This document shows, one piece after another, positions 1-64,000 of a stretch of 64,000 bases of DNA; within the stretch, counting starts at the first letter, position 1, and the number at the start of each line of letters is the position of its first letter. Made by a program: the position numbers and the translations under genes. The stretch covers positions 99,263 through 163,262 of the forward strand of contig JANYJF010000008.1 in the NCBI GenBank assembly GCA_025361885.1, in the 5' to 3' direction. The notes under the pieces are model-generated. The model was given only the letters and a program-made list of their open reading frames with translations. It had not been told where the DNA came from and made no database searches. The DNA comes from Coriobacteriia bacterium. GTDB lineage: Bacteria; Actinomycetota; Coriobacteriia; Anaerosomatales; PALSA-660.

Positions 1-334
<334 letters not shown>

Positions 335-1252
335 CTACAAGACCTCCTCGAGAACGGCATCGATGCCGCGCTCCTCGACCGAGATTGCTTCGAGTCCCTC
401 GACCCGGCGCGCCAGACCCTTCAGCACCGCGCCAGGACCGCACTCTACGAGCATGTCGATACCCATGTCCCGGAGCGCGCGCATCGTCTCCGCCCAGCGC
501 ACCGGCGACGTGATCTGCGCCTTGAGCCGCTCCTTGATCGCAGCGGCGTCGATCGACGGCTGCGGATCGGCGTTCTGAATGACCGGGATGACCGCGTCGG
601 CGAAGCTCGCCGCATCCAGCAGCATGTTGAACGAGTCCGCGGCGGGTCCCATGAGCGCGCTGTGGAAGGGTCCCGCGACAGACAGCGGGACCACCTTGCG
701 CGCACCCGCCTCCGCCAGCAGCCGGTGAGCCGTCTCAAGACCCTCGTGCGAGCCGGACAGGACCACCTGTCCGGGTCCGTTGTCGTTGGCGACCCACACT
801 CCTGAGATTCCCTCGACCAGGTCCGTGACGGTCTCCCGGTCCATGCCCAGGACCGCGACCATCCCTCCCGGCGTCGCCAGAGCGCGCTCGGCCATCAGGC
901 GCGAGCGCTCCACTACCAGCTCGAGCCCCGCCTCGACCGAGAACACCCCGGCCGTGGCCAATGCGGCGAACTCGCCGAGAGAGTGGCCGGCGACTGCCAC
1001 TGGCGCCACACCGGCGTCGAGCAGCGCGGCTCCCCAGGCCCAGTCGGCCAGATACAGGAGCGGCTGAGCCGCGCGGGTGTCTGAGAGCTGTTCCGGTGTG
1101 CCCGAGTGCGCGATGTGGCGAAGGTCGAGGTCCGAGAGCGCCTCGGCGGCGTCGAGCAGACGCTCGACCGCCTCGCGGTCAGGCAGGACCTCGAGCATGC
1201 CGTGGCGCTGCGAGCCCTGACCGGGGAACACCAGCGCCGAGGTGCGAGCCAT
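335..1252 (-). CDS. fabD: malonyl-CoA:ACP transacylase
   Basis: ORF 335..1324. Likely start is ATG 1252 (MARTSALVFPGQGSQ, typical FabD N-terminus). GHSLGE nucleophile motif present. Confidence 0.9.
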   Translation of the reverse strand: MARTSALVFPGQGSQRHGMLEVLPDREAVERLLDAAEALSDLDLRHIAHSGTPEQLSDTRAAQPLLYLADWAWGAALLDAGVAPVAVAGHSLGEFAALATAGVFSVEAGLELVVERSRLMAERALATPGGMVAVLGMDRETVTDLVEGISGVWVANDNGPGQVVLSGSHEGLETAHRLLAEAGARKVVPLSVAGPFHSALMGPAADSFNMLLDAASFADAVIPVIQNADPQPSIDAAAIKERLKAQITSPVRWAETMRALRDMGIDMLVECGPGAVLKGLARRVEGLEAISVEERGIDAVLEEVL

Positions 1253-1262
1253 GGCCGCCTCC

Positions 1263-2207
1263 CTACCCTGAGAACCGCGACAGCGAGGCGATGACGGCCT
1301 CGGCACCGGACACGAGGTCCGCAACGATCTCGGCAGCGGGACGGACGTCTCCCACCATGGCGGCGCACTGTCCGGCCATCAGGGAGCCGTACTCGATGTC
1401 CCCATCGCGCATGCACAGCGCGAGCTTGCCCGCCCCCAGAGCCTCGATCTCCGCCGGCTTGTTCGCCCGGTCGAGCTCCTGGATCTGCTTCGCGAGCCTG
1501 TTCTTGAGGACACGCACGGGATGGCCCGTCGACATGCCGGTCACCATCGTGTCGCGGTCCTTCGCCTTGATGACGCGCTCCTTGACCGAGTCGTGGATCG
1601 TGCACTCGGTGGCGCACATGAACCGTGTGCCCACCTGGACGCCCTCGGCGCCCAGAGCGAATGCCGCCGCGACGCCGCGACCATCGGCGATGCCGCCGGC
1701 CGCGATCACCGGGATGCTAACGGCGTCGACGAGCTGCGGCACGAGCACCATGGTGGTGAGCTCGCCGATGTGTCCGCCGGCTTCCATGCCCTCGCCGATG
1801 ATGGCGTCCGCGCCCATCGACTCCATGCGCCTCGCGAGCGCCACGGAAGGCGCGATCGGCAGGACCTTGATGCCGGCCTCCTTGAGCGCCGCGATGTACT
1901 TGCTGGGGTTGCCCGCGCCGGTCGTGACCATGGCCGGGCGTTCCTCGAGGACCATGGTGACGATGTCGTCGATGTGCGGCGTGAGCAGCATGAGGTTCAC
2001 GCCGAAGGGCTTGTCCGTGGCCAGCTTCGCGCGTCGTATCTGCTCGCGAAGAAGGTCGGTGGGCATGTGACCAGCACCGATGACGCCGATGCCGCCGGCG
2101 TTGGAGACGGCCGCGACCAGCTCCCAGGTCGCGGTCCACGCCATGCCGCCCTGGATGATGGGATGCTCGATACCCAGCAGTGTCGTCAGTCTGGTACGAA
2201 GGGCCAT
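1263..2207 (-). CDS. fabK: enoyl-ACP reductase II / nitronate monooxygenase family
   Basis: 314-aa ORF with LLGIEHPIIQGGMAW N-terminus and AAGGIADGRG FMN-binding pattern. Located between fabH and fabD. Confidence 0.85.
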   Translation of the reverse strand: MALRTRLTTLLGIEHPIIQGGMAWTATWELVAAVSNAGGIGVIGAGHMPTDLLREQIRRAKLATDKPFGVNLMLLTPHIDDIVTMVLEERPAMVTTGAGNPSKYIAALKEAGIKVLPIAPSVALARRMESMGADAIIGEGMEAGGHIGELTTMVLVPQLVDAVSIPVIAAGGIADGRGVAAAFALGAEGVQVGTRFMCATECTIHDSVKERVIKAKDRDTMVTGMSTGHPVRVLKNRLAKQIQELDRANKPAEIEALGAGKLALCMRDGDIEYGSLMAGQCAAMVGDVRPAAEIVADLVSGAEAVIASLSRFSG

Positions 2208-2210
2208 GAT

Positions 2211-3203
2211 CTAGACGTCCTCCTCCTTGGTCCACCGTACGATCGCGGCGCCCCATGTGAGGCCCGCGCCGAATCCGACCAGCGCCAGCGTCTGCCCGGG
2301 CCGAAGTCGCCCGGCGGTGTAGAGCGCGTCGATGGCCAGCGGTATCGACGCCGAGGAGGTGTTCCCCGTGTCGCGAATGGTCGAGACGACGTGATCGTGG
2401 GAGATGCCCAGGCGGTCCGCGATGGTGTCGATGATCCGCTGGTTGGCCTGGTGCGGGACGAGCCAGTCGACGTCCTCGACCCCGAGGTGCGACTCGCGAA
2501 GGGCCTGCTTGGTGACCTGCGGGATGCGCCGCACCGCGAACTTGAAGACCTCGTTGCCGTTCATGACCATGAACTGCTCGCGGGCGGCCATGCGCTCCGG
2601 TGTGAGCGGTGCCGCCGAACCGCCCGCCGGCACCATGAGCATGTCCGCGCCGGTCCCGTCGGCGCCGAGGTGGACGCCGAGGACGCCAGGATCTTTCGAG
2701 GCCCGCAGTACGACCGCTCCAGCGCCGTCGCCGAACAGCACACAGGTGGTCCGGTCGGTGAAGTCCACGATGCTCGACAGCGTGTCCGCGCCGATGACCA
2801 GGACCGTGCGAGCGCGGCCGCTCTCGATGGTGCTCGCGGCCAGCTGCAGCGCATAGATGAATCCGGTGCACGCCGCGTTGATGTCCATCGCGGGGCACGT
2901 GAGCCCCATCTTCGCCTGTGCCAGGGCCGCCGCGGAGGGCATCAGCATGTCGGGGGTCGACGTGGCGACGATCAGCAGGTCGACCTTGCCCGGCTCCACT
3001 CCCGCGTCTTGGATGGCGACGGTCCCTGCACGGGCCGCCATGTCCGAAGTGGCCTCACCCTCGGCCGCGATCCGACGCTCGGCGATGCCCGTGCGGGACA
3101 GGATCCACTCGTCCGACGTGTCGACCATGCATTCCAGGTCCGCGTTGGTCAGGCGGCGTTCCGGAAGGTATGAACCGATGCCGATGATGGCGGCATACGT
3201 CAT
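2211..3203 (-). CDS. fabH: 3-oxoacyl-ACP synthase III
   Basis: Start moved to ATG 3203 (MTYAAIIGIGSYLPER). Catalytic Cys context NAACTGF plus HQANQRI and GNTSSASIP motifs. Confidence 0.9.
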   Translation of the reverse strand: MTYAAIIGIGSYLPERRLTNADLECMVDTSDEWILSRTGIAERRIAAEGEATSDMAARAGTVAIQDAGVEPGKVDLLIVATSTPDMLMPSAAALAQAKMGLTCPAMDINAACTGFIYALQLAASTIESGRARTVLVIGADTLSSIVDFTDRTTCVLFGDGAGAVVLRASKDPGVLGVHLGADGTGADMLMVPAGGSAAPLTPERMAAREQFMVMNGNEVFKFAVRRIPQVTKQALRESHLGVEDVDWLVPHQANQRIIDTIADRLGISHDHVVSTIRDTGNTSSASIPLAIDALYTAGRLRPGQTLALVGFGAGLTWGAAIVRWTKEEDV

Positions 3204-3287
3204 GGCTCTTGCGAGGCTCCTCATGGCTACCGGCGATGCGAGTGCATCATGGTACACGAATTGTCCGCCGCGGGCGGCACGCACGGA

Positions 3288-4379
3288 TCAGGCGTTGGAC
3301 GATCGCGGCGCGTCATCGGCGAGAGCGAGCGAGGCGGCGATGCGTGCGGTCACATCCTGCCGGACCGCCTGCGCTGCTACCCGCAGCGCCGACGCCACCG
3401 CGCGCGGACCCGAGGACCCGTGTCCGATGAGGATCAAGCCCTTCAGCCCGAGCAGCGGAGCGGCGCCGAGCTCATCAGGATCCAGCCGCTCCACCAGGCC
3501 TTTGAGCCTGGGCCTGAGCACGGCCGACGCCAGTCTGGTCGCCGCAGTCGCCGTCATCGCATCCCGGACCTGGCCAAGCAGGCTCTTGGACAAGCCCTCC
3601 ATGAGCTTGAGCGCGACGTTGCCGGTGAAGCCGTCGGTCACGATGACGTCCGCGCCTCCGGTCGGGATGTCCCGGCCTTCGACGTTGCCGGTGAAGCCGG
3701 GGACTGACGCGGCCATCAGCATGTGCGCCTCCTGCGCCAGCAGCGAACCCTTTGTGGGCTCCTCGCCGATGTTGAGCAGCGCAACGCGCGGCTGATCGAT
3801 ACCGAGCGCCGCCTGCGCGTAGGCGCGACCCATCAGGGCGAACTGCACGAGGTGTTCGGGCTTGCAGTCGGCGTTGGCGCCCACGTCGAGCATCACGCAC
3901 GGATCGCTGGTGGTGGGGAGCGCGGTGGCGATCGCCGGGCGCATGACGCCGGGCAACCGACCAGTCACGAGGGTGCCGCCCGCCATCATCGCGCCGGTGT
4001 TGCCGGCGGAGAAGAACGCATCGGCCTCGCCGTCGCGTACCAGCCGGCAGCCGACCACGATCGAGGACTCCTTCTTGCTTCGAACGGCGCTTGCGCCGTG
4101 CTCGTCCATACCGATGGAGTCCTCGGCCACGATCGCCTCGACATGCGTGTGCGCCGCCGCGAAGGCCTCGACCACGGAGGCCGGGCCGATGAGTACGACG
4201 ATGAGCCCCGGGTCGGCGGACAGAGCGGTGGTCACGCCTTCGAGCACGGCTGCGGGAGCGAAGTCGCCCCCTACGGCGTCAACGGCTATACGGGTCGGGG
4301 GTCGCGGCACGTCCACGCATCCTTCCGGGAGCGGTTCCAAACGGGTCCCACGTGAGTCGGACCGCTCGCGGGCGATCAC
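3288..4379 (-). CDS. plsX: phosphate acyltransferase PlsX
   Basis: RIAVDAVGGDFAP and FTGNVALK motifs. GTG 4379 overlaps the upstream stop (GTGA). Exact start uncertain. Confidence 0.85.
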   Translation of the reverse strand: MIARERSDSRGTRLEPLPEGCVDVPRPPTRIAVDAVGGDFAPAAVLEGVTTALSADPGLIVVLIGPASVVEAFAAAHTHVEAIVAEDSIGMDEHGASAVRSKKESSIVVGCRLVRDGEADAFFSAGNTGAMMAGGTLVTGRLPGVMRPAIATALPTTSDPCVMLDVGANADCKPEHLVQFALMGRAYAQAALGIDQPRVALLNIGEEPTKGSLLAQEAHMLMAASVPGFTGNVEGRDIPTGGADVIVTDGFTGNVALKLMEGLSKSLLGQVRDAMTATAATRLASAVLRPRLKGLVERLDPDELGAAPLLGLKGLILIGHGSSGPRAVASALRVAAQAVRQDVTARIAASLALADDAPRSSNA

Positions 4380-5446
4380 AGTCCGAAGGCTGCCAGCAGG
4401 TCGTCGACGGACACGCCAGCGACGAACATCTCGCGTATCTTATCAGCCTTGCCGCGGCCATGGAGGCGCACCTGGCCCATGATGCCCTCGAGCTTCTCGA
4501 CGGCCGTCAGAGTGTCCATGTCCACGAGCACCATCGGCACGCCCAGTTCGTCCGCCCGTGCCAGCACGAGTGACGACGGCGGCATGTTGCCCGTGAGCAC
4601 TATCGCCGAGGTGGACGTCTCGAGCGCCGCCAACTGCACGTCAGCACGATCGCCACCGGTCACGACCGCCTTGTGCGCCCTGCGACGGAAGAACCGCAGC
4701 GCCTTCTCCTGGCCCATCGCTCCGATCATGAACGACTCCACGGGCTCGTCGAGGTGGTCCTCGGCGCACAACACGGTGCCTCCCAGCTCCTCCACAAGCT
4801 CCGCAACGGTTATGGACCCGAGTGTCGGGTCGTCGGCGAGCATCCCGAAGTAGGCGATCTTGCGGCTCGCGTAGAACGGCACCACGTGATCGATGATCGA
4901 CGCGGCGCGGGCTTCATGGATCCGGTTGAGGACCACGCCGCCGAGCCGTTCGCCGAGGCAGTCCGCGGCTCCCAGCACCGAGTCGGGGATCTCCAGATGC
5001 TCGGGATGGTCGACCATCAGGACACGCGCGTCGAGCATGTCAGCCACGGCGCACAGGTGAACGCCGGCGGCCATCCCCTGGAAGACGTCGGACGGGCCCT
5101 CCACCACCATCACGTCGCGTCCCTTCGACACGATCTCGAACGCCTCGCGCACGCGCTCGGCAGGGGCGGGCTCGCGACCCAGCAGGACTTCCTCGATGAA
5201 GCGCTCGCTTCGCACGATCGCGCACACCGAGCCGACTGGTCCGGGCGTGGGAAGGGTCGAGTTGATGTAGTAGGCGTCCCTGTCGGTGAGCACGTCGCCG
5301 GCGCGGTACGGCATCGTGCCGTAGGGCTTGAAATAGCCTGCGTCGAGGCCGCGCTCTCGCAGCTCCCCGAGCAGCGCCACACAGATGCCTGTCTTGCCGG
5401 CGTACCGCGTGGTCGACGCGACGATGATCGTGAGCATGGCGCTCAT
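4376..5446 (-). CDS. Pta-N-terminal-like protein (P-loop-like domain + DRTGG domain, no PTA catalytic domain)
   Basis: Start ATG 5446 overlaps the ACD stop (ATGA). STTRYAGKTGI P-loop-like N-domain and VVTGGDRADV DRTGG-type segment. Ends without a phosphotransacetylase catalytic domain. Confidence 0.7.
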   Translation of the reverse strand: MSAMLTIIVASTTRYAGKTGICVALLGELRERGLDAGYFKPYGTMPYRAGDVLTDRDAYYINSTLPTPGPVGSVCAIVRSERFIEEVLLGREPAPAERVREAFEIVSKGRDVMVVEGPSDVFQGMAAGVHLCAVADMLDARVLMVDHPEHLEIPDSVLGAADCLGERLGGVVLNRIHEARAASIIDHVVPFYASRKIAYFGMLADDPTLGSITVAELVEELGGTVLCAEDHLDEPVESFMIGAMGQEKALRFFRRRAHKAVVTGGDRADVQLAALETSTSAIVLTGNMPPSSLVLARADELGVPMVLVDMDTLTAVEKLEGIMGQVRLHGRGKADKIREMFVAGVSVDDLLAAFGL

Positions 5447-7539
5447 CCTCCGATGCCGATGCGGATATCCACGGCGAGGGCTCCCCCGCCGCGCTCCATG
5501 ACCATGAGCGGATTGATGTCGAGCTCCAGTATGTCGTCGAGGTCGCTCGCGAGGGCAGAGACCCGCACGATGACGTCCACGATGGCGTCGATGTCCGCCG
5601 GGCTCTCGCCGCGTGCCCCGCGAAGAAGGGCGAAGGCCTTGACTTCGCCGACCATCGCTCGCGCCTCTCCTGGTGACACCGGGCACATCCGGAACGTGAC
5701 GTCCTTCATGACCTCCACGTAGATCCCGCCGAGCCCGAACATCACGAGCGGACCGAAGGTGGGGTCGCGGTTGATGCCGACGATCACCTCTCGGCCCGCC
5801 GGGATCATCTGCTGCACCGTGACGCCCCAGATCAGGGCGTCGGGCATGCGGCTGCGCGCACCGTCGACGAGTTCCCCGTACGCCCGGGTGACCATGTCGA
5901 GATCCGTGACTCCGAGCCGGATCCCGCCCAGATCCGACTTGTGCAGGATGTCCGGGCTGGCGATCTTCATCGCGACCGGGAAGCCGATCTTCGCGGCGAG
6001 CAGCCGTGCCTCCTTGACGTCGCGCGCGAGCCCGCCGGCGGGCACGCTGATCCCGTAGGCCGTCGCCACCGCGGCGGCGCGCTCCTCTGTGATCGTCATG
6101 CGCCGGGCAGCGTGCGCCTCATCGATGATGCCACGGACAGCTTCGCAGTCGGCGGCGACCGGCTGTGCCTGCGGCTGCGGAGCCGCGAGATGCGCGCGGT
6201 AGCGCTCCATCGCCGCCAGAGTCTTGACCGCACGTTCGGGGAACTCGTACGAGGGCACGCCCGCGGCCGACAGCGCGCTGCGCCCAGCGGCGACGGCCCG
6301 GTCGCCCATGAAACAGCCGAAGACCGTCAGCCCGGTCTCCTTGGCCACGGCGGCCACGGCATCGGCGGTCTCGACCGCCTGGGTGGGTGCTTGTGGCGTG
6401 AGTATCACGAGGATGGAGCGGACGTTGGGGTCGGCGGCCAGTATGCGCGCGGCCGTCTCGTACCTGTCCGCCTTGGCATCCCCGAGGACGTCGACAGGGT
6501 TGTACACCGCCGCGGCCGGGGGAAGCGCCGCCCGAAGGGCCTCGGTCGTCTCGCGCTCGAGGCCTGCGAGTCCCACTCCCAAGGATTCGCACGCGTCCGT
6601 GGCCATGATCGCCGGCCCACCCGCGTTTGTGAGGATTGCGAGGCCCGGACCCGCGGGCAGCGGTTGCTTGGAGAAGCCCTCCGCGAAGTCGAACAGGTCC
6701 TGGACGGTATCGGCGCGGATGATGCCGGCTTTGCGGAACGCGGCCTCGTAGGCCGTCTGCGACCCCGCGAGAGATCCGGTGTGCGAGGAGACCGCTCTGG
6801 CTCCGGCGTCAGAGCTCCCGGCCTTGAGCACGATGAGCGGCTTGCTCGCCACGAGCGTGCTCGCGACATCCACGAATCTGCGCCCGTTCGCGATCGATTC
6901 CAGATACGCCACGACCACCCGTGTGTCCGGGTCCTCGGTCCACGCCTGGATCAGATCGCTCTCATCGAGGTCGGCCTTGTTGCCGAGAGACACGAACGCC
7001 GACAGTCCGATCCCGGCACCAGCCGCCCAGTCGAGGATCGCGGTCCCCAAGGCTCCGGACTGGGACATGAACGCGATGCCGCCCGCGGGTGGGACGGTGC
7101 TCGAGAACGAGGCATTGAGCTTCGTTCGCGTTGAGATCAGTCCCAGGCAGTTGGGGCCGAGAAGGCGCACTCCACGCTCGGCGGCGGCGACGATGAGCGC
7201 ACGCTCCATCGCTGCGCCGGCTGGCCCGGTCTCCTTGAAGCCGGCCGAGATGACGATGGCCGCTTTGACGCCCACGTCGCCAAGCTGTGTCACCGCATCC
7301 AAGCAGAGGTCGGCCGGCAGCGCGATCACGGCAAGGTCAGGAACCGTGGGGATCTCGGCGACGCTGTGATAGCAGCGGACGCCCGCGATCTCGTCTGCGC
7401 GCGGATTCACCGGATAGACGGGGCCGTCGAAGCCTGCCGACAGCAGGTTGTCGAACACCGCGCGTCCGACGCCGCCCGGCTCACGCCCGACGCCGATGAC
7501 GGTCACGCTCTTAGGGTCGAAGAACCCCTTCAGCGACAC
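5443..7539 (-). CDS. acetyl-CoA synthetase (ADP-forming), fused alpha/beta (acyl-CoA synthetase NDP-forming family)
   Basis: CoA-binding N-terminus (VTVIGVGREPGGVGRAVFDNL), phospho-His loop SSHTGSLAG and C-terminal ATP-grasp region. Preferred start is GTG 7539, 8 nt after GGGAGG; the ORF extends to TTG 7587. Confidence 0.8.
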   Translation of the reverse strand: MSLKGFFDPKSVTVIGVGREPGGVGRAVFDNLLSAGFDGPVYPVNPRADEIAGVRCYHSVAEIPTVPDLAVIALPADLCLDAVTQLGDVGVKAAIVISAGFKETGPAGAAMERALIVAAAERGVRLLGPNCLGLISTRTKLNASFSSTVPPAGGIAFMSQSGALGTAILDWAAGAGIGLSAFVSLGNKADLDESDLIQAWTEDPDTRVVVAYLESIANGRRFVDVASTLVASKPLIVLKAGSSDAGARAVSSHTGSLAGSQTAYEAAFRKAGIIRADTVQDLFDFAEGFSKQPLPAGPGLAILTNAGGPAIMATDACESLGVGLAGLERETTEALRAALPPAAAVYNPVDVLGDAKADRYETAARILAADPNVRSILVILTPQAPTQAVETADAVAAVAKETGLTVFGCFMGDRAVAAGRSALSAAGVPSYEFPERAVKTLAAMERYRAHLAAPQPQAQPVAADCEAVRGIIDEAHAARRMTITEERAAAVATAYGISVPAGGLARDVKEARLLAAKIGFPVAMKIASPDILHKSDLGGIRLGVTDLDMVTRAYGELVDGARSRMPDALIWGVTVQQMIPAGREVIVGINRDPTFGPLVMFGLGGIYVEVMKDVTFRMCPVSPGEARAMVGEVKAFALLRGARGESPADIDAIVDVIVRVSALASDLDDILELDINPLMVMERGGGALAVDIRIGIGG

Positions 7540-7650
7540 GGACCAGCCTCCCTCGGGATCGGTTCCGACCGGACCGGAAACGTCCAACGGCGTCCGTCCG
7601 CATGATGCGGGCGGACGCCGGTCGCAACTCCACTACAAGCCGAACGAGGC

Positions 7651-7827
7651 CTAGTCGGTCTCGACGACTTCCTTGCCCTTGTAGTACCCACACGAGGGGC
7701 AGACGTGATGCGGCAGCTTGGGCTGGTGGCACTGAGGGCACTCGGACTGGGCCGGGTTCACCAGAGCGTCGTGGGCGCGGCGCATGCGGACTACAGCGCG
7801 CCCGGTCTTCCTCTTGGGGACAGGCAT
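7651..7827 (-). CDS. rpmF: 50S ribosomal protein L32 (zinc-ribbon form)
   Basis: [19 protein letters not shown]..., with CPQC...CPSC. Start ATG 7827 with an upstream GAGAGGGA. Confidence 0.9.
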
Positions 7828-7965
7828 GGTTCCCTCTCGCTTCTCACTTGGCGCGGTCACACCCCTGTTCAGGGGTCATGGAGGCGCGGTTCTACCATGG
7901 TTTCTGGTCACGGCCACCCGTGGGCGGCACGGTGACGAATCATAGCACAGGCCGTCGAGCGAGTG

Positions 7966-8508
7966 CTACGAATCGCCCAGCTTGTCGTCGTCGAGCGGGA
8001 GCATGTCCTTCAACGCGGCGAACGGCGAGGACGGAGCGGCGACTTCGCACGTGCACGGAGTGACGTTCCGGTCGCCTCCGCACACCGGGCATATCCCCTT
8101 GCAGGCCGCGTCGTGGACTGGCGCGAAGGGGAACTCGACGGCGACGGACTGCTCGAGTGCCGGATACAAGTCGACGCGGTTCTCGTGGATGACGTCGTAC
8201 TCCTGCTCGTCCGGGATCTCGGCCTCGCGGCCGGGAAGCACGTAGTATGCGTCGATGGCAGCCGACACGGGCAGGTCGAAGTCCTGCAGGCATCGCACGC
8301 AGGTCGCCCGAGCGGTCACGCTCACGGTCCCCGTGGCCACGATCTGACCAGCGCCGCCGTTGGTGAAGGTCACGGTGTAGTCGGCGGGGCCCGCGAACGA
8401 GTAGTGCTCCGCGCCGAGGTCGACATCGTCGAGCACGACCCGGTCTGTGATGGTCATGGTGTTGCCGAGCGCCTCGAGGACGCCGGCCAAGTCCACCGGA
8501 AGTCGCAT
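7966..8508 (-). CDS. yceD: YceD/DUF177 family protein (large-subunit rRNA accumulation protein)
   Basis: Directly upstream of rpmF, as in most bacteria. C-terminal Cys cluster CKGICPVCGGDRNVTPCTC. Start ATG 8508 (MRLPVDL). Confidence 0.8.
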   Translation of the reverse strand: MRLPVDLAGVLEALGNTMTITDRVVLDDVDLGAEHYSFAGPADYTVTFTNGGAGQIVATGTVSVTARATCVRCLQDFDLPVSAAIDAYYVLPGREAEIPDEQEYDVIHENRVDLYPALEQSVAVEFPFAPVHDAACKGICPVCGGDRNVTPCTCEVAAPSSPFAALKDMLPLDDDKLGDS

Positions 8509-8548
8509 GGCAGTGTCCGATCGGGATGGAGTGAAGGGCCGGACGCCT

Positions 8549-9007
8549 CTAGGCGCGCTGGTTGACCTTGCCCTGGAGACGGTCACGCCCGCGCTGGACG
8601 GCCGTCAGGAGCTTGCCCAGGTTGACCTCGAGGTTCGCCAGCATCTCATCGGCGTAGTCCTCGGCGCCGAGGCGGATCTCGCGCTCCTGCTGGCGCGCGC
8701 GGTCCATGATATCGGCTGCCTGCTGCTCGGCCAGGCGTACTATCTCCTGCTCGGCGGCCATGGAGTCGGCTCTGGACTTCGCCTCTTCGAGGATGCGGTT
8801 CGCTTCCTTCTCCGCCTCTTCGAGCATCTCCTGTCGTTCCTTGACGATCCAGCGGGCCTGCTTAAGCTCGTCGGGGAACTGCGCGCGGACTTCGTCGATG
8901 ATCTCGTAGACCTTCTCGGTGTCCACGAGCCGTGACCGCGTCAAAGGCAGACTGCGGGAACCGTCCATCGCCTCTTCGATCCTGTCGATCAAGGCCATGA
9001 TGTCCAT
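8549..9007 (-). CDS. coiled-coil protein of unknown function (ATP-synthase b / V-ATPase H-like heptads)
   Basis: 152-aa ORF with strong RBS GGGAGGA. E/A/R/Q-rich, predicted long helix. Conserved position downstream of coaD. Confidence 0.6.
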   Translation of the reverse strand: MDIMALIDRIEEAMDGSRSLPLTRSRLVDTEKVYEIIDEVRAQFPDELKQARWIVKERQEMLEEAEKEANRILEEAKSRADSMAAEQEIVRLAEQQAADIMDRARQQEREIRLGAEDYADEMLANLEVNLGKLLTAVQRGRDRLQGKVNQRA

Positions 9008-9023
9008 CGTACAGGTCCTCCCT

Positions 9024-9518
9024 TTATCGCGCCGTCTCGCGCAAACGTACGCTCATTATCTGACTGACCGGGTCCGGCACGAGCCCCTCGACGGAGCCCC
9101 CGAACCCGGCGATCTCCTTGACCGCAGAAGAACTCAAGTACATGTACTCCGGGATGGACATGATGAACATCGTCTCGATGCGGTCGTCGAGCCGGTAGTT
9201 CAACTGTGCCATCTGGAACTCGCGTTCGAAATCCGTCACGGCCCGCAGGCCCTTGATGATGACTCGCGCGTCGAGCTCTCTGGCCAAGTCTACCAGAAGT
9301 GAATCAAACGGACGTACGGACACATTGGGCAGGTGAGCGACCGCGTCACGAATGAAGGCGGCTCTCTCGTCGATGGAGAAGAGCGGCCCGCCGCCCTTCT
9401 CCGGGTTGAGAGCGACGGCGACGATGACCTCGTCGAACAGTCCGCTCGCCCTTTCGATGACGTCGAGGTGCCCGTTCGTGACGGGATCGAACGTTCCGGG
9501 ACACAGCGCGCGGTTCAT
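9024..9518 (-). CDS. coaD: phosphopantetheine adenylyltransferase
   Basis: MNRALCPGTFDPVTNGHLDVIERA (T/HxGH motif). ATGA overlap with rsmD. Confidence 0.92.
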   Translation of the reverse strand: MNRALCPGTFDPVTNGHLDVIERASGLFDEVIVAVALNPEKGGGPLFSIDERAAFIRDAVAHLPNVSVRPFDSLLVDLARELDARVIIKGLRAVTDFEREFQMAQLNYRLDDRIETMFIMSIPEYMYLSSSAVKEIAGFGGSVEGLVPDPVSQIMSVRLRETAR

Positions 9519-10108
9519 GTCGTCTCCGTCGTCGGTGGCAAGCGCCGCATGATGGTCACACTCGTCGATCCGTACCGGCGCGTCCTCTCGATCTTGAACC
9601 CTTGTGGAGCGATCGGAGCGGTGGCGGACGCGTGCTCGTAGACCACGACCACCTCCGCGGTCAGGGAGCCCTCCCCCGCCAGCGCCTCAACGAGCCCCGC
9701 CACCTGCGCCGATGCGATTCTATACGGCGGGTCCAGCAAGAGCAACGCGAAGGGCCCTGTCGTGGCAGCCGACGCCCTCGTCGCGGCCGAGAACGCGTCA
9801 CCCGCCACGACCCGCGCCGCCGGGGCGCAGGCCCCCAGTGAGGCGATGTTCGCCGTCAGGACGCCGCGCGCCACCGCGTCGTTCTCGACGAACGCGACCC
9901 TCGACGCGCCACGCGACATCGCCTCGAGCCCGAGCGCACCGCTGCCCGCGAAGGTGTCGAGCACGGCGCCTTCGCCCAGGTCGCATCCCATCATCGAGGC
10001 AAGCGAGCTGAACAGGGCCTCGCGCACGCGATCCGAGGTCGGGCGGGTCCAGTCGCCCTTGGGGGCGTCGATGATGCGCCCCCGCCACGTTCCGGCCACG
10101 ATCCTCAT
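9515..10108 (-). CDS. rsmD: 16S rRNA (guanine966-N2)-methyltransferase
   Basis: Start ATG 10108 (MRIVAGTWRGR...PTSDRVREALF). LLLDPPY motif. ATGA overlap with the recG stop. Confidence 0.85.
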   Translation of the reverse strand: MRIVAGTWRGRIIDAPKGDWTRPTSDRVREALFSSLASMMGCDLGEGAVLDTFAGSGALGLEAMSRGASRVAFVENDAVARGVLTANIASLGACAPAARVVAGDAFSAATRASAATTGPFALLLLDPPYRIASAQVAGLVEALAGEGSLTAEVVVVYEHASATAPIAPQGFKIERTRRYGSTSVTIMRRLPPTTETT

Positions 10109-12216
10109 CCGCTGCTCACCCACGCCCAGTCGGCACCGAACCGGCGCTTGACCTGGACCAGGAGTGGCGCGTGGTCGGCGGAGTCGAGGCACGGGTCCGC
10201 CGCGACCATCGCGGCCGCGTCCTCGCGCGCCGCGTCGAGCAGATCACCGTCACGCAAGACGGAGGCGATCCGCAGCTGAGGCAGGCCGCTCTGGCGCTCT
10301 CCGAGCACCTGGCCCTCACCGCGAAGTCGCAGGTCTTCCTCCGCAAGGGCGAAGCCGTCGTTGGTCGCGGCGATGGCGGACATGCGCCGGCGCCCATCGT
10401 CCGTCTTGGGATCGGCGAACAGCAGGAACTCGCCCGGCGCGGCTCCGCGACCGATGCGGCCGCGGAGCTGGTGGAGCTGAGCCAGACCGAAGCGTTCGGC
10501 GTCCTCAACGACCATGACGGTGGTGTTCGGCACGTCGACACCCACCTCGATCACAGTGGTGGCCACCAGGATGTCGATGGCGCCCGCCCTGAACCGCTCC
10601 ATGGCCTCGGCCTTCTCGGCGGACTTCATCTGGCCGGTCAGCAATCCGACCTTCAGATCCGGAAACACCGTGGTGCGAAGGCGCTCGGCCTCCTTTGTGG
10701 CCGCCTTCGCCTCGGCGGAGTCGGATTCGTCCACCAGCGCGCATACCACGTATGCCTGATGGCCCGCCTCGACCGCCGCGCGCACGCGGTCGTACGCGCC
10801 AGCACGACCGCCCTTCGCCACGATCTCGGTGGTCACGTGCGTACCGTTGCGGCCGCCGGGGCGCTCGCGGATGTACGAGGTGTCGAGGTCACCGTAGAGG
10901 GTGAGCGCCAGAGAGCGAGGGATCGGCGTCGCGGTCATGACGAGCAGGTCGACCGCCTCGCCCTTACCGCGCAGGCCCAGCCTCTGTCCGACGCCGAAGC
11001 GGTGCTGCTCGTCCACGATCGCCAGCGTCAGGTGATCGAAAGCCACGTCCCCGACAAGGAGTGCGTGCGTGCCGAAGACGACCGCGATGGTCGCGTCGTC
11101 AAGCCCTTCGAGGATCTTGCGCCGTGTGTTCGCCGGAGTCGATCCGGTCAACAGCGCCCATGTGATCCCCGCGGCGTCGAGCAGCGGTCCGACCTTGCCG
11201 GCGTACTGCGTGGCCAGTACCTCGGTCGGCGCCATCATGGCTGCCTGCGTGCCGGAGTCGGCCACGCACGCCAGCGCGAGCGCCGCGACCGCGGTCTTCC
11301 CCGTCCCGACGTCGCCAAGCAGCATCCGGTTCATCGGACGTGCGGAGGCCATGTCCGCAAGGATGTCGTCGGCGGCTCGCTCCTGCTCGTCGGTCAGGCG
11401 GAACGGCAGCGCGTCACGTAGCGCGGCGAGCGCCGGCCCATGCGCTGTGTGGGCGTGCCCGGCTCGCCCGTCGACCACCTCGTAGCGCCGCAGGGCCATC
11501 GCCAACTGGATGGCGAGCAGCTCGTCGTACGCCAGCCGGCGCCGGGCGGCGTCGCGCCCCTGTGCCGACTGGGGGAAGTGGACCTCTTCCAGCGCACGAC
11601 GAAGCGGGATCAGGTCCCGCGCGACTCGGACGGCGGCCGGAAGCGGGTCGGAGACATCGGAGTAAGCGTCAAGGGCCTCCCTCACGAGCCTGCGGATCCA
11701 GTTGGTCGACAGGCCCTCGGTTGCGGGATGGATCGGCAGGATGCGACCGAGGCGCTCGGTCTCGGCTCCGTCCCCCAAGCGCTCGACGAACGGGTTCTTC
11801 ATCTGCCTGGTGCCGTACTCCATCGCGACCTTGCCTGCGAAGGCCCACCGCTCGCCGACTTTGAAGCGCGCCGCCAGATACGACTGGTTGAACCACACGC
11901 CCACGAGCAGTCCGGTTCCGTCGAAGAGCGCCGCCTCGGTGACCGACAGCTTGGGTCGGGGACGCTTCACCGTCACCTCGTGGAGGGTGCCCACGGCCGT
12001 GACCTCCTGGCCGATCTTCAGCGAGCCCAGCGGTACAGTGGACGAGAGGTCGAGGTACCGATTGGGATAGTGGCGAAGAAGGTCCTCGACACTCTCCACG
12101 CCCATCCGCGCGAGCATCTCGGCTCTCGGAGTGTCCACGAAGCGGACCCGCGTCACGGGGTCGGTCCACGCAGCGAGGCGCCCGGCCCTGTCGGGTTCGA
12201 TGGCCTTCGTGGTCAC
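10105..12216 (-). CDS. recG: ATP-dependent DNA helicase RecG
   Basis: GDVGTGKT Walker A, VDEQHRFG box and an OB/wedge N-domain. Start probably GTG 12216, just after the degV stop; the ORF extends to 12327. Confidence 0.9.
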   Translation of the reverse strand: MTTKAIEPDRAGRLAAWTDPVTRVRFVDTPRAEMLARMGVESVEDLLRHYPNRYLDLSSTVPLGSLKIGQEVTAVGTLHEVTVKRPRPKLSVTEAALFDGTGLLVGVWFNQSYLAARFKVGERWAFAGKVAMEYGTRQMKNPFVERLGDGAETERLGRILPIHPATEGLSTNWIRRLVREALDAYSDVSDPLPAAVRVARDLIPLRRALEEVHFPQSAQGRDAARRRLAYDELLAIQLAMALRRYEVVDGRAGHAHTAHGPALAALRDALPFRLTDEQERAADDILADMASARPMNRMLLGDVGTGKTAVAALALACVADSGTQAAMMAPTEVLATQYAGKVGPLLDAAGITWALLTGSTPANTRRKILEGLDDATIAVVFGTHALLVGDVAFDHLTLAIVDEQHRFGVGQRLGLRGKGEAVDLLVMTATPIPRSLALTLYGDLDTSYIRERPGGRNGTHVTTEIVAKGGRAGAYDRVRAAVEAGHQAYVVCALVDESDSAEAKAATKEAERLRTTVFPDLKVGLLTGQMKSAEKAEAMERFRAGAIDILVATTVIEVGVDVPNTTVMVVEDAERFGLAQLHQLRGRIGRGAAPGEFLLFADPKTDDGRRRMSAIAATNDGFALAEEDLRLRGEGQVLGERQSGLPQLRIASVLRDGDLLDAAREDAAAMVAADPCLDSADHAPLLVQVKRRFGADWAWVSSG

Positions 12217-12227
12217 GGGCGCCGGCT

Positions 12228-13079
12228 TCAGCCGATCGGGTAGTACGCCAGGCCCAGCGCACCGGGGCCGCAGTGGGTCCCGATGACCGAACCGATCAGC
12301 CCGACGTGGTCGAGTACGTAGTCGCACCCCGCCTCGTCCAATGCAGCGACGACCTCATCCACCAACTCAGGGACGACGGCGTGCAGGATCGTCACGCGAA
12401 GCCGGCCCAGGTCGTCGCTCTGCTTGGCCGCATGCAGCGCCGCCTCCGTTATGGCCCGGCTGCGGCCCTTGACCTTCTTGAAGGGCTCGATGACGCCATT
12501 GTTGAACTGCAGGATCGGCTTGATGTTGAGCAGCGACGCCGCCAAGCCGGTCGCGGCACCCGCGCGACCGCCCTTGACCAGGTAGTCGAGGGTGTCGAGC
12601 AGGAAGTAGAGATGCATTCCGCCCACGGCGGTGAGTGCGGCTCCCTCGATGGCCGCGGCATCCCCGCCGGCGTCGCGGGCTTCGATCGCGGCCTTCACGA
12701 CAAGGCCCGTCGCGTGCGACACGACGAGGCTATCGACGACGCGCACCCTGACGGGAGAGTCGACCGCGGCGAGCAGCGCGGACTCACATGTACCGGAGAG
12801 CTTCGCGGACAGGTGGATCGAGACGATCTCGTCGCATCCCTGCTCCGCCAATTCCGCGAATACGCGCGCGAAGTCGGCGGGTGAAGGCTGCGACGTGGTC
12901 GGCAGCTTCTTGGCGCTGATGAGCTTGGGATAGAACTCCTCGGGCGTGAAGTCGATCCAGTCGAGGTATGAGCGGTCTCCGATGATGACCTTGAGCGGCA
13001 CCATACGGACGTCATGCTCCGCCAGCCACGCCGGTCCCAAGTCGCACGTGCTGTCGGTGACGATCCCTGTCCTGCCCAT
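12228..13079 (-). CDS. DegV family fatty-acid-binding protein
   Basis: 283-aa ORF with GIVTDSTCDL N-terminus, typical of DegV. Conserved neighbour of the DAK2 protein. Confidence 0.85.
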   Translation of the reverse strand: MGRTGIVTDSTCDLGPAWLAEHDVRMVPLKVIIGDRSYLDWIDFTPEEFYPKLISAKKLPTTSQPSPADFARVFAELAEQGCDEIVSIHLSAKLSGTCESALLAAVDSPVRVRVVDSLVVSHATGLVVKAAIEARDAGGDAAAIEGAALTAVGGMHLYFLLDTLDYLVKGGRAGAATGLAASLLNIKPILQFNNGVIEPFKKVKGRSRAITEAALHAAKQSDDLGRLRVTILHAVVPELVDEVVAALDEAGCDYVLDHVGLIGSVIGTHCGPGALGLAYYPIG

Positions 13080-13143
13080 GTCGAGTCTCCTTGCCGGAAG
13101 AGGTTTGTGTGCGAGGCGCTTCGAACTGTCTGCTTCGATCCGC

Positions 13144-14775
13144 CTACTCGACGGCCATGATGAGGGGGTAGAGCGGTTGGCCGCCGCGATGGGACTCTAT
13201 CTCCATCTTGGGGTGCAGCCCGCCTAGCCGCTCCGCGAGGCTCGCGGCCTGCTCGTCCGACATGTCCTCACCTGCCAGGAGCGTCAGTGTCTCGCCGTCC
13301 CCGGCGATCACGTCGAGCAGGCGAACGGCGACTTCGGCGAGGTCGTCGCCGACGACCTCGATCTCGTGGTCCGCGATCCCGATGACCTGTCCCGCTTTGA
13401 TCGGTCCCGACTTGCCATTCGAGTCCTTGATGGCGGTGGTGATCTCCCCGGTGCGCACCGACGCGGCGGCGGCCGTCATGTTCCGGATGTTGTCGTCCAA
13501 CGAGGCCGAGGAGTCGGCCGCCAGTAGTGCTGAGAACGCCTGCGGTACGGACGTGGTGGGCACAACCCCGACCGGCTTGGATGCCACTCCGGCCATCGCC
13601 TGTGCCGCCATTATGATGTTCCGGTTGTCGGGGAAGATGATGACCGCTTCGGCGGGCACGGACTCAACGGCCTCGAGAAGCTCAGCGGTCGACGGGTTCA
13701 TGGTCTGTCCGCCACTCACCACGCGGTCGACACCGAGGCTCAGCAGGATGTCCGCCAGCCCTTTACCGGCGGCCACGGCTACGAAGCCGAGTGGCTTGAC
13801 CGGCGGCGCGGGTCTCGCGCTCGTCGTCGACCTCAGCTCCTCGGCGCGAGCCGCTGTCTGGCGTCGCATGTTGTTGACGTGGACCTCGGCGACCTCGCCG
13901 AGTCCCGTTGCGTACGCCAGGATCGAGCCGGGGTCGTCGGTGTGGACGTGGACTTTGAGCGCGTCGCTGTCGCCGACGGCGAGCTGCGAACCGCCCACGG
14001 AGGCCAGATGCTCCTCCACCGCTTCGCGATCGAGGCTCGAGCCGAAGAGCAGGAACTCTGTGCAGTAGAGATACTCGTCGTCGTCCCAGTCGTCCACCGG
14101 GGTGAAGCCGGTGAGCACGCCACCGCCGGCGCCGATCGTGCCATCGAACTCGCGCACTGCGCCGCCCGCGAGGGCCGTGGTGAATCCCTCGAACAGGATG
14201 GCGAGGCCGAAGCCTCCCGCGTCCACCACGCCGGCTTCCTTGAGCACGGGGAGCAGGTCGGGCGTTCGCCGGACCGAGTCGTAACTGGCGTCGACCACGT
14301 CCTTGAGTACGCCGACGAGGTCACGGCCCGCGGCCACGGCGGCGGGTGCCGCCTCGGAAGCGTCACGCAGCACAGTGAGCATGGTGCCCTCGATGGGCTT
14401 GCGGACGGCTTGGAACGCGACGGTCACGGACCTGGCGAAGGCGTCGGCAACTAGTTGCGGGTCGGGCTGGGACGCCTGGCCCACGACCTCGCACAGTCCG
14501 CGCAGGATCTGGCTGAGGATGACGCCCGAGTTGCCTCGAGCGCCCATGAGCGATCCGTGCGTCACCGCGTGACAGACGTCCGCCACGGGCGCGTCGTCGT
14601 CGAGCTTAGCGAGCTCGGCAACCACCGCGTCCATGGTGAGAGACATGTTCGTCCCTGTGTCACCGTCTGGAACCGGGAAGACGTTGAGCTTGTTGACCTC
14701 GTCTCTTCGGTCCTTGAGCGCCGAAGCGGCGGTCTCGATCAGGACGTGGAACGACGGCCCCTTGCGGTCGGTCAT
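13144..14775 (-). CDS. yloV: DAK2 domain fusion protein YloV
   Basis: FPVPDGDTGTNM DAK2 motif plus a YloV-type C-terminal half. Asp23 gene lies upstream. Confidence 0.85.
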   Translation of the reverse strand: MTDRKGPSFHVLIETAASALKDRRDEVNKLNVFPVPDGDTGTNMSLTMDAVVAELAKLDDDAPVADVCHAVTHGSLMGARGNSGVILSQILRGLCEVVGQASQPDPQLVADAFARSVTVAFQAVRKPIEGTMLTVLRDASEAAPAAVAAGRDLVGVLKDVVDASYDSVRRTPDLLPVLKEAGVVDAGGFGLAILFEGFTTALAGGAVREFDGTIGAGGGVLTGFTPVDDWDDDEYLYCTEFLLFGSSLDREAVEEHLASVGGSQLAVGDSDALKVHVHTDDPGSILAYATGLGEVAEVHVNNMRRQTAARAEELRSTTSARPAPPVKPLGFVAVAAGKGLADILLSLGVDRVVSGGQTMNPSTAELLEAVESVPAEAVIIFPDNRNIIMAAQAMAGVASKPVGVVPTTSVPQAFSALLAADSSASLDDNIRNMTAAAASVRTGEITTAIKDSNGKSGPIKAGQVIGIADHEIEVVGDDLAEVAVRLLDVIAGDGETLTLLAGEDMSDEQAASLAERLGGLHPKMEIESHRGGQPLYPLIMAVE

Positions 14776-14794
14776 GCACGCACTCCAGTTCGGG

Positions 14795-15142
14795 TCATTT
14801 GCGGACTTTGACGCCCTGGACGTGGATCTCGACGTCCTCGACCTTGACCTCGGCGTTGGCGGTCAAGACGTACTTCACGCGATCGGCCATGTTGTGGCCC
14901 ACCTCGGTGAGGTTCGTGCCGTACTCGGCGACCACATACAGGTCGACGCGCACGCCCTCGCCGACGCTCTTCACGGCGACACCCTTGCGGAGCTTGTCCA
15001 GCGACAGCAACTGCGCCATCCCGTCGCGCAGGGTGGGGCTCGCCATGCCGACGATCCCGTAGCATTCCAGCGCGGCGTATCCCGCCACATCGGCGAGAAC
15101 GTCGTTCGCTATCTGAACGGTGCCCTTGACTGGAGCGCTCAT
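14795..15142 (-). CDS. Asp23/Gls24 family envelope stress protein
   Basis: IANDVLADVAGYAALECYGIVGM pattern, 115 aa. Confidence 0.85.
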   Translation of the reverse strand: MSAPVKGTVQIANDVLADVAGYAALECYGIVGMASPTLRDGMAQLLSLDKLRKGVAVKSVGEGVRVDLYVVAEYGTNLTEVGHNMADRVKYVLTANAEVKVEDVEIHVQGVKVRK

Positions 15143-15339
15143 GCTTCTTCCCCGCCTTCATCGGACATCAGCAAAGCGTCGAGATCGGCGATCAGCGCAT
15201 CGACGGGGATGTCGTGCATCGCGGCCACGGCCCTGAGGGTCTCCATCTCCGCCCCCATGCAGGCAGCGCAGCCCAGACCGTGCTTCTCGAAGACGGCCGT
15301 GATCCCCGGATGGGACGTGAGGACATCCTTGATGAGCAT
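15139..15339 (-). CDS. DUF1858-type small protein (hybrid-cluster-associated redox disulfide domain)
   Basis: MLIKDVLTSHPGITAVFEKHGLGCAACMGAEMETL... Start ATG 15339 chosen; the ORF extends to 15474. Confidence 0.6.
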   Translation of the reverse strand: MLIKDVLTSHPGITAVFEKHGLGCAACMGAEMETLRAVAAMHDIPVDALIADLDALLMSDEGGEEA

Positions 15340-15462
15340 GTCGCGCGTGTAGCCTGCCACCTTCGCCTCCGCACATCCTCGCTTCGGCCATTCGCCAGCG
15401 AACCGGATAAGTATATCCGATTGCCGTGAGCGCGCCCCCACGGTGCACACAGGCATGCGTTG

Positions 15463-15491
15463 TTGTTGGCGCAACCTGCGTGTGCTAACAT
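15463..15491 (+). promoter_or_regulatory. candidate rpmB promoter: TTGTTG-17 nt-TAACAT with TGn extension
   Basis: Hexamers at 15463-15468 and 15486-15491. TGC lies immediately upstream of the -10. Sits 85 nt upstream of the rpmB ATG. Confidence 0.4.
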
Positions 15492-15575
15492 TCTCACGTT
15501 TTCACCACGGCTCGACCATCACGGTCTCGCGCAGGCGCGGCGCCGTACGGCACGAACATACGAAGGAGCAATCAG

Positions 15576-15764
15576 ATGTCCCAGGTCTGTTCCGTCTGCG
15601 GGAAGCACCCTGCCGCCGGCCGCAACGTCAGCCACTCGCACCGCGTCACGAACCGCGTCATCAACCCGAACATCCAGAACGTGCACGCGGTCATCAACGG
15701 CACGGTCAAGAAGGTCAAGGTTTGCACCAAGTGCATGAAGGCGGGCAAGATCGTCCGCGCGTAG
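15576..15764 (+). CDS. rpmB: 50S ribosomal protein L28 (zinc-ribbon form)
   Basis: MSQVCSVCGKHPAAGRNVSHSHRVTNR... RBS GAAGGAG. Confidence 0.92.
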   Translation: MSQVCSVCGKHPAAGRNVSHSHRVTNRVINPNIQNVHAVINGTVKKVKVCTKCMKAGKIVRA

Positions 15765-15831
15765 GGCGGATCCCGCGTCACGGATCGAAGCGACAGGGCG
15801 TCGCGGCCTCAGATGGCCGTGGCGCCTTTCT

Positions 15832-17568
15832 CTATCTCTCGGAACCGCGGCCGGCGGTGAGTGCGAGCGCCGGGTCGTCACGCAACAACTGCTCGAACAC
15901 CTCGACGACCTGTGGATCGAACTGAGTACCAGCCTTGCCTCGCAACTCGCGCAAGGCCCGGGAGACCGACATGGCGTCGCGGTACGGACGAGGCGAAGTC
16001 ATGGCGACGAACGCATCGGCGACGGCCAAGACGCGTGCACCGAGCGGGATCGACTCGCCTGCAAGACCGCCCACGTACCCGTGACCGTCGAACCACTCAT
16101 GATGGTGGTAGACGATCGGAGTCACGGCCTCCAAAGCGGGCACTTGCTCGATGACCTCGGCGGCCAGCACCGGATGTGCTTTCAGCAAGCCCAGCTCGAT
16201 GGTGGACAGCGGCCGCTCGCTGGCGCCGACCGGCTCCCCGACCATCCCCATCCCGATGTCGTGGAGCAAAGCGGCGATCTCGAGCGCTTGCTGGTCGAGT
16301 GGGTCCAGGTGCGAGGCGCGCCCGATGGCGGCCGCGATGTCCGTCACCCTTCCGGTCGCGCCCTTGGCGTACGGATCCTTCGTCTCCATGGCGAGCGCCA
16401 GTGCGCGAAGCGTCCCGAAGTACAGGTCGCGAGCGGAGGCCATCGCCCGGGCGTTGCGCAACGCGATGGCCGTCTGCCGACCCAGCGTCTCGAGCGCGGC
16501 CATGTGGCTGTCCGTGAATCGCGCCGGGAACGTGCGCGAACCCACGTTCAAAACGCCGAGGATCCCGTCCTCGTCAGCGATGGGGACCGAGACCGCGGAG
16601 CGGACTCCGGCACTCCGCACCGATGGCCGGCCGGGAAGGTCCTCGATGAGCAGCGGCTGCCGCGTCGAGAGCACCCACCCGGCGATCCCTTCGCCTTCCG
16701 AGACATCGGTGGACTCGACCACCCCGGCCGTCAGGCCCTTGGATGAGGCGATCCGCATGCGGCCGGTCTTCGCGTCGATGAGCATGATGCTCCCGGTCGC
16801 CGCCCCGGACAGTTTGACGGCTCGGTCCAGCGAGCGCTCGATGACCTCGTGGGGATCGAGCCTCCGCGTGAGTTCGCGAGCGGCTTCGAGCAGGGCTTGC
16901 GCAGTCTCGGTCTCTGCACGCGCCAGGAATAGCGCCAGTGCGCCCGCGAGAGCGCCGCGTACGGGAGCAGTGAGTCGGGTGAGCGTCCCTGCGTCGGGAG
17001 CGGCGTGCGAGCGAAGATCGACGGCGGCCACTCCACGCACCCCGGCGGCGGAGATGGGGACGGCAAAGCGCCACAGGGTCGTGTCGCCGCCACCGCCCTT
17101 GATGTTCGCCAGCGGCTCCAGTGTTGCGATTCCCTCGGTGGCGGCTCGACCCAGTGCCGGGTCGTCCATCCTGATCGGAGCCGAAGACGGCCCCATGGGT
17201 CCGGCGAATGTCACGAGCCTGAGCGTCGCCGTCGGAGGGTCCTCGAGCCACAGAGACGCGGAGACGGGATCTCCCGCGGCCTTTGCGGCGTCAAGAAGGG
17301 TCGATAGAACGACCGCGGGGTCGGACGAGGCTGGAACACGCGCGACGTCAGCCCGGACTGAGGGCGCGCCCGTGGAACGCGTCGCAGCAACTGCCATGGT
17401 CACGACAAGAAATGAGAGCGCGACGAGCGATACGATGGGCAGCCAAGGAGCCGCGAAGACGACTCCGGCCACACCCACAGCGAAGAAGATCGCGGCGAGC
17501 GCCGCTGATACCCGCGCGTCGATGACGCTCCCACCCCCGCTTGCTCTACGATCCCCACCCTGACACAT
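15832..17568 (-). CDS. membrane-anchored GAF / HD-GYP-type phosphohydrolase (variant GYV motif)
   Basis: Hydrophobic N-terminal helices and a GAF-like middle. LLHDIGM and HHHEWFDGHGYVGG motifs. Start ATG 17568 (MCQGG...) follows the thiN stop; the ORF extends to 17670. Confidence 0.75.
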   Translation of the reverse strand: MCQGGDRRASGGGSVIDARVSAALAAIFFAVGVAGVVFAAPWLPIVSLVALSFLVVTMAVAATRSTGAPSVRADVARVPASSDPAVVLSTLLDAAKAAGDPVSASLWLEDPPTATLRLVTFAGPMGPSSAPIRMDDPALGRAATEGIATLEPLANIKGGGGDTTLWRFAVPISAAGVRGVAAVDLRSHAAPDAGTLTRLTAPVRGALAGALALFLARAETETAQALLEAARELTRRLDPHEVIERSLDRAVKLSGAATGSIMLIDAKTGRMRIASSKGLTAGVVESTDVSEGEGIAGWVLSTRQPLLIEDLPGRPSVRSAGVRSAVSVPIADEDGILGVLNVGSRTFPARFTDSHMAALETLGRQTAIALRNARAMASARDLYFGTLRALALAMETKDPYAKGATGRVTDIAAAIGRASHLDPLDQQALEIAALLHDIGMGMVGEPVGASERPLSTIELGLLKAHPVLAAEVIEQVPALEAVTPIVYHHHEWFDGHGYVGGLAGESIPLGARVLAVADAFVAMTSPRPYRDAMSVSRALRELRGKAGTQFDPQVVEVFEQLLRDDPALALTAGRGSER

Positions 17569-17599
17569 CGCCAGAGTATACCTTCCGACCAGCGGCCCG

Positions 17600-18280
17600 T
17601 CATTGTGCGCAGATGCGTGCGGGCCGCCGCTCTCCCACCGCGACCTGGACGAGCACGACCAGCACACCATCGGCCACGGACACTGACACGCGTGGCGACG
17701 CGGCGACGTTACTCAGACCGAGGCTCGAGAGCGTAGGTAGTGAAGCGGCGTTGAGCAGGAACATCCCTCCACTGACGGCCACGCCCGTCGCGGCGCCGAG
17801 GGCGAAGACGGAGAACAGGCTCCCCGGGTGCGTGGCGAGTTCGATCGTGTGCGACGAGGAGCCTCCGACCGTCCACGCGGCGAACGAGGGCTCCTGCAGA
17901 TCGGCCGTCGCGCCCCCACCGGCTCTCACCAGTGTGCCCAGCGAGGCCAGCGTGTGGTCGAGGCGCCCGCCCATGCACGCCGTCAGCGTGATCGAGTCAC
18001 AGCCACGCGCGCGCGCGGCTGTGACCGCCAGGTCGAGGTCGCTGTCATCCTTGTCCGCCCGGTACTCCACGACCTCGATCCCCGATGCGCGCAGGCGCTC
18101 GGGCGCTCCGGGCTCGGCGGAGTCGAAGTCACCCACCGCCAGATCGGGCGCCCGACCGACCGCGAGGCACCACTCCGCAGCGGCATCGGCCGCCACCACG
18201 AACTCCGCTCTTGCCAGCAGGTCGCCGTAGAAGGCTTCCTCTCCCGGCTCGCTCGAAGCACCCACGATCACCGCGCGCAT
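17600..18280 (-). CDS. thiN: thiamine pyrophosphokinase
   Basis: MRAVIVG... with GDFDS and DKDDSDLDLA motifs. ATG 18280 overlaps the thiT stop (TGATG). The upstream part of the 403-aa ORF is rejected. Confidence 0.8.
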   Translation of the reverse strand: MRAVIVGASSEPGEEAFYGDLLARAEFVVAADAAAEWCLAVGRAPDLAVGDFDSAEPGAPERLRASGIEVVEYRADKDDSDLDLAVTAARARGCDSITLTACMGGRLDHTLASLGTLVRAGGGATADLQEPSFAAWTVGGSSSHTIELATHPGSLFSVFALGAATGVAVSGGMFLLNAASLPTLSSLGLSNVAASPRVSVSVADGVLVVLVQVAVGERRPARICAQ

Positions 18281-18852
18281 CAAGCACGCCCCGCCGCGGG
18301 GACCGCGCGCTCCAGCGCGGGCAGGAGCAGAGCCGCGGCGGCCGCGCACAGCAGCGTCGCTGGGAGCATGTAGCCGCCGTTGTACAACAGCGAGTACAGC
18401 ATCACCGGCTGGCCTTTCGGTGCGTACTGACCGAAGAAGATGACCCCCGACACGAAGTGCGGCACGAAGCGGGCCAGACCGCCGAGCACGCAGGACGGGA
18501 CGATGACCGTCCAGACCGCCGCGGCCGTCGGGCCGCCGGCAACTGCCGCACGCCACGCTCGCGATCCCAGGGCTGTGATGCCGAGGACGCCGAATGCCAG
18601 CGGGTAGTCCAACACAACCTGCGCCCAATGCACCGTCACGGGTTTGAAGATGAGGAGGGCCACCCCGAGAAGCATTCCGCCGATGATGCCGGCTCGAGCG
18701 CCGCGACGCAGCGCCAGCACCATGATGGGCAGCATCTCGAGTGAGACTGCCCCGCCTTGGGGCGCCTCGAACACCACGATGCGCGCGAGGACCACCGCCA
18801 GCGCCACGCAAAGCGCGGTCTCCACCATGGTCAGGACCCGCGGATTCCTCAT
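18280..18852 (-). CDS. thiT: thiamine transporter, ECF S-component ThiT-like
   Basis: Multi-pass hydrophobic protein MRNPRVLTMVETALCVALAVVL... Preceded by a thi-box-like leader and followed by thiN. Confidence 0.75.
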   Translation of the reverse strand: MRNPRVLTMVETALCVALAVVLARIVVFEAPQGGAVSLEMLPIMVLALRRGARAGIIGGMLLGVALLIFKPVTVHWAQVVLDYPLAFGVLGITALGSRAWRAAVAGGPTAAAVWTVIVPSCVLGGLARFVPHFVSGVIFFGQYAPKGQPVMLYSLLYNGGYMLPATLLCAAAAALLLPALERAVPAAGRA

Positions 18853-18854
18853 GG

Positions 18855-19020
18855 TCTGCTCCCTCGGTTGTGATCGGGAGCCGATGGAGCGAACAAAGTT
18901 CGGGCGCACGCCTGCCAGGCGTGAGGTGAACCGTGTTGCGAGTGCCGCATTACCGGCACCGTCCTTTCGGTCGCGGCACCATCGCCGCCTCTCAGCCGCC
19001 TTCGCGGCTCCCGATACGGT
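18855..19020 (-). promoter_or_regulatory. probable TPP (THI-box) riboswitch with SD-sequestering hairpin
   Basis: Minus strand reads GGGAGCCGCGAAGGCGGCUGAGAGGCGGCG...GACCGAAAGGACGGUGCCGGUAAUGCGGCAC. CUGAGA and GGUAAUGC elements are present, but the pyrophosphate-helix consensus is divergent. Hairpin GCUCCC-N12-GGGAGC (18858-18881) buries the GAGGGAG SD of thiT. Confidence 0.55.
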
Positions 19021-19095
19021 ATCGAGACTGACTGGTCGGCCCACGCGTGGACTCCGTGGACGTGACGATTCTAGCACCAGCCGGACTGTCAGGCG

Positions 19096-20157
19096 CTACT
19101 CACAATTCCGTAGGAAGGGGTACGGATCGACGGCAGAGCCCCCGCCCGGATGTATCTCGAAATGCAGGTGGTTCGCGCCACCGGAGGCGTTCCCCGTGTT
19201 GCCGACACGGCCGATGAGCTGTCCGGCGCTCACATGGCCGCTTGACACCACGTACGAGTCCAGATGGGCGTAGTAGTAGGTCCAGCCGTTGTCGCCCCGC
19301 AACCATATGGTGTTGCCGCCCAGTCCGCCCGTCTTGGACGTGACCGTTCCCGGCACGATCGCGACGCACGGCGTGCCCTTGGGCGACATGATGTCGCATC
19401 CCTGGTGGTGACGCCCGCCGGAACGTGGCGCTCCCCACGTGTCGCTGTAGTAGTGAGCACCTTGAACAGGGAACACCCAGCCGTTGGCGGTCTTGGGCAG
19501 CCATGTGACCTTGCCGGCGGCCTTCTCGCGAGCCAGCTGGGCGTTGAACGCCGCCAGCACCTTCTGATACTCGGCCTGCTTCGCATTGAGCTGCCCCTGT
19601 ATCGCGCGAAGCTTCGTCTTCGCATCCGCGAGTTGGGACTTCTGTGCGACCTGATCGTTGGTGAGCTGCACTCGCTTGGTGTTGAGCGAGACCCGCACGT
19701 CCTTGATCGAGGACACGAGCTCGGAATCCGACTTCGTGATCAGCTCGATGTACGTGATGCGGCTGATGAGGTCCTCGAATGACTCGGCGCCGAGCATGAA
19801 TGCGATCGACCCGTCGGCCGGGTTGTTGCGGTACATCGCGTCGGCCCGTACCGCGAGAACGGACTCGGCGACCTTGAGCTTCTCACCCTCGGTCGCGATG
19901 GCCCTGGTGGTGTCCTTGATCCGATCGCCGGTCGTCTCGTAGCGAGTCAGGGCCTTATCGTAGGCGCCACCGGCTCCCTGGACCTGCTTTCGGATCGCGG
20001 CCAGCTGGTCCGAGAGCTGCTTCGCGGTCGCGGCATGCGCGGAGGGTAGCCCAAGGCTTGGAACCAGGACGACCGTCATCACCAGCAGGGCGACGGCGCG
20101 CCACACCGCTGGAGGCATTCGACGTTCCGTCCGGTCGTCACGTGCGCGCTCAGCCAT
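19096..20157 (-). CDS. M23 family metallopeptidase with N-terminal signal/anchor and long coiled coil
   Basis: HQGCD (HxxxD) and HLHFEIH (HxH) zinc motifs are intact. Signal-like AVALLVMTVVLVPSLGLPSAHA. An alternative start is ATG 20118. Confidence 0.85.
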   Translation of the reverse strand: MAERARDDRTERRMPPAVWRAVALLVMTVVLVPSLGLPSAHAATAKQLSDQLAAIRKQVQGAGGAYDKALTRYETTGDRIKDTTRAIATEGEKLKVAESVLAVRADAMYRNNPADGSIAFMLGAESFEDLISRITYIELITKSDSELVSSIKDVRVSLNTKRVQLTNDQVAQKSQLADAKTKLRAIQGQLNAKQAEYQKVLAAFNAQLAREKAAGKVTWLPKTANGWVFPVQGAHYYSDTWGAPRSGGRHHQGCDIMSPKGTPCVAIVPGTVTSKTGGLGGNTIWLRGDNGWTYYYAHLDSYVVSSGHVSAGQLIGRVGNTGNASGGANHLHFEIHPGGGSAVDPYPFLRNCE

Positions 20158-20163
20158 GCTCCG

Positions 20164-21246
20164 TCACTTCTGGCCGTACAGCTGGCCCAAAGCCTTGTAG
20201 ATCGCCCGCGCCACCTTGTCGGCCCAGTCGGGGTCGGTGAACGTGACCTTGTCGTTAGAGTCGGACACCGAGCCGAGCTGCACCCTGACAGCCGCCGTTC
20301 CTGTGTTCATGAGGATGGAATCGTTGCTGTCCACGGTCGCGCGCACGTTGGGCAAAGCCTGCTTGAGCTGGTTCGTGACCTGCGTGGACAGTTCGGTGGC
20401 CCGGATGTAGAACGGCTGGGTGGTCGTCGTCGACGGCACTGAAGCGACCAGGATGCCCCCGCTGCCCGACGCCGCCACGGAGAAACCCACCAATGCGATG
20501 GCGCCGGCCGACTTGGCCGTCGTCAGCCTCGACATGGAGGTGATGGCGGCCGACGCGTCGTTAGGCGACCGAGTTACCACTACGCGGCCTCCCGATGCCT
20601 CGATCAGGGCGCGCACGCGCCGCGCGACGTCCATCGTCACGTCGCCCAGCACACCGGGAACCGGCGCCGGATCCAGCACGAAGGTCAGGTTGCTCAGGTT
20701 GGTCGGAAGGAGCAGGGACGTCGAGCCCTGCCCAGCGGCGACCGTGATCCGCACGGGATCGGATGTCGTGACGATGACTCCGGCCGACGGGAACGAGGCG
20801 ATGACGGTGCCTGCCGGCTTGTCGGACGCCGTGGTGTCGATGGTCACTCTCAGGCCGCGCGCCGCCAAGACCTTCTTCGCGTCCGCCGTGGTCATCCCCA
20901 CCACGTCTGGCATCGCATACGACTCCGACCCACCGGACACGGAGACTTGGACGACGCTGCCGCCCGCCACGACGGTGCCGGGCTGCGGTCTCTGGGCGAT
21001 CACTGCGTCGAGCGGAACAGTCGCCGAGAAAAGCCGGTCCGTGACCTGCATCTTGAGACCGACTCCAGCGAGACGCTCCTTGGCGGACGCGGACGTGGCG
21101 CCGGTGATGTCGGGCACTCGGACCTGCGAGGTCCTGAGCACGACCGCCACGATGACAGCCAGGGCGATGACAGCCAAGACGAAGCCGCCTGCGGCATACC
21201 AGGCCCACGCGGGAATCATCGAGCGTCGCTTCGTGGTCTCTTCCAT
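20164..21246 (-). CDS. single-pass membrane protein: 2 PASTA domains + degenerate Amidase_3-like domain
   Basis: Start ATG 21246 (MEETTKRRSM), one TM helix and two VPD(I/V)xG PASTA repeats. The C-terminal region aligns by eye with Amidase_3, but DPGHGG is DPAPVP and the S-x-H-x-N position is FSVAAS. Confidence 0.7.
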   Translation of the reverse strand: MEETTKRRSMIPAWAWYAAGGFVLAVIALAVIVAVVLRTSQVRVPDITGATSASAKERLAGVGLKMQVTDRLFSATVPLDAVIAQRPQPGTVVAGGSVVQVSVSGGSESYAMPDVVGMTTADAKKVLAARGLRVTIDTTASDKPAGTVIASFPSAGVIVTTSDPVRITVAAGQGSTSLLLPTNLSNLTFVLDPAPVPGVLGDVTMDVARRVRALIEASGGRVVVTRSPNDASAAITSMSRLTTAKSAGAIALVGFSVAASGSGGILVASVPSTTTTQPFYIRATELSTQVTNQLKQALPNVRATVDSNDSILMNTGTAAVRVQLGSVSDSNDKVTFTDPDWADKVARAIYKALGQLYGQK

Positions 21247-21361
21247 GTCGGCAAGTATACCAGTGACACCGGCACGTCTCTTGCACCCCGTGGTGAGGGG
21301 GTCGTATCCTACGTGCCTGCTGATGTCTGAACCACGCGTCCAATCTTCGAGGAGTCGATAC

Positions 21362-21676
21362 ATGCCCGCCTACGACTTCAAGTGCACTGCCTGCAGCGAG
21401 GTGTTCGAGATCACTCGTCCCTCCGGCGTGACCGCTCCCGTGACCTGCCCGGTCTGCGCGTCCCCCGCAAAACGGGTCTTCTCCCCCGTCGGTGTCCACT
21501 TCAAGGGCTCCGGCTTCTACAACACCGATCGCGCTGCCGCAGCTGCGACCCCGGCCGCCGTCGCGGCCACCGGCGGGACGCCCGCCGATACGAGCGCCGC
21601 GCCAGCCCCCGCATCCGCTCCTGCCTGCCCCGCTAGCACTGGCGGCGGCTGCGCCGGTTGCCCTGCCGCCGAATAG
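21362..21676 (+). CDS. FmdB-family zinc-ribbon protein
   Basis: MPAYDFKCTACSEVFEITRP...VTCPVCASP (CxxC...CxxC). Ala/Pro-rich tail ending in CAGC. RBS GAGGAG. Confidence 0.8.
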   Translation: MPAYDFKCTACSEVFEITRPSGVTAPVTCPVCASPAKRVFSPVGVHFKGSGFYNTDRAAAAATPAAVAATGGTPADTSAAPAPASAPACPASTGGGCAGCPAAE

Positions 21677-21751
21677 TCATTGCCCTTGACCTATCTCATG
21701 TGCCGCGGACTGTTCGAGGGCATGGCCCCTTCCGGGACCGCCCACGCCCGC

Positions 21752-22717
21752 CTACTCCATGCGGACCCAGAACTTCTCGGCCCCGGTGCGGTACACGGTC
21801 TCGATGAAGCGCACGGTCCCACTCTTCGCATCCATCGCGATCGAGTGGGTACGCGCGCCACTGCCGAAGTACTTCACACCACGCAACATCTCGCCGTCCG
21901 TCACGCCCGTGGCGATGAATGACGCCTCGTCGGTGTTGACGAGGCAGTCCATGTCCAGCACTCCATCGATGTCGCACTGGGCCATCTGCTCGGCGCGCTT
22001 GCGCTCCTCGTCGTTGCGGAACTGGAAGCGACCCATGAAGCAGCCGCCGATGCACTTCATGGCGGCGCAGGCCAGCACGCCTTCCGGGGCGCCTCCTGCA
22101 CCCATGTAGAGGTGGATGCCGGTGCCCTCGATGGCGGTCGCGACGGCGCCGAACACGTCGCCGTCGGAGATGAGGCGGATACGGGCGCCGGCCTCGCGGA
22201 CCTCGCGGATGAGGTCGACGTGACGCTCGCGCTCCAGGATACACACCACGATGTCCTCGACCTCGCGGTTGAGCGCCGCAGCGACGTTGCGTACGTTCTC
22301 GGTGGGCGTGGCGTCGATGTGCACCACGTTACCCGCCGCGGGCCCCGTCGCGATCTTCCACATGTAGGTGTCCGGCGCGTTGAGCAGCGTGCCCTTGGGC
22401 GCGAACGCCAGCACGGACATCGAGTTGGGCTGGCCGTACGCGGTCAAGTTCGTGCCCTCGAGCGGGTCCACGGCGATGTCGATGAGCTCGCCGCCGGCGC
22501 CGACCTTCTCGCCGATGAAGAGCATCGGAGCCTCGTCGCGCTCCCCTTCACCGATGACGATCTCACCGCTGATATCGAGGATGTCGAACTGCTTGCGCAT
22601 CGCCTCGACCGCAGCTTGGTCGGCGAGGTTCTTCTCGCCGCGGCCCATCCACCGTCCGGCGGCCAGCGCGGCGGCCTCGGTGACTTCCAGCATCTCGACG
22701 ATACGGGTACTGCGCAT
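21752..22717 (-). CDS. glpX: class II fructose-1,6-bisphosphatase
   Basis: 321 aa with EAAALAAGRWMGRG, GEGERDEAPML and DPLEGT motifs. Confidence 0.92.
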   Translation of the reverse strand: MRSTRIVEMLEVTEAAALAAGRWMGRGEKNLADQAAVEAMRKQFDILDISGEIVIGEGERDEAPMLFIGEKVGAGGELIDIAVDPLEGTNLTAYGQPNSMSVLAFAPKGTLLNAPDTYMWKIATGPAAGNVVHIDATPTENVRNVAAALNREVEDIVVCILERERHVDLIREVREAGARIRLISDGDVFGAVATAIEGTGIHLYMGAGGAPEGVLACAAMKCIGGCFMGRFQFRNDEERKRAEQMAQCDIDGVLDMDCLVNTDEASFIATGVTDGEMLRGVKYFGSGARTHSIAMDAKSGTVRFIETVYRTGAEKFWVRME

Positions 22718-22767
22718 GCACGTCCTCCTCGATTCGGATCGCGGCCCTGCAGGTCAGGACCGCAGCT

Positions 22768-24138
22768 TCATCGCTCCCTCATGAGTGCGGCAACGAAATG
22801 GCCGTCGGGCCCACCGGTCCGCGGCTGCGACTGGAACCACCCCTCCGGTCCGATCCACACGCGCAGCGACTCGGGAAGCTCGGTCACCGGCGTGCGAGTC
22901 ACGAACCCTTCTCCAGCCCGAGACGCGAGGAAGCCTGCCACCACATCGTGGTTCTCGGCTCGGGCGACGGTGCACGTTGAGTACACCACAACACCGCCGA
23001 CCCGGACAAGCGAAGCCGCCTGCTCCAGCAGCCGCGACTGAAGAACGGCGAGCACAGCGATGGACTCCGGCGTGACACGCCAGCGTTTCTCGGGATGCCG
23101 GCGAAGCGTTCCAAGGCCCGAGCACGGGGCGTCGAGAAGGACCGCGTCAGCCCCGCCCGCGGCGGGCAGACCCTCGATGCCCGCGACGTCCAGCGCGTCG
23201 CCAGTCAGCACAGTCACACCCGGGACGCCGAGGGTGCTCATTCGGTTCCTCAGGACTTCGGACTTGAACGGATGGATGTCCACAGTGAACAGGTCGGCCG
23301 GAGCGCCGGCGGCAACGGAGAGCGCTTGGAGCTGCACCGTCTTGGTGCCGCGCCCCGCTGCCATATCCACGACCGTCCCGGTAGGGTGCGCACCCACGGC
23401 ATGCGCGGCGATCTGAGCGGACGCGTCGGTGATCTCGACAAGATGTGCCCGCACCGCCTCCCCCCGGACCGCCGCCGAGGGGACCTTGGCCTCCATGCAG
23501 CCCGGCAGGAAGCACTCGACGGGGTCTGCGCCGTCGGCCGATAGCGCGTCCATGGCCTCGATTGACGTGCCCATGAACGGGTCGTGCCACACATAGAGCG
23601 GTGCGGGCTCGTTGTCGGCGGCGAGCATCAGGCGCGCGTCACACTCGCCAAGCTCGGAGACGAACAGGTCGACGAGCCAACGCGGGTGAGCGGTGAGTCG
23701 TACCAAAGCCTCTCGGTCCGTGGCGGGATCGCCCCACGGGAACGTGTCGACCGATGCGGCGACCTTGCGAAGCACCGCATTCGCGAGGCCGGCGGCCTGC
23801 GATCGCGCGGACCGGACCAGTTCCACGCCTTCGTGAACGGCGGCGCGAGGCGGCGTGCGCATGAACAAGAGCTCGTATGCGGCTATCCGGAGCGCGTCGC
23901 GGACCTGCGGCTCGATCGCGCCGGGTCTGTCCGTGACTCGATCGATGGCCTCGTCGAGCACGGCCTGTGTCTGCAGCGTGCCGTATGTGAGGCGGGTCGC
24001 CAGCGCGGTGTCTCCGGTCGAAAGGTGGGCGGAAGTCAGGACGGCGTCGAGCGTCTGCGGCCCGAATGCCTCGCGCTCTCTGACACGCTTCACCACGCGG
24101 TAGGCCGCGAGGCGCGCGGGCGAAACGCTCATACGCAC
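22768..24138 (-). CDS. rsmB: 16S rRNA (cytosine967-C5)-methyltransferase
   Basis: NusB-like N-domain. LLDAPCSGLGTLRRHPE and VYSTCT motifs. Follows fmt. Confidence 0.88.
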   Translation of the reverse strand: MRMSVSPARLAAYRVVKRVREREAFGPQTLDAVLTSAHLSTGDTALATRLTYGTLQTQAVLDEAIDRVTDRPGAIEPQVRDALRIAAYELLFMRTPPRAAVHEGVELVRSARSQAAGLANAVLRKVAASVDTFPWGDPATDREALVRLTAHPRWLVDLFVSELGECDARLMLAADNEPAPLYVWHDPFMGTSIEAMDALSADGADPVECFLPGCMEAKVPSAAVRGEAVRAHLVEITDASAQIAAHAVGAHPTGTVVDMAAGRGTKTVQLQALSVAAGAPADLFTVDIHPFKSEVLRNRMSTLGVPGVTVLTGDALDVAGIEGLPAAGGADAVLLDAPCSGLGTLRRHPEKRWRVTPESIAVLAVLQSRLLEQAASLVRVGGVVVYSTCTVARAENHDVVAGFLASRAGEGFVTRTPVTELPESLRVWIGPEGWFQSQPRTGGPDGHFVAALMRER

Positions 24139-25061
24139 GCTCCCCAGGTCAGTGTGTCGGTGGCACGCAGACCGCGCCCGAATGAAGCGCCGTCCATGTC
24201 GGAGCGGCCCTGCGGTGTCATCCGCTCGACCACCAGTGGACCGTCAGCGAACCCGAGCAGAAGATCGTGTCTCGTAGTGAGGACCTTGCCCGGTGCGACG
24301 GCGAACCCGTCCTCAGCCGCAGCGGCGACCCTGGTCACCGTCACGCATGTGCCGGCGATCTCGCATCGAGCCGGAGCGCTGCGGCCGGAGGCACGCACGC
24401 GGCGGGACGCTGTCGCCGCGTCGAGATCCGGAGACAGGGACACGTCGGCCGCCGCGACCTTGGCGGCGTACGTGGCCCGCGACTCGTCCTGAGCGGTCCA
24501 GGTAGCGGTGCCGTTCGCGATCGCCTCCAGAACGCGAAGGAGTGCCTGTGGAGCCACCAGAGCAATGGCGTCGGTCAGTCCCTGGGCCGACAGCCCGCCG
24601 ACATCCACCGGGACCTGATCCGCGTACGGGCCAGTGTCCAGGCCCTCTTCCATCCGCATGATGGACACGCCGGTCGTCTCGTCACCCGCCAGGATGGCAC
24701 GCTGCACCGGTGCCGCACCCCGCCACCGCGGCAGCAACGACGCATGGAGGTTCACGCATCCGAGTGGCGGCCCCTCCAGCACTTCTCGCGGGAGTATCGC
24801 CCCGTATGCCGCGACGACGCACACGTCCGCAGTCAGCGACAGGAACTCAGCGATGGCTGCGGGATCACGCAGGGACGAGGGCTGCAGGACGCGAAGGCCC
24901 GCCGCCACGGCCGCGCCTTTGACCGCCGATGTCTTGAGCGTCCGGCCGCGGCCGGACGGCATGTCCGGGCGCGTGTAGACGCCGACGACCTCGTGGCTGG
25001 CCATGAGCGCCTGGAGGGTCGGGACCGCGAACGAGGGCGTGCCCATGAATACGACGCGCAT
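24129..25061 (-). CDS. fmt: methionyl-tRNA formyltransferase
   Basis: MRVVFMGTPSFAVPTL and HASLLPRWRGAAP motifs. Confidence 0.92.
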   Translation of the reverse strand: MRVVFMGTPSFAVPTLQALMASHEVVGVYTRPDMPSGRGRTLKTSAVKGAAVAAGLRVLQPSSLRDPAAIAEFLSLTADVCVVAAYGAILPREVLEGPPLGCVNLHASLLPRWRGAAPVQRAILAGDETTGVSIMRMEEGLDTGPYADQVPVDVGGLSAQGLTDAIALVAPQALLRVLEAIANGTATWTAQDESRATYAAKVAAADVSLSPDLDAATASRRVRASGRSAPARCEIAGTCVTVTRVAAAAEDGFAVAPGKVLTTRHDLLLGFADGPLVVERMTPQGRSDMDGASFGRGLRATDTLTWGACV

Positions 25062-25095
25062 GCTTACTCCCTCTTCACCCTCGCGCCGCGAGCAC

Positions 25096-25587
25096 TCAGC
25101 GGCCCGCGGACTCCATGTAGCGGCGCATGGCAGCCCTGCGCTCCTCGGGCGTGGCGCGGTCGATGATCAGGACGCCGTCGAGATGGTCGGTCTCGTGCTG
25201 CAGCATCCGCGCGACCAGATCGGACCCCTCGATACGTACGGGTGAGCCCTTGATGTCGAGTCCTTCGCACACGACACGCACCGAACGCTCCACCGGCACG
25301 CTGATCCCCGGCAGGGACAGGCAGCCTTCGTCGTCGACCTCCGTCTCCTCAGAGCGTTCGATGATCACCGGGTTGCACACCACACCGAGCTGATCGTCGA
25401 TGTCGAATATGAAGACGCGCTTCAGAACGCCGATCTGCGGTGCGGCAAGGCCTATCCCGGGTGCATCGTACATGGCCCGGGCCATCACCTTCACCAGGCG
25501 GGGCAGGTCAGCGTCCGCACCGGGATCGACCGCCGAGGAGGTCTGCTTGAGCGCCGGATTGGGATGGGCAAGGATGTCCATGTGCAC
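25096..25587 (-). CDS. def: peptide deformylase
   Basis: GIGLAAPQIG, EGCLS and HETDHL motifs. Confidence 0.92.
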   Translation of the reverse strand: MHMDILAHPNPALKQTSSAVDPGADADLPRLVKVMARAMYDAPGIGLAAPQIGVLKRVFIFDIDDQLGVVCNPVIIERSEETEVDDEGCLSLPGISVPVERSVRVVCEGLDIKGSPVRIEGSDLVARMLQHETDHLDGVLIIDRATPEERRAAMRRYMESAGR

Positions 25588-25687
25588 GTCTCGTATCTGG
25601 TCGGGTGTGTCGGCACCACGGCGGAGCCATCAGCAAGTCGGATGCCGCGCACCATTCTACACGGCCGACGGTCCGGCCGACGGTCCC

Positions 25688-28153
25688 CTACATCAGGTCG
25701 AGAGGATCGATGTCGGGGGCCACGGACACACCCTCCCGCGCACCGACGGCGTTCACGGCCTCGAGCACGACCGATGAGAGCGCCGCGCCGGCCGGCGCTT
25801 TCAGCAGAACATGCCATCGATACTGTTCCTTGACCCGGGCCAGCACGGACGGGCTGGGACCCAGGACGCTCCAAGCCGGGGGGACGAGTCCGGACAGTGA
25901 CGTAGCCAGCCGGGCGGCGGTATCGCGGACGTCCGCGGAGTCCCTGCCTGCGACGTTGATGTTCGCGAGCCGGCCGAACGGTGGGTAGCCCAAAGACTCC
26001 CGCTCGATCCTCTCCGGACCGTAGAAGACGCCGGCGTCCCCTGTGGCGGCCGCTCGGATCGCGGGGTGGTCCGGCCAGTACGTCTGGATCACGACCGTGC
26101 CCGCGCGCTCACCTCGGCCCGCGCGACCGGCAACCTGCGCCAGCAGCTCGAACGTCCTCTCGCCCGCACGGAAGTCCGGCATGTGCAGCGTCGTGTCGGC
26201 GTTGATGACGCCGACGAGCGTGACCTCCGGGTAGTCGAGCCCCTTCGCGACCATCTGCGTGCCGAGGAGCACGCCGGACTGAAGCGTCTCGAACGCCGCG
26301 AGTGCACGCTCGTGACCTCCCTTGCCGGCGGTGGTGTCGGCATCCATCCGCACCACTCTCAGGTCCGGGAAGGCCGCTGCGAGCTCCGCCTCCACTCGCT
26401 GCGTGCCGGCGCCGAACTGACGAAGGAAGGGACTGGCGCATACGGGGCACAGCGCTGGGAGGACCTCGACGTGTCCGCAGTGATGACACGCGAGCCTCGA
26501 GCCCTTCTCGTGGAACGTGAGCGACACGGAGCACCGTGGGCACGACGGCACGTGGCCGCACTCGCGACACAGCACGAACGACGCGAAGCCACGGCGGTTG
26601 AGGAAGAGAACGGCCTTGTCGTGGCGCGCCTCGACGTCACCGAGTGCAGCGAGCAGGGGCCTCGAGAACATCGACCTGTGACCGTCCGCGAACTCCTTCG
26701 CCATGTCCACGACAGTCACCGGGGGCATGACGCCGCCGCCGACCCGCTCAGGCAGCAGGACCCTCCGATACCGGCCCTCGCCGACGGCCACCCGCGATTC
26801 GAACGACGGCGTCGCGCTGCCGAGGACGAGGACCGCGCCGGTCTCCGCGCACAGCCTCTCAGCCGCCTCACGGGCGTGATATCGCGGGGCCGAGCCCTGC
26901 TTGTACGAGGACTCATGTTCCTCGTCGATCACGACGAGCCTGAGGTCCCGGACAGGGGCGAAGAGCGCGGATCTCGGACCGATCGCGACCCGGGCATCAC
27001 CTCGCGACGCGAGCGACCACTGGTCGAAGCGCTCCCCCGCCGAAAGCCGGGAGTGCAGCACTGCGACCTGGCGACCGAACCGCGTCCTGAATCGCCCGAC
27101 GGTCTGCGGCGTCAGCGAGATCTCGGGGACCAGCACGATGGCGCCACCGCCATCTGCAAGGACGCGCTCGATCGCCCGCAGGTAGACCTCGGTCTTGCCA
27201 CTCCCGGTGACGCCCTCCAGCAGTACGACGTCACCGGGCTTGGCGGAGGCGATTGCTTCGAGCGAATCCCGTTGCCCCCTCGACAGGCGTTCGTGACGCG
27301 GCGCTGGTCGCGCACCCGACGACGGATCCCGCCATCGGCGCCGGGAGGTCACTGTGACGAGGCCTTTGCCCTCGAGCCGCTCGACCGCGGAAGAGACGCT
27401 CCCGAGGCGAGCGCCGAGTTCACCGACCGTGACGGGTCCGCTCTTCAACGCATCCATGACTGCCCGCGCGAGTGTCGCGTTGGGTCGCAGCGCCGACGTC
27501 TCGGCGCCGGGTGCGAGCTCGACGAGTCTCTCCTCGACGGCAGAGACTTGCGGTCGTCGCAGCTCGTAGACGCGTTCGACCGCGCCCAAGCCCACGAGCC
27601 GCGAGACGTCTGAGGCGGTCGAGCGCCCGAAACGCGTCTGTAGAGCGTGCGTGCGCTCCTCGCCCGCGGCGATGGCGTCGAACACGTCGCCGGCACGGCC
27701 CCGCGACGGTCGCTTGGTGGCGTCGGCGATCCTGACTCGCGTGGCCACGGACGGCGTGCCGCCGGGCGGCAGGAACAGCCGAAGCGCGTCGGGAACGGTT
27801 GAGACGTACTCCTCCGCGATCCAGCGAGCGACCCGCACCGAGACGTCAGTGAACAGCGGCTCGCCAAGGACCGCCAGCGGCTCCTTGAGCTCGGGCACGT
27901 CGCTGGTCTCGGCCATCTCGGCCACGTAAGCCACGACCGTCTGTGGCCCGAACGGGACCAACAGCGGGGTTCCTACGGATATGGAGCCCGCCATCGCGTC
28001 GGGCACGGCGTAGTCGAACACGGAGTCGAGACTCCGTGTCGAGATGTCCACGATGACCCGCGCGACCGGCACGTCCCAGCGCTCCTTCGATGTCGGCTGC
28101 CGCGGGTCCCTCGCCCACGCGGCCTTCGCCAGCATAGACCAGGCCGCCGACAT
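25688..28153 (-). CDS. priA: primosomal protein N' (replication restart helicase PriA)
   Basis: LEGVTGSGKTEVY Walker A, DEEHE box and a Cys-rich zinc insert (CRECGHVPSCPRCSVSLTFH...CHHCG). Start may be a few codons internal. Confidence 0.88.
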   Translation of the reverse strand: MSAAWSMLAKAAWARDPRQPTSKERWDVPVARVIVDISTRSLDSVFDYAVPDAMAGSISVGTPLLVPFGPQTVVAYVAEMAETSDVPELKEPLAVLGEPLFTDVSVRVARWIAEEYVSTVPDALRLFLPPGGTPSVATRVRIADATKRPSRGRAGDVFDAIAAGEERTHALQTRFGRSTASDVSRLVGLGAVERVYELRRPQVSAVEERLVELAPGAETSALRPNATLARAVMDALKSGPVTVGELGARLGSVSSAVERLEGKGLVTVTSRRRWRDPSSGARPAPRHERLSRGQRDSLEAIASAKPGDVVLLEGVTGSGKTEVYLRAIERVLADGGGAIVLVPEISLTPQTVGRFRTRFGRQVAVLHSRLSAGERFDQWSLASRGDARVAIGPRSALFAPVRDLRLVVIDEEHESSYKQGSAPRYHAREAAERLCAETGAVLVLGSATPSFESRVAVGEGRYRRVLLPERVGGGVMPPVTVVDMAKEFADGHRSMFSRPLLAALGDVEARHDKAVLFLNRRGFASFVLCRECGHVPSCPRCSVSLTFHEKGSRLACHHCGHVEVLPALCPVCASPFLRQFGAGTQRVEAELAAAFPDLRVVRMDADTTAGKGGHERALAAFETLQSGVLLGTQMVAKGLDYPEVTLVGVINADTTLHMPDFRAGERTFELLAQVAGRAGRGERAGTVVIQTYWPDHPAIRAAATGDAGVFYGPERIERESLGYPPFGRLANINVAGRDSADVRDTAARLATSLSGLVPPAWSVLGPSPSVLARVKEQYRWHVLLKAPAGAALSSVVLEAVNAVGAREGVSVAPDIDPLDLM

Positions 28154-28195
28154 CGCGAGCGATGCCGGCGGCCTGGATCACATCACGAGATCGGG

Positions 28196-29452
28196 CTACA
28201 GCCCCGCCGCGACCTTCAGCGCCTCGAGGCGGTCCGTGCGCTCCCATGTGAAGTCCGCATCATCGCGACCGAAGTGGCCGTACGCGGCGGTCTTGCGATA
28301 GATCGGACGACGCAGGTCCAAGTCGCGGATGATCGCGCCCGGGCGCAGGTCGAACGTGGAGAGCACGGCCTTCTCGATCTGAGCCACGTCGATGGTCTCG
28401 GTGCCGAACGTCTCGACGAGGACCGAGAGCGGGTGGGCCACGCCGATGGCATAGGCCAGCTGGAGCTCACAGCGGTCGGCAAGACCCGCAGCCACTACGT
28501 GCTTCGCCACCCAGCGCGCCGCATACGCCGCCGAGCGGTCGACCTTCGTGCAGTCCTTGCCCGAGAACGCGCCGCCACCGTGACGGCCCATTCCACCGTA
28601 CGTGTCAACGATGATCTTGCGGCCGGTCAGTCCGGAGTCGCCCATGGGGCCACCGACGACGAAGCGGCCGGTCGGGTTTATGTAGATGTCGTCGTCCGCG
28701 ACGTCCCACTCGATGGACTCGGTCTCGAACACCGGCTTGATGACGTGCTCGATGAGGTCCGGGCGGATGAGCGTCTGCACGTCCGCGTCCTCAGCGTGCT
28801 GGGTGGAGACCAGTATCTTCTCCACCGAGACGGGCTTGCCGCCTACGTACTTCACGGTCACCTGCGTCTTACCGTCGGGCCGGAGGTAGTCGAGCACTCC
28901 GGCCTTGCGGACGGCGGTCAGGCGCTCCGCCAGCCGATGGGCGAGGTAGATCGGCATGGGCATGAGTGTCGACGTGTCGTTGCAGGCGTAGCCGAACATC
29001 ATGCCCTGGTCGCCGGCCCCGATCAGGTCCAGCGGGTCGGTGTCGCCCTTCTTCGCCTCGAAGGAGTCATCGACGCCCATGGCGATGTCCGGGCTCTGCT
29101 CGTGGATCGCGGTCATGACACCGCACGTCTCGTAGTCGAAGCCGTACTTGGCTCTCGTGTAGCCGATATCTCTCACCGTCTCGCGCACGATGGTGGGGAT
29201 GTCGACGTACGCGTGGGTACGGACCTCGCCACCGACCACGATCAGGCCGGTGGTCGTGAAGGTCTCGACGGCGCAGCGCACATAGTCGGGCGAAGCCTTG
29301 CTGCCCTTGTCCGTGGTGTAGCCCTCGGCCGTGAGCTCGGCCTCGCGGCCGATGATCGCGTCGACGACCGCGTCAGAGATCTGGTCGCACATCTTGTCGG
29401 GATGACCCTCGGTCACGGACTCCGAGGTGAACAGGTACTCGCGATCGGACAT
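28196..29452 (-). CDS. metK: S-adenosylmethionine synthase
   Basis: Start ATG 29452 ([27 protein letters not shown]). [12 protein letters not shown] motif. Confidence 0.95.
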
Positions 29453-29522
29453 TCGCACGCCTCCTTGTTTCTCGCGCCCCGTCGCGCCATCTCGCGCCGC
29501 GGGACGACCAACTGCATGTCTC

Positions 29523-29560
29523 CAAAACAACAGAACCCTCGCCATTTGGGACGAGGGCCT
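29523..29560 (-). terminator. intrinsic terminator / expression platform of the SAM riboswitch
   Basis: Minus strand reads CCCUCG-UCCCAAAUGG-CGAGGG followed by UUCUGUUGUUUU. Lies between the aptamer and the metK start. Confidence 0.6.
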
Positions 29561-29596
29561 CGTGAGGACGCATGCACGTGCGGACGCGTCTCGCTA

Positions 29597-29745
29597 TTCC
29601 CTCATCGTCCAGACCTGGTTCATCGGCCTGCCGCAATTTGGCACCTTGCTCCGTTTTGGGAGCAGGTTGCCGGGGCGTCAACGGGTGCGGTCCCTCGGCC
29701 CTCTGCGGACGCCGGATGGCCGGACGGCCGCCTCTTGATGAGAAC
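29597..29745 (-). promoter_or_regulatory. SAM-I (S-box) riboswitch
   Basis: Minus strand reads UUCUCAUCAAGAGGCGGC...GAGGGACCGCACCCGUUGACGCCCCGGCAACC...GGUGCCAAAUUGCGGCAGG...GACGAUGAGGGAA. This matches the S-box core blocks and lies upstream of metK. Confidence 0.85.
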
Positions 29746-29849
29746 GAATGGAACACTAGCACGCGACATGCCGACCTGCCAACCACTTCGCACCGGAAGG
29801 TCGATGCGCCGGGCGCGGCCGGCTGCAAGGCCGCGTCGTCGGGGGTAGG

Positions 29850-31361
29850 ATGTACGGACGACATCCCGCCCCCGCCCGAAAGGCGTGCATCGTGTCCGAG
29901 CCCGTCCGCGTGCGCTTCGCTCCCAGCCCTACCGGCAACCTGCATATCGGTGGTGCCCGCACCGCCATCTACAACTGGGCGTTCGCCCGGGGTCACGGCG
30001 GGACGTTCGTCCTGCGTATCGACGACACGGACCCCGAACGCTCGACCGAACAGAACACGCAGGCCATCCTTCGGAGCCTGCGCTGGCTCGGTCTGGACTG
30101 GGACGAGGGCCCTGAGGCGGGCGGCTCCTTCGGGCCGTACTTCCAGACACAACGCTCGGAGTCCTACGCGAGCGCGCTGGAGAAGCTGAAGGCCGCCGGT
30201 CACGCCTACCCGTGCTTCTGCACCTCGGAGGAGCTGGAAGCGAAACGCGCGGTCGGGCGTGCAAAGGGCGGCATCTCCGGGTACGACCGCACCTGCCGCC
30301 GCCTCGACGCGGCGACCGTGTCGGCTCGCGTGGCGGCCGGGGAGCCGCACGTGTGGAGGCTGGCGGTGCCCGAGGACCGGGGCGACGTCCTGTTCACCGA
30401 CCCCATCCGGGGCGACATGTCGTTCGCGGCCGAGGCCCTCGACGACTTCGTGCTCGTGCGTTCCGACGGCACGCCGACATACAACTACGCCACCGTAGTC
30501 GATGACGCGGAGATGGCGATCACCCACATCATCCGGGGCGACGACCACCTCTCCAACACCCCACGACAGATCCTCGTATTCGAGGCCCTGGGGCTCACAC
30601 CGCCGACGTTCGCGCACCTTTCCATGATCTGGGGTGCCGACGGCAAGCGTCTGAGCAAGCGCCATGGCGCCACGTCGGTCGAGTCGTACCGCGACATGGG
30701 ATACCTGCCGGAAGCCCTCCTGAACTACCTGGGACTCCTGGGATGGTCCATGGACGGTGAGACCACTGTGTTCTCGGCCGAGGAACTCGTTCACAGCTTC
30801 TCTCTCGATCGCGTATCGAAGAATCCCGCGATATTCGATGAAGAGAAGCTCGACTGGCTCAACGGCGTCTACATCCGCGAACTGGACGCCGCGGCCTTCA
30901 CCGACCGCATGCTTCTGCTCCTGGAGTCCGAGGGTCTGCTGTCCGTCGCCGAGGCGGCCGGGAAGCGCGAGTGGCTCGAGTCGCTGGCACCCCTGGTCTC
31001 CGAGCGCGTCAAGCGCCTCGACGAGGTCGTGCCGATGGTGCGCTTCCTGTTCGGCGAGAGCGTGGAGATCGCCGAAGCGGCGCGAGACAAGGTCCTGGCG
31101 AAGGAGGGCGCGGGCACGGCGCTCGCGGCGGCGCTGGACGTCTTGGAAGCCGTGGAGCCCTTCACCCACGATGCCGTCGAGGAAGCCCTGCGCACCGTTC
31201 CCGCCACGACGGGCCTCAAGCCCAAGGTGGCGTTCCAAGCCATCCGCGTCGCGGTCACCGGCACCACGGTCTCTCCCCCGCTGTTCGAGTCGCTCGAGTT
31301 GCTGGGTCGCGACCGCACGCTTGCCCGGATCCGCGCCGCCATGCCCCTCGCGGCGCGCTGA
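29850..31361 (+). CDS. gltX: glutamyl-tRNA synthetase
   Basis: PSPTGNLHIGGART (HIGH) and RLSKRHG (KMSKS-like) motifs. An alternative start is GTG 29892 (VSEPVRVRF). Confidence 0.9.
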   Translation: MYGRHPAPARKACIVSEPVRVRFAPSPTGNLHIGGARTAIYNWAFARGHGGTFVLRIDDTDPERSTEQNTQAILRSLRWLGLDWDEGPEAGGSFGPYFQTQRSESYASALEKLKAAGHAYPCFCTSEELEAKRAVGRAKGGISGYDRTCRRLDAATVSARVAAGEPHVWRLAVPEDRGDVLFTDPIRGDMSFAAEALDDFVLVRSDGTPTYNYATVVDDAEMAITHIIRGDDHLSNTPRQILVFEALGLTPPTFAHLSMIWGADGKRLSKRHGATSVESYRDMGYLPEALLNYLGLLGWSMDGETTVFSAEELVHSFSLDRVSKNPAIFDEEKLDWLNGVYIRELDAAAFTDRMLLLLESEGLLSVAEAAGKREWLESLAPLVSERVKRLDEVVPMVRFLFGESVEIAEAARDKVLAKEGAGTALAAALDVLEAVEPFTHDAVEEALRTVPATTGLKPKVAFQAIRVAVTGTTVSPPLFESLELLGRDRTLARIRAAMPLAAR

Positions 31362-31468
31362 GGCCGCCGTTCGCGCGACACGGTCATCCGCCCTTGACGC
31401 GGGCGTACCGGGTTCCCTATCATTCCATCCCGCGCCCCACGTAGGCGGGAGCGCGAGGATTGCCTCAT

Positions 31469-31542
31469 TGGGGCGTAGTCTAATGGTAGGACGGCGGGTT
31501 CTGGTCCCGTGTGTGAGGGTTCGACTCCTTCCGCCCCAGCCA
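31469..31542 (+). tRNA. tRNA-Gln (anticodon CUG), CCA encoded
   Basis: Cloverleaf folded by hand: acceptor UGGGGCG/CGCCCCA, anticodon arm GCGGG-UUCUGGU-CCCGU, T-loop GGUUCGACU. Confidence 0.9.
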
Positions 31543-31571
31543 TGAGGTTCCTAGGTTCGGCTCCATCGCAC

Positions 31572-31647
31572 GGCCCGTTCGTCTAGCGGTTAGGACACCG
31601 CCCTCTCAAGGCGGAGATCACGGGTTCGAATCCCGTACGGGCTACCA
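31572..31647 (+). tRNA. tRNA-Glu (anticodon CUC), CCA encoded
   Basis: Acceptor GGCCCGU/ACGGGCU, anticodon arm CCGCC-CUCUCAA-GGCGG, T-loop GGUUCGAAU. Confidence 0.9.
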
Positions 31648-31657
31648 GACTATCTTC

Positions 31658-31688
31658 GAAGGACCCCGACGGGGTCCTTCTTCACTTC
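31658..31688 (+). terminator. hairpin terminator after the tRNA pair
   Basis: GAAGGACCCC-GAC-GGGGUCCUUC followed by UUCACUUC. Confidence 0.6.
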
Positions 31689-31756
31689 AGGAAGCGGGGT
31701 CTCTCTTCACTTCAGAGAGGTCGCGGCGAGGACGGACGGCGCGTAGGCAGAGCGCC

Positions 31757-31765
31757 TGTTAGAAT
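31757..31765 (+). promoter_or_regulatory. extended -10 promoter (TGTTAGAAT) of rnpB
   Basis: TGn-TAGAAT ends 6-7 nt before the first nucleotide of the RNase P RNA terminal helix. No good -35 element. Confidence 0.5.
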
Positions 31766-31771
31766 GGCACG

Positions 31772-32158
31772 TGGGAGCGGGCCAGACGGCCGCGCGGACG
31801 GGCACCTGTGCACGGACGTGAGGAAAGTCGGGGCTCCGCAGGGCAGGGTGCAGGCTAACGGCCTGGCGTCGCGAGGCGACGGAAAGTGCCACAGAAAAGA
31901 AAACTCCGCCGATACCGCTGCTGCCCGCTCACGCGGGAAGTGGCCCGTCGGCGGAAAAGCTGAAACGGTGCGGTAAGAGCGCACCAGCGTCATGGTGACA
32001 TGGCGGCTTGGCAAACCCCACCCGGAGCAAGGGCGAATAGGAGCGATCAAGGCCGGCCCGGCCGCCGCTCGGGTACGCCCGCTTGAGACCGCCGGTAACG
32101 GCGGCCCTAGATAGATGGTCGTTCACGACAAGACCCCGCTTATCGGCCCGCTCCCACT
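31772..32158 (+). ncRNA. rnpB: RNase P RNA, bacterial type A
   Basis: GAGGAAAGUCGGGGCUCC (P4), CCACAGAAAAG, GGUAAGAGCGCACC, GGCAAACCCCACC, CUAGAUAGAUGG and ACAAGACCCCGCUUAUCGG. Terminal helix GGGAGCGGGCC/GGCCCGCUCCC. Confidence 0.9.
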
Positions 32159-32200
32159 CGCCGATCCGCCGGTGGCCCAAGCGCCCCCGCCGCCTTCGGG

Positions 32201-34183
32201 TCACACCGCTTCGAGCCTTGTGCGAACAGCTCCCGAGATCCCCTCGCCCGTGATGCGCGGCAGGCGCACGTAGTCTCCGCCCGCGAGTCGCGCGAGTTCT
32301 CGTGCCACGCTGACCGGCGACGCACCCTCGGTGATGTCGATGACCACCGCGTTGATCCCCTTGTCGCGCACCTTGGCCGCCATCACCCGCGCGTCCTCGC
32401 TGCCCAGACCCCCCGAGAGTCCCACATTGGCGCGCCCGTCGGTCACGAGCACGAGCCACGGCACGACCTTCGAATCCCGCCGCGTCTCGGCGTCGAGGAG
32501 GTCCAGCGAGGCCTTGATCCCAGCGGCCAAGGGCGTGGCACCGCCGCTCGGCATGCTTCGCAGCTTGAGCTGAGCAAGCTCGACACTCGATGTCGGTTGC
32601 AGCAGCACCTCGGCGGCGTCTCCGCGGAAGGACACCAGCCCGACCCGGTCGCGTCGCTGGTAGGCGTCGACGAGCATCTCGAGAACAGCGGCCTTGGTGG
32701 CCTCCATGCGTGTCGATACTCCCATCGACCCGCTAGCGTCCACGCAGAACACGATCGACGCTCCGACCCGACGCTTGCGGACCTTGGTGCGCACGTCGGC
32801 CGGCTCGATGCGGATGGCCATGTCGCCCTCGCGCGAGCGCTGGTGGGTCGCCGCCTCGCGGATGGTCGCGTCCAAAGCGATGTCGACGGGCTGCCCGGGG
32901 CGTGGTGGCTCCGCTCTGGTGTAGCGGCCCCGCTTGTCATCCGAGCGGGTCTCCTGTCGCCGGCCCTCGCCGGAGCGTCGCATCCGGTCCAGCGGTGTCA
33001 CCAAGCGGTCGGTGATCTCAGCCGCTGCTTCCGTGTCCGCCTCGGCTGCGTGGCCGCGAACGGACAGACGCGCTGCGGCGCCGTCAGCCGCGGACCCGTC
33101 GGGCGTGCTCTCGGGGCGCGGTGATCCGTCGCCAGCCTCGCCACCGCTCTCCGACATCAGCGAATCCAACCGCATCTGGTCGAACGACACGTCCTCGAAC
33201 GGCTTGCGGTGCACGCGATGCGCGAGCACGAGGGGCGCGACGCGACGCACGTCCTCTGCCTCGGGGGCGTCGCGCCCCTCGAGAGCCGCGAGCGCGCATG
33301 CTGCGCGGGCCATGGTCAGGTCCGCTCGGTGTCCGTCGACGCCTATGTCCGCCGCGACGTTCGCGATGAGGAAGAGCAGATCGCGGGGCATCTTGACCGA
33401 GGGAAGCCGGTCACGTGCGGACGCGATCCGCTTCTCCAGCGCGCGCTCCTGCGGTGTCCACACCATGCGGAACGCCGTCGCGTCGTCCTCGAACGCGGAC
33501 CGACGCTCCATGACCTCGACGCGGTCGCCCGGGGACGAGAGTCCCTCGATCTCCACGCACAGTCCGAAGCGATCGAGGAGCTGCGGACGCACCTCCCCCT
33601 CCTCCGGGTTCATGGTGCCTACGAGGATGAACCGCGCGGGATGCGAGAATGCGACGCCCTCCCGCTCGACGATGTTCACGCCCATGGCCGATGAGTCAAG
33701 CAGCGTGTCGACCAGGTGGTCGTCCAGGAGGTTGACCTCGTCCACGTACAGGATGCCGCGGTTGGCCTCCGCCAGAAGACCCGGCTCGAAGCGCCGTTCC
33801 CCGTGTTTGAGCGCGTGTTCCAAGTCGAGCGTGCCGATGAGCCGGTCTTCCGTCGCAGAGACAGGCAGTTCGACCACGCGAGGTCGCCTGGAGGCCACCG
33901 GAAGCGGCCCCGACTCCGCGCGCGAACGGCACTCGTCGCACAGCGAAGATGCGTCATCCGGGTCGCACGAGAAGCGGCAACCTTCGACCACACGGATCGG
34001 CGGCAGCACCTCGGCCAACGCTCGCACCGCGGTCGACTTCGCCGTGCCCTTGTCACCCCGAACGAGAACGCCGCCGACCCGCGGGTCGACGGCATTGAGC
34101 ACCAGTGCTGTCTTGAGCGTCTCCTGACCGACGATCGCCGGGAACGGGAACGTGTTGCGCCTGATGCTCACACAGACTTCCAT
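32201..34183 (-). CDS. ChlI/BchI-type AAA+ ATPase fused to a ChlD-type vWA domain (chelatase-like motor protein)
   Basis: FPFPAIVGQETLKTAL, Walker A GDKGTAKST, YVDEVNLL, an acidic linker and a vWA MIDAS motif VDASGSMG. Start ATG 34183 (or GTG 34171) overlaps or abuts the upstream stop at 34168. Confidence 0.8.
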   Translation of the reverse strand: MEVCVSIRRNTFPFPAIVGQETLKTALVLNAVDPRVGGVLVRGDKGTAKSTAVRALAEVLPPIRVVEGCRFSCDPDDASSLCDECRSRAESGPLPVASRRPRVVELPVSATEDRLIGTLDLEHALKHGERRFEPGLLAEANRGILYVDEVNLLDDHLVDTLLDSSAMGVNIVEREGVAFSHPARFILVGTMNPEEGEVRPQLLDRFGLCVEIEGLSSPGDRVEVMERRSAFEDDATAFRMVWTPQERALEKRIASARDRLPSVKMPRDLLFLIANVAADIGVDGHRADLTMARAACALAALEGRDAPEAEDVRRVAPLVLAHRVHRKPFEDVSFDQMRLDSLMSESGGEAGDGSPRPESTPDGSAADGAAARLSVRGHAAEADTEAAAEITDRLVTPLDRMRRSGEGRRQETRSDDKRGRYTRAEPPRPGQPVDIALDATIREAATHQRSREGDMAIRIEPADVRTKVRKRRVGASIVFCVDASGSMGVSTRMEATKAAVLEMLVDAYQRRDRVGLVSFRGDAAEVLLQPTSSVELAQLKLRSMPSGGATPLAAGIKASLDLLDAETRRDSKVVPWLVLVTDGRANVGLSGGLGSEDARVMAAKVRDKGINAVVIDITEGASPVSVARELARLAGGDYVRLPRITGEGISGAVRTRLEAV

Positions 34184-35622
34184 TGGAACGAACCGCACGT
34201 GGCAGGAGAGTCCTCGTTGGCCTTGGGACACGTACCCACGTACACGCAGTCCTCGCACGTGTACGCGTTCATGTCGATGCCGCTATGCGAGTACACCTTG
34301 GGCTCAGCCGCTGGTGCCGGCTCTCCGATCGCGGCCAGCAGATCGTCCAGGGGCTCTGGCTGGGGCTCATCGACGGGCCCGGAGAGCTCCGGGGCCGGCT
34401 CGTCCGCGGCGGTGTCGTCGGCACCCGACACGTCCTGCGCGGTGGCGACGGCATCCACGACGGGCGGGATGCCCATCGGCGCGAACGCCACCTCGGGCTC
34501 GGCGAAGGTCAGACCCATGGGCTCCGTGGGGGCCTGGAACTCCGACTCGTCGGGACCCTCTCCACCGGTCGTCTCATCCGGCAGCAGCGCAGCGGTGAAC
34601 TCCTCTTCAAGCACTGCCGGGGCTTCGGGTCCAGGCACCGGGGCAGCCGGAGTCCCAACAGCATCCGAGACAGGCGCGGCACCGTAGTCGCCCATGATCA
34701 CCGGCTTCGCAACAAACTCGTCGACCGGCGACGGCAACATGCCGCCATCCTCGTGCGTGGCCTCATCGAGGCCGACCGGATCGTGCGTGGCGCCGAGGTC
34801 GGTTTCATCGCCGACCGGGACAGGAGCGTCGTCGGTGTCGGGGACGGACACCGGGTCGGGGACGGACACCGGGTCGGGAACGGACACGAGGTCGGCCGAG
34901 GTCTCTGCCGCGGTCTCCTCGACGAACGGCTCGTCTTCGGCTTGAGCGGGCGCCGACTCCGCGCCCGCCGTCTCCCAAGGCCACTGCGTCGCGATCGGAG
35001 TCTCGAAAGTGGCGTTCGCGATGAAGTCGTCGGCGGGCTCCGTCACTTCAGGAGCCGCATCGGGTATCTCGTCGAGTACCGGGGCCTTTGTGAAAGCCGG
35101 CTCCGACGCAACGTCCTCCACGACGGACACAGGCTCCCCGACCGGCTCAGGCGCGACGACGCCATCCGCCTCCATGCGATCGGCGGCGCGGCGCAGCGCA
35201 TCCACCAATGGAAGCGGCGCGGCGCCCTCGGGCTCCATCCGCACGTCGGCGGCCTCGGCGACCACTGCTTCCAGTTCCGCGATGATGGCCTCCGCGTAGG
35301 GTTCCTCGACGTAGGTCTCGGCGGCGACCGCGGATTCGAGCGGCAGGTCGGCGACGGCGCTGGCGGGGCTCTCCCATGCGTCTGCGATCGGCTCGTCCAC
35401 CGGCGTGCCCACGAGCGGCTCCACGACGACGGGCTTATAGATCACGACGGGGGTCGACTTCTCGATGTCGGCGACGAACAGGTCGAGCCCTTCGAACGAA
35501 CCGTCCACCGGGAGCAGCGCGCCCAAGCTGTCCAGCGCGTCCTGACGGCTCGAGAACGTGGTCTCCGAGACCAGACGTACCGAGCCGGTCGAGCGGTCGC
35601 GTCCGGCGAGAAAGAATCGCAT
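34168..35622 (-). CDS. hyper-acidic low-complexity protein with small N-terminal domain and C-terminal 4-Cys motif
   Basis: Strong GC3 bias in this frame; the opposite-strand ORF is Arg/Gly junk. ATG 35622 lies 8 nt after AGAGG. C-terminus YTCEDCVYVGTCPKANEDSPATCGSFQWKSV. No family recognised. Confidence 0.6.
   Translation of the reverse strand: MRFFLAGRDRSTGSVRLVSETTFSSRQDALDSLGALLPVDGSFEGLDLFVADIEKSTPVVIYKPVVVEPLVGTPVDEPIADAWESPASAVADLPLESAVAAETYVEEPYAEAIIAELEAVVAEAADVRMEPEGAAPLPLVDALRRAADRMEADGVVAPEPVGEPVSVVEDVASEPAFTKAPVLDEIPDAAPEVTEPADDFIANATFETPIATQWPWETAGAESAPAQAEDEPFVEETAAETSADLVSVPDPVSVPDPVSVPDTDDAPVPVGDETDLGATHDPVGLDEATHEDGGMLPSPVDEFVAKPVIMGDYGAAPVSDAVGTPAAPVPGPEAPAVLEEEFTAALLPDETTGGEGPDESEFQAPTEPMGLTFAEPEVAFAPMGIPPVVDAVATAQDVSGADDTAADEPAPELSGPVDEPQPEPLDDLLAAIGEPAPAAEPKVYSHSGIDMNAYTCEDCVYVGTCPKANEDSPATCGSFQWKSV
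34837..34890. repeat. 18-bp tandem repeat x3 (encodes VSVPDP x3 on the minus strand)
   Basis: GTCGGGGACGGACACCGG at 34837-34854 and 34855-34872. A degenerate third copy lies at 34873-34890. Confidence 0.9.
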
Positions 35623-35823
35623 CCGGGACACCTCTTCGGGAGTAGGTGGGTCAGGTTTGCGGGGTCGAGCCGCGGCGATGGCCGTCGCGCGTCCATGCTA
35701 GCCCCCGGCGACGGTGCGGGCAACAGCATTCGAGTCGCGTCGCGACAGGCGTTCCGGCCCCGCATGCTACGATGTCCGGGCAGGTCATCTACGCTGCCCA
35801 CGAGTGAGGAAGCCTTCGCGCGG

Positions 35824-37509
35824 ATGTACTCAGGGATGCTTCTTGCCGAGTGCGACTTCGTCGCAGTCGACCTCGAGACCACGGGCTGCCAGCCTGGACG
35901 CAACAGCATCATCGAACTCGGCGCCGTGCGCGTGCGCGGAGGAACGGTGGTCGCGGTCTTCTCCGAGCTGGTCCGGCCCCACGATCCCATCCCCGCGGCG
36001 GTCGAAGCGTTGACCGGGATCACTCCCGCGATGGTGGCGGACGCCGGGAGCCTCGACGACGCCATGGCGCGCTTCCGGTGCTTCGCGAAGGGTGCGGTGC
36101 TGGTCGCGCACAATTATCGCTTCGACCTGAGCTTCCTGGACTTCGAGTCCGAGCGGCTTTGGGGCGCTCCTCGTCCACGCCCCGCGATCGACACGCTCTC
36201 GCTTGCCAGGAAACTCCATCCGGGCATAGGCAAGTACAACCTCGGCTACCTCACTGAGATGTATGGCACGCCCACTCGTCCGGACCACCGCGCGATGACG
36301 GACGCCCTGGCCGCGGCGGAGGTCCTCGTGGCAATGCTCCCGGCATTCCACTCCCTCGGGATCAAGACCGTGGGTCAGCTCGCGGCATTCGCCGGGCTCG
36401 ACGGACAGACCCTGCTCGCATCGAAGTTGCCGCTGACTTCCCACATGCCCGACACGCCGGGAGTCTACCTTCTGCGCGACGCGTCCGACCGCGTCATGTA
36501 CGTAGGCCATGCGAAGAGCCTGCGAGTGCGCGCTCGCAGCTACTTCTATCCCACGGGTGACGGCGTGCGAGGAGAGATCGCGGCCAAAGTCGAGCGGATC
36601 TCATGGGTGACGACCCACTCCGGCCTTGACACGGCGCTGCTGGAGCGCCGACTCGTCGACCTCTACGATCCTGAGCACAACGCCGCGTCGCAGCGCTCGC
36701 GGCGGGCCGTCTTGCTGCACATGAACACCACCTCGGCCTTCCCCACCCTTCGCGTCGTCAACGCACCACGCGTGCGGGGCGTGACACTCGGGCCGCTCAC
36801 CAGCCGCTGGGCCGCCACCACCCTCGCCGACGCACTGACGGACCTCTACCGCCTGCGTCGATGCGCTCGCCGTGTGACGCCGGCCCTCATCTCGCGCCCA
36901 TGCCAGCACCGGGACGACCGCACCTGTCCGATGCCGTGCGTGGAAGACGTCGACCATGAGGACTATGGGCGACGGGTGCAAGCCGCGCTCAGGGCCTTCA
37001 CCGACGGCGACACGTCGACGCGTGCGGCGTTGCTCGAGCGGCAGCAGGCGGCAGCCGAGGAGATGCGGTACGAGGACGCGATCCGCTATCGCGACGCGTT
37101 GCGCGCGCTGGACCGCGCTCAGTCGACCCTTCGAACGCTGCGTGAGGCCATCGCGCATCCCGACGCTGTCCTCGTCGAATGGGAGGGCGATCACGCCGTC
37201 GCGCACATGATCCGCGGGGGACGCCGTGCCACTGTCGTGCGTTCGACGCGCGCCGGTGTGCTCTCCGGAGCCTTCGCATCGCGACTCGGCACCGCGATGC
37301 ATCGTACCTATTTCGACGCCGCGCAGCCTTCCGACCCTCAGCGCCTCACGTCATCGCAGCTCGCTGAGATACTCATCGTCGCGACGTATCGATCGCAGAC
37401 CCTCCCCACCGAGTTCCCGGTCACCACCGAGGCCGACACCGTGCGTCGGGTACGCTCCGCCGTCGAGCGCGAACTCAGGGTGCCGAGGCGGCGTCACGCA
37501 GCCGTCTGA
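35824..37509 (+). CDS. DEDD (DnaQ-like) 3'-5' exonuclease fused to a GIY-YIG (UvrC/Cho-like) nuclease domain
   Basis: FVAVDLETTG (ExoI), AHNYRFDLSFL and HRAMTDA motifs, then PGVYLLRD...VMYVGHAKSLRVR (GIY-YIG). Only the last 561 codons of the 1108-aa ORF are used. Start ATG 35824. Confidence 0.8.
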   Translation: MYSGMLLAECDFVAVDLETTGCQPGRNSIIELGAVRVRGGTVVAVFSELVRPHDPIPAAVEALTGITPAMVADAGSLDDAMARFRCFAKGAVLVAHNYRFDLSFLDFESERLWGAPRPRPAIDTLSLARKLHPGIGKYNLGYLTEMYGTPTRPDHRAMTDALAAAEVLVAMLPAFHSLGIKTVGQLAAFAGLDGQTLLASKLPLTSHMPDTPGVYLLRDASDRVMYVGHAKSLRVRARSYFYPTGDGVRGEIAAKVERISWVTTHSGLDTALLERRLVDLYDPEHNAASQRSRRAVLLHMNTTSAFPTLRVVNAPRVRGVTLGPLTSRWAATTLADALTDLYRLRRCARRVTPALISRPCQHRDDRTCPMPCVEDVDHEDYGRRVQAALRAFTDGDTSTRAALLERQQAAAEEMRYEDAIRYRDALRALDRAQSTLRTLREAIAHPDAVLVEWEGDHAVAHMIRGGRRATVVRSTRAGVLSGAFASRLGTAMHRTYFDAAQPSDPQRLTSSQLAEILIVATYRSQTLPTEFPVTTEADTVRRVRSAVERELRVPRRRHAAV

Positions 37510-38368
37510 GCCTGGCGAGGTTCTCGGAGTCCTTCAGGGGCATCTGGCCCGGCATCTCCAGTATGGCTGCGACGTGCCCGAGACGCGGCTCCGCGAACAT
37601 GGCCGCGAATCCGCTCTCTCCGATGCCGCCGTCGCCTATCCATGCGTGCCGGTCGCGCCGCTCGCCCAGGCCGCCCGAGCAGTCGTTCGCGTGGATGACC
37701 TGAAGCCGGTTCAGACCGATCCGGTGGTCGAGATCATCCACGAACTCGGACCACTCATCGTGACCGCGCAGGTCGATACCGGCGGCGAACGCGTGGCACG
37801 TGTCGAAGCACACGCCGACCGCGTCGACACCCTGTGAGCGCACCGCTTCGACGGTCGCAGCGATCTGCGCGACGTCGCGACCGAACGAACGCCCCGCACC
37901 TGCGGCGTTCTCCAGCAGCACGGCCGGAGCGGGAAGGCCCAGCCCGGCGGTGGCGGCGTTCCACGCGAGGACGGCGCCATCGGCCACACGCGACGCCGCG
38001 GCCTGAGGCCCATCCGGAGCAGTGCCCATGTGGACGACGACTCCGTCAGCGTGCAGGACCGATGCGCGCGCGATCTCGTCCGCGAGCGCCAGGACCGACC
38101 TGTGCCACATAGCTTCATCGGTGGATCCCAGGTTGATGAGATACGCGGCGTGAGTGAACAGAGGCGTGATGGCCACTTCCGTAAGCGAGGCCGAGAAACG
38201 CTCCGCCGCGCCCGGGTCGATCGGCGGGCCTGCCCACATACGCGGGCTCTTGCCGAAGACCTGGATGCACTCGCACCCGACCTCGAGCGCGTAGGCGACG
38301 GCGGCGTCATACCCGTCGGCCACGCGAACATGGGCGCCTATGCGCAACCTGGGCCTCCTGTCGACCAT
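37475..38368 (-). CDS. nfo: deoxyribonuclease IV (AP endonuclease family 2)
   Basis: RIGAHV...IQVFGKSPRMW..., TIM-barrel Nfo pattern with HANDC and H-x-D metal ligands. The 3' end overlaps the convergent nuclease gene by 35 nt. Confidence 0.88.
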   Translation of the reverse strand: MVDRRPRLRIGAHVRVADGYDAAVAYALEVGCECIQVFGKSPRMWAGPPIDPGAAERFSASLTEVAITPLFTHAAYLINLGSTDEAMWHRSVLALADEIARASVLHADGVVVHMGTAPDGPQAAASRVADGAVLAWNAATAGLGLPAPAVLLENAAGAGRSFGRDVAQIAATVEAVRSQGVDAVGVCFDTCHAFAAGIDLRGHDEWSEFVDDLDHRIGLNRLQVIHANDCSGGLGERRDRHAWIGDGGIGESGFAAMFAEPRLGHVAAILEMPGQMPLKDSENLARLRRLRDAASAP

Positions 38369-38441
38369 GCGTTGGACCGGCGCGGCACGATGGCGGAAGT
38401 ATACCCGGCATGCTGTCGGGAACGGGCGGTATCATCCGGGT

Positions 38442-39698
38442 ATGGCGAAGCTGACCCAGACACCCGGTGACGACGAGGCGCTACGTCCTTGGACGGGACG
38501 CGCCGTGCTGCACGTCGACATGGACGCCTTCTTCGCATCCGTGGAACAGCTCGACCATCCGGAATGGCGAGGGAAGCCGGTGATCGTGGGCGGGTCCGCG
38601 GACTCGCGCGGCGTGGTCTCGACCTGCTCCTACGAGGCGCGCGTGTTCGGCGTGCGGTCCGCGATGCCATCCGCCACGGCGCGCAGGCTGTGCCCCGGCG
38701 CCATCTGGGCGCGCGGCAGCTTCGACAGGTACCGGGAGGTGTCGCGACAGGTCTTCGACATCTTCCGCGACAACACCCCTGCCGTTCAGGCGGCGTCGAT
38801 CGACGAAGCGTACCTCGACGTCACGCCCGGACTTCACGGAGAGCACCCCGTGGCCATCGCAAGGGCCATACAGACCGAGGTCGCGGCGCTCGGCGTCACC
38901 TGTTCGGTGGGCCTGGCCAGCGTCAAGACCGTGGCGAAGATCGCGTCCGACCGGGACAAGCCGCGCGGTCTGACTGTGGTGTGGCCCGGCGAAGAGGCGG
39001 CCTTCCTGGCACCCCTGCCCGTCGGCGCGCTGCCCGGGATCGGCCCGAAGAGCGCGCAGCGGCTCATCTCGCTCGGTATTCGAACCTTGGGGGACCTCGC
39101 CGGACTCGACGACGCCACGGCCGTCCAGGTCATGGGATCTCACGGGCCGTCCGCCTCTCGCCGGGCACGAGGCGTCGACACGAGCGGCGTGCACGACCGC
39201 CAATCGGTCAAGTCGGTCTCCAACGAACGCACCTTCGCCTCGGACCTGCGCGCGACCGCCGAGGTCGAAGGCGTTGTGGGCGGTCTCGCCGAGCATGTGT
39301 CGAGCCGCCTGCGTTCCAAGGGGCTTGCCGGACGCACCGTGACGGTCAAGGTGCGATTCGCAGACTTCACGACGCGCACCGTGCAGCGCACCCTCGACCG
39401 TCCGGCGGACCTGCCGGACATCATCGCCGACACCGCGGTGGAGATCCTCCGTGGCGTGTGGAACCCCGGAGTCGGTGTGAGGCTTCTGGGCGTCGGCGTC
39501 TCCGGATTCGAGGATGGCGCCCTGCAGCTCGACCTGTTCGGGCAGGCGACGCCCGCCGAGGACGACCGGCGCCGCGCGGTCGCCAGAAGCGTGGACGCGG
39601 TCCGCGAGCGCTTCGGGGACGGAGCCGTGAGCATGGGCGCGAAGCGGATCCGTCCGCACAGGGTCGATGCGCCCAAGCCCTTTGGCGAGCAGGACTGA
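38442..39698 (+). CDS. dinB: DNA polymerase IV (Y-family, catalytic residues intact)
   Basis: LHVDMDAFFASVEQ and SIDEAYLDVT catalytic motifs. Start ATG 38442, 10 nt after TATCAT. Confidence 0.9.
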   Translation: MAKLTQTPGDDEALRPWTGRAVLHVDMDAFFASVEQLDHPEWRGKPVIVGGSADSRGVVSTCSYEARVFGVRSAMPSATARRLCPGAIWARGSFDRYREVSRQVFDIFRDNTPAVQAASIDEAYLDVTPGLHGEHPVAIARAIQTEVAALGVTCSVGLASVKTVAKIASDRDKPRGLTVVWPGEEAAFLAPLPVGALPGIGPKSAQRLISLGIRTLGDLAGLDDATAVQVMGSHGPSASRRARGVDTSGVHDRQSVKSVSNERTFASDLRATAEVEGVVGGLAEHVSSRLRSKGLAGRTVTVKVRFADFTTRTVQRTLDRPADLPDIIADTAVEILRGVWNPGVGVRLLGVGVSGFEDGALQLDLFGQATPAEDDRRRAVARSVDAVRERFGDGAVSMGAKRIRPHRVDAPKPFGEQD

Positions 39699-39707
39699 GT
39701 CCGGGCC

Positions 39708-42700
39708 TCACACGGTCGCGCTCGCGTCTTCCCACGACTCCTCCTCCGGCGCGCCCGCACCGGGTCGCTGCGGCCCCATCGACCCGAGCCCGACGCCACG
39801 CCGCAGCCGCACGGGCTCGCCCACGTCGGTGCGCACCACGTACGGCGACACCTTGTCCGCGATGATCGCGAGGCCACGCTCCGGGTTGTTCTGCAGGATG
39901 CCTTCGACCAGGTAGCAGCGATGGCGGACGATCGTCTCCCCCGCCCGCATGAGCGCGTCGGAGAACACGACGACGTCGAGCAGTCCCGTGGCATCCTCCA
40001 GCGTCAGGAAGCAGGTCCGCTTGCCGGACTTCGTCGGCGGCGTCTGCGCGCGCTCGCGCACGCCGACGACCCGCACGCGCATGCGGTCCGGCAACCGCGC
40101 CAGATCGCGGGCCAGCATCACCCGCCGTGCGTCGAGGTCCTTCGCGCACAGTTCGAGCGGATGACAGGTGATCGCCAGGCCCATGAGCTCCAGCTCGGCG
40201 CCCAGCCGTCTGGCCGGCGACCATCCCGACACGTGTCCCGTCGCGTCGCGCGCGCGGGCCCGCGCCGGCGCCAGCGCCAACGTCCGGTCTCCCGCCACCC
40301 CTTCCTTCGCGATAACAGCCTTGATCTCCGGCAGCAGCACGAGCATCTCGTCGCGCGTGGGCGGACGGGCGGCCTCGGTGGTGCCGAGCCCGTCGAGGGC
40401 GCCGACCCGGATCAGGCTGGCCACCGCGTCCACTTCGCCGCGCGTGCGCCGAAGCAGGTCCGCGAGGTCCTCGAAGGGCCGGACGGCCCTCTCCTTCTCG
40501 ATGCGTGCGAGCAGCCGGACGTTCATGTTCAGCAGCCCCTTGAGGCCCACGCGGATAGCGGCTCCATCCTTCTCCACCGTGCAGTCCGCGCCCGACGCGT
40601 TGACGTGCGGCGGCAGGATCGCGATGCCGTGATGCCGTGCGTCGTCGAGCACGAGGCGCGGCGAATAGAACCCCATCGGCTCGTTGTTGACGATGGCGGC
40701 GGCGAACTCGGCCGGGTAGTGGACCTTGAGCCACCCGCTCGCGTAACTGACCACGGCGAAGCATGCCGCGTGAGCCTTGTTGAAGCCGTACGCCGCGAAG
40801 CCCTGCAGCTGGCGGAACACCTCCTCAGCTACTTCGTGCGACGAGCCGAGCGCGCACGCCCTCTCCACAAAGCCCGCGTGCAGCTTCTCCATCTCCGCGC
40901 GGGAGCGGCCCTTGGTCATCGCACGGCGCAGCGAGTCGGCTTCGGCCAGGGTGAAGCCCGCTACCGCTTTGGCCACCTGCAACACCTGCTCCTGGTAGAC
41001 GATGACACCGTAGGTGTCGCGTAGCACGTGACCCATGCCGGGGTGCGGCACGACCACCGGCTCCATGCCATGCCTTCGCCTGATGAACGGGACGATCATC
41101 TCGGCCTCGAGCGGACCGGGCCGGAACAGCGAGATCGCCGCGATGATGTCGGTGAAGCGCGACGCCCGCAGGCGCGTGTTGAGGTTGCGCTGCCCGGAGC
41201 TCTCCAGCTGGAACATCCCGACCGTGTCCGCGGCGGCGATGGCGGCGTAGACGGCCGGGTCGTCGTGCGGCAGCTCGAACGGCTCGGGCACCGCGTCCTC
41301 CCCGACACGCGCCCTCGCCATCTCCACGGTCTCGGATATCGCTGAATGGATGCGAAGGCCCAAGATGTCCATCTTGACCAGTCCGAGCGCCTCGACGTCG
41401 TCCTTGTCGTACTGCGCGACGACCACGCCCTTGGCCGCCCACTGCAGCGGCGCCCACGTGTCGACCGGCTCGCGGGTTATCAGGAAGCCGCCGAGGTGCG
41501 TGCCGAGGTGCATCGGCGTGTGGTCGAGCTGCTCGGCGATCTCCAGGAGAAGCTCGTGCCCCGGCTCCTTCAAGGGATGGTGCTCGCACTCCGGATAGGT
41601 GGTCAGCACGTCTCGTATCTTGCGCGCGGAGACCCACGGCAGGTGGCGCGACAGCGCGTTGACCTCCTCCGGAGCATGTCCGAGCGCCTTGGCTGCCGTG
41701 CGCACCGCGCTCTTGGCAGTCATGGTGTTGACCGTTGCGATCATGGCCACGTGCTCGCTGCCGAACCGCTTGTAGATGAAGTCGATGACCTCGTCTCTGC
41801 GCGCGGAGTCGAAGTCCACGTCGATGTCGGGCATCTGGCGGCGGGCCGGGTTGAGGAACCGCTCGAAGAGCAGGTCGTGTTCGACGGGGTCGGCGTCGGT
41901 GATGCCCAGGACGTAGGTCACGATGCTGTCCCCGGCGCTGCCGCGGCCCGAGCAGCGGATGCCCCGCCCCTTCGCGAAGGTGACGATCTCCCGCACCGTC
42001 AGGAAGTACTCGGAGAAGCCGAGCTCCTCGATGACACCGAGTTCGTACTGCATGCGCCGCAGCGCCTCGGGGGTGACGGGACGGTAGCGCTCCTCGAGTC
42101 CACGCCACGCGAGTCCGGCGAGTGTCGAGTACGGCGTCTCGCCGCTTGGGACCTCGATGCTGGGGAAATGGAACGCTCCCAGACCGAGGTCCAGGTTGCA
42201 GCGCTCCGCTATCTCGAGAGTGGCGTCGCACGCGCCGGGGAGATTGGCGAACAGGCGACGCATCTCGGTGGCGGTCTTGAACGACAGCTCCGCGTTGGAC
42301 CGCAGCAGCGGTCCGGGGAGCGCTTCCCGCGCCCCGACCGAGGACAGCACGTCATGGATGCGGTGCTGCTCCCGCTCGACGTAGTGGATGTCGTTCGTGG
42401 CCACAAGCGGCACCCCGAGGCTCTCCGCGAGACCGGCCAGGCCTGCGATCAGGCGGGTCGAGTCCGCCGTGAGCTCGTGGACGGCCTCGATGTAGAAGTC
42501 GCCGGGCGAGAAGCAGGCCGCGAGCCGCCTCGCGGCCTCGCGGGCGCGCCACGGCTGGCCGGCTGCGACCGACGCCGCCACCTCGCCCCTCCCGCATCCC
42601 GACAGTCCGATGAGCCCTTCGCTACACCGTGCGAGGTCGCGCAGCAAGACCACCGAGCGTGCGGACCCCTCACCGTCCTCCGACTCCCGACGCAGGTGCG

Positions 42701-43079
42701 CGGCCGACAGCAGCCGGCACAGGTTGCGGTAGCCGTGGATGTCCCGCGCGAGCAGCGTGAGGTGGAATCCGGACGCCGACGCCCGCCCGAAGCCGCTCGG
42801 ATACGGCGCCATCAGCCGATCAGTGGGCGGCAGGTCGCACTCGGGCTCCGCGATCCCGCACGTCTCGACGACCACCTCCGCCCCGATGATCGGCTTGATG
42901 CCCGCCGCGATCGCCTTCTGGTAGAAGCGGATGGCGCCGTACAACCCTTGGTGGTCCGTGAGGGCGAGCGCAGGCATCCCGCATCGCTTCGCCTTGGCGA
43001 TCAGTCCGTCGAGCGACGACGCGCCGTCCATGAAGCTGAACGACGAGTGGACATGGAGATGGACGAACGAACCCGCCAC
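39708..43079 (-). CDS. dnaE2: error-prone DNA polymerase DnaE2 (Pol III alpha C-family)
   Basis: PHP N-terminus FVHLHVHSSFSFMDGASS is the DnaE2-type HxHSxFSF(L/M)DGAS signature. Lies downstream of a LexA box. Preferred start is GTG 43079, 8 nt after GGGGG and 17 nt after the upstream stop; the ORF extends to 43328. Confidence 0.85.
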   Translation of the reverse strand: MAGSFVHLHVHSSFSFMDGASSLDGLIAKAKRCGMPALALTDHQGLYGAIRFYQKAIAAGIKPIIGAEVVVETCGIAEPECDLPPTDRLMAPYPSGFGRASASGFHLTLLARDIHGYRNLCRLLSAAHLRRESEDGEGSARSVVLLRDLARCSEGLIGLSGCGRGEVAASVAAGQPWRAREAARRLAACFSPGDFYIEAVHELTADSTRLIAGLAGLAESLGVPLVATNDIHYVEREQHRIHDVLSSVGAREALPGPLLRSNAELSFKTATEMRRLFANLPGACDATLEIAERCNLDLGLGAFHFPSIEVPSGETPYSTLAGLAWRGLEERYRPVTPEALRRMQYELGVIEELGFSEYFLTVREIVTFAKGRGIRCSGRGSAGDSIVTYVLGITDADPVEHDLLFERFLNPARRQMPDIDVDFDSARRDEVIDFIYKRFGSEHVAMIATVNTMTAKSAVRTAAKALGHAPEEVNALSRHLPWVSARKIRDVLTTYPECEHHPLKEPGHELLLEIAEQLDHTPMHLGTHLGGFLITREPVDTWAPLQWAAKGVVVAQYDKDDVEALGLVKMDILGLRIHSAISETVEMARARVGEDAVPEPFELPHDDPAVYAAIAAADTVGMFQLESSGQRNLNTRLRASRFTDIIAAISLFRPGPLEAEMIVPFIRRRHGMEPVVVPHPGMGHVLRDTYGVIVYQEQVLQVAKAVAGFTLAEADSLRRAMTKGRSRAEMEKLHAGFVERACALGSSHEVAEEVFRQLQGFAAYGFNKAHAACFAVVSYASGWLKVHYPAEFAAAIVNNEPMGFYSPRLVLDDARHHGIAILPPHVNASGADCTVEKDGAAIRVGLKGLLNMNVRLLARIEKERAVRPFEDLADLLRRTRGEVDAVASLIRVGALDGLGTTEAARPPTRDEMLVLLPEIKAVIAKEGVAGDRTLALAPARARARDATGHVSGWSPARRLGAELELMGLAITCHPLELCAKDLDARRVMLARDLARLPDRMRVRVVGVRERAQTPPTKSGKRTCFLTLEDATGLLDVVVFSDALMRAGETIVRHRCYLVEGILQNNPERGLAIIADKVSPYVVRTDVGEPVRLRRGVGLGSMGPQRPGAGAPEEESWEDASATV

Positions 43080-43095
43080 GAGGTCAGCCCCCGCG

Positions 43096-43506
43096 CTAGT
43101 CCGCGATCCCGGTGAGCAACCACGTTCCGCCCAGCCGGTCGTACGCCAGATCGAACGTGCCTCCGCCTGCGAGTACGCGAAAGCAGCGGCGCGAGACATG
43201 TCGCGCACGGTCCCACCATGCCCGCTCCACCGTCCACTGTTGGACGACGGCCTCGACCAGGTACGTCCGTCCGCCATGGACGAACCCCAACGGCCGTCCC
43301 GAGTCGCCGTCCCACTCCACCGGCACAATGATCTCCGCGCGCTTGCCGGCGGAGGCGCCCGACGGCAGCTCCGAGGCGCGGCGCACCCATGGCGTGCCGA
43401 GCAGCTCGGCTATCACCGGGCGACGGCTCTGGACGGTGTCGAACAGCGTGATCGGCTGGCCGTCGGGGTGCGCGTCGAACCGTTTGATGGCGGCGTTGTG
43501 GCCCAT
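43096..43506 (-). CDS. small SOS-cassette protein (136 aa), C-terminal WW-containing domain resembling DUF6504
   Basis: Very strong GC3 bias. ATG 43506 is the only start downstream of the predicted TSS. C-terminus reads GFVHGGRTYLVEAVVQQWTVERAWWD...RRCFRVLAGGGTFDLAYDRLGGTWLLTGIAD. The family assignment is from memory only. Confidence 0.65.
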   Translation of the reverse strand: MGHNAAIKRFDAHPDGQPITLFDTVQSRRPVIAELLGTPWVRRASELPSGASAGKRAEIIVPVEWDGDSGRPLGFVHGGRTYLVEAVVQQWTVERAWWDRARHVSRRCFRVLAGGGTFDLAYDRLGGTWLLTGIAD

Positions 43507-43592
43507 ATGTTCCGGGAGCTTCCTTGTGTGGAGGGGACACGCGGGTCGCCAACGGCGTGATCCTCCTCGCCTGGTGCCCGACCCGCATCTCG

Positions 43593-43621
43593 AGTATATC
43601 GAACGTATGTTCGGTATACAA
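43593..43621 (-). promoter_or_regulatory. SOS promoter TTGTAT-17 nt-TATACT
   Basis: -35 at 43616-43621 and -10 at 43593-43598 (minus strand). The 17-nt spacer contains the LexA box. Confidence 0.55.
43600..43613. promoter_or_regulatory. LexA operator (Cheo/SOS box CGAAC-N4-GTTCG)
   Basis: Perfect palindrome CGAACGTATGTTCG inside the promoter spacer, upstream of the small protein and dnaE2. Confidence 0.75.
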
Positions 43622-43671
43622 CGCGACTCTGACACGCGGCGTACACGTTCGGGCGAACGGAACGGAAGGCG

Positions 43672-44328
43672 CTACTGAGCGTCGTCAGGATGCACGATCA
43701 CACGCGACGCAAGCTCGCGTCCGAGAGCGTGCGGCGAACCTGCGACTGCCACGAGCATGGCCCCGTCCATGGGCGCGATCTCAAGGATGTCCACGTGCGC
43801 ACCTGGGAACAGTCGCAGGGACGCAAGATGCGCGAGCAGCGTCTCATCGTCCTCGGCCACGCTCAGGATCGACGCCCCTGCTCCGGCGGGGACATCCGAC
43901 AGCGGCACGCCCTTGACTGATGCGATCTTCCCGTCCGACGACGGGATCGGGTGCCCGTGCGGACAGACCTCCGGATTGCTCAGGAACTCCTCAAGGGCGC
44001 TTTGGACCCGCGGCGAGAGCGCGTGTTCCAGCTTGCAGGCCTCCTCGTGGACCTCGTCCCACGGCAGTCCCAGGACGTCGACGAGCAGGCGCTCGGCGAG
44101 CCGATGGCGCCTGATGATGCTCAGCGCCTCGAGCCTTCCCTGGCTCGTGAGCGCGACGCCTCCGCCCGGACGCTCGACCAGACCCGCCGCCTCGAGCCTG
44201 CGAAGCGTCGCGGTCACCGTCGGTCCGGAAACCGACAAGGCCTCCGCGAGTTGCGTGGGACGGACCTCGCCGGACTCCGAGATCTTGTAGATCGTCTCCA
44301 GGTACTCTTCCAAGGTCTCGCTCGGCAT
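43672..44328 (-). CDS. DtxR/IdeR-family metal-dependent transcriptional regulator with C-terminal FeoA/SH3-like domain
   Basis: Start ATG 44328 (MPSETLEEYLETIYKISESG). HTH, the metal-site helix HEEACKLEH and a FeoA-like tail. Confidence 0.88.
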   Translation of the reverse strand: MPSETLEEYLETIYKISESGEVRPTQLAEALSVSGPTVTATLRRLEAAGLVERPGGGVALTSQGRLEALSIIRRHRLAERLLVDVLGLPWDEVHEEACKLEHALSPRVQSALEEFLSNPEVCPHGHPIPSSDGKIASVKGVPLSDVPAGAGASILSVAEDDETLLAHLASLRLFPGAHVDILEIAPMDGAMLVAVAGSPHALGRELASRVIVHPDDAQ

Positions 44329-44387
44329 GGCGGCTTCCCGTTGGCTCGGGGACTCGAGGGGATGCGCCGCACGACCGCGGCTCCACG

Positions 44388-44393
44388 AGTATA
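44388..44393 (-). promoter_or_regulatory. candidate -10 (TATACT) of the dtxR-family gene
   Basis: TATACT on the minus strand, about 60 nt upstream of ATG 44328. No convincing -35. Confidence 0.35.
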
Positions 44394-44515
44394 GCGCAGC
44401 GACATGCGCGGTCCGCCCAGCACGGCGACAAGAGGACGGACCCGGTTGGCAGGCCGGACGGCGCCGACAACAGCACACCCCGTCGACCCTCACTGCGAAG
44501 CCGCTCATCCGCCAC

Positions 44516-44548
44516 TTGCGACCTTGCATCGCAATTGCTGGCAATTGC
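44516..44548. promoter_or_regulatory. cluster of palindromes upstream of RNA unit A promoter (possible operator)
   Basis: TTGCGA-N7-TCGCAA (44516-44534), then GCAATTGC at 44531-44538 and again at 44541-44548. Ends 12 nt before the -35. Confidence 0.4.
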
Positions 44549-44559
44549 GGAATCCACCA

Positions 44560-44588
44560 TTGACCGGGCCTCCACAGACCCCTATCGT
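44560..44588 (+). promoter_or_regulatory. promoter of RNA unit A: TTGACC-17 nt-TATCGT
   Basis: -35 at 44560-44565 and -10 at 44583-44588. Same hexamers and spacing as unit B. Confidence 0.55.
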
Positions 44589-44595
44589 CGCACTT

Positions 44596-44767
44596 GTCCC
44601 GAGAAGTCGGACCGAGCGAGACTTGAAAACCGGAGTACCAGTAGCTGCCTCACCGGGCGGTGTGTGAAAGGGTCTAGTCGCGAGACGAGCCTGAGTACCG
44701 CTCCTTCGGAAGGGCGTGAAACGGGAAACCGGTTGCTAGAGTCCACGCAGGCGAGGTCTCTCGGGAC
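44596..44767 (+). ncRNA. unclassified structured RNA, tandem paralog A (172 nt core)
   Basis: Terminal helix GUCCCGAGA/UCUCGGGAC starts 7 nt after the -10. Internal hairpins include a GNRA-capped one (GUC-GCGA-GAC). Compensatory changes relative to unit B. No credible ORF. Confidence 0.6.
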
Positions 44768-44786
44768 ACCTCTTTGTCCCGGATCC

Positions 44787-44811
44787 GATGGGCTCGACTC
44801 CGGGCCCATTC
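44787..44811 (+). terminator. hairpin after RNA unit A (possible weak terminator)
   Basis: AUGGGC-N10-GCCCAU with no U-tract. Confidence 0.3.
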
Positions 44812-44921
44812 GGGGCGTCGGAACCGCTCGCCGCACGCGTTCCGGCTATCCGGCCCAACGCGCCATTCCGCCGCCCAATTCAGCCACTCGCCGCAAGCAT
44901 CAGCAATCTTCGAATCCGCTA

Positions 44922-44950
44922 TTGACCACGCTTCCGGGTACCTCTATCGT
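44922..44950 (+). promoter_or_regulatory. promoter of RNA unit B: TTGACC-17 nt-TATCGT
   Basis: -35 at 44922-44927 and -10 at 44945-44950. Confidence 0.55.
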
Positions 44951-44957
44951 CACAGTC

Positions 44958-45128
44958 GTCCCAAGAAGTCGGACCGAGCGAGACTTGAAAACCAGCGTAC
45001 CAGTAGCTGCCCCTCCGGGGTTCCGCGAAACGGTCAGGTCGCAAGGCAGGCCCTGAGTACCGGGTTCCGGGTGGGTGTGAAACGGGAAGCTGGCGAGTAG
45101 ATCCTCCGCAGGCGAGGTTTCTTGGGAC
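44958..45128 (+). ncRNA. unclassified structured RNA, tandem paralog B (171 nt core)
   Basis: Terminal helix GUCCCAAGAA/UUCUUGGGAC starts 7 nt after the -10. GNRA hairpin GUC-GCAA-GGC. Followed by a strong terminator. Confidence 0.6.
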
Positions 45129-45147
45129 ACTACTTTGTCTCGAGACA

Positions 45148-45189
45148 GGAGCGGGGCCCCGGCGGGGCCCCGCTCCTTCGCATTTTCAG
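45148..45189. terminator. GC-rich hairpin terminator (ends RNA unit B on plus; also lies just downstream of queD on minus)
   Basis: GGAGCGGGGCCCC-GGC-GGGGCCCCGCUCC followed on the plus strand by UUCGCAUUUUC. Confidence 0.6.
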
Positions 45190-45209
45190 ACAGGATCCCG
45201 GGCGTTCGC

Positions 45210-45575
45210 CTAGGGCCGATAGACCAATCGCGCGACCGGCGACTCCCACACAGCCACCTCACGGACGCGCACCTGCTCCCCCACGGTCTCCACGAGCCGC
45301 TCGAAGATGACACGGGCCAGGTTCTCCGCGGTCGGGGTGATGACGTCGAACGGTGGGACGTCGTTGATCAAGACGTGATCGTAGTTCGTGATGACTGCGG
45401 CAAGGTCGTCCTTCAGCTGCTTGAAGTCGTACACGATCCCGATATCGTCGAGCGTGGCCCCCACAACCGTCACCTCCACATCCCACGTGTGGCCGTGCAG
45501 GTTGCGACACTCGCCGGGATAGTCGCGCAGCGCATGCGCCGCGTCGAAATGGCCCTTCACAGTCAACTCGTACAC
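45210..45575 (-). CDS. queD: 6-carboxy-5,6,7,8-tetrahydropterin synthase
   Basis: YELTVKGHFDAAHALRDYPGECRNLHGHTW (Cx3HGH zinc motif). Start GTG 45575, 8 nt after GGGAG; the ORF extends to 45638. Confidence 0.85.
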   Translation of the reverse strand: MYELTVKGHFDAAHALRDYPGECRNLHGHTWDVEVTVVGATLDDIGIVYDFKQLKDDLAAVITNYDHVLINDVPPFDVITPTAENLARVIFERLVETVGEQVRVREVAVWESPVARLVYRP

Positions 45576-45588
45576 GAGCCAGCTCCCA

Positions 45589-46050
45589 TCAGTCGAACAG
45601 CGCGCCCTGGGTGGCGCCCCAACCGGACCCGACGCCATCGCCGATCTCCGAGCGCGTATCCATCGCTTCGTTCGCCAGCGTGTCCGCCAGTGTGTTGTCC
45701 GAACGCCGGACGTGGCATACCTCGATGCGTTCGAAGCGGCGCAGGAGCGCCGTCACCTTCGCATGTAGCGGCTTCATGTTCGGATGCTTCACCTTGTACA
45801 CGCCGTTGACCTGGCGCACCACGAGCTCCGAGTCGGCACACACCTTGAGCCGGCGCACCCCGTGATCGATCGCCGTCTCCAGTCCCCAGATCAGCGCCTC
45901 GTACTCGGCGACGTTGTTCGTCGTCTCGCCGAGGTATCGGCCGCCGCTGCGGACGACTGAACCATCCCCTGCTTCGATGACGAAGCCGGCAGCTGCCGGC
46001 CCGGGGTTGCCGCGCGCGCCTCCGTCGGTCCTGAGCGTGTAGCCAGCCAT
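45589..46050 (-). CDS. rnhA: ribonuclease HI family protein
   Basis: RTDGGARGNPGPAAAGF..., NNVAEYEALIWGL and DSELVVRQ (DEDD RNase H motifs). Confidence 0.85.
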   Translation of the reverse strand: MAGYTLRTDGGARGNPGPAAAGFVIEAGDGSVVRSGGRYLGETTNNVAEYEALIWGLETAIDHGVRRLKVCADSELVVRQVNGVYKVKHPNMKPLHAKVTALLRRFERIEVCHVRRSDNTLADTLANEAMDTRSEIGDGVGSGWGATQGALFD

Positions 46051-46051
46051 G

Positions 46052-46774
46052 CTAGACGTGGTCCTGCGGGACGATCAGGAGGCGCTGGCACGACGGGCAT
46101 ACGGCGATCGCGGGACCGGACTTCAACGCCAGGAGCCGCTCGCCGGGGAGCTCGATCCGGCATGCGGTGCAGCTTCGTCCTTCCAAGACTCCCACGGCGA
46201 TCCCGTGCTTGGTGTCCAGCAAAGAGGTGTACTTCTCGCGCAGGTCGACAGGCAGCTTGCCGGACAACGCCTGGCGTTCCTTCTTGAGCCGCTCGATCTC
46301 GGCGAGGAGCTCCGCGCCCTTGTTCTGGAAGTCGGCGAGCATGGCCGCCTCCTTGGCACGACCCACCTTGATGGCGGCCTGGATCTTGTCGCTCTGCTGC
46401 TGCGCAGCTTCGCGCTTCTCCATGGCCGCGAGGATCTCACCATCGATATGCTCACGCTGCTTGACCAGCGATGCGAGTTCCTTGGAAATGTTCTGGAGCT
46501 CCTTGGGGTTCGTGACCTCGCCGGATAGGAGCTTCGCCTGCTCGTGGTCGATCTTCTCGCTTATGCGGGCGGACTCGTCCTCGGACTTCCGCAGGGCCGC
46601 GTCCAGCACGTGCCCGACCTTCTCGGTCCTGGCGAGCAAGGTCTCGATCTCCGCGATCCTGTGACGGGCCGCGAGGATCGCGCGCTTCTCCGGCATCTCG
46701 TCGAGATGCTTGTGAGCACGCACCAGGCGCAGGTCTCTCGCTTGCAGCTCGAGCAGGATCTGGCTCACATCCAT
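46052..46774 (-). CDS. coiled-coil C4 zinc-ribbon protein (COG1579/DUF164 type)
   Basis: Start ATG 46774 (MDVSQILLELQ). Long coiled coil, then CTACRIEL...CPSCQRLL. Confidence 0.8.
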   Translation of the reverse strand: MDVSQILLELQARDLRLVRAHKHLDEMPEKRAILAARHRIAEIETLLARTEKVGHVLDAALRKSEDESARISEKIDHEQAKLLSGEVTNPKELQNISKELASLVKQREHIDGEILAAMEKREAAQQQSDKIQAAIKVGRAKEAAMLADFQNKGAELLAEIERLKKERQALSGKLPVDLREKYTSLLDTKHGIAVGVLEGRSCTACRIELPGERLLALKSGPAIAVCPSCQRLLIVPQDHV

Positions 46775-47901
46775 GCGGGGCCCTTCTGCCTCTGGGGAGT
46801 CCACCATTCGATGATGGGCTTCTCGTCCACGACCATCGCCGCACCGATCCCTTCGACCCCGCGAGCCACGCCCGCCAGCAGGGGCACATACGGCCACTCC
46901 GTGGCGTCATGGCCGCACTCGATCACCGCCAGCCCCGATGCAAGCGCATCCAGCGCATCATGATAGCGCAGCTCTCCGGTGAGCATGACGTCCGCGCCTC
47001 CCGCGAGCGCGTCTGCCACGAGGCCCCGACCGGATCCCGGCGCGGTCGCCACCAGCCGCACCTTCGTGTCAGCCGCACCCCACACCCGGGGTGTCACGCC
47101 GAACCTGCCGGCAACCTGCTCGGCCATCGAGCCCAGCGTCGCATCCACGGGAGCGACGCACAAACGTCCCATCCGAGCTGCGCCGAGGGACAGCTCGCCC
47201 TCGGTCGACAGGATCACAGGCTCCTCGTAGGGGTGCACGGATCTCGCGGCAGCGACCACATCCCGAGTGCTGCCGCGGGGCGCCATCACCTCGATGCGGA
47301 CCTCGTCGGTTCGTGATGCCCGCTCCCCCGCGCCAACGAGCGGGTCCGCCCCGGGCAGTGGGACGAATCGCCCTTCGCCTGAGGACAGGAACCCGCACGC
47401 AGCGTAATCGCCGACACGGCCCGCACCGGCGGCGTGCATCGCCGCCAGCACCACGTCCACAGCGCCCGGCGGCACATAGGTGACCACACGCGCGACCGGC
47501 ACTGACCCGCGCTCCAGCGGTGGGCCTGGCACGAGCCCCGCCGCGAGGGGCAGCGCATCGGCGCCCTCGGGGGCGCGATCGAGGTTGGTGTGGACGTTGA
47601 CCAAGGCCACCCCGGCTGCGGCCGCTGCGAACGGCACGCCCAGCATCCCCGCGCGCGGCACGATGGTCTCCAACGCTTCCAGAAAGGCCGGGTGGTGCGT
47701 CAGCAGAACGTTGCAGCCGGCGTCCGACGCGGCACGCAGCGCGCGCGGCGTCGGATCGAGCGTGCAGTAGACCCCACGCACCGCCGCATCCGGGTCCCCG
47801 ACGGCCAGACCCACGCGGTCCCACGGAAAGGCCCATGCGAAGGGCCAACGGCGGTCGAGAGCGGTCACCACGTCGCCCACGGTCGCGTGCTGTTCGCTCA
47901 C
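46765..47901 (-). CDS. Nif3-like dinuclear metal centre protein (GTP cyclohydrolase 1 type 2 family)
   Basis: LLTHHP, NVHTNLD and CGHDATE motifs. 378 aa with an inserted PII-like domain. Confidence 0.88.
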   Translation of the reverse strand: MSEQHATVGDVVTALDRRWPFAWAFPWDRVGLAVGDPDAAVRGVYCTLDPTPRALRAASDAGCNVLLTHHPAFLEALETIVPRAGMLGVPFAAAAAGVALVNVHTNLDRAPEGADALPLAAGLVPGPPLERGSVPVARVVTYVPPGAVDVVLAAMHAAGAGRVGDYAACGFLSSGEGRFVPLPGADPLVGAGERASRTDEVRIEVMAPRGSTRDVVAAARSVHPYEEPVILSTEGELSLGAARMGRLCVAPVDATLGSMAEQVAGRFGVTPRVWGAADTKVRLVATAPGSGRGLVADALAGGADVMLTGELRYHDALDALASGLAVIECGHDATEWPYVPLLAGVARGVEGIGAAMVVDEKPIIEWWTPQRQKGPAWM

Positions 47902-48701
47902 AACGGTACCTCCTCGGGGAGTCGGCCACGGAACACGACCAGGCTTCGATACCCGGCCGCCAGCAGCGCCTCACGGGCCTCGCCCATGCCGGCGCCGACC
48001 TCATCAGGCCTGTGCGCGTCGGAGCCGCAGGTGACGGGCACACCGCGACGGGCAGCGGCACGCAGGAACCCGGGTGCCGGGTACAGCTCAGCGCACGGCT
48101 TGCGTAGCCCCGCCGTGTTCATCTCGTATGCGACTCCCGCATCCGCCAGGACCTCCGCTGTCTGCTCGTACCAGCGAGCCGGATCCTCGCCGGGCAAGAA
48201 GCCGAACTTCTTGACAAGGTCCGGATGTGCCATCACGTCGAACAACCCGCTGCTCGCCGCATCAGCGAGGGTCGAGAAGTACCGGTCCCACAGTTTGCCG
48301 ATGTCCCAGTCGCTGTACCGGTCGGTCAGGTCCGGGTCGTCGAAGGCCCACCCGTCGATGAAGTGCACGGACCCCAGGACCATGTCGAGCGAGTGCTCCC
48401 TGGTCATCCGGCGGATCTCGGCATCGCCACCTTCGATCCAGTCGGCCTCGACGCCCAGCAGGACCTCCGGGCCGGAGAAGCGCGCGGAATCCGCCGCCAA
48501 GGCGCGGATGTCACGAACGTACTCGGGGAACTGCTCGGCGGGCATCGCGTATTCCAGGGCGTGCGGCGTGTCCACGGGAAGGGGCAAGTGGTCGGTGAAG
48601 CACAGCGTGGAGATCCCGGCGGCCGCTGCGGCATCCAGGTACTCCCGCGGCGTGCCTGTCGCGTGACCGCACCGCGACGTATGCATGTGCATGTCGATCA
48701 T
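47898..48701 (-). CDS. PHP-family histidinol-phosphatase-like hydrolase
   Basis: MIDMHMHTSRCGHA, FTDH and GSDAH metal motifs. Confidence 0.8.
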   Translation of the reverse strand: MIDMHMHTSRCGHATGTPREYLDAAAAAGISTLCFTDHLPLPVDTPHALEYAMPAEQFPEYVRDIRALAADSARFSGPEVLLGVEADWIEGGDAEIRRMTREHSLDMVLGSVHFIDGWAFDDPDLTDRYSDWDIGKLWDRYFSTLADAASSGLFDVMAHPDLVKKFGFLPGEDPARWYEQTAEVLADAGVAYEMNTAGLRKPCAELYPAPGFLRAAARRGVPVTCGSDAHRPDEVGAGMGEAREALLAAGYRSLVVFRGRLPEEVPL

Positions 48702-49750
48702 CGGGCCTCCTCGATCACGCCGCCGCCCACGACGACATCTCCATCGTACGCGACAAGGGCCTGGCCGGGAGCGACTCCCTCGACCGGCTCGTGCAGCTCG
48801 GCCGTCACGGCGCCGTGGTACAAGGACACGGTGGCGGCGACAGGTCGCGAACCATACCTGACCGCGACATCCAGTTCGGCCTCACACTCGTCGCCCGTCC
48901 ACACGACGTCGCGCACACTGATCCGACTCACCCGCAGACTCAGGCGAGGACCGACTGTCACAGTCGCCGAAGCCGGGTCCACGGCCGTCACATAGCGGCG
49001 CCCTTCTCCCCCGCCCACACCGAGACCGCGACGCTGACCCACCGTGAACGAAGGCGTGCCGCGATGGGTGCCGATCGGCTGGCCGGTCGCGTCGACGATC
49101 TCTCCCGGCACGAACGCCTCCGGCCGACGCTGGCGAAGGAAGGCGCCGACGTCACCGCCCGGCACGAAGCAGATCTCCTGGCTCTCAGCTCGATCGGCGG
49201 TCGGCAGACCGAACTCGCGCGCCAGCGAACGCACCTCGCGCTTCGCGAGATCGCCCACCGGGAACAGAGTGCGGTCGAGCTGGTCGCGGCTCATGCGGTA
49301 CAGGAAGTACGACTGGTCCTTCGAGGCGTCCAGGCCACGAGCGAGCCGGGACCGTCCGTCGCGACCGACGATGCGCGCGTAGTGGCCGGTCGCCAGGTAG
49401 TCGGCGTCCTGCAACGCCACACGGCGCCAGAGCTCCTCGAACTTGACGATGTCGTTGCACACGATGCAGGGGTTCGGCGTCCGCCCCGCGGCGTACTCTT
49501 CGCAGAACGGTTCGATCACAGCGGTCTCGAAGAACTCCCGGAAGTTCAGGGTGTAGTGCGCGATGCCGAGCGAGTCACACACCCGCTTCGCGTCGCGGGT
49601 GGCATCGACCGAGCAGCACCCGCCCTCAGCGTCCCCGCTCGGCCACAGCTGCATGGTGACGCCTGTGACGTCGTGACCCGCGCGCACGAGAAGAGCGGCT
49701 GCGACAGAAGAGTCGACACCGCCGCTCATCGCAACGAACACTCGGGCCAT
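48698..49750 (-). CDS. mnmA: tRNA 2-thiouridine(34) synthase
   Basis: VFVAMSGGVDSSVAA PP-loop, plus CNDIVKF and the catalytic Cys context. Confidence 0.92.
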   Translation of the reverse strand: MARVFVAMSGGVDSSVAAALLVRAGHDVTGVTMQLWPSGDAEGGCCSVDATRDAKRVCDSLGIAHYTLNFREFFETAVIEPFCEEYAAGRTPNPCIVCNDIVKFEELWRRVALQDADYLATGHYARIVGRDGRSRLARGLDASKDQSYFLYRMSRDQLDRTLFPVGDLAKREVRSLAREFGLPTADRAESQEICFVPGGDVGAFLRQRRPEAFVPGEIVDATGQPIGTHRGTPSFTVGQRRGLGVGGGEGRRYVTAVDPASATVTVGPRLSLRVSRISVRDVVWTGDECEAELDVAVRYGSRPVAATVSLYHGAVTAELHEPVEGVAPGQALVAYDGDVVVGGGVIEEAR

Positions 49751-49785
49751 GCGGCGTACGTCCTCTCCCGCGCGTGGCGTGGGGC

Positions 49786-50253
49786 CTACAGGTCGCAGGC
49801 TTCCTCGTGCTCGCCCTCGATGTCGCCGTGCGGATCGAAATCAGGGTTCTCGGACTGGATGTCGCCGCCGATCGGGTCACGCCCGTGGCGAGTGAGGTAG
49901 TCGTCGATGGCGACCTTCAGCCCGTCGGTGGCCAACACCGAACAGTGCATCTTCGCGGGAGGCAGGCCACCGAGCTCGTCGGCCACCTGCCTCTTGGTGA
50001 TGGCGGCCGCGTCGTGGATCTCCATCCCGCGCGCGAGCTCCGTGACGATCGAGGATGTCGCGATGGCTGCGCCGCACCCGAGCGTCTGGAACTTGATGTC
50101 ATCGATCTTGTCCGCGTCGTTGACCTTGATGGTGATCTTCATGACGTCGCCGCACACGGGGTTGCCGACCTCGCCGACACCGTCCGCGTCCTCGATGACG
50201 CCCACGTTGCGCGGGTTGTTGAAGTGGTCCATGACCTTCTCGGAATACAGCAC
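49786..50253 (-). CDS. iscU: Fe-S cluster scaffold IscU/NifU-like, with acidic C-terminal tail
   Basis: YSEKVMDHFNNPRNVG, NPVCGD, LGCGAAIA and KMHCS motifs. Confidence 0.9.
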   Translation of the reverse strand: MLYSEKVMDHFNNPRNVGVIEDADGVGEVGNPVCGDVMKITIKVNDADKIDDIKFQTLGCGAAIATSSIVTELARGMEIHDAAAITKRQVADELGGLPPAKMHCSVLATDGLKVAIDDYLTRHGRDPIGGDIQSENPDFDPHGDIEGEHEEACDL

Positions 50254-50297
50254 TGGTGTCGTCTCCTGTCGGTTCGGTGCGGGGCGTGGTCGTGTGG

Positions 50298-51500
50298 CTA
50301 GGACTCGTCGCCGAACATCTTGGCGTACACGGGGGACATCGCGCGAAGCCTCTCGACGATCGGCGGCAGGACCTCGATGAGGTACTCGACCTCTTCCGCT
50401 GTCGTGAAGCGTCCGAGCGATATGCGGAGCGATCCGTGCGCGAGTTCAGCGGGACAGCCGATCGCGAGCAGCACGTGGCTGGGCTCGAGCGAACCGGAGG
50501 AGCAGGCCGAACCGGTCGACACGGCGATGCCGCGGTTGTCGAGCTGCAGGAGCATCGACTCGCCCTCGACGCCCTTGATCACGATGTTCGCTATGTTCGA
50601 CGTGTGCGACGCGGCGTCCATCGTGCCGTTGACCATCGTGTTCGGCATCGATCCTGTGATCCCGGCGACCACGCGGTCGCGCAGCGCGGTCAGACGCACC
50701 GTCTCCGCCGGCAAGTCCTCCAGCATCAGCTCGAGAGCCTTGGCGAAGCCTACGATCCCGGCGACGTTCTGGGTGCCGCTGCGCTTCTTGGACTCCTGGC
50801 CACCGCCGATGAGCAGCGGCTCGAACGGAGTCCCACGCTTCAGGTACAGCGCGCCGACGCCCTTGGGACCGTAGATCTTGTGTGCGGAGAACGACGCGGC
50901 GTCGATACCCACAGCGGCGGCGTCGAACGGGACCTTGCCGATCGACTGCACGGCGTCGGTGTGGAAGTAGCCACCGACCTCGTGCGTGACCGCGGCGAGC
51001 TCGGCGATCGGGGCGATGGTCCCTATCTCGTTGTTCACGTGCATGATCGACACGAGCACGGTCTCGTCGCTCACGACCGCTCGCAGGTCCTCGGGATAGA
51101 CCAGGCCGTCTTCGCGAGGCTTGAGGTACGTGACATCGAAGCCCTGCTTCGACAGCAGCTTCGCCGGCTCGAGGATGCCCTTGTGCTCGATGGCCGAGAC
51201 GACCACGTGCCGGCCCTTGCCCTTCGCCATGCCGGCGTGGGCGATGCCCAGCACGGCCGAGTCGTCCGACTCGGTGCCGCATCCGGTGAAGATGACCTCA
51301 GTCGGGTTGGCCGCACCGATTCCGGCCGCGAAGGACTCGCGTGCGGCCTCGAGCACCCTGAACGCGTCGCGGCCTTGCCGGTACAGGCTGTTCGGGTTGC
51401 CCCAACCCTCGGTCCAGTGCGGCATCATCGCGTCGATCACACGCTGATCGACAGGCGTGGTCGCCGAGTAGTCCAGAAATGCGCTGCGTTCCGTCTCCAC
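50298..51500 (-). CDS. nifS: cysteine desulfurase (NifS/IscS)
   Basis: PLP-lysine context SFSAHKIYGPKG and the catalytic loop STGSACSSG. Confidence 0.92.
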   Translation of the reverse strand: METERSAFLDYSATTPVDQRVIDAMMPHWTEGWGNPNSLYRQGRDAFRVLEAARESFAAGIGAANPTEVIFTGCGTESDDSAVLGIAHAGMAKGKGRHVVVSAIEHKGILEPAKLLSKQGFDVTYLKPREDGLVYPEDLRAVVSDETVLVSIMHVNNEIGTIAPIAELAAVTHEVGGYFHTDAVQSIGKVPFDAAAVGIDAASFSAHKIYGPKGVGALYLKRGTPFEPLLIGGGQESKKRSGTQNVAGIVGFAKALELMLEDLPAETVRLTALRDRVVAGITGSMPNTMVNGTMDAASHTSNIANIVIKGVEGESMLLQLDNRGIAVSTGSACSSGSLEPSHVLLAIGCPAELAHGSLRISLGRFTTAEEVEYLIEVLPPIVERLRAMSPVYAKMFGDES

Positions 51501-51518
51501 GTCCGGTCCCTTCCCTCT

Positions 51519-51959
51519 CTATGCCTGTGAGGCGTCGACGCCCTGCGCGTCTATGGACGCCTGCGCGCCGGCGAGGTCCGCCAGCGTGGTGGTGTCGAAC
51601 ACGTCCCTGAGCGCTGCCGTCGCACGGTTCCAGACCGTGGCCGCTGCGCACATCTGGCTTCGCGCACATAGGGAGCCGCCATCGCACGCGGTCGGCTTGA
51701 GGGGTCCTTCGAGCGCTTCGACGACCTCAAGGACGCTTATCTCCGAAGGCGTGCGTTCCAACACGAAACCGCCGCGGGCGCCGCGCATCGCCGTCACGAG
51801 CCCGGCCTTGCGCAACGACACGAAGAGCTGCTCCAGGAACTTCGGGGGGATCGACTGGCGCTCCGCGATCTCGCGGGCGCTGATCGGGCCCAGGCCCCAG
51901 TGAGCAGCTAGGTCGATCAGCGCAAGCAGGCCGTACTCGCTCTTCGCTGTCAGCCGCAC
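51519..51959 (-). CDS. Rrf2-family transcriptional regulator (IscR/CymR-like)
   Basis: MRLTAKSEYGLLALIDLA...ISAREIAERQSIP. GTG start 9 nt after GGAGG. Confidence 0.88.
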   Translation of the reverse strand: MRLTAKSEYGLLALIDLAAHWGLGPISAREIAERQSIPPKFLEQLFVSLRKAGLVTAMRGARGGFVLERTPSEISVLEVVEALEGPLKPTACDGGSLCARSQMCAAATVWNRATAALRDVFDTTTLADLAGAQASIDAQGVDASQA

Positions 51960-52016
51960 GTCCGCACCTCCGCATCACACCTGGTCGCAATCCCTACCTA
52001 AACGGTATGGTATGCA

Positions 52017-52045
52017 ACCTTAGTGCCAGCACAGGCGGGTGTCAA
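52017..52045 (-). promoter_or_regulatory. promoter TTGACA-17 nt-TAAGGT of the rrf2-nifS-iscU operon, followed by TACC-N5-GGTA inverted repeat
   Basis: -35 at 52040-52045 and -10 at 52017-52022 (minus strand). A TACCGTTTAGGTA palindrome lies just downstream and is a possible Rrf2 operator. Confidence 0.55.
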
Positions 52046-52109
52046 CTCGGAACAAAGGCAGGACCGTCGCCGCGGTCGCGCCACAGGACGACGCAGGTCC
52101 GCGCAGGTC

Positions 52110-52826
52110 TCAGTAGTCGAGCGCTTCCATCCCCGGCGTGTCCATCGCCCGCATCACCGAGAGGATCTCTCCCACATCGATGTTCGCCGCGGGGGTGAGA
52201 AGCACGAGCGACTTCGCGTGGTCTATGGCGCCCGTGGAATGCAGGCGCTCGACCTCGAGCAGGTTGTCGAAGGAGATGACACGCATCACGTAGTACAGCT
52301 GCCCCTGACGGATCGCCACCTTGAAAACGTCGGCGGACTGCTGGCCGTCGACGACGAAGAGGGCGGTGGAATCGGGACCCGCGAGCGATTCCCGATGCGC
52401 CGCTATCTCGGCCACGAAATGGCTGGCCGCGGCGAACGATACCGGGCGATCGATGCCTCGCGTGAGTATGGTCAGGCTCGTGGGCGAGCGCCACAGCCCG
52501 TCCGGCGACGCGTCGAAACCCAGGGCATCCCCGATGCGGGAGACCCTGCCCCGGAATTCCCGCCGGTGGCGGTCATCCATCTCATCGCGAGCGGTCGGCG
52601 GGGCCAACACCACATCCGGCATGGCCTGTTCCGCGGCCAGTCTCTGCGCGCGGATGTCTTCCGGGGTCCCGAGTTCGCGGACATTCGTGGTCAGTGCCAT
52701 GCCCGCGTCCATGGTCAGCAACTCAGCCAACCGGGGATTGCTCACCTCGAGCTTGAGGCCGAAGACGTCGAGGACGGCGAAGCGCCCCTTGTCGAGTGGC
52801 GATCCAGGATCCTCGGTGCTGGTCAT
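52110..52826 (-). CDS. hypothetical protein (238 aa), no recognisable family
   Basis: GC3-biased frame. ATG 52826 lies 12 nt after GGAGG; the ORF extends to 53012. Confidence 0.55.
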   Translation of the reverse strand: MTSTEDPGSPLDKGRFAVLDVFGLKLEVSNPRLAELLTMDAGMALTTNVRELGTPEDIRAQRLAAEQAMPDVVLAPPTARDEMDDRHRREFRGRVSRIGDALGFDASPDGLWRSPTSLTILTRGIDRPVSFAAASHFVAEIAAHRESLAGPDSTALFVVDGQQSADVFKVAIRQGQLYYVMRVISFDNLLEVERLHSTGAIDHAKSLVLLTPAANIDVGEILSVMRAMDTPGMEALDY

Positions 52827-53152
52827 GGCTTCTCCGACCTCCGGCTCTTGCGCAGCCCGCACGGGCTGCTCCGCGCTCAATGATACCCTACGAGGTGCCG
52901 GCGGGAGCGTGCCCTTGAGAGCGGACGGTACCATCGCGGGTAGAGGGCCCCCCGGCGCCTCACAGCGGCCGTTCGCGGCGTCCGAACATCCGTCCGGCTG
53001 AACGCTTCTCACACCTATTGCGGCCGCCTTGATGCGGTGCTAGATTCATCTCCCCCGCACGCGGCCGGGAGGGCAGCGTGTCAGGGACCAGCATCGTAGG
53101 CAATCCATGGTCGATAGCGACAGGGTCGCGAGGACCCGCTGGATTCCAAGTT

Positions 53153-53189
53153 GAAGACCCCATCCCCGGTCATCGGGGGTGGGGTCTTC
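53153..53189 (-). terminator. hairpin terminator after ribH
   Basis: GAAGACCCCACCCCCG-AUGA-CCGGGGAUGGGGUCUUC, about 22 nt after the ribH stop, with a weak U tail. Confidence 0.55.
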
Positions 53190-53211
53190 CACATCGATGA
53201 GATGTGCGGTG

Positions 53212-53676
53212 CTACTTCATCTCTTTGAGCAGGTTGGCCATCTCGATGGCGGACCCCGCGGCGTCCCATCCCTTGTTGCCGTGCTTCGTGCCCGCGCGCT
53301 CCACGGCCTGCTCGATCGAGTCCGCCGTCACGACGCCGAAAGCCACCGGGACACCGGTATCCAACGACGCCTTCGCCACTCCCTTGGATACCTCTGCCGC
53401 GACGTACTCGAAGTGCGGGGTCGCTCCGCGGATGATGACGCCGAGCGCGATGACGGCGTCGTGGGCGCCGGACTTCGCCATCTTGGCCGCCACCAGCGGG
53501 ATCTCGAACGCTCCCGGCACCCACGCCACCGAAACGTCCGCGTCATCCACACCGTGGCGCGCCAGGCTGTCCAGCGCTCCGGACAGCAGCCGGCCGGACA
53601 GCAGCTCGTTGAAGCGGCTGACGACGATACCGACCTTGAGTCCGCTGCCGATCAGGTTGCCTTCATACGTCTTCAT
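53212..53676 (-). CDS. ribH: 6,7-dimethyl-8-ribityllumazine synthase
   Basis: Start ATG 53676 ([23 protein letters not shown]). VPGAFEIP motif. Confidence 0.92.
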
Positions 53677-53732
53677 GTCATACCTCCGGATCTCGGGGAC
53701 GCATCTCATGCCGCCATGTGCGAAGCGGCGAC

Positions 53733-54983
53733 CTAGGGCTTCAGAGCACGTCCCGCGTCAGGCAGGTCGAGCTCGTGGTGCATCTTCTCCTTCTTGGTGC
53801 GCATGTAGTCGATGTTCTCGGGGCGGGCACACACCTGCAGCGGTACCTGCTCCGTGACGTGCAGGCCGTAGCCTTCCAGACCGACGATCTTGGTGGGGTT
53901 GTTGGTCATCAGGCGCATCGTGGTGAGTCCCAGGTCGCTCAGGATCTGCGCACCGATGCCGTAGTCGCGCAGGTCGGGTGCGAAGCCCAGTGCCACGTTC
54001 GCCTCCACAGTGTCCGCCCCCTGCTCCTGCAGCATGTACGCCTTGAGCTTGTTGGCCAGCCCGATGCCTCGCCCTTCGTGACCGACGATGTACAGGATGA
54101 CGCCACGCCCCTCCGCCTGGACGGCCCGCATGGCCTCCTCGAGCTGCTCTCCGCAGTCGCAGCGCAGCGAGTGGAAGACGTCGCCGGTCAGGCATTCGGA
54201 GTGGACGCGGACCAGCACATCCTGCGCGCCGTCGACCTCGCCGGCCACGAGCGCGACGTGCGTCCACCCGTCGACGAGCGACGTGTACCCGTACGCGGTG
54301 AAGTCGCCGTACCGGGTCGGAAGATCGACGGTCGCGACCAGTTCGACCAGGTGCTCGGTGCGACGCCTGTGCCGGATGAGGTCCGCGACGGTGACCATCT
54401 TCAACCCATGCATGACGGCGACCACTTCGAGTTGAGGACGCCGCGCCATCGTGCCGTCGTCGTTCAGGATCTCGCAGATGACGCCCGCCGGCGTCAGTCC
54501 CGCGAGCCTGGCAAGGTCGACCGCGGCCTCGGTATGGCCGGAGCGCTCGAGCACTCCGCCGGCCTTGGCGCGCAGCGGGAAGACGTGGCCGGGCATCGAG
54601 ATGTCCTCGGGTCTCGTCGCGGGGTCGATCGCGGCTAGGATCGTCTCCGCCCGGTCCTTCGCGGAGATGCCGGTCGTGATCCGGCCTTTCGCCCCGATGG
54701 AGACGTGGAAGGCGGTGCCCTGCTCGGACGTGTTGGTAGCCACCATCGGCTGGATGTGCAGAGCGTCGAGCCGCTCGCCGCGCATGGGCAGGCAGATCAG
54801 GCCGCGTCCGTAGCGCGCCATGAAGTTGATCGCCTGGGGCGTCACCTTCTCGGCCGCCATGACGAAGTCGCCTTCGTTCTCACGGTCTTCGTCGTCGACC
54901 ACGATGAGCATGCGGCCAGCGGCGATCTCGGCGATGGCCTCGTCGATCGTGGCGAAGGGGCTGCGCTCGCTCACGCTGGTCAC
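53733..54983 (-). CDS. ribBA: bifunctional 3,4-dihydroxy-2-butanone-4-phosphate synthase / GTP cyclohydrolase II
   Basis: [10 protein letters not shown] (RibB) and [18 protein letters not shown] (RibA zinc site). Confidence 0.92.
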
Positions 54984-55657
54984 TTTCCGTCCGTCAGGTC
55001 GCGCAGCAGGTCGGACAGTCCGCGCCGCGGAGCGCCTTTCACCGCTTCGCCGGGCTCGTGGCCTCCCATGTACTGCATGACGTACCGGCGCACGTACTTG
55101 GCCATCAGGTCGACCTCGACGTTCACTCCCCCGCCGACAGGTTTGTCCTTCAGTGTGGTGACCTCCTCGGTGTGCGGGATGACCGCCGCGGTGAATCCGT
55201 CATCGGTCAGGTCCATGACCGTCAACGACGTGCCGTCGACTGCGACGGACCCCTTCTCGACCAGGAATTCCCGCAGCTCCGTCGGGACCGCGAACCTGTA
55301 GACGGTCGAGTTGCCGGCGGCCTGCCTGTTGACCAACGTGCCGACTCCGTCTATGTGGCCCGAGACGATATGGCCGCCCAGGCGGTCCGAGAAACGCAAC
55401 GCGCGCTCGAGGTTGACCTTCCCACCCTGGCGAAGAGAACCGAGCGTCGTGCGGCGCACGGTCTCGTCACTCACGTCGGCCAGGAACGCGCCGCGAATGA
55501 ACTTGGTGATCGTGAGGCAGGCGCCGTCGATGGCTACCGAGTCGCCGATCGCCATGTCGCGGCCGAAGTCGGGTGCATAGACCTCGACGCGCAGCCCGCC
55601 GGCGATCCGGTCCACGCGCGTGATGATGCCTTCGCTTTCAATGAGTCCGGTGAACAT
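54980..55657 (-). CDS. ribE: riboflavin synthase alpha chain
   Basis: Start ATG 55657 ([12 protein letters not shown]). Duplicated GDS(V/I)A(I/V)DG(A/T)(C/S)LT motif. Confidence 0.9.
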
Positions 55658-55725
55658 CCTTATGGCTCCTACTCCCTGGCCCGCACACACCCGCTTCGGC
55701 CCGTCATCACTGCCTTCGCGGCTCT

Positions 55726-56850
55726 CTAGTCCGTCTCAACGCGCTCCGGATGCGGACGCCACACGGTCACGGCGTCACCTCCGGCGCACCCGGCCTCCAC
55801 GCAGCGCAACGCTCGCACCAGTGTCGTCGGGTCCTCCTGCGATTCTCCCACATACAGCGGTGGCGCCACCGTCCCCGCGAAGCCTCCGGCGTGGTACACG
55901 ATGAGCTCGTCGACGGCTCGCGCGTCGAGCATGGCCGTGAGTAGTCGCGGACCAGCCTCGACGAGCAATTCGCCCACGCCTTGCGCGCCCAGGGTACGCA
56001 TCGCGCCCGTCACTCCGTCGGAGATGTCGAAGGCGACCATCTTCGCCCCGGTCCGCACAAGCGCAAGATCGGGTGCGACATGCTCAGGCAGGAGCACGGC
56101 CACGGCCCCAATGCCGTCGTGGAACAGCCGCGCGGTCGCAGGCGGCTGGATCGTGCGTGCGAGCACCACCCGCAACGGCTGCCTGTCCTCCGGCGTTCCG
56201 TCCGGCGCGCGCACGGTGAGCGACGGGTCGTCGATCGCGACGGTCCCGGCACCGACCATGACCGCATCGGCGTGCGCCCTCATACGCATCGTCAGCGAAC
56301 GCGCTTCCTCGCCCGTGAGCTGGGATCGGGCGCCTTCGGCCAGCCCCGGATGACCGTCCAAGGTGACAGCGGTCTTGACACGCACGAAGGGCATCCCGGT
56401 GGCGGTGAGATGCAGCCACGACTCGTTGGCGTCGAGGAACGGCGCGGGATCCTGCGCGAACTCGACCTCCACACCGCCGGCGCGCAAGGTGTCCGCGCCT
56501 CCGCTGGCAAGCGGGCTCGGGTCGTGCATACCGCACACGACTCGCGAGACGCCGGCGCGCAGCAGCGCCTGCGAACAAGGAGGGGTCCGCCCGGTGTGGT
56601 CGCACGGCTCGAGCGTGACGTACGCGGTCGCACCGCGCGCGGAATCACCGGCGGCGGCGAGCGCCACCACTTCCGCGTGAGGACCGCCCGCACACGCGTG
56701 CCACCCTTCGCCGACAACCACGCCGCCGCGCACGATCACGCAACCGACGACCGGGTTGGGAGAGGTCGTGCCACGGCCCATCTCAGCGAGCGCGAGCGCT
56801 CGTGCGAGATGAGGGTCGGACACGGGAGAGACGTCGCCGAAGAGGCGCAC
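55726..56850 (-). CDS. ribD: bifunctional riboflavin biosynthesis deaminase/reductase
   Basis: HAEVVAL and TLEPCDHTGRTPPC deaminase zinc motifs, plus a reductase C-domain. GTG start 11 nt after GGAAGG. Confidence 0.9.
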   Translation of the reverse strand: MRLFGDVSPVSDPHLARALALAEMGRGTTSPNPVVGCVIVRGGVVVGEGWHACAGGPHAEVVALAAAGDSARGATAYVTLEPCDHTGRTPPCSQALLRAGVSRVVCGMHDPSPLASGGADTLRAGGVEVEFAQDPAPFLDANESWLHLTATGMPFVRVKTAVTLDGHPGLAEGARSQLTGEEARSLTMRMRAHADAVMVGAGTVAIDDPSLTVRAPDGTPEDRQPLRVVLARTIQPPATARLFHDGIGAVAVLLPEHVAPDLALVRTGAKMVAFDISDGVTGAMRTLGAQGVGELLVEAGPRLLTAMLDARAVDELIVYHAGGFAGTVAPPLYVGESQEDPTTLVRALRCVEAGCAGGDAVTVWRPHPERVETD

Positions 56851-56860
56851 GCTTGCTCGA

Positions 56861-56980
56861 CCTTCCTTCTACCATCCGGACTGTAACCGTCGGCCCCGGA
56901 GTCTCACCGGATCTGCGCTTGCGCGCTCGCGGGCTGTCACCGCCGGTGGGGAGTCGCACCCCGCCCTGAAGAAAGCGTCG
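56861..56980 (-). promoter_or_regulatory. FMN riboswitch (RFN element)
   Basis: Minus strand reads CUUCAGGGCGGGGUGCGACUCCCCACCGGCGGUGACAGCCCGCGAGCG...GAUCCGGUGAGACUCCGGGGCCGACGGUUACAGUCCGGAUGGUAGAAGGAAGG. The 3' strand contains the ribD SD. Confidence 0.9.
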
Positions 56981-56982
56981 TG

Positions 56983-56991
56983 ATTGTAGCA
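56983..56991 (-). promoter_or_regulatory. extended -10 promoter (TGCTACAAT) of the rib operon
   Basis: TGn-TACAAT on the minus strand, immediately upstream of the RFN element. Confidence 0.5.
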
Positions 56992-57004
56992 TACGGTCGC
57001 GGCT

Positions 57005-57034
57005 GAGTGAGGACCCGGAGGCGAGTCCTCACTC
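57005..57034 (-). terminator. 10-bp hairpin overlapping the stop of the Cys-rich gene
   Basis: GAGUGAGGAC-N10-GUCCUCACUC with no U-tract. Separates the upstream operon from the rib promoter. Confidence 0.45.
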
Positions 57035-57472
57035 CTCGCCGGCACCCGTGGGCCACAGCTGGCAGACGTAGGTGCCGCAGATGGGTGCCCGGAATGCGCG
57101 GGGCAGCAGGCAGCCGGTCTCGGGATGACAGAACTGGCACTTCCGGACGTCGACCCAGTCCGGCAACGTTGCGCGGTATGCCTCGCCCTCGGGTGTCGGC
57201 AGGTAACTGATGCGAGGATCGTGCAGGGGCTCGATCCCGGCCGCTCCCGCAGCGTACCGATCGCCATCGGCCTCGAGAGCGCCGCTCGCCGTCAGCAGAC
57301 CGATCCAGTGCTCGATGTACTGCGGCAACCAGCCTTCGCCGGTGTAGGTCCCGTTCTCATCGTTGGCGAGGTACAGGCAGCAGCACAGGCCGCCGCACTC
57401 TTCGCAGACACAGTCGTCCCGGTCGTTGGGATGACCGGTGGCGGGAGGCGCGGAGAGTGCGGCTCGCTCCAC
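57029..57472 (-). CDS. cysteine-cluster protein, YkgJ/UPF0153-like
   Basis: CVCEECGGLCCC near the N-terminus (CxxCGxxCC, close to the YkgJ CxxCGxCC). Further Cys at CQFCHPETGC and CGTYVC. GTG start 4 nt after the rpe stop. Confidence 0.6.
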   Translation of the reverse strand: MERAALSAPPATGHPNDRDDCVCEECGGLCCCLYLANDENGTYTGEGWLPQYIEHWIGLLTASGALEADGDRYAAGAAGIEPLHDPRISYLPTPEGEAYRATLPDWVDVRKCQFCHPETGCLLPRAFRAPICGTYVCQLWPTGAGEE

Positions 57473-57475
57473 CCG

Positions 57476-58165
57476 CTACACCTGCGCGCGCAGGGCGCTC
57501 TCGCGGATGGCGGCGATGGCGGCGGCGGGATCCTCGGAGCAGAACACGGCGTTGCCCGCCACAAGAACACGGGCACCCGCACCTGCGACCAGTGGGGCGG
57601 TGCTCGAGTTCATGCCGCCGTCCACCTCGATCAGCACGTCGGCCCCCGCGAGCCGCGCCATCTCGGCGACATCCGCCACCTTACCCACGGAACCGGGGAT
57701 GAACGACTGGCCACCGAAACCCGGGTTCACACTCATCACGAGCACCATGTCGAGCTCGCGGATGATGTCGTGCAGCACCGAGACCGGCGTCGCCGGGTTC
57801 AGTGCCACGCCCGCTTTGGCGCCCGCGCCGCGGATCGCCTGCACCACGCGGTGCAGATGGCGGCAGGCCTCGGCGTGCACCGTGACGTAGTCAGCGCCGG
57901 CCTCCAGGTACCACCCCACCGTTTCGTCAGCGTTCGAGATCATCAGGTGGACGTCGAGCGGCACGCCGGCGACTCGCTTGAGCGCCCGGATGACAGGAGG
58001 CCCGAACGTCAGGTTGGGCACGAATACCCCGTCCATGACGTCGACGTGCACAAGGTCCGCCCCTGCTGCCTCGACCTCGACGACCGCCTCGGCTAGCCGG
58101 GTGAAGTCGGCGGACAGGATCGACGGTGCAATCAGGATGTCGCGCACGGCATACTCCCCTGCCAC
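57476..58165 (-). CDS. rpe: ribulose-phosphate 3-epimerase
   Basis: IAPSILSADF, HVDVMDG and MSVNPGFGGQ motifs. Start may be GTG 58147. Confidence 0.92.
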   Translation of the reverse strand: MAGEYAVRDILIAPSILSADFTRLAEAVVEVEAAGADLVHVDVMDGVFVPNLTFGPPVIRALKRVAGVPLDVHLMISNADETVGWYLEAGADYVTVHAEACRHLHRVVQAIRGAGAKAGVALNPATPVSVLHDIIRELDMVLVMSVNPGFGGQSFIPGSVGKVADVAEMARLAGADVLIEVDGGMNSSTAPLVAGAGARVLVAGNAVFCSEDPAAAIAAIRESALRAQV

Positions 58166-58167
58166 TT

Positions 58168-59187
58168 TCAGTCGTCGACCAGACCCATCCCGTGCAGTTC
58201 GTCCGTGGCCGGGCGACCCATGAGCGCCTCGCCAGCGTCCGCAGGTGACAGCCCGTCGTGCACGATGGCACGGACATAGTGCGTCAGCGGCAGCTCGATG
58301 CCGACGCTGATCCCCAGATCGTAGACGGTGACCGAGCTCGTCGCGCCCTCCGCGATCATGTGGGTGGTCGCCTCGTACTCGGCGATCGTCCCACCCTTCG
58401 CGATCATCTCGCCCAATCCGCGGTTACGGCTGTGGCGCGAGGTGCAGGTCGCGATGAGGTCGCCCATGCCCGCGAGTCCCATGTACGTCATGGGGTTCGC
58501 GCCGAGAGCGTGACCCAGCCGGCTCATCTCGGCAAGACCGCGGGTCATGACGGTCGCCTTGGTGTTGTCGCCGTAGCCCATGCCGTCGGAGATGCCCGCG
58601 CCAACAGCGATGACGTTCTTGGAAGCTCCGCACAGCTCCACGCCGACGACATCGGGGTTGGTGTAGACGCGGAAGAACGGTGCCATGAACAGGTCGCGGA
58701 ACACGCAGCCGATCGTCTCGTCATACGCCGCGACCACGGTCGCCGACGGGACGCCCTTGGAGACCTCCTCGGCGTGGTTGGGACCCGAGAGTGCGGCCAG
58801 CCGCGAACGGTTGCCCAAGACGTCTTCCAGCACCTGCGTCATGCGCATGTGCGTGCCAGCCTCGACCCCTTTGGAGAGGTTGATTACCGGGACGTCGCCG
58901 CCGAGGTGCTCGGCCATGGAGATGGCGGTGCCGCGAACCCCGTGGCTCGGCGTCACTATGACGACCGCCTGTGCTCCGGCGACAGCCTCCGCGATGTCCG
59001 GGGTCGCTCGCACGTGCGAGGACAGCTCGATATCCTTCAGGTACATCGGGTTGTGGCGCGCAGTGTTGATGCCGTCGGCGATCTCCGGCTCACGAGCCCA
59101 CAGCCCGACGTCGATTCCCTTGCCGCCAAGCAGCCAGGAGACGGCAGTGCCCCACGACCCGGCGCCTATCACCGCCACTTTGCTCAT
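58168..59187 (-). CDS. gpsA: NAD(P)H-dependent glycerol-3-phosphate dehydrogenase
   Basis: VAVIGAGSWGTA Rossmann motif and GASKNVIAVGAG. Confidence 0.92.
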   Translation of the reverse strand: MSKVAVIGAGSWGTAVSWLLGGKGIDVGLWAREPEIADGINTARHNPMYLKDIELSSHVRATPDIAEAVAGAQAVVIVTPSHGVRGTAISMAEHLGGDVPVINLSKGVEAGTHMRMTQVLEDVLGNRSRLAALSGPNHAEEVSKGVPSATVVAAYDETIGCVFRDLFMAPFFRVYTNPDVVGVELCGASKNVIAVGAGISDGMGYGDNTKATVMTRGLAEMSRLGHALGANPMTYMGLAGMGDLIATCTSRHSRNRGLGEMIAKGGTIAEYEATTHMIAEGATSSVTVYDLGISVGIELPLTHYVRAIVHDGLSPADAGEALMGRPATDELHGMGLVDD

Positions 59188-59840
59188 GCTCGCGGGCCCT
59201 TCGCGTAGTCGGACAGCTTGCGGTCTATTCTAGGCTCTTCGCCCCGGAAGATGCGCCGGATGTTGGCGCGGTGCGCCCATGTGACCGAGAGTGCCGCCAC
59301 GATCGCGAACAGCACAAACGCCAGCCTCTCGCGGTAGAGCAGCAATACGAGTACGGGATACTCGAGGGCGACGACCACGGACGCCACGGACACGATCCGG
59401 AACGCAGCGATCACGCCGATGAAGGACGGCAGCAGGACGATGAACGCCAGTGGCTGCAGCACGATGATGACACCGGCGGCGGTCGCGACACCCTTCCCGC
59501 CACGAAGTCCGCGGTACGGCGAGTACATGTGCCCCAGCACGGCCGCCATGCCCGCGGCGATGGCGAACCAATCGGCCCACTCGACACCCCACTTGGGGTC
59601 GGCGAGCCAGATGGCCACCAGTGTCGGGACCGCACCCTTCGCGATGTCCAGGAGAGCGGAGGGAACCGCCGCCTTCCACCCGAGCACCCGGTAGACGTTC
59701 GTGGCCCCCGTGTTGCCGCTCCCCACCGTGGAGATGTCGACGCCGAAGAACCGCCGGCCGATCATGACGCCGAACGGGATGCCGCCGAGCAGATACGCCA
59801 CGGCGATGACGCCCACGACTCGAAGCAGAGTCAGCGCCAC
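59184..59840 (-). CDS. plsY: glycerol-3-phosphate acyltransferase PlsY
   Basis: GSGNTGATNV and GGKGVATAAG motifs. Multi-pass membrane protein. Confidence 0.9.
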   Translation of the reverse strand: MALTLLRVVGVIAVAYLLGGIPFGVMIGRRFFGVDISTVGSGNTGATNVYRVLGWKAAVPSALLDIAKGAVPTLVAIWLADPKWGVEWADWFAIAAGMAAVLGHMYSPYRGLRGGKGVATAAGVIIVLQPLAFIVLLPSFIGVIAAFRIVSVASVVVALEYPVLVLLLYRERLAFVLFAIVAALSVTWAHRANIRRIFRGEEPRIDRKLSDYAKGPRA

Positions 59841-59847
59841 CTTCTCG

Positions 59848-61152
59848 TCAGCCCTTCTGCCGGAATTTGAGCATCACCGGCGTACCGGTCAAGTCGAACG
59901 TCTCGCGCATCCGGTTCTCCAGATACCGCTGGAAGTTGTCGTCCGCCAGGCGCGGGTGATTGGCGAAGAACTGGAAGCGTGGCGGCTTGATGCCGGTCTG
60001 CGTGCCGTACTGCACCCTCAGCGTGGCGCCCTGCTTCGACACGGTGTGCCCGATCGACCGGATCTCCGTGAGGAACTTGTTGACCTGGCTCGTGGGGATC
60101 TCTCGCGTGTAGGCGGCATAGACGGTGTCGATGGCCGCGTACACCTTGTCCACGTTGCGACCCGTGAGCGCTGAGATGCGCAAGATAGGCGCGTACCCGA
60201 TGAAGCCCAGCTTGCGAGGAAGGTCGTCCTCGATGTCCAGACGCTGGTCCTCGCCCACGAGGTCCCACTTGTTGAGCAGCACAACAATCGAGCAACCGCG
60301 CTCTTCAGCGAACCGGGCGACCCGCTGGTCGCCGTCCGTGATGCCCTTCGATGCGTCGATCAGCAGCAGCGCCACGTCCGCGCGGTCGATGGCTCGCATA
60401 GCGCGCACGAAGCTGTAGTACTCGACGGATTCGTCGATCTGTGACTTGCGACGCAGCCCCGCTGTGTCCACGAGGCGGTAGAGCACGCCTTCGCGCTCCA
60501 CCAGCGTGTCTATGGAGTCGCGCGTGGTGCCCGGCACGGGAGAGACGATCGTTCGCTCGCGTCCCGCCAGCCGGTTGAACAAAGAGGACTTGCCCGCGTT
60601 CGGCTTGCCTATGAAGGCGACACCGATGCCCGTCTGCTCCTCCTCGGCCTCGGTCGGCGGAAGGGCCGCCACGACCGCGTCGAGCAGGTCTCCGGTGCCG
60701 TGACCATGCATGGACGATATCGGCCACGGCTGCTCCAGCCCGAGCTTCCAGAAGTCGTGGATGGCGAGCTCGTTGTTAGGCGTGTCCAGCTTGTTCACGA
60801 GCAGGAACGCCGGCTTGTGGCTGCGCTTGAGGACCTTGGCGACATCCTCGTCGCCGGTCAGCACGCCCGTGGAGCCGTCGACCATGAACAAGACGATGTC
60901 GGCTTCCTCGGCTGCCATGATGGCCTGCTTGCGGATGGACTCGCCGAACGCGTCGTCGGTGGTCATCTCGATGCCGCCGGTGTCGATGAGCATAAACTCG
61001 ACGCCGTTCCAGTCAGCCTTGTGATACGACCGGTCGCGGGTCACGCCCGGCGCCTCGTGGACGATGGCCTCGTGCGCCTGCGCGATACGGTTCACGAACG
61101 TCGACTTGCCGACGTTGGGGCGGCCGACGACCGCTACGATTGGGAGGCTCAC
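59848..61152 (-). CDS. der: ribosome biogenesis GTPase Der (EngA)
   Basis: Two GTPase domains (GRPNVGKST and GKPNAGKSS) plus a KH-like C-terminus. Confidence 0.93.
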   Translation of the reverse strand: MSLPIVAVVGRPNVGKSTFVNRIAQAHEAIVHEAPGVTRDRSYHKADWNGVEFMLIDTGGIEMTTDDAFGESIRKQAIMAAEEADIVLFMVDGSTGVLTGDEDVAKVLKRSHKPAFLLVNKLDTPNNELAIHDFWKLGLEQPWPISSMHGHGTGDLLDAVVAALPPTEAEEEQTGIGVAFIGKPNAGKSSLFNRLAGRERTIVSPVPGTTRDSIDTLVEREGVLYRLVDTAGLRRKSQIDESVEYYSFVRAMRAIDRADVALLLIDASKGITDGDQRVARFAEERGCSIVVLLNKWDLVGEDQRLDIEDDLPRKLGFIGYAPILRISALTGRNVDKVYAAIDTVYAAYTREIPTSQVNKFLTEIRSIGHTVSKQGATLRVQYGTQTGIKPPRFQFFANHPRLADDNFQRYLENRMRETFDLTGTPVMLKFRQKG

Positions 61153-61173
61153 AGATGGTCCCGCCGATCTGCT

Positions 61174-62538
61174 CTAGGCGTGCTCTCTCAGGTGCCGAAG
61201 GGCGTCGACCAGCCCGACGGCGTCACAGGGTACCACACGGACATCCTTCCCGCTCAGGCGCGAGAGGTCTAAGCCGGCGACGTCATCGAGCATCAGTCCG
61301 TCGGCATTGAGCACGATCTCAGGCACGAAGAACGGCTCCGGCAGGTCCGCGTGTCGCACCGCGGAGACGATGTCGCGACCGCACAGCAGCCCCGCGACGG
61401 AGACGTTCCCACCGAACAGCGCGTTACGCACCACGAGGACCCCAGCGTCCGCGCCGAGATGGGCCAACGACGGGGCGACCCCGCGAAGGACCGGGGCGAA
61501 CAGCTCGCCGGTCACGAGCGTGCAGACGACCGCGGGATCGATCACGTCCCGCTGTCGCGCGGCATCGATGAGAGCGCCGAGCTCGTCCGTGAACGCTCGC
61601 GCCAGACCGATGCCGTTCTCGTACTGGGGGAAGTCGTCGTAGTCGTCCCAGGACGGCAGCTCGCGGCCGGCTGCGAGGTACAGCTCGTCGGCGGCGTACA
61701 CCCAGCGCTCGCCACGCGCGGCGGCCATGCGCGTGCGCCATGGCGCAAGCTGGTCGAGCACGCGAGCGGCCGCGGCGGGCTCCTCGAAGGAGCGGGTGAT
61801 CCGCGACTGGTGGCTGGTGAAGCCCACCGGAACGACGCCGACGGACAGCACACCCGGCCTTGCGCCCAACCATTCCAAGGTACCGTCCAGCACCTCGCCA
61901 TCGTTCTCTCCGGGAACGAGCACGATCTGCACGTGGAGGTCGATCCCCGCCTCCAGCAATGCGTCCGCGAACTCGAGCGTCCGGTCCTCGGCCGTGGGGC
62001 ACACCAAGCGCCGGCGGACGTCAGGGTCGACCGCGTGCAGCGAGACGTACAACGGGCTCAGGCGCTGCTCGACCACGCGCTCGATGTCGTCGTCGCTCAT
62101 GTTCGTGAGCGTGACGAAGTTGCCTGACAGGAAGGAGAGACGGTAGTCGTCGTCGCGGACGTAGAGCGCCGGGCGAAGCCCGGGCGGCAGCTGTGACACG
62201 AAGCAGAAGGCACACGCGTTGTCGCATTCGCGCACGCCGTCGAACACCGTGTCCGCGAAGGAGATCCCGATCGCTTCGTCCCACGAACGCTCGATGCGAA
62301 GGGTCGTGGCCGCACGGGCGTCGCGTGCCGGCAGCACGTGGACGTCGACGACATCCTCGCTCGTCAGCCACTGCCAGTCGATGACGTCGCGAACGGGCTG
62401 CCCGTTGACACGCACGACGATGTCACCGGCCACGATCCCGGCGCGGTCCGCGGGGCCGCCGGCCTCGACCGCCGTGACGCGGCCACCCTCCCCCGCCGCC
62501 GCGACGGCGCGGCCATAGGTCTCAGCAGCCACCGTCAC
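61174..62538 (-). CDS. PDZ + DUF512 protein (radical-SAM-like Cys cluster)
   Basis: N-terminal PDZ (AGIVAGDIVVRVNG) and CDNACAFCFV. Conserved position upstream of der. Confidence 0.75.
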   Translation of the reverse strand: MTVAAETYGRAVAAAGEGGRVTAVEAGGPADRAGIVAGDIVVRVNGQPVRDVIDWQWLTSEDVVDVHVLPARDARAATTLRIERSWDEAIGISFADTVFDGVRECDNACAFCFVSQLPPGLRPALYVRDDDYRLSFLSGNFVTLTNMSDDDIERVVEQRLSPLYVSLHAVDPDVRRRLVCPTAEDRTLEFADALLEAGIDLHVQIVLVPGENDGEVLDGTLEWLGARPGVLSVGVVPVGFTSHQSRITRSFEEPAAAARVLDQLAPWRTRMAAARGERWVYAADELYLAAGRELPSWDDYDDFPQYENGIGLARAFTDELGALIDAARQRDVIDPAVVCTLVTGELFAPVLRGVAPSLAHLGADAGVLVVRNALFGGNVSVAGLLCGRDIVSAVRHADLPEPFFVPEIVLNADGLMLDDVAGLDLSRLSGKDVRVVPCDAVGLVDALRHLREHA

Positions 62539-63367
62539 CCATCGCCTCGATTGCGGCGACCACTCCGGCCATCTGGGCGTCTGGAGTCGAGGCGCCCGCG
62601 GTCACGCCGACGTCGCGCGCGCCATCGAACCACTCCGCCTGGAGCTCGTCAGCGGTCTCCACATGGTGCACGCGCTCGTTGACAGTGCTGCAGATCTCCG
62701 CGAGCCGCGAGGTGTTGCCGGAGTTGTGCCCGCCGACCACCACCACGACGTCGACGTCGCGCGCAAGATCCTCAGCGGCGCGTTGACGTTTGCCCGTGGC
62801 GGAGCAGATCGTGTTGTGCACCTTGAGCTCGCTGACGCGAGGCAACAGCGCGTCCACCACGGCCTGCAGCCGCGAGAGCGACTGGGTGGTCTGGACCACG
62901 ACGCCGATCTTGCGGCTGCCGAGCTTTGCCGGGATGTCGGCCACCTCCTCGACCACGATCGCCCGCCCCTGGGCCCACGCCATGATGCCCTCGACCTCGG
63001 GGTGGTCCGACTCGCCGACGATGATCACCGTGTAGCCGTCCCGGACGAGCTCGGCGGCCGACTGGTGCGCGGTGGACACGAAGGGGCAGGTCGCGTCGAT
63101 GACGTCGAGCCCCTTCTCACGCGCTTGGGCGATGATCGACGGATTCACACCGTGCGAGCGGATTATCAGCGTGCCCTCGGCGGCATCATCCAGGCTCTCG
63201 GCGACCTCGACGCCGCGCTCGGCCATCGCGAGGACGGCCTGCGGGTTGTGGATCAGCGGGCCCAGAGTGTGCACCGTCCGGCCGCTCTCCGTCGCCTCGG
63301 CAGCCAGCTTGAGCGCGCGCTCCACTCCGTAGCAGACGCCCGCGTACTTGGCGACCTTCACTCTCAC
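62522..63367 (-). CDS. ispH: 4-hydroxy-3-methylbut-2-enyl diphosphate reductase
   Basis: AGVCYGVERAL, DATCPFV and HNTICSAT (three Cys ligands). GTGA overlap with plsC. Confidence 0.92.
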   Translation of the reverse strand: MRVKVAKYAGVCYGVERALKLAAEATESGRTVHTLGPLIHNPQAVLAMAERGVEVAESLDDAAEGTLIIRSHGVNPSIIAQAREKGLDVIDATCPFVSTAHQSAAELVRDGYTVIIVGESDHPEVEGIMAWAQGRAIVVEEVADIPAKLGSRKIGVVVQTTQSLSRLQAVVDALLPRVSELKVHNTICSATGKRQRAAEDLARDVDVVVVVGGHNSGNTSRLAEICSTVNERVHHVETADELQAEWFDGARDVGVTAGASTPDAQMAGVVAAIEAMGDGGC

Positions 63368-64000
63368 GCTCGGCCTCCTTCCCGGATCGCTTCGCCTTCG
63401 CGCCGGGCGCCCTCGATGCGGGCCATGATCTCGGCGGTGATCGAATCGACTCGCTGTCTGCGGCTTCCGTCGGCGAAGTCCCTGGTGTCCACCGGCTCGC
63501 CCATCACGATCACGACCTTCGGGAAATGCAAGAAGCGTACCTCTTCAGGCCTGATGAGGTCCGTGCCGGCGATGCCGACCGGGACGATCACGGCGTCAGC
63601 ACGCAGCCCGATGAGCGCGGCTCCGCCTTGCCCTTCGCCCTGACCTTCGTGATGACGCGTGCCCTCGGGGAAGATGCCGATCCACTCGCCGGACTCCAGC
63701 AGGCGCGTCGCGGTGCCGATCGCGGTGCGGTCAGGGGTGCCCCGCACCACGGGGAAGGCTCCGACGCTGTACAGGAGCCAGCGAAAGAAGAGGTTCCTGT
63801 CGTACAGGTCGGACCTGGCCATGAAATGCATCGGCTTCCAGAAGCCCTCGGCGAGCATCACCGGATCGCCGTACGACTCGTGGTTGCCGGCGAAGATCAC
63901 GGCGCGGTCGAGCGGCACGCGTTCGCGATGTACGTAGCGGATCCGGAACAGCCAGTTGAGGAGAGGCCGCATCACGATCCAGAAGAAGTGGTACGTCTTG
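63364..64000 (-). CDS. plsC: 1-acyl-sn-glycerol-3-phosphate acyltransferase, 5' end outside the window
   Basis: NHESYGDP (HX4D) and FPEGTR motifs. The reading frame stays open to the window edge. Confidence 0.8.
   Translation of the reverse strand, partial: KTYHFFWIVMRPLLNWLFRIRYVHRERVPLDRAVIFAGNHESYGDPVMLAEGFWKPMHFMARSDLYDRNLFFRWLLYSVGAFPVVRGTPDRTAIGTATRLLESGEWIGIFPEGTRHHEGQGEGQGGAALIGLRADAVIVPVGIAGTDLIRPEEVRFLHFPKVVIVMGEPVDTRDFADGSRRQRVDSITAEIMARIEGARREGEAIREGGRA

Follow-up and report, generated by a model that had tools for sequence, protein, structure and literature searches.

The locus described here raises a question of partnership: a gene for a fused AAA+-linker-vWA ATPase of the ChlD family, with no chelatase large subunit beside it, directly follows a gene for a hyper-acidic protein, and we ask whether the two products act together or are neighbours by inheritance. 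In the window, by which we mean the whole 64-kb stretch of DNA that was analysed, from an uncultured relative of Anaerosoma (Coriobacteriia), the features noted in the initial annotation are present at the coordinates given there. The two genes are read from the minus strand, and their features and immediate surroundings are the following.

31469-31647: tRNA-Gln and tRNA-Glu
31774-32158, plus strand: rnpB
32201..34183, minus strand: ChlD-family AAA+-linker-vWA gene (660 aa from ATG at 34183, or 656 aa from GTG at 34171; stop at 32201-32203)
32210..32758, minus strand: vWA/integrin-I domain, residues 476-658, with a complete MIDAS (D482-x-S484-x-S486, T550, D582)
32759..33184, minus strand: linker, residues 334-475 (conservation profile, PF26791 precomputed on homologues, motif table)
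33185..34150, minus strand: ChlI-type AAA+ module, residues 12-333, with Walker A (K49), Walker B (D148, E149), sensor 1, arginine finger and sensor 2
33929..33979, minus strand: Cys4 insertion in the AAA+ module, C69-x3-C73-x8-C82-x2-C85
34168..34171, minus strand: GTGA start/stop overlap, a translational-coupling signature (GTG start at 34171)
34168..35622, minus strand: hyper-acidic protein gene, 484 aa, ATG at 35622, TGA at 34168-34170 (ORF and translation)
34171..34263, minus strand: C-terminal Cys4 tail, residues 454-484, YTCxDCVYxxTCPKxxxxxPxxCGSFQWKSV, a probable metal site
34675..34734, minus strand: 'V-motif' island, residues 297-316, [RK]PVIMGDY, second candidate docking element (island HMM)
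34975..34983, minus strand: near-invariant WPW motif, residues 214-216 (alignments)
35143..35223, minus strand: conserved helix island, residues 134-160, LxxALRRAAxxMEAEGIVAPE, candidate ATPase-docking element (AlphaFold2 and island HMM)
35437..35622, minus strand: N-terminal folded domain, residues 1-62, beta-beta-alpha-beta-beta (AlphaFold2 and conserved columns)
35629..35637, minus strand: Shine-Dalgarno sequence of the acidic gene (GAAGAGGTG), a GAGG-type box in relatives too
35695..35723, minus strand: promoter-like element TTGCCC-17 nt-TAGCAT upstream of the acidic gene (sequence read)
35827-37509, plus strand: divergent RNase_T exonuclease gene, with a sub-threshold GIY-YIG match (20.6 bits vs a cut-off of 22.6)

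The ATPase and its acidic neighbour

The ATPase had been described as a complete ChlI-type AAA+ module joined by a linker to a ChlD-type vWA/MIDAS domain, and this architecture is borne out by Pfam (Mg_chelatase, AAA_lid_2 and VWA domains), by NCBIfam (a full-length match to TIGR02442, 'putative cobaltochelatase', at 763 bits, just below the 779 cut-off, with full-length BchD/BchI model matches as well) and by matches of the AAA+ module to Synechocystis ChlI (8osf, 368 bits) and TIGR02030 (431 bits) and of the vWA domain to Pfam VWA and VWA_2 and to BchD (2x31, 104 bits). Every ATPase and MIDAS residue is intact, including the motifs GDKGTAKST (residues 43-51), YVDEVNLL (146-153) and DASGSMG (482-488), and the AAA+ motifs and MIDAS residues are invariant in 50/50 clade members. 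Equally invariant (50/50 sequences) is the Cys4 insertion, at whose aligned positions Synechocystis ChlI has no cysteine. The first part of the linker is variable, acidic and proline-containing, and the second is conserved and contains DATIREAATHQ, the Pfam 'AAPxQ' region of ChlD proteins. Where the 120 best homologues listed carry a name, it is 'magnesium chelatase subunit D (family protein)' or 'VWA domain-containing protein', and they share one common Pfam domain set. For ChlD proteins alone, ATP hydrolysis has not been seen (PMC3789969), a point against the joint action proposed below; in its favour, the ChlD integrin-I domain and its MIDAS mediate binding of the effector subunit and activity with it (PMC6604950).

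The acidic protein has a pI of 4.05, with 101 D+E against 16 K+R, and no match in Pfam, NCBIfam or PADLOC. The three-part layout first proposed for it, namely an N-terminal domain, a D/E/P/A/V-rich middle with few basic residues and a C-terminal Cys4 motif, is borne out and conserved. AlphaFold2 folds the N-domain confidently (pLDDT ~87-94 across residues 1-50); its conserved columns are M1, F3, F4, R26, A29, L33, D52 and P58, it is N-terminal in all of the 150 best matches listed bar one repeat protein, and a Foldseek search with it gave no significant structural match (best E=0.2, an RbcS-like SSUL). Between this domain and the tail lie ~370 aa of acidic disorder, a region that measures 159-565 aa across the family; residues 71-440 are 67% D/E/P/A/V and hold only 6 K/R. 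The acidic bias of this middle part stands, but its description as low complexity fits only in part, since conserved islands lie inside it: the helix island, predicted by AlphaFold2 as a helix at residues 138-152 (pLDDT ~88), the V-motif island, and the WPW motif, which is kept in most loci both with and without a chelatase-like gene. In the tail, cysteines 456, 459, 465 and 476 form C-x2-C-x5-CP-x9-C, and 14 columns are invariant family-wide; its pLDDT is low (~60), which might be because its folding depends on a bound metal. Its GMTCxxC-like pattern recalls HMA domains no more than weakly (E=1.1); the tail is probably a metal-binding knuckle.

Long false ORFs are common in high-GC DNA, and several overlap the acidic gene in other frames, so the prospect of a spurious, untranslated frame deserves consideration; it is effectively refuted. 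Codon-position GC of 0.75/0.49/0.83 matches that of genuine genes in this 68% GC window. The start and its Shine-Dalgarno sequence are conserved: GAGGTG stands 7 nt 5' of the ATG and recurs in nearly all of the related loci (57 examined), where a GAGG-type box is found 6-9 nt 5' of the start. Hundreds of homologues carry invariant residues at both ends with variable length between them, and the confidently folded N-domain points the same way. Both genes are real and under purifying selection.

Gene junction and surroundings

Read from the ATG at 34183, the ATPase gene overlaps the acidic ORF by 16 nt, whereas from the GTG at 34171 the overlap is 4 nt (GTGA) with the acidic stop codon. The GTG is the likelier start, giving 656 aa, because the resulting N-terminal length is nearest to that of the homologues' inferred starts: it leaves 7 codons before the conserved FPF anchor, where homologues usually have 8. 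Translational coupling, as originally proposed, fits the subclade of the window, in which the GTGTGA junction is kept (loci L001, L009, L011 and L030), but does not extend to the family as a general property: the genes overlap or abut in two subclades, and most relatives have a spacer of ~75-100 nt with a promoter-like element and a covarying hairpin, which suggests, from sequence, separate or separately regulated transcription there. Upstream of the acidic gene, the 7-mers GTTGCCC, CTAGCAT and TAGCATA are repeated in 21-26 of 57 upstream regions; a strict sigma-70 scan did not call the promoter-like element at 35695..35723.

A chelatase large subunit was sought around the ATPase. None of the genes scanned against Pfam, from ~10.1 to 53.7 kb of the window, is a tetrapyrrole or cobalamin gene, and the 10 kb on either side of each of the 76 related loci scanned hold no gene of CobN/ChlH size. 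In the 64-kb window the sole ORF of that size (1206 aa, 39708-43328) is DnaE2 by its homologues. The designation 'orphan' thus holds, with a local scope. Neither a separate chlI gene nor a frameshift site was found here, and there is no slippery heptamer 3' of the AAA+ module.

Does the pair work together?

The acidic family is unnamed and is found only in one lineage of environmental, anaerobic Coriobacteriia, the Anaerosomatales/OPB41-like group, including the cultured Anaerosoma tenue; a word-indexed search returned 44 homologues, and the N-domain profile 394 clusters at E<=1e-3 and 262 at E<=1e-10. In a comparison set of 68 species-level loci with the acidic gene, a co-oriented chelatase-like gene lies directly 3' of it in 53/68 genomes, and all five loci found from the chelatase side, A. 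tenue among them, carry the acidic gene, so the pairing recurs. Adjacency alone is weak evidence, because all pairs share a single conserved block of synteny (dnaE2-dinB-nfo-(exo)-acidic-chelatase-...-gltX-metK-priA), so that their proximity could be inherited rather than selected. The pair nevertheless persists despite local rearrangement, with the upstream exonuclease gene present or absent and with downstream insertions of secreted-protein, glnS and ECF-transporter genes. The two genes are not lost evenly: in at least 11 genomes the acidic gene has no chelatase-like gene beside it, while the five chelatase-seeded loci all have the acidic gene. The pair is therefore not an obligate module. 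The suggestion of a two-gene module of motor and acidic partner is thus upheld as regards recurrent pairing and co-variation, and weakened by these solitary acidic genes.

The best evidence for a functional link is what happens to the acidic protein when the chelatase is missing, a pattern that at the level of sequence suggests such a link. Chelatase-less loci keep the N-domain and the Cys4 tail, the latter equally well conserved with or without chelatase (69.2 vs 69.4 bits), whereas the helix island and the V-motif have largely eroded. The helix-island HMM has a median of 36.6 bits at 56 loci with chelatase vs -3.9 at the 11 chelatase-less ones (Fisher p=2.4e-5, with no phylogenetic correction), and the V-motif HMM medians are 18.6 and -1.5 bits, that island being present in 46/56 loci with chelatase vs 2/11 without (Fisher p=8.5e-5, likewise uncorrected). 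The losses are scattered over at least five places in a dinB+nfo+gltX tree, and a rough lineage-collapsed comparison, with collapsed counts estimated by eye, gives p ~3e-4; these statistics do not properly correct for phylogeny, and alignment of the disordered region is fragile. Against the link, both islands are lost despite the chelatase at six loci in five lineages (L019/L023, L021, L045, L053 and L057).

We tentatively favour a reading in which the two proteins act together, with the acidic protein in the effector or client place of a motor-adaptor-effector scheme. This logic recurs across AAA+/vWA systems: ChlI/D-ChlH and CobS/T-CobN are described cases, and NorQ/D-NorB, CbbQ/O-Rubisco and related systems proposed ones (bioRxiv 10.64898/2026.07.21.739949). 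The ATPase would dock directly on the helix (residues 134-160) and the PVIMGDY island (297-316), an acidic side chain might supply the missing ligand of its Mg2+-MIDAS, and ATP-driven movement, if the ATPase is active, would remodel the client or help to load or unload its putative metal site. A core function independent of the ATPase would be carried by the N-domain and the Cys4 tail.

A somewhat less likely competitor holds that nothing functional joins the genes: the ChlD-family protein would be an ordinary small/medium subunit of a class-I chelatase with a CobN/ChlH-like partner encoded elsewhere, and the acidic protein an unrelated, lineage-specific housekeeping protein. The full-length TIGR02442 match, the single syntenic block, the promoter-like element and Shine-Dalgarno sequence of the acidic gene itself, the hairpin and second promoter-like element 5' of the chelatase in most relatives, and the retention of the acidic gene where the chelatase is absent all agree with it, as does the fused ChlI/ChlD documented as serving CobN in other Actinobacteria (PMC9227772). 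Yet it leaves unexplained why two central islands decay specifically with the chelatase while both ends are spared, and no cobN, chlH or cobalamin gene accompanies the ATPase in the regions scanned. Moreover, the clade members in culture were isolated in the absence of oxygen and are anaerobes (PMC9686372). For strict anaerobes the anaerobic route to B12 is said to be the only one in use, and anaerobes that have chlD and lack a large subunit are on record (PMC9227772).

The same island co-variation speaks against a quite improbable third account, which ties the acidic protein, perhaps as a DNA mimic or regulator, to the upstream DNA-damage genes (exonuclease/GIY-YIG, nfo, dinB and dnaE2) and makes the chelatase a bystander. 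DNA-mimic proteins are characteristically very acidic, and the acidic gene always adjoins nfo or the divergent exonuclease gene; however, a search of 57 upstream regions turned up no LexA-box-like motif, the exonuclease gene is missing from many loci with the acidic gene, and long disorder of such variable length is unlike the known compact DNA mimics.

Comparison with known systems

The Cys4 tail shares four invariant cysteines and C-x2-C-x5-C spacing with small Cys-rich modules (the HMA GMTCxxC loop, WhiB-like C-x2-C-x5-C Fe-S sites and zinc knuckles) and its 'CP' dipeptide with ferredoxin-type motifs, and in many family members the sequence is G-M-[TS]-C-x-x-C, as it is in HMA domains. It has, however, no significant sequence or structural match to these modules, its ~30 aa are too short for the HMA fold, and its fourth cysteine comes after the other three, where that of WhiB comes before.

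ChlD/BchD of Mg-chelatase and the fused ChlI-ChlD 'putative cobaltochelatase' family (TIGR02442; e.g. the M. tuberculosis type, serving CobN) match the ATPase over its full length and share its architecture: ChlI-like AAA+, acidic/Pro-containing linker, AAPxQ-type region and a vWA/integrin-I domain with a DxSxS...T...D MIDAS. The ATPase scores just below the cut-offs of the curated chelatase equivalog models and differs from these families in its invariant Cys4 insertion, its anaerobic host lineage, the absence of ChlH/CobN, tetrapyrrole or cobalamin genes nearby, and its conserved neighbour, an acidic disordered protein.

Closer in setting are the orphan chlD or chlD+chlI genes of anaerobes without chlH/cobN and without chlorophyll or B12 pathways, such as Spirochaeta thermophila, Brevefilum fermentans and Thermodesulfobacterium commune, among others (Kuznetsov, Milenkin and Antonov 2022, PMC9227772). 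There too a ChlD-type gene occurs in an anaerobe with no large subunit nearby (checked locally here), and its function was called unknown; the stage-1 S. thermophila and B. fermentans genes differ in carrying a signal for programmed frameshifting, from which a ChlI-like product arises; no such signal follows the AAA+ module here. The module had been called undescribed: orphan chlD in anaerobes was already on record in that study, but it proposes no partner protein, for which the conserved acidic neighbour is a candidate here.

The wider analogy is to MoxR-type systems (CbbQ-CbbO-Rubisco, NorQ-NorD-NorB, CoxD-CoxE and RavA-ViaA) and CobS-CobT-CobN, AAA+/vWA systems often serving metal-centre maturation (bioRxiv 10.64898/2026.07.21.739949), in which an AAA+ ring and a vWA/MIDAS adaptor act on a specific client, as we propose here. 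The AAA+ module of this locus is of ChlI rather than MoxR type (the bpMoxR match reaches only E=0.012), a single chain holds both motor and adaptor, and the client we propose is acidic and disordered instead of a folded enzyme.

The gene pair and its surroundings

The acidic gene, which encodes a protein with an N-terminal domain, a long acidic disordered stretch and a C-terminal Cys4 tail, lies directly upstream of a gene for a ChlD-family AAA+-linker-vWA ATPase, here called the chelatase.

Features of the window around the pair
35622 (ATG) to 34168-34170 (TGA), minus strand: acidic gene, 484 aa
34183 (ATG) or 34171 (GTG) to 32201, minus strand: chelatase gene
33929-33979, minus strand: Cys4 insertion inside the AAA+ module of the chelatase
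35695-35723, minus strand: TTGCCC-17 nt-TAGCAT element, ~70 nt upstream of the acidic ATG
31774-32158, convergent to the pair: rnpB
after gltX: tRNA-Gln and tRNA-Glu
35827-37509, plus strand: divergent gene with an RNase_T exonuclease domain and a sub-threshold GIY-YIG (UvrC_M-like) match
37475-38368, convergent to the exonuclease gene: nfo-like gene
38340-44544: damage-tolerance-like cluster of dinB (plus), dnaE2 (39708-43328, minus), a DUF6504-like ORF (43096-43635, minus) and a DtxR/Fe-dependent-repressor-like ORF (43672-44544, minus)
48698-51959, minus strand: iscR(Rrf2)-iscS-iscU-mnmA cluster, ~14 kb from the pair

By codon-position GC, both ORFs of the pair look like true genes, with a GC3 of 0.83 in a window of 68% GC. 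Two starts come into question for the chelatase: the ATG, which overlaps the upstream acidic ORF by 16 nt, and the GTG, which forms a GTGA start/stop overlap with it. A conserved FPF anchor usually follows the inferred start of homologues by 8 codons, and because the GTG lies 7 codons from it here, we prefer this start, giving a protein of 656 aa. Upstream of the acidic gene a GAGG-type Shine-Dalgarno sequence is conserved, and the TTGCCC-17 nt-TAGCAT element emerged solely from comparison across loci, its 7-mers turning up again upstream of the gene in 21-26 of 57 related loci; the promoter and terminator scan returned nothing above chance at tool thresholds, and the strict sigma-70 scan did not call the element. 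Together, the ribosome-binding site and this element argue for expression of the acidic gene from its own promoter. SOS regulation was considered and rejected, no LexA-box-like motif being present in the 57 upstream regions.

The initial annotation had placed the pair beside rnpB and a nuclease gene, with no tetrapyrrole or cobalamin genes and no CobN/ChlH-type large subunit nearby, and both descriptions agree with our scans. No tetrapyrrole or cobalamin gene is found among the genes scanned against Pfam (~10.1-53.7 kb of the window), where recG, fakA/degV, def, fmt, rsmB, glpX, queD, NIF3, mnmA, iscRSU and ribH were recognised, with priA, metK and gltX being identified through homologues. The 64-kb window contains no porphyrin- or corrin-binding large subunit (ChlH/BchH/CobN), its only CobN-size ORF corresponding to DnaE2; the 76 related loci that were scanned likewise have no CobN-size ORF in the 10 kb to either side, the other large ORFs there starting like FeoB homologues or signal-peptide-bearing proteins (gene calls, N-termini read), and no second AAA+ chelatase gene among the window genes examined. 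The description of the Anaerosomatales makes no mention of B12, chelatase or corrinoids, and our search for literature linking the order with cobalamin matched only clinical cobalamin papers. "Orphan chlD" genes as such are no new finding: anaerobes bearing chlD without a large subunit or a chlorophyll or B12 pathway have been documented, and the function of the gene in them has been called unknown (PMC9227772).

Beyond the exonuclease gene, whose 3' end overlaps the nfo-like gene, the order continues with dinB and dnaE2. The exonuclease/GIY-YIG gene is present between nfo and the acidic gene in some relatives and missing in others; the order of the damage-tolerance-like cluster is syntenic across the clade, with feoB standing beside the repressor in some relatives. 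The isc cluster might be relevant if the Cys4 tail of the acidic protein binds an Fe-S cluster.

The two proteins

The ATPase carries the Pfam domains Mg_chelatase, AAA_lid_2, VWA and VWA_2. Its AAA+ module matches Synechocystis ChlI (8osf) with 368 bits over residues 4-333, TIGR02030 matches the protein with 431 bits, and the vWA domain, which is preceded by a linker and an AAPxQ-type region (PF26791 is annotated on homologues), matches the BchD integrin domain 2x31 with 104 bits. Among 50 distinct clade members the AAA+ motifs do not vary: all 50 have GxKGTAKST, YVDEVNLL, GTMNPEEG, RPQLLDRFG and DGHRAD, and with them an intact Walker A Lys and Walker B Asp-Glu, sensors 1 and 2 and the arginine finger. 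The MIDAS (DxSxS/T/D) is complete, DASGS, GGATP and TDG being invariant among the same 50. This bears out the earlier description of a complete ChlI/BchI AAA+ module joined to a ChlD-like vWA domain with a MIDAS, the combination that makes the ATPase a member of the ChlD/BchD family. Its homologues are named "magnesium chelatase subunit D family protein" by NCBI; the end-to-end NCBIfam matches, TIGR02442 "putative cobaltochelatase" (763.2 bits, cut-off 779.45) and TIGR02031 BchD-ChlD (463.4 bits, cut-off 499.55), both score under their curated cut-offs, so we regard the protein as a family-level member and not as an equivalog.

The Walker A of the ATPase reads GTAKS, with its lysine at residue 49 as in Synechocystis ChlD, and ATP hydrolysis by ChlD has not been observed (PMC3789969). 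Inside the AAA+ module lies an insertion, C69-x3-C73-x8-C82-x2-C85, which is invariant in 50 of 50 clade members, whereas the aligned positions of cyanobacterial ChlI are free of cysteine; each protein of the pair therefore contains a four-cysteine site, one in the tail of the acidic protein and one in this insertion. A programmed frameshift of the fs-chlD type was rejected since the sequence after the AAA+ module has no slippery heptamer; the gene contains just two X_XXY_YYZ heptamers, at codons 217 and 590. PADLOC defence models matched neither the ATPase nor the acidic protein at E<=0.01.

The acidic protein has a pI of 4.05 and 101 D+E against 16 K+R, with residues 71-440 being 67% D/E/P/A/V and including only 6 basic residues, and its cysteines (456, 459, 465 and 476) fall within a near-invariant tail, aligned as YTCxDCVYxxTCPKxxxxxPxxCGSFQWKSV; the acidic, lysine- and arginine-poor composition and the Cys4 tail were thus correctly recognised at the outset. 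The middle of the protein, described as low complexity, is indeed acidic in composition but contains conserved islands (ADAWE, LxxALRRAAxxMEAEGIVAPE, WPW and [RK]PVIMGDY, the last also occurring in the family as PVIMGSY), two of which concern us below: the helix island, residues 134-160, and the V-motif, residues 297-316. In the N-domain M1, F3, F4, R26, A29, L33, D52 and P58 are conserved across the alignments.

AlphaFold2 predicts a confident beta-beta-alpha-beta-beta fold for residues 1-62 (pLDDT ~87-94 over residues 1-50) and helices at 109-126 and 138-152, the remainder being disordered; the Cys4 tail reaches a pLDDT of only ~60, in context or alone, and takes no defined fold when modelled alone. 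A Foldseek comparison had been proposed in the initial annotation; run with the AlphaFold2 model on the PDB, it found no significant counterpart, the best match (E=0.2) being of the N-domain to RbcS-like SSUL domains. Pfam and NCBIfam gave no match at E<=0.1. The C-terminal profile, run against PDB sequences, had as its best match (E=1.1) the GMTCxxC loop of HMA domains; this is a 14-residue resemblance to the HMA domains of ATP7B, there is no HMA match in Pfam, and the HMA loop sits within a ferredoxin-like fold of ~70 residues, whereas the tail has only ~30. WhiB-like Fe-S proteins have the cysteine order C-Xn-C-X2-C-X5-C, a conserved turn and a basic tail; the order here is C-X2-C-X5-C-X10-C, the chain ends in GSFQWKSV, and no Pfam match links the two.

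A word-indexed search found 44 homologues, and the N-domain profile matched 394 clusters (50% identity) at E<=1e-3, of which 262 also pass E<=1e-10. In the best 150 of the 394 the domain is N-terminal, except in one 2099-aa repeat protein, and most of these 150 proteins have 250-560 aa, with some shorter ones probably being truncated. The exception, P0045, is the top profile match, yet all of its 21 partial matches fall on profile positions 20-49; probably it is no true family member but a repeat protein whose helical motif is similar. A scan of one genome per species yielded 68 acidic-gene loci, which by record titles are overwhelmingly Coriobacteriia, Anaerosomatales or Actinomycetota metagenome-assembled genomes. 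On these comparisons we consider the acidic protein a real family and, even if its link to the ATPase is not real, an uncharacterised lineage-wide one with a probable metal site.

Pairing, junction and co-variation

In every context examined, the acidic gene forms part of one syntenic block, dnaE2-dinB-nfo-(exonuclease)-acidic-chelatase-(variable)-gltX-metK-priA. The conservation of the pairing, on which the first reading had been made to depend, is extensive but incomplete: the chelatase lies immediately downstream of the acidic gene in 53 of 68 species-level loci, and a check seeded with five chelatase homologues on long contigs, one of them from the cultured Anaerosoma tenue M08DHB, found the acidic gene immediately upstream in 5/5; at the other 15 loci, no chelatase follows the acidic gene. 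The pairing is not obligate. Where it occurs, the pair stays intact while its flanks vary, the exonuclease gene coming and going and downstream insertions bringing in glnS, an ECF transporter or secreted proteins of the Big_7 type. In A. tenue (L077:8413-11503), an operon for an ECF-type transporter, with CbiQ/EcfT, two ABC ATPases and an ECF S-component, directly follows the chelatase, and it is absent at this position in the window.

At eleven of the 15 loci the acidic ORF is intact, and these were counted as loci without the chelatase (one, L051, has <900 nt of downstream sequence); their next gene is typically glnS or that of a secreted protein. Loci without the chelatase occur in at least five places on a rough NJ tree of dinB+nfo+gltX, grouped as L064; L042 (with L039); L029; L032/L043 (with L028); L031/L052; and L069. 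The first of these, with no chelatase match in 1.9 kb downstream, encodes a minimal acidic protein of 159 aa (L064:10001-10480) consisting of the N-domain, an acidic linker of ~60 aa and the Cys4 tail, a form which suggests that N-domain and tail are the functional core.

The junction between the genes differs across the clade. Translational coupling, as first proposed, holds for the window and its own subclade, where the GTGA overlap recurs (L001, L009, L011, L030), and in a second subclade the genes nearly abut, but most other relatives, A. tenue included, have a strikingly conserved spacer of ~75-100 nt. The tight coupling in the window, where the overlap replaces the spacer element, is a derived or subclade-specific state.

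Spacer element at related loci (not in the window)
L047:11283-11363
L046:10119-10199
L022:10990-11070
L077 (A. tenue): between 5926 and 6001

The spacer contains ACCACAA..T.TTGGTGACA and a covarying inverted repeat of 12-20 bp, in which the inner CTAC/GTAG is fixed and the outer part covaries around an 8-nt loop reading CATATAGT or GATATATT, a -10-like TATAGT/TATATT; often there is a T-rich tail, and GGAGG and the start codon follow. In an alignment of 18 sequences a 20-pair helix is 79.7% paired, its inner 12 pairs almost fully so, with 48 double-change cells against 20 in shuffles (0/500 shuffles reach 48), and it beats all slid controls. Rfam has no family for this hairpin, gathering-threshold scans of three related loci finding only rnpB and tRNAs and no match in the spacer. 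The element reads as a sigma-70-like promoter ([GC]TGACA, 18 nt, TATAGT) overlapping a hairpin, which might serve as an operator or terminate transcription of the acidic gene. Separate transcription or regulation of the chelatase is therefore probable for most of the clade.

The strongest evidence for a functional connection of the two proteins is the co-variation of internal islands with the chelatase. A small HMM was built for each conserved island and scored on all acidic proteins, 56 from loci with the chelatase and 11 from loci without, chelatase absence being scored at the locus only, with genome-wide absence being a separate matter.

Median island scores at loci with and without the chelatase
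N-domain: 63.5 bits with, 53.0 without
Helix island (134-160): 36.6 bits with, -3.9 without
V-motif (297-316): 18.6 bits with, -1.5 without
Cys4 tail: 69.2 bits with, 69.4 without

The helix island is present at 48/56 loci with the chelatase versus 2/11 without (Fisher p=2.4e-5, kinship ignored), and the V-motif at 46/56 versus 2/11 (p=8.5e-5, kinship ignored); a rough lineage-collapsed comparison, its counts estimated by eye, gives p ~3e-4. There are exceptions in both directions: six loci in five lineages (L019/L023, L021, L045, L053, L057) keep the chelatase with both islands lost, and L039 and L042 keep the islands with the chelatase missing. The pattern singles out the helix and PVIMGDY as the parts that may matter for the connection. 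Neither the pairing nor this co-variation was found in limited literature searches.

A candidate client of a ChlD-like machine

To our knowledge, the only understood role of class-I chelatase motors (ChlI/D, CobS/T) is to drive, by way of a large H/N subunit, the insertion of metal into tetrapyrroles. We tentatively prefer the reading, possible although short of probable and inferred at each step, that the acidic protein is a client or effector of the ChlD-like ATPase: the helix and PVIMGDY islands would serve as its docking points, an acidic side chain would possibly complete the MIDAS coordination, and the machine would bring about remodelling or metal handling at the Cys4 site. That the ATPase is a motor-adaptor with the acidic Cys4 protein as its effector, and not a tetrapyrrole chelatase subunit at all, goes further, and we hold it to be distinctly unlikely.

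The main rival, which we think somewhat unlikely, is inherited synteny, the CobN-type partner being encoded elsewhere in the genome: the pair does travel within a long conserved block, and the scan for a large subunit covered ±10 kb of each related locus; on the other side stand the pair's persistence amid varying flanks and the islands that come and go with the chelatase. A link to the adjacent DNA-repair genes, with which the pair shares that block, is much less likely, and we would give it little credence; the acidic gene always lies next to nfo or the divergent exonuclease gene, and the latter is missing at many loci that keep the acidic gene. Much less likely too, indeed scarcely credible, is a spurious acidic ORF; an artefact was rejected on its true-gene codon-position GC and its homologues with conserved ends.

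If the ATPase is such a motor-adaptor and not a chelatase subunit, class-I chelatase motors would have in the acidic protein their first client other than a porphyrin; this would offer a functional explanation for the "orphan chlD" of anaerobes, and might illustrate what the machinery did before chlorophyll and aerobic B12 synthesis. The locus offers a conserved candidate partner for an orphan ATPase, with short regions of that partner tracking the presence of the ATPase, and the pair is carried by the cultured A. tenue, which makes the connection directly testable; if it is real, the range of tasks of the AAA+/vWA "chelatase" machine broadens.

Of the two proteins, the ATPase is a new member of a known family, and the searches of family libraries and solved structures brought up no match to the acidic family. 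MoxR-vWA systems have a separate vWA partner, whereas here the vWA domain is fused to the AAA+ module, and the bpMoxR match is slight (E=0.012, 15 bits where the cut-off is 27), the best AAA+ matches being Mg_chelatase/ChlI. In magnesium chelatase, the integrin-I domain of ChlD is the main link to the effector ChlH, with the MIDAS residues being essential for activity (PMC6604950), and a recent preprint on CobSTN extends a motor-adaptor-effector logic to NorQ/D, CoxD/E, CbbQ/O and RavA/ViaA (bioRxiv 10.64898/2026.07.21.739949).

Follow-up and report, generated by a model that had tools for sequence, protein, structure and literature searches.

The window, i.e. the whole stretch of DNA that was analysed, comprises 64,000 nt of contig JANYJF010000008.1 of a Coriobacteriia bacterium (assembly GCA_025361885.1, positions 99,263-163,262 of the forward strand). 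Its segment 44329-44595 separates a gene for a DtxR/IdeR-family metalloregulator, read to the left, from a gene for a structured RNA (unit A), read to the right. A paralogous RNA gene (unit B) follows in the same orientation and ends in an intrinsic terminator convergent with queD (45210-45575, minus strand). The features are listed in Table 1. The T run of the unit B terminator is interrupted, and a simple terminator scan therefore missed the hairpin.

Table 1. Features in and around the dtxR-RNA intergenic region (window coordinates).
Feature	Position	Strand	Details and basis
DtxR/IdeR-family metalloregulator gene	43672..44328	-	218 aa; Pfam, NCBIfam, IdeR structures, orthologues
Probable dtxR -10, TATACT	44390..44395	-	~60 nt upstream of ATG; inferred from conservation of CACGAGTATAGCGCAGC/CTATACTC
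Three CCGTTC-like direct repeats, 21-bp phasing	44480..44527	+	CCGTCG 44480, CCGCTC 44501, CCTTGC 44522
Palindrome TTGCGA-N7-TCGCAA	44516..44534		overlaps the third CCGTTC-like repeat
Perfect 9-2-9 inverted repeat	44530..44549		CGCAATTGC-TG-GCAATTGCG; equals GCAATTGC twice at 10-bp spacing
Two A/T clusters at UP-element position	44543..44554	+	AATT 44543-46, AAT 44551-53; 93-copy profile
Unit A promoter	44560..44588	+	-35 TTGACC 44560-65, 17-nt spacer, -10 TATCGT 44583-88
RNA unit A, rod-like structured RNA	44596..44768	+	~173 nt; folding, covariation, nhmmer E = 7e-34
Unit B promoter module	44842..44950	+	CCGGCT 44842, CCATTC 44863, CCACTC 44884; -35 44922-27; -10 44945-50
RNA unit B, paralogue of unit A	44958..45129	+	nhmmer E = 6e-37
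Unit B intrinsic terminator	45148..45187	+	GGAGCGGGGCCC-CGG-CGGGGCCCCGCTCC then TTCGCATTTTC; sequence and fold

The regulator consists of a wHTH domain, a dimerisation/metal-binding domain and an SH3-like/FeoA domain, in this order. Searches against Pfam detected Fe_dep_repress (PF01325) in residues 3-52 (2.4e-16; 60 bits, cut-off 26), Fe_dep_repr_C (PF02742, metal-binding/dimerisation; 7.4e-32) and the FeoA/SH3-like C-terminal domain (1.1e-14), and the nearest solved structures were IdeR of S. erythraea and of M. tuberculosis (E ~2e-35). Given orthologue lengths of 215-228 aa, the ATG at 44328 was preferred to the TTG start of a longer open reading frame (43672-44544); this ATG is confirmed by 218-aa orthologues with 91% identity. 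The assignment of the gene to the dtxR family and its start on the minus strand, both proposed in an earlier reading of the sequence only, were thus borne out by domains, structures and orthologues. The protein did not reach the cut-offs of the NCBIfam equivalog models for MntR (NF047407; 134 bits, cut-off 350) and DtxR (NF053665; 125 bits, cut-off 290).

Alignment to IdeR showed that the equivalents of the ligands His79, Glu83, His98, Cys102, Glu105 and His106 are all kept (HEEACKLEH), and the corresponding H75, E79, H94, C98, E101 and H102 are unchanged in 14 orthologues of the group. The position of DtxR/IdeR Met10, the iron-type primary-site ligand, is occupied by Glu8, so that the Met10 signature is absent; Glu8 is unchanged throughout the orthologue group. 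The sequence-only reading had correctly recognized this combination of a manganese-type Glu and a retained Cys. The linkage to feoB in relatives hints at Fe(II) as the metal sensed by the regulator.

Units A and B belong to a family of RNAs of ~175 nt, for which covariation analysis of 116 copies yielded 48 base pairs, mostly covarying, and ~25 invariant nucleotides; by folding, the closing helix of unit A is GUCCCGAGAAGUC / GAGGUCUCUCGGGAC. The family was found in more than 100 genomes of the Coriobacteriia/Anaerosomatales type, mostly with two to three copies each, and is conserved in genomes from 34% to 70% G+C. Six metagenome loci with low-GC members were recovered by a second search pattern, the first one having returned none, and dtxR, feoB and queD are absent from all six. 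The RNA of a distant member (L086) has a cation-diffusion-facilitator gene 115 nt downstream, a neighbour that weighs against the reading favoured below. The tandem arrangement is exceptional in the family: the A/B duplication is lineage-specific, and most relatives have a single copy at this locus. Comparison with the relatives L001 and L002 gave identities of 85% between A units and 95% between B units, and the A and B lineages have been apart since before the split from these relatives.

Rfam searches gave no match for the RNA in the region 43000-46500 (E up to 1), with an isolated unit (E up to 10), in the whole window (gathering thresholds) or with four low-GC members; the sole cobalamin hit scored 7.8 bits. 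PrrF, 6S, SRP and the Mn, NiCo and cobalamin riboswitches were rejected on these grounds as detectable homologues. A hairpin at the 3' end of unit A (GGGACA-CCUCUU-UGUCCC) was considered as a riboswitch-like switch and discarded, because it is not conserved in relatives and has no gene downstream. Literature searches with an invariant 11-mer of the RNA returned unrelated primers only, and a search for 6S RNA in Coriobacteriia gave no match. The RNA is a real structured RNA family that is absent from Rfam 15.

The sequence TTGACC-N17-TATCGT occurs at 44560-44588 and 44922-44950, and these are the sole two promoter-like sites in 2.2 kb (0.2 expected). The -35 of unit A and the start of dtxR are separated by 232 bp. 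The earlier proposal that each RNA has its own promoter, with that of unit A firing away from dtxR at a distance of about 230 bp, therefore holds. In the family the hexamers are kept (TTGAC/TTGCG ... TAnnGT) and the spacer is not conserved; a promoter-anchored profile of 93 copies revealed no operator over the -35, the spacer or the -10.

Conservation extends upstream of the core promoter. The CCGTTC-like repeats of unit A start at -80, -59 and -38 relative to the first base of the -35 (~-116, -95 and -74 relative to the start of transcription), and hexamers with at least five of the six bases were found at these positions in 47%, 61% and 65% of the 93 copies, compared with a background of 0.6%, in dtxR-linked and unlinked copies alike. 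The two A/T clusters lie at about -53 to -50 and -45 to -42 from the start site of unit A; across the 93 copies, whose genomes have 61-72% G+C, A and T account for a fraction of 0.81-0.97 at the columns of the first cluster, 0.78-0.91 at those of the second and 0.29 in the promoter spacer. The A/T block of unit B is GCAATCTTCGAATCC. Low-GC members, which have no dtxR nearby, carry long A/T tracts at the same position upstream of TTGACA. A conserved A/T-rich segment such as defines UP elements is therefore present at about -40 to -60, upstream of the -35. The same module was found on ~36-40 RNA copies elsewhere with no dtxR nearby, many of them downstream of gatA-gatB. The CCGTTC array was also considered as a general feature of stable-RNA promoters, and this idea was rejected: a loose search returned noise (133 hits, with 111 expected), and the phasing is missing from the tRNA-Gln promoter (31395-31423) as well as from another promoter-like site, near 53019.

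The neighbourhood of dtxR and the RNA is kept in ~65 related genomes. Among the recovered RNA copies, 67 are divergent from a dtxR orthologue and three more are co-directional; the divergent gap has a median of 252 bp (range 130-294) at DtxR identities down to 53%. The order of the syntenic block is Nif3 - Zn-ribbon - RNase H - queD - RNA - dtxR - feoB, and dtxR adjoins the RNA in all 66 queD-linked copies with enough flank, so that the adjacency of RNA and regulator, whose conservation in relatives had been named as a check, is indeed conserved. In L004, L005 and L065 the RNA gene is inverted in place together with its promoter and terminator, which shows that the divergent geometry is dispensable. 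The adjacency most likely reflects the inherited order of a stable block and not shared regulation. Its completeness (66/66), together with the narrow spacing, is more than inertia alone might give, and this weighs on the other side.

On the minus strand, the block CACGAGTATAGCGCAGC is identical in the window and in L001 and L002, and CTATACTC was found repeatedly upstream of many dtxR orthologues. The orthologues' own dtxR(-feoB) promoters carry a palindrome, cTTAG-N6-CTAAg, 50-100 nt upstream of the start codon, where it overlaps the -10 or the -35. Allowing one mismatch, it is present in 34 of 64 dtxR upstream regions as compared with 28 of 1280 shuffles, and it is most frequent where feoB comes after dtxR (23/32); in L006, for example, the dtxR promoter carries it as GTTAGGGTAGACTAACT. 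We predict that cTTAG-N6-CTAAg is the operator of the feoB-linked, Glu8-type group of DtxR orthologues. Upstream of the RNA the motif is not enriched (no exact site; 8 of 115 regions against 75 of 2300 shuffles at up to one mismatch), and the 93 RNA promoters contain no match to TTAG-N6/7-CTAA. No site with up to one mismatch occurs in the 64-kb window, and the best one in the window's dtxR-RNA intergenic region has three mismatches. Since the motif is missing from the window lineage, the operator of the regulator could have changed there, a point that also counts against separating the palindromes from the regulator.

The palindromes described next to the -35 of unit A in the sequence-only reading, TTGCGA-N7-TCGCAA and two copies of GCAATTGC, are all present, as is the degenerate version at unit B (GCATCAGCAATCTTCGAATCC, 44897-44917, the counterpart of the palindrome segment). 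TTGCGA-N7-TCGCAA is unique in the 64 kb at up to one mismatch (expected 0.13; at least one occurrence in 11 of 100 shuffles), and the GCAATTGC copies at 44531-38 and 44541-48 are the sole ones in the window (expected 0.45; at least two in 8 of 100 shuffles). GCAATTGC is self-complementary, so that its direct repetition creates an inverted repeat automatically, and the right arm of TTGCGA-N7-TCGCAA overlaps the first GCAATTGC copy. The three palindromes are thus not mutually independent, and for this reason their statistics are modest, unusual without being overwhelming. A point in favour of an operator is the size of the perfect 9-2-9 repeat, which would suit a winged-helix dimer.

In the nearest relative, whose DtxR is 91% identical, the palindrome positions read GCAATTCC..TCGATTCC and the symmetry is lost. 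When the positions of the 9-2-9 repeat were aligned in the other 92 copies, mostly 1-5 of the nine pairs were complementary and no copy reached 8/9; unit A of L001 and of L002 scored 5/9 and the window's unit B 1/9. At the aligned positions of TTGCGA-N7-TCGCAA, 0-5 of the six pairs were complementary in other copies, mostly 1-3. Across the family, the interval from -50 to -1 shows a mild enrichment of inverted repeats with perfect arms of 6 nt (12 of 93 copies; 98 of 1860 shuffles), which again counts on the side of an operator. As judged from these alignments, the palindromes are private to unit A of the window genome and are best read as incidental.

Taken together, the segment 44329-44595 is probably (we put the probability at about 0.6) a pair of back-to-back promoters, in which the RNA promoter module is a family-wide property and the palindromes are not an operator of the neighbouring DtxR-family protein. 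The minus strand would carry the dtxR promoter with its probable -10, TATACT (44395-44390), and feoB, the ancestral partner of dtxR, would have been lost in the window lineage, as would the palindromic operator found in relatives. The plus strand would carry the promoter of the structured RNA gene with upstream repeats and A/T clusters, a module that, judging from its position and conservation, probably serves to boost or regulate the synthesis of a stable RNA made in large amounts. The same two properties suggest that the A/T clusters could serve as a UP-like contact for the alpha subunit of RNA polymerase and that the CCGTTC-like repeats could be bound by a factor recognizing direct repeats. 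The palindromes would be lineage-specific sequence that arose within and between the elements of the module, through a duplication (10 bp) of GCAATT(G/C)C.

The idea put forward in the sequence-only reading, that the DtxR-family protein binds the palindromes by the unit A promoter and that the RNAs are metal-responsive analogues of PrrF1/PrrF2, can draw on the divergent synteny (67 copies; 66/66 informative queD-linked loci), on the perfect 20-bp inverted repeat just upstream of the -35, on the tandem paralogues in the window and on the ancestral partner of the regulator, which is feoB and therefore suggests that the locus concerns iron homeostasis. Activation by DtxR-family proteins bound upstream of the -35 is, moreover, possible; IdeR at bfrA/bfrB is an example. 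We nevertheless consider this idea unlikely. The palindromes are found only in unit A of the window genome, and the module is retained without them in unit B and in every unlinked copy; the predicted operator of the orthologues is on their own promoter and not on that of the RNA, whose -35, spacer and -10 bear no operator. The RNA itself is a highly structured, deeply conserved rod, unlike a seed-pairing sRNA, Rfam gives no PrrF match, and the low-GC members are located away from metal regulators, with the exception of the one cation-diffusion-facilitator neighbour. The palindromes are private and lie inside a module that recurs at loci lacking a neighbouring metal regulator, so that a PrrF-like switch under metal control is unsupported, and the parallel with metal-sparing sRNAs drawn earlier is not borne out by the comparisons. 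As far as the sequences tell, metal control of the RNA promoters finds no support. It is similarly doubtful that the RNA, as a new multi-copy structured class whose ancestral home is back-to-back with a dtxR-feoB iron operon, is tied to Fe/Mn homeostasis through a CCGTTC-reading factor or through DtxR acting at an unrecognised site.

A recently evolved binding site for a lineage-specific protein other than the regulator, acting on unit A only so that the paralogues are regulated differently, would fit the fact that the core promoters of A and B are alike and differ exactly in the palindrome segment, the age of the A and B lineages, which predate the split from L001 and L002, and the rarity of GCAATTGC in the window. 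The symmetry is already gone (5/9) in unit A of these relatives, and the motif does not recur in the 64 kb to suggest a regulon, so that we find such a site quite improbable. An assignment of the palindromes to the dtxR promoter, as a distal autoregulatory or divergent-promoter element, is very hard to credit: the region is common to the two divergent genes and the orthologues are apparently autoregulated through a palindrome, but the window's palindromes are 190-220 bp upstream of the ATG and ~120-155 bp upstream of TATACT, whereas in relatives the palindrome is only 50-100 nt away from the start codon and differs in sequence.

A DtxR-controlled pair of metal-sparing sRNAs would, if true, have had no precedent in this actinobacterial class, which is poorly studied and mostly uncultured. 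What the analysis offers instead is an RNA family absent from Rfam 15, with an unusually conserved promoter that combines three 21-bp-phased CCGTTC repeats with UP-like clusters, and a predicted operator, cTTAG-N6-CTAAg, for the feoB-linked Glu8-type DtxR group. Both predictions are directly testable in cultured Anaerosomatales.

In comparison with known systems, the regulator resembles DtxR and IdeR in having the full set of domains and ligand residues, save for the replacement of Met10 by Glu. The orthologues resemble autoregulated dtxR-family operons in that a TTAG...CTAA palindrome covers their own promoter, often with feoB as the next gene; in contrast to the 19-bp iron box of IdeR/DtxR (TTAGGTTAGSCTAACCTAA), their motif is cTTAG-N6-CTAAg, which is absent from the window.

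PrrF1 and PrrF2 are tandem, Fur-repressed, iron-sparing sRNAs of the short, seed-pairing type. The locus is like the PrrF locus of Pseudomonas aeruginosa in having tandem paralogous small RNAs with promoters of their own in a setting connected with iron homeostasis. The PrrF promoters have Fur boxes over the core, whereas the core of the window's RNA promoters is free of operators and the upstream palindromes are unconserved. Unlike the seed-pairing PrrF RNAs, the window RNA folds into a covarying rod of 175 nt whose internal loops are invariant, and its family is also present at loci unrelated to metals.

With 6S RNA the family shares the length of ~175 nt, the rod-like fold, a strong promoter of its own and the presence of several, sometimes tandem, paralogues per genome; tandem 6S genes exist in the Bacillus cereus group (PMC7726162). 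The Rfam 6S models gave no match, even with an isolated unit at E up to 10, and the centre of the RNA, unlike the open bubble of 6S, looks in the structure model like an internal loop in which most bases are paired (GUACCAGUAGC / GAAAYGGGAA); the central bases are invariant, and covariation therefore does not distinguish a paired from an open centre. Identity with Ms1 was rejected, as Ms1 has a different synteny (HAD hydrolase/oxidoreductase; PMC9130861).

The architecture of the module is not that of the window's tRNA-Gln/tRNA-Glu/RNase P promoter. It resembles rrnB P1 of E. coli, with its UP element and Fis sites, in combining A/T clusters at about -40 to -55 and phased repeats with consensus-like hexamers, and it differs from rrnB P1 in that the repeats are G+C-rich CCGTTC hexamers spaced at 21 bp.

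The interval 44329-44595 is bounded by two divergent genes: dtxR, which encodes a DtxR/IdeR-family regulator, and unit A, the first of two tandem paralogous genes (units A and B, both on the plus strand and 80% identical) for a structured RNA of about 175 nt. The two RNA promoters were the sole promoter-like sites in 2.2 kb, where 0.2 were expected. Unit B converges on queD.

Features of the dtxR-RNA region, with one further element of the window
Feature	Position	Strand	Sequence or remark
dtxR ORF	43672-44328	-	ATG at 44328, 218 aa
dtxR TATACT block	44390-44395	-	conserved, kept in the window
Unit A CCGTTC-like repeats	44480, 44501, 44522	+	CCGTCG, CCGCTC, CCTTGC
Unit A A/T clusters	44543-46, 44551-53	+	AATT, AAT
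Unit A promoter	44560-88	+	TTGACC-N17-TATCGT
Unit B CCGTTC-like repeats	44842, 44863, 44884	+	
Unit B promoter	44922-50	+	TTGACC-N17-TATCGT
Unit B terminator	45148-45187	+	strong hairpin, then T-rich tail
FMN riboswitch aptamer	56860-56977	-	110.8 bits

The regulator has the three domains of the family (PF01325, PF02742 and an FeoA/SH3-like C-terminus), and its nearest solved structures are IdeR of S. erythraea and of M. tuberculosis (E ~2e-35). It fell under both equivalog cut-offs (MntR, 134 bits vs 350; DtxR, 125 vs 290). In the alignment to IdeR the Met10 position is occupied by Glu8, and equivalents of His79, Glu83, His98, Cys102, Glu105 and His106 are present; all seven positions were unchanged across 14 orthologues (59-91% identity). 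Since domains and ligand residues were confirmed, the account of the sequence-only reading (DtxR/IdeR family, Glu at the Met10 position, Cys kept) was correct: the protein is a bona fide member of the family, in a Glu-for-Met10 variant.

That reading had also described three palindromes beside the unit A promoter, TTGCGA-N7-TCGCAA (44516-44534) and two copies of GCAATTGC, and all were found precisely at these positions. They overlap one another, and as GCAATTGC is self-complementary, a 10-bp direct duplication automatically yields the perfect 9-2-9 inverted repeat (44530-44549). Among 100 shuffles of the window, 8 contained GCAATTGC at least twice and 11 contained a TTGCGA-N7-TCGCAA-like site. 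In the nearest relatives (L001/L002, DtxR 91% identical) the orthologous segment is CGCAATTCCTGTCGATTCCGG. When 93 RNA copies were aligned on the -35 without gaps and scored at the palindrome positions of the window, the 9-2-9 repeat was mostly 1-5/9 complementary in the other 92 copies (maximum 7), and the 6-7-6 repeat 0-5/6, mostly 1-3. Perfect inverted repeats with 6-nt arms were mildly enriched in the -50 to -1 region (12/93 copies vs 98/1860 shuffles). With the full symmetry absent both in L001/L002 and at the aligned positions of the 92 copies, the palindromes do not represent a conserved operator; they are private to unit A of this genome.

What the 93 copies share is a different pattern. 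CCGTTC-like hexamers are located at -80, -59 and -38 from the first -35 base, with matches of at least 5/6 in 47%, 61% and 65% of the copies, respectively (background mean 0.6%, maximum 12%), and two A/T clusters follow at -17 to -14 and -9 to -6 from the -35 (A/T 0.8-0.97 vs 0.29 in the spacer). The promoter hexamers are conserved, the spacer is not, and the upstream profile is equal in the 57 dtxR-linked and 36 unlinked copies. Units A and B are both ordinary instances of this family promoter module; unit B, taken earlier for a degenerate version of the unit A palindromes, is nothing of the kind, and unit A has an extra, private symmetry. Its third CCGTTC-like repeat, at 44522, is therefore straddled by the TTGCGA-N7-TCGCAA palindrome, and its first A/T cluster falls inside the second GCAATTGC. 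The A/T clusters would work as an UP-like element. The 21-bp-phased direct repeats would be targets of a factor specific for such repeats, and in this they differ from the sites of DtxR proteins, which have dyad symmetry; the two elements together would ensure or modulate a high transcription rate of a stable, structured RNA. Elsewhere in the window, clustered tRNA-Gln, tRNA-Glu and class A RNase P RNA (259 bits) genes (31469-32158) have a promoter, TTGACG-N17-TATCAT (31395-31423), without the CCGTTC/A-T module.

The RNA had no match in Rfam 15 at any threshold applied, and the same was true for its low-GC members. Relatives were gathered from the genomic context of DtxR homologues and by a one-genome-per-species scan for two invariant motifs; the scan gave at least 119 loci and, among the matches listed, about 110 true members and seven chance hits. 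Nearly all members among these matches come from Coriobacteriia/Anaerosomatales-type MAGs, many of which have copies on two or three contigs; the 64-kb window has two only. An alignment of 116 distinct copies, among the matches listed, gave a consensus fold of 48 pairs in 9 helices, with 92.3% of cells paired, double changes at 29/48 pairs and a covariation score of 0.312 (vs 0.04-0.10 with the 3' partners slid and 0.177 for column shuffles). The RNA thus folded is rod-shaped, with a 14-bp closing helix, an invariant internal loop (GUACCAGUAGC facing GAAAYGGGAA) and a GNRA-capped apical hairpin, and the invariant bases are identical in members from genomes of 34-49% G+C. A second paralogue class with the 5' end GAGAGGUCGAACCGGG occurs away from dtxR (L009-L127, e.g. 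L013, L022, L045, L068), mostly 140-250 nt 3' of a co-oriented gatA-gatB pair, with a membrane-transporter-like or GGDEF-like gene as 3' neighbour.

Among the matches listed, 118 distinct RNA copies were tallied for their neighbours. A dtxR orthologue is divergent from 67 copies (gaps of 130-294 bp, median 252 bp; lowest identity 53%), 63 of which also converge with queD, and five further copies are queD-linked at loci ending before dtxR is visible. Conservation of RNA-regulator synteny in relatives, proposed earlier as a check, was borne out by these 67 divergent copies and by dtxR adjoining all queD-linked copies with enough flank (66/66 among those listed). The synteny extends over the whole block Nif3 - Zn-ribbon - RNase H - queD - RNA - dtxR, so being neighbours is not peculiar to the RNA and dtxR. 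About 40 copies lie elsewhere without these block genes, most commonly downstream of gatA-gatB, and no dtxR, feoB or queD was seen near the low-GC members. Tandem duplication is sporadic (the window, L001/L002, L012 and L089, and L072 at another locus).

Several loci depart from this arrangement. Three copies, from one clade, are co-directional with dtxR: the RNA gene has flipped at its original site together with its own promoter and terminator (L004:3739-3913, L005:3713-3886, L065:6947-7121) and stands on the dtxR strand, 88-115 nt upstream of that gene. At L051:116-2493 an RHS/YD-repeat toxin C-terminal region with a small downstream ORF stands in place of the queD block, the dtxR-RNA pair being intact. 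In the low-GC L108, L128, L130, L132 and L133 two small conserved genes (~132 aa, MAKTFGKASDFYR...; ~101 aa, Cys-rich, ...CYALRGCMHCPDCLAFALKF...) form a pair that faces the RNA in convergent orientation or overlaps it slightly. In L086 (45% G+C) the RNA (344-516) lies 115 nt upstream of an apparently frameshifted cation-diffusion-facilitator (CDF, metal efflux) gene (631-1505), the one neighbour linked to metals that turned up beyond the dtxR clade, and ~1 kb from RNase H - Zn-ribbon - Nif3.

In relatives feoB usually lies 3' of dtxR; in the window lineage a DUF6504/DnaE-type operon (39708-43503, minus strand) takes its place. Upstream of the DUF6504 gene (43099-43503) and the DnaE-type polymerase ORF behind it, a Gram-positive-type LexA box, CGAAC-GTAT-GTTCG (43600-43613), stands beside a minus-strand TATACT (43598-43593); the segment directly downstream of dtxR has the look of a mutagenic polymerase operon under SOS control. 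An extra RNA copy (L126:45-220, L127:5404-5578) lies 210-234 nt upstream of the DUF6504/polymerase operon on the same strand; L127 therefore has RNA copies on both sides of dtxR.

A recurrent palindrome, cTTAG-N6-CTAAg (e.g. GTTAGGGTAGACTAACT in L006, CTTAGAGTAGACTAAGC in L110), was found 50-100 nt before the start codon of dtxR orthologues, overlapping a TAGACT-type -10 or ~20 nt upstream of a TATACT -10. At one mismatch or fewer it was present in 34/64 distinct dtxR upstream regions vs 28/1280 shuffles (~2%), most commonly with feoB downstream (23/32). It also precedes dtxR in L019, L032, L038, L066, L074, L103 and others, and overlaps the -10 or -35 of dtxR(-feoB) promoters. Such a placement would be expected of an autoregulated repressor, and the box is a predicted, candidate operator of the Glu8-type DtxR group, with a spacing unlike that of the classical 19-bp iron box. 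None of the 93 RNA promoters had an exact match, and at one mismatch or fewer 8/115 RNA upstream regions, some extending into the dtxR promoter, had a site vs 75/2300 shuffles, i.e. no enrichment. Within 44329-44600 no site comes closer than 3 mismatches, and the whole 64 kb has none with one mismatch or fewer, no TTAGNNTANNCTAA at up to 2 mismatches and no FeoB homologue: the dtxR of the window has lost both box and feoB.

These observations show two back-to-back promoters, the RNA promoter having the family-wide upstream module, with the palindromic motif of the orthologues located elsewhere; the interval, as it had been framed, is an ordinary back-to-back promoter region. To the overall reading, back-to-back promoters with a family module on a stable RNA gene, we assign a probability of about 0.6. 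That the regulator acts on the RNAs through the unit A palindromes would agree with the unbroken synteny, with a 9-2-9 repeat so large and perfect, with the one CDF neighbour and with the loss of the cTTAG-N6-CTAAg box in the window lineage, whose regulator may use another operator. However, the palindromes belong to unit A alone and the box is not enriched at RNA promoters, and we consider such metal control improbable. The remaining weight is shared by a lineage-specific site for another protein and a role in dtxR's own promoter. Of the earlier interpretation the family assignment and the synteny stand, whereas neither the operator nor the analogy to PrrF is supported. What deserves follow-up is the unclassified RNA family, along with its promoter module.

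Compared with PrrF1/PrrF2, the arrangement works differently, without a conserved operator; the RNA is of another type, and its family also occurs at non-metal loci. The RNA is similar to 6S RNA in its size and shape, in having paralogues and in sometimes occurring in tandem, for which 6S RNA offers a precedent (PMC7726162), but it was unmatched by the 6S covariance models, and the centre that it conserves may be base-paired instead of open; the synteny of Ms1 also differs (PMC9130861). The RNA promoter is like those stable-RNA promoters that combine upstream activator sites with an UP element, except that its repeats are novel and G+C-rich.

Follow-up and report, generated by a model that had tools for sequence, protein, structure and literature searches.

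Large, highly conserved, free-standing RNAs are few in bacteria, and the solved members of this group (RNase P, SRP, 6S and tmRNA) have each exposed a basic cellular mechanism. The bacterial Y RNAs (YrlA/YrlB, with Ro/Rsr) are protein-binding, possess an end helix with internal loops and are encoded by side-by-side paralogs; the gene for YrlA adjoins rsr (Ro60/TROVE), and the RNA has a tRNA-like module. PrrF1/PrrF2 is a tandem, Fur-controlled pair of paralogous RNA genes beside metal-homeostasis genes, in which each gene has its own promoter with a Fur box over it and the products are short base-pairing sRNAs. In Actinobacteria, a recognisable 6S is replaced by Ms1 or CoRP, abundant structured RNAs specific to their lineages (PMC9130861, PMC11077062). 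Ms1 is an intergenic RNA of ~300 nt flanked by HAD-IB hydrolase and oxidoreductase genes (PMC9130861), and CoRP is a 516-nt transcript in Corynebacterium with tRNA genes on its flanks (PMC11077062). It has been proposed that every species has one abundant RNA polymerase-associating RNA, which perhaps escapes detection (PMC11077062, PMC9130861), and workers in the field have predicted undiscovered RNA polymerase-binding RNAs (PMC11077062). Tandem 6S genes are mentioned for the Bacillus cereus group in one report (PMC7726162). The raiA motif RNA (ModT; RF03072), a free-standing orphan, is ~200 nt long, includes an E-loop element and has a large number of invariant nucleotides; it occurs in Coriobacteriia and other Actinomycetota, is abundant, has its own promoter and terminator, folds into a branched structure (P1-P8) with two pseudoknots, and its gene lies between raiA and comFC (PMC10861870).

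We analyzed a window of 64,000 nt from a Coriobacteriia bacterium, i.e., the whole stretch of DNA introduced above. The gap between its dtxR and queD genes holds two units, A and B, arranged in tandem; both are genes for free-standing structured RNAs, in a family not catalogued before (Table 1). The preliminary description had placed two paralogous plus-strand units here, and both nhmmer and a covariance model (R1) confirmed the placement: matches ran over 44596-44781 and 44958-45142 on the + strand, with no others within the window. The period of 362 bp, the identity of A and B at 35 of their initial 36 nt, and the sharing of the blocks GUACCAGUAGCUGCC, GUGAAACGGGAA and CGCAGGCGAGGU were likewise borne out, and the overall claim of free-standing, independently promoted, plus-strand RNAs of no known class was supported. 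The cores of A and B are 75% identical. Searches by pattern, profile and synteny brought the total to 62 copies; A and B, far from being peculiar to this locus, belong to a family with at least that many members and two paralog groups. That this is a gene family of free-standing structured RNAs is, in our view, close to certain.

Table 1. Features of the queD-dtxR gap and its borders (window positions).
Feature	Position	Strand	Evidence or remark
DtxR-family metal-dependent regulator gene	43672..44329	-	divergent from unit A; context only
Unit A upstream region	44479..44556	+	three degenerate phased CCGTT-like sites, palindrome, AT-richer block
Unit A promoter: -35 TTGACC, 17-nt spacer, -10 TATCGT	44560..44588	+	promoter scan
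RNA unit A core, 172 nt	44596..44767	+	CM R1 150.6 bits; MFE fold; covariation-supported model
Unit A P1	44596-44608/44755-44767		
Unit A P2a-c	44612-44624/44739-44751		
Unit A P3	44630-44633/44729-44732		
Unit A core loop	44635-44644 and 44716-44727		
Unit A P4	44645-44649/44713-44718		
Unit A terminal arm	44650-44712		GCGA loop 44680-44683
Tail and GC hairpin after unit A	44768..44816	+	pyrimidine-rich ACCUCUUUGUCC; hairpin 44776-44816
Unit B upstream region	44841..44917	+	degenerate phased sites; AT-richer block CAGCAATCTTCGAATCC at 44902-44917
Unit B promoter: -35 TTGACC, 17-nt spacer, -10 TATCGT	44922..44950	+	promoter scan
RNA unit B core, 171 nt	44958..45128	+	CM R1 163.9 bits; folds
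Unit B P1	44958-44970/45116-45128		
Unit B P3	44992-44996/45089-45093		
Unit B core loop	44997-45006 and 45077-45088		
Unit B P4	45007-45011/45074-45079		
Unit B GCAA loop	45041-45044		
Unit B tail, 14-bp GC hairpin (45147-45177), U-rich UUCGCAUUUUC	45129..45188	+	convergent with queD
queD (PTPS family) gene	45210..45638	-	convergent with unit B; context only

Nearly all carriers are Actinomycetota MAGs labelled Coriobacteriia or Anaerosomatales, and in two MAGs or more a paralog in the queD-dtxR gap is accompanied by a second one elsewhere. The neighboring genes are gatA/gatB, or dtxR together with queD-rnhA-Zn ribbon-Nif3, or unrelated genes, and synteny is kept at two chromosomal loci. In the queD-dtxR group the RNA always adjoins the DtxR-family gene, homologs of which are named DtxR family and carry the Pfam domains Fe_dep_repress and FeoA. 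The dtxR synteny is likewise seen in L054-L057; in L055-L057, feoB is next and a PTPS domain (PF01242) is encoded at the position equivalent to queD, the true start of which probably lies downstream of the first ATG of the ORF. Half of the family is unlinked to metal genes. Positional orthology of the gatB-linked copies with the canonical 6S gene was considered, and the comparison loci gave no signal either way. Among the matches listed, all GatB homologs were at least 71% identical, and three GatB loci at 71% identity were without this RNA and without an Rfam match.

As direct repeats, A and B could be read as a repeat at the DNA level, the remnant of a mobile element or a similarity due to chance. 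However, each unit is nearer to its own counterpart in L008 (92% for unit A; 97% for unit B against the second copy there) than to the other unit, compensatory changes fall at 17 helix positions, and the synteny at two chromosomal loci is conserved. A search of viral contigs and plasmids gave no copies, so that a phage or plasmid origin was rejected, and neither transposase nor reverse transcriptase genes were among the neighbors. We regard this explanation as extremely improbable. The region might also be a cis-regulatory element, either a long minus-strand 5'UTR of dtxR or the leader of a plus-strand gene, since the dtxR start codon is 267 nt from unit A, which lies upstream of it on the opposite strand. 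Yet the + strand scores 151 and 164 bits with the covariance model and the - strand 6-7 bits, and the model pairs hold 391 G.U cells versus 36 A.C cells, in keeping with the strand argument from G.U wobbles made at the outset. All copies have promoter and terminator on the + strand, many copies are far from dtxR, and no plus-strand gene lies downstream of unit B, as had been described. Across the 62 copies there was no conserved downstream gene of the kind expected for a riboswitch or cis leader, and most copies end in a hairpin terminator. Because the gene contexts are varied and unrelated and the downstream gene is not conserved, the cis-leader and 5'UTR readings were excluded, as the preliminary description had anticipated, and we give them next to no weight.

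On the family model, the RNA is an unbranched rod of ~170 nt with a closing stem (P1, P2a-c, P3) whose ~28 bp are divided by small, conserved internal loops. Beyond the closing stem lie a nearly invariant internal loop (5' strand GUACCAGUAG, 3' strand GUGAAACGGGAA) flanked by G-C pairs, and a variable terminal arm capped by a GNRA tetraloop. The closing stem takes ~40 nt on each arm, the central loop 10-11 nt per strand and the terminal arm ~75 nt, and the core length is 168-172 nt across the family. The model has 0 branch points and no supported pseudoknots. Independent MFE folds gave one long irregular unbranched rod for 12 of 14 members, those of L002 and L042 departing from it in the inner region. 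The folding energy of the single sequences was unexceptional (z = -1.6 for A and -0.6 for B), and the case against chance rests on the 62 homologous copies with their covariation. In the family model 96% of cells are paired, 17 of the 39 pairs have double changes and 149 cells covary; none of 500 shuffles reached the observed score, slid controls were 30-49% paired, and the result was equal on MAFFT and covariance-model alignments. RNAalifold on the MAFFT alignments did not resolve the variable terminal arm.

Checked on the homologs, the terminal helix, the long-range helix and the stem of the GNRA hairpin proposed in the preliminary description were all supported by covariation. The replacement of G44601-C44762 in A by A44963-U45123 in B is correct base by base, as are the GNRA hairpins at 44677-44686 and 45038-45047. 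The long-range helix stands as given for unit B, while in unit A its 5' strand is at 44630-44633 and not at 44640-44643, a slip of 10. Conversely, the proposal that AAGUC and GACUU form a conserved local hairpin failed: this pairing is 46% complete family-wide, and 428 of 500 shuffles were at least as high. These bases instead lengthen the terminal helix and form the long-range helix P2c with the 3' arm; in unit B, P2c has two mismatches. MFE folding pairs four positions of the central loop (CC/GG and GU/AC), a predicted pairing among bases that are nearly invariant, the only variation being C135 to U in L056 and L057. With its GUA/GAA loop-E-like elements, the central loop may form a compact structure instead of an open bubble.

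Several further features were considered and set aside. As the arm has no branches, the apparent covariation of column 66 with the third GNRA position probably reflects phylogeny. In many gatB-linked copies the tail ACCUCU matches AGAGGU, the P1 5' strand, perfectly, and this match shows no covariation where position 10 differs. The variants AAGAAAU and GGGAAAC make a T-loop at GUGAAAC less convincing, and the SRP-like appearance of GGUCAGGUC-GCAA in unit B is absent from the rest of the family.

Each unit was confirmed to have its own promoter as described, with the G of GUCCC 7 nt past the -10 in both. These two were the only promoter-like sites in 44300-45300, against 0.0 expected from shuffles. 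They are sigma-70/sigmaA-type promoters with a predicted transcription start at or beside the G of GUCCC. A TAnnnT -10 hexamer stands 6-7 nt ahead of GUCCC in all 58 copies checked, and a TTGnnn -35 at 17 nt in 57 of them, i.e., in every copy with intact upstream sequence. Family-wide, three phased aCCGTTcrgC repeats begin at -116, -95 and -74 and are followed by an AT-rich, UP-like block at -60..-40, an architecture that resembles strong stable-RNA promoters. The sites in the window are weak: the PWM score of the upstream triple is 15.8 for unit A versus a family median of 25.7, and 10.8 for unit B, indistinguishable from background within the window, where the PWM search found no other convincing CCGTT array. 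Upstream of unit A there is also a 20-bp palindrome, CGCAATTGCTGGCAATTGCG, at 44530-44549. At the 3' side, most family copies have a GC hairpin 12-25 nt past P1. That after unit A is likely a terminator without a clear U tract, and that after unit B, together with its U-rich stretch, is likely an intrinsic terminator. The strong hairpin with a T-run reported for unit B is real as to the hairpin, while the run, UUCGCAUUUUC, is interrupted, too much so for the simple terminator scan, which returned 0 sites.

Comparison with catalogued families used Rfam 15 (release copy dated September 2026) at gathering score and at an evalue threshold, applied to the whole window, to the region and to single units, with 53 loci covered by the two kinds of scan together. 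In agreement with the initial failure to assign the units to a class, no family reached its gathering score on any copy, and none matched at E<=10 on the copies searched at evalue threshold. The weak matches seen were of terminator hairpins to miRNA or Transposase-2 models and one to cobalamin (10.5 bits, E=4.9). The 6S model (RF00013) gave no match at gathering score in the window or in ~407 kb of loci, and none at E<=10 on the region, seven loci and single units. No tRNA was found at gathering score in the 46 loci scanned. Since no copy matched, membership of 6S, raiA, SRP, Ms1 or cobalamin is ruled out.

These properties lead us to put the probability that this is a stable protein-binding RNA at roughly 60%. 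Such an RNA would act in trans, being abundant and stable and binding a protein via its invariant loops and its sequence-invariant closing helix. We tentatively name RNA polymerase as the most likely partner, i.e., a 6S/Ms1-like binder, on the strength of shape, promoter strength, copy pattern and the gap in the literature. In that role it would correspond functionally to 6S, Ms1 or CoRP and sequester or modulate the enzyme, and the paralogs (tandem A/B here; a queD-dtxR copy and a second copy in other genomes) would play 6S-1/6S-2-like roles. A 6S-like mode would entail product RNAs of 14-20 nt complementary to the 5' core, ...CCGCGAAAGGUAGCGU. It is possible, and we propose it with reserve, that in Anaerosomatales and related 'Coriobacteriia', Actinomycetota that branch early and are for the most part uncultured, this family supplies the abundant RNA polymerase-associating RNA so far missing there. 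It would add a fourth class to 6S, Ms1 and CoRP, and each genome would have two specialized paralogs, their synthesis being controlled by an elaborate activator array upstream. Counting against RNA polymerase, a scan of the units by themselves left the Rfam 6S model unmatched even at E<=10. Nor did we find a conserved alternative helix such as 6S product RNAs induce: the candidate tried, invariant CCAGUAGC with the P3 3' strand, forms only where P3 is GUAGC/GCUAC and does not covary.

A different RNA-binding protein is nearly as likely a partner as RNA polymerase. The RNA might be a scaffold, sponge or RNP subunit, cf. Y RNA/Ro, CsrB-type or SRP-like RNAs, in which the internal loops bind the protein. 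The 44 positions that are invariant in the family cluster in the internal loops and both P1 strands, a pattern that looks more like sequence-specific recognition by another protein, although most copies were gathered by exact patterns, so that the invariance of three blocks is partly by construction; among six pattern-independent copies, some vary in the 3' core block. GUA/GAA elements flank P3 in a roughly two-fold symmetric layout, the strands reading GAA...P3...(A)GUA, which would suit a dimeric binder. Paralogs within one genome are typical of sponge and Y RNAs, and the unbranched rod with its own strong promoter would also fit. On the other hand, the assignment of the loop-E elements was visual, and in the GAAAR/ANUA loop U or C frequently replaces the bulged G. 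The genes beside the RNA include no conserved candidate for the partner, and no rsr/Ro60/TROVE gene was recognized in the recurring neighbor clusters and the called genes of L051-L057, the part of the neighbors that was profiled.

The transcript could also work through its single-stranded, pyrimidine-rich 3' tail, ACACCUCUUU, which is anti-Shine-Dalgarno-like and would pair with ribosome-binding sites as a base-pairing sRNA, perhaps metal-regulated like PrrF1/PrrF2. The stretch from P1 to the terminator is pyrimidine-rich in all copies, and the tandem genes, each with its own promoter, the constant DtxR-family neighbor in the queD-dtxR group and the nearby feoB are in line with this. However, no other part of the transcript is as poorly conserved as the tail, which does not covary with the SD-like 5' strand, and an sRNA acting by a seed needs no 170-nt core with so many invariant positions. 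There is no DtxR-type operator over the -35 or -10, and the gatB-linked paralogs, with no metal-regulator neighbor, nevertheless keep an equal promoter architecture. We consider this unlikely. A trans-acting ligand-sensing or catalytic RNA, i.e., an orphan aptamer or ribozyme, would account for the highly conserved loop nucleotides, the T-loop-like GUGAAAC, the GNRA caps and the lack of a matching known class. Against it, the rod has neither multi-helix junctions nor supported pseudoknots, whereas the aptamers and ribozymes of ~170 nt known to us are branched. The putative T-loop U is A or G in pattern-independent copies, there is no expression platform or downstream gene, and such a role appears quite improbable.

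The family is thus absent from Rfam 15 despite its invariant positions, covarying fold, conserved promoters and stable chromosomal positions. A 61-sequence alignment (A4) and covariance model R1 would permit annotation of the RNA in MAGs. With RNA polymerase as the candidate partner, the family offers a concrete, testable candidate for an RNA polymerase-binding RNA in one group of lineages; if the partner is a different protein, it would define a new ribonucleoprotein.

Set beside the described systems, the RNA differs from PrrF in its long conserved rod, its promoters free of an operator and the many members without metal-gene linkage. It resembles Y RNAs in that its 5' and 3' ends meet in a conserved helix with internal loops and in its neighboring paralogs, but it has no tRNA-like domain as in YrlA and no model match. 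In bacterial SRP RNA (RF00169/RF01854) the apical helix 8, with its GNAR tetraloop, is conserved, as are its loops, whereas here the apical arm is the most variable part and the models do not match. Like raiA RNA, it is an orphan free-standing RNA with many invariant nucleotides; unlike it, it is an unbranched rod at other loci, with no match to RF03072. The likeness to 6S (ssrS) is broader: a free-standing gene of ~170-185 nt with its own sigma-70-type promoter; an unbranched rod with a closing stem, a central internal loop with G-C flanks and a terminal arm; and, as in some lineages with 6S, two paralogs per genome. 6S binds the sigma70/sigmaA holoenzyme, templates product RNAs and has a large open central bubble that mimics an open promoter. 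In contrast to 6S, there is no covariance-model match, no ygfA neighbor was seen, the central loop is smaller and may be structured, and primary sequence is conserved where 6S conserves shape (PMC11077062). Compared with the published descriptions, its ~170 nt and its position in the queD-dtxR gap or after gatB set it apart from Ms1, and neither size nor context agrees with CoRP; like this family, however, both Ms1 and CoRP were missed by existing models.

The RNA encoded by units A and B, two tandem paralogs in the gap between the dtxR-family gene and queD, is chromosomal, vertically inherited and independently transcribed, and is an unbranched, structured RNA with invariant loops. There is no credible ORF within the gap, and the units can be aligned across promoter, core and tail, with a core identity of 75%. 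The preliminary description could place the units in no known class, and this stands, as a scan of the whole window against Rfam 15 at gathering thresholds gave no match in the gap. Elsewhere in the window it returned RNase P RNA (class A, 258.9 bits; preceded by two tRNA genes, ~12 kb from the units), the two tRNAs and an FMN riboswitch (aptamer, 110.8 bits). At E≤10 the gap region gave spurious matches only (a terminator hairpin; a cobalamin alignment of 10.5 bits, E=4.9), each unit searched singly with relaxed filters and E-values gave nothing relevant, and other family members were equally negative.

Coordinates of the features (within the window unless a locus is named)
Feature	Position	Strand	Remark
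tRNA genes	31469-31539; 31572-31644	+	
RNase P RNA	31774-32158	+	
DnaE2-type polymerase gene	39708-43328	-	
dtxR-family gene	43672-44329	-	left border of gap
Upstream repeats, unit A	44479-44535		sites degenerate
Palindrome	44530-44549		
Unit A	44596-44767	+	
P3-flanking elements, unit A	44625-44629/44733-44738; 44635-44637/44725-44727		GAA, (A)NUA/GUA
Terminal-arm GAGUA, unit A	44698-44702		
Tail after P1, unit A	44768-44781		
Upstream repeats, unit B	44841-44896		sites degenerate
Unit B	44958-45128	+	
Tail after P1, unit B	45129-45146		
queD	45210-45638	-	right border of gap
Tandem repeat and TAGAAT	25650-25706	-	
FMN riboswitch aptamer	56860-56977	-	
L054	4167-4351; 4453-5103	+; +	RNA; dtxR
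L022	627-811; 3180-3366	-; +	divergent RNA pair
L045	2854-3038; 5406-5591	-; +	divergent RNA pair

One exact-pattern scan recovered 11 loci from metagenome contigs and a second recovered 39 from a one-genome-per-species set, in which the hosts were almost all MAGs labelled by their depositors as Coriobacteriia, Anaerosomatales, or Actinomycetota/Actinobacteria bacterium. Among all fetched sequence, a profile search found 58 copies and a covariance model (CM) built here found 61; run on the window with filters off, the CM found the two known units and no further copy. No copy was present in viral contigs and plasmids. Because most copies were gathered by exact patterns, which biases what is visible, loci were also fetched via protein alone, and each of the four homologs (63-69% identical to the DtxR-family protein of the window) had one RNA copy in its queD-dtxR gap. 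The 3' core block varies in some of the pattern-independent copies and in one of two profile-only copies (e.g., GGUAAGAAAUGGGAA for GGUGUGAAACGGGAA), with ACCAGUAGC and the closing helix unchanged in such copies.

RNAalifold, mutual information, independent MFE folds and manual inspection agree on one unbranched rod, with helices numbered from the RNA ends inward. The outermost helix, P1, consists of 13 bp (GUCCCRAGARGUY and its partner strand, ending in the pairs G.U, U.G and Y-G), and a 3x3 loop separates it from P2a (CC/GG), P2b (GCGA/UCGC) and P2c, which is CCGC/GCGG in most copies, GACUU/GAGUC in unit A, and has two mismatches in unit B. A GAAAR/GGAKUA loop then leads to P3 (5 bp), inside which lie the nearly invariant core (5' GUACCAGUAG, 3' GUGAAACGGGAA), P4 (CUGCC/GGYG.G), P5 and a variable terminal arm with a GNRA tetraloop at its end. 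The pair counts support this model: in both the MAFFT alignment of 55 copies and the CM alignment of 61, 96.0% of cells were paired, compared to 33-44% and 30-49%, respectively, with partners slid; 16 and 17 pairs were changed on both sides, in 119 and 149 cells; and 0 of 500 shuffles reached the covariation score in either alignment. Covariation was seen at all five positions of P3 and at several in P2c, P5 and the GNRA stem. P1 has only one variable pair (G-C to A-U), and eight of its pairs never vary, so that these are sequence-constrained and not proven by covariation. Folding energies of the units were unremarkable (z = -1.6 for A, -0.6 for B), and single-sequence thermodynamics is thus uninformative in either direction. 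The helix coordinates of the preliminary description held, except that on its 5' side the long-range helix of unit A occupies 44630-44633 rather than 44640-44643; its local hairpin AAGUC/GACUU did not, being 46% paired family-wide, with its bases falling in a P1 extension and P2c of the conserved fold.

GAA and (A)NUA/GUA elements border P3 on both strands with roughly two-fold symmetry (columns 31-35/147-152 and 43-46/138-140 of A2, an alignment of family copies). This layout points to paired loop-E-like motifs and possibly to a protein partner that is a dimer. Copies of the same sequence type as the window's, which make up part of the queD-dtxR group, have GAGUA/GYGNGAAA in the terminal arm.

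The strand is plus, as had been proposed, because model pairs comprise 391 G.U cells versus 36 A.C cells, the CM gives the units 151 and 164 bits in the plus orientation and 6-7 bits in the minus, and promoters and terminators agree. The same evidence rules out that the region is a dtxR 5'UTR. The twin promoters noticed earlier, TTGACC-17-TATCGT, proved to be the sole two sigma-70-like sites in 44300-45300 (0 expected from shuffles), and both end 7 nt 5' of the G in GUCCC, with which P1 opens. In 58/58 copies examined, GUCCC is preceded at a distance of 6-7 nt by a TAnnnT hexamer, and TTGnnn lies 17 nt further upstream (16 nt in locus L023) in 57, the 58th being truncated. Family promoters have an AT-rich block, CAtTTccCGaAAt, at about -60 to -40 from GUCCC, and most members carry three aCCGTTcrgC copies starting at -116, -95 and -74, a 21-bp phasing. 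Such a block and phased repeats recall the UP element and activator sites of stable-RNA promoters; the RNA is probably strongly transcribed. A PWM scan for CCGTT-like sites also surfaced a tandem GGACCGTCGGCC GGACCGTCGGCC immediately 5' of a TAGAAT hexamer. Just 5' of the unit A -35, between unit A and the divergent dtxR, a perfect 9+2+9 palindrome, CGCAATTGCTGGCAATTGCG, could be an operator; it has no counterpart ahead of unit B. Downstream, most copies have a pyrimidine-rich linker of 12-25 nt and then a strong GC hairpin, frequently followed by a U-rich tail, and no downstream gene is conserved across family loci. Past P1, the tail (ACACCUCUUUGUCC) looks like the anti-Shine-Dalgarno end of 16S rRNA; in many copies it is complementary to AGAGGU of the P1 5' strand, a match without covariation.

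Copies of the first group lie between queD-rnhA-Zn ribbon-Nif3-PHP and dtxR. In three loci (L055-L057) the block PHP-Nif3-Zn ribbon-RNase H-queD-RNA-dtxR is conserved, with feoB after dtxR and, farther past it, a DUF6504 gene and then one for an error-prone polymerase of the DnaE2 type; in the window, dtxR and the polymerase gene are present and feoB is absent. Transcription runs away from dtxR in all of this group but L054, an inverted copy 100 nt upstream of same-strand dtxR, which still ends in a hairpin terminator of its own; its 1.1-kb gap has no called RNase H or queD gene. The second group forms a single clade in a neighbour-joining tree, mostly downstream of gatA-gatB, and the RNA is absent from gatB loci at 71% protein identity, so the gatB linkage is confined to one clade. 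Two MAGs have both paralog kinds: JAUVXE01 (L055 and L033) and that of MCHG01000001.1 (2,037,191 bp), with L001 after gatB and, on a contig of the same length, an L057-type DtxR protein. The window, L008, L011, L013 and L035 each have a tandem or nearby pair, and L037 and L049 share one contig, arranged as in L011. Two MAGs (L022, L045) hold divergent pairs ~2.4 kb apart with ORFs in between; the L022 copy at 3180, in which otherwise invariant bases are changed (GAAUCGGGAC; UCG for UAG), may be decaying or specialised. Since identity to the L008 copies is 92% for unit A (first copy) and 97% for unit B (second copy), the tandem duplication is older than the split of those two organisms.

The RNA would act in trans through protein binding. 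Our tentative reading is that it may bind RNA polymerase in a 6S-like manner (probability roughly 0.3): the RNA resembles 6S in length, rod shape and paralog pattern and in where its conserved loop sits, with a closing stem (~40 nt per arm) on one side and a terminal arm (~75 nt) on the other. Against this, the RNA has no similarity to the 6S model, its sequence conservation is unusually strong, its core loop, given the GUA/GAA loop-E-like elements beside P3 conserved rearrangement helix was found in the family. That the partner is another protein is a similarly tentative proposal; a base-pairing sRNA is improbable, and a ligand-sensing or catalytic RNA slightly more so. In Actinobacteria no 6S has been identified; there, Ms1 and the 516-nt CoRP take its role in some lineages and more unrecognised classes are expected (PMC9130861, PMC11077062).

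By the tests applied, the family does not belong to 6S, Ms1, CoRP, raiA, SRP or Y RNA and is not a riboswitch, and no published description of it was found in the literature. We rate it as a new family within a known kind, the stable, free-standing bacterial structured RNAs. Among orphans, raiA comes closest in spirit, as an RNA that is ~200 nt long with many invariant bases and an E-loop and is found in Coriobacteriia, but is branched, has two pseudoknots and is located between raiA and comFC (PMC10861870).
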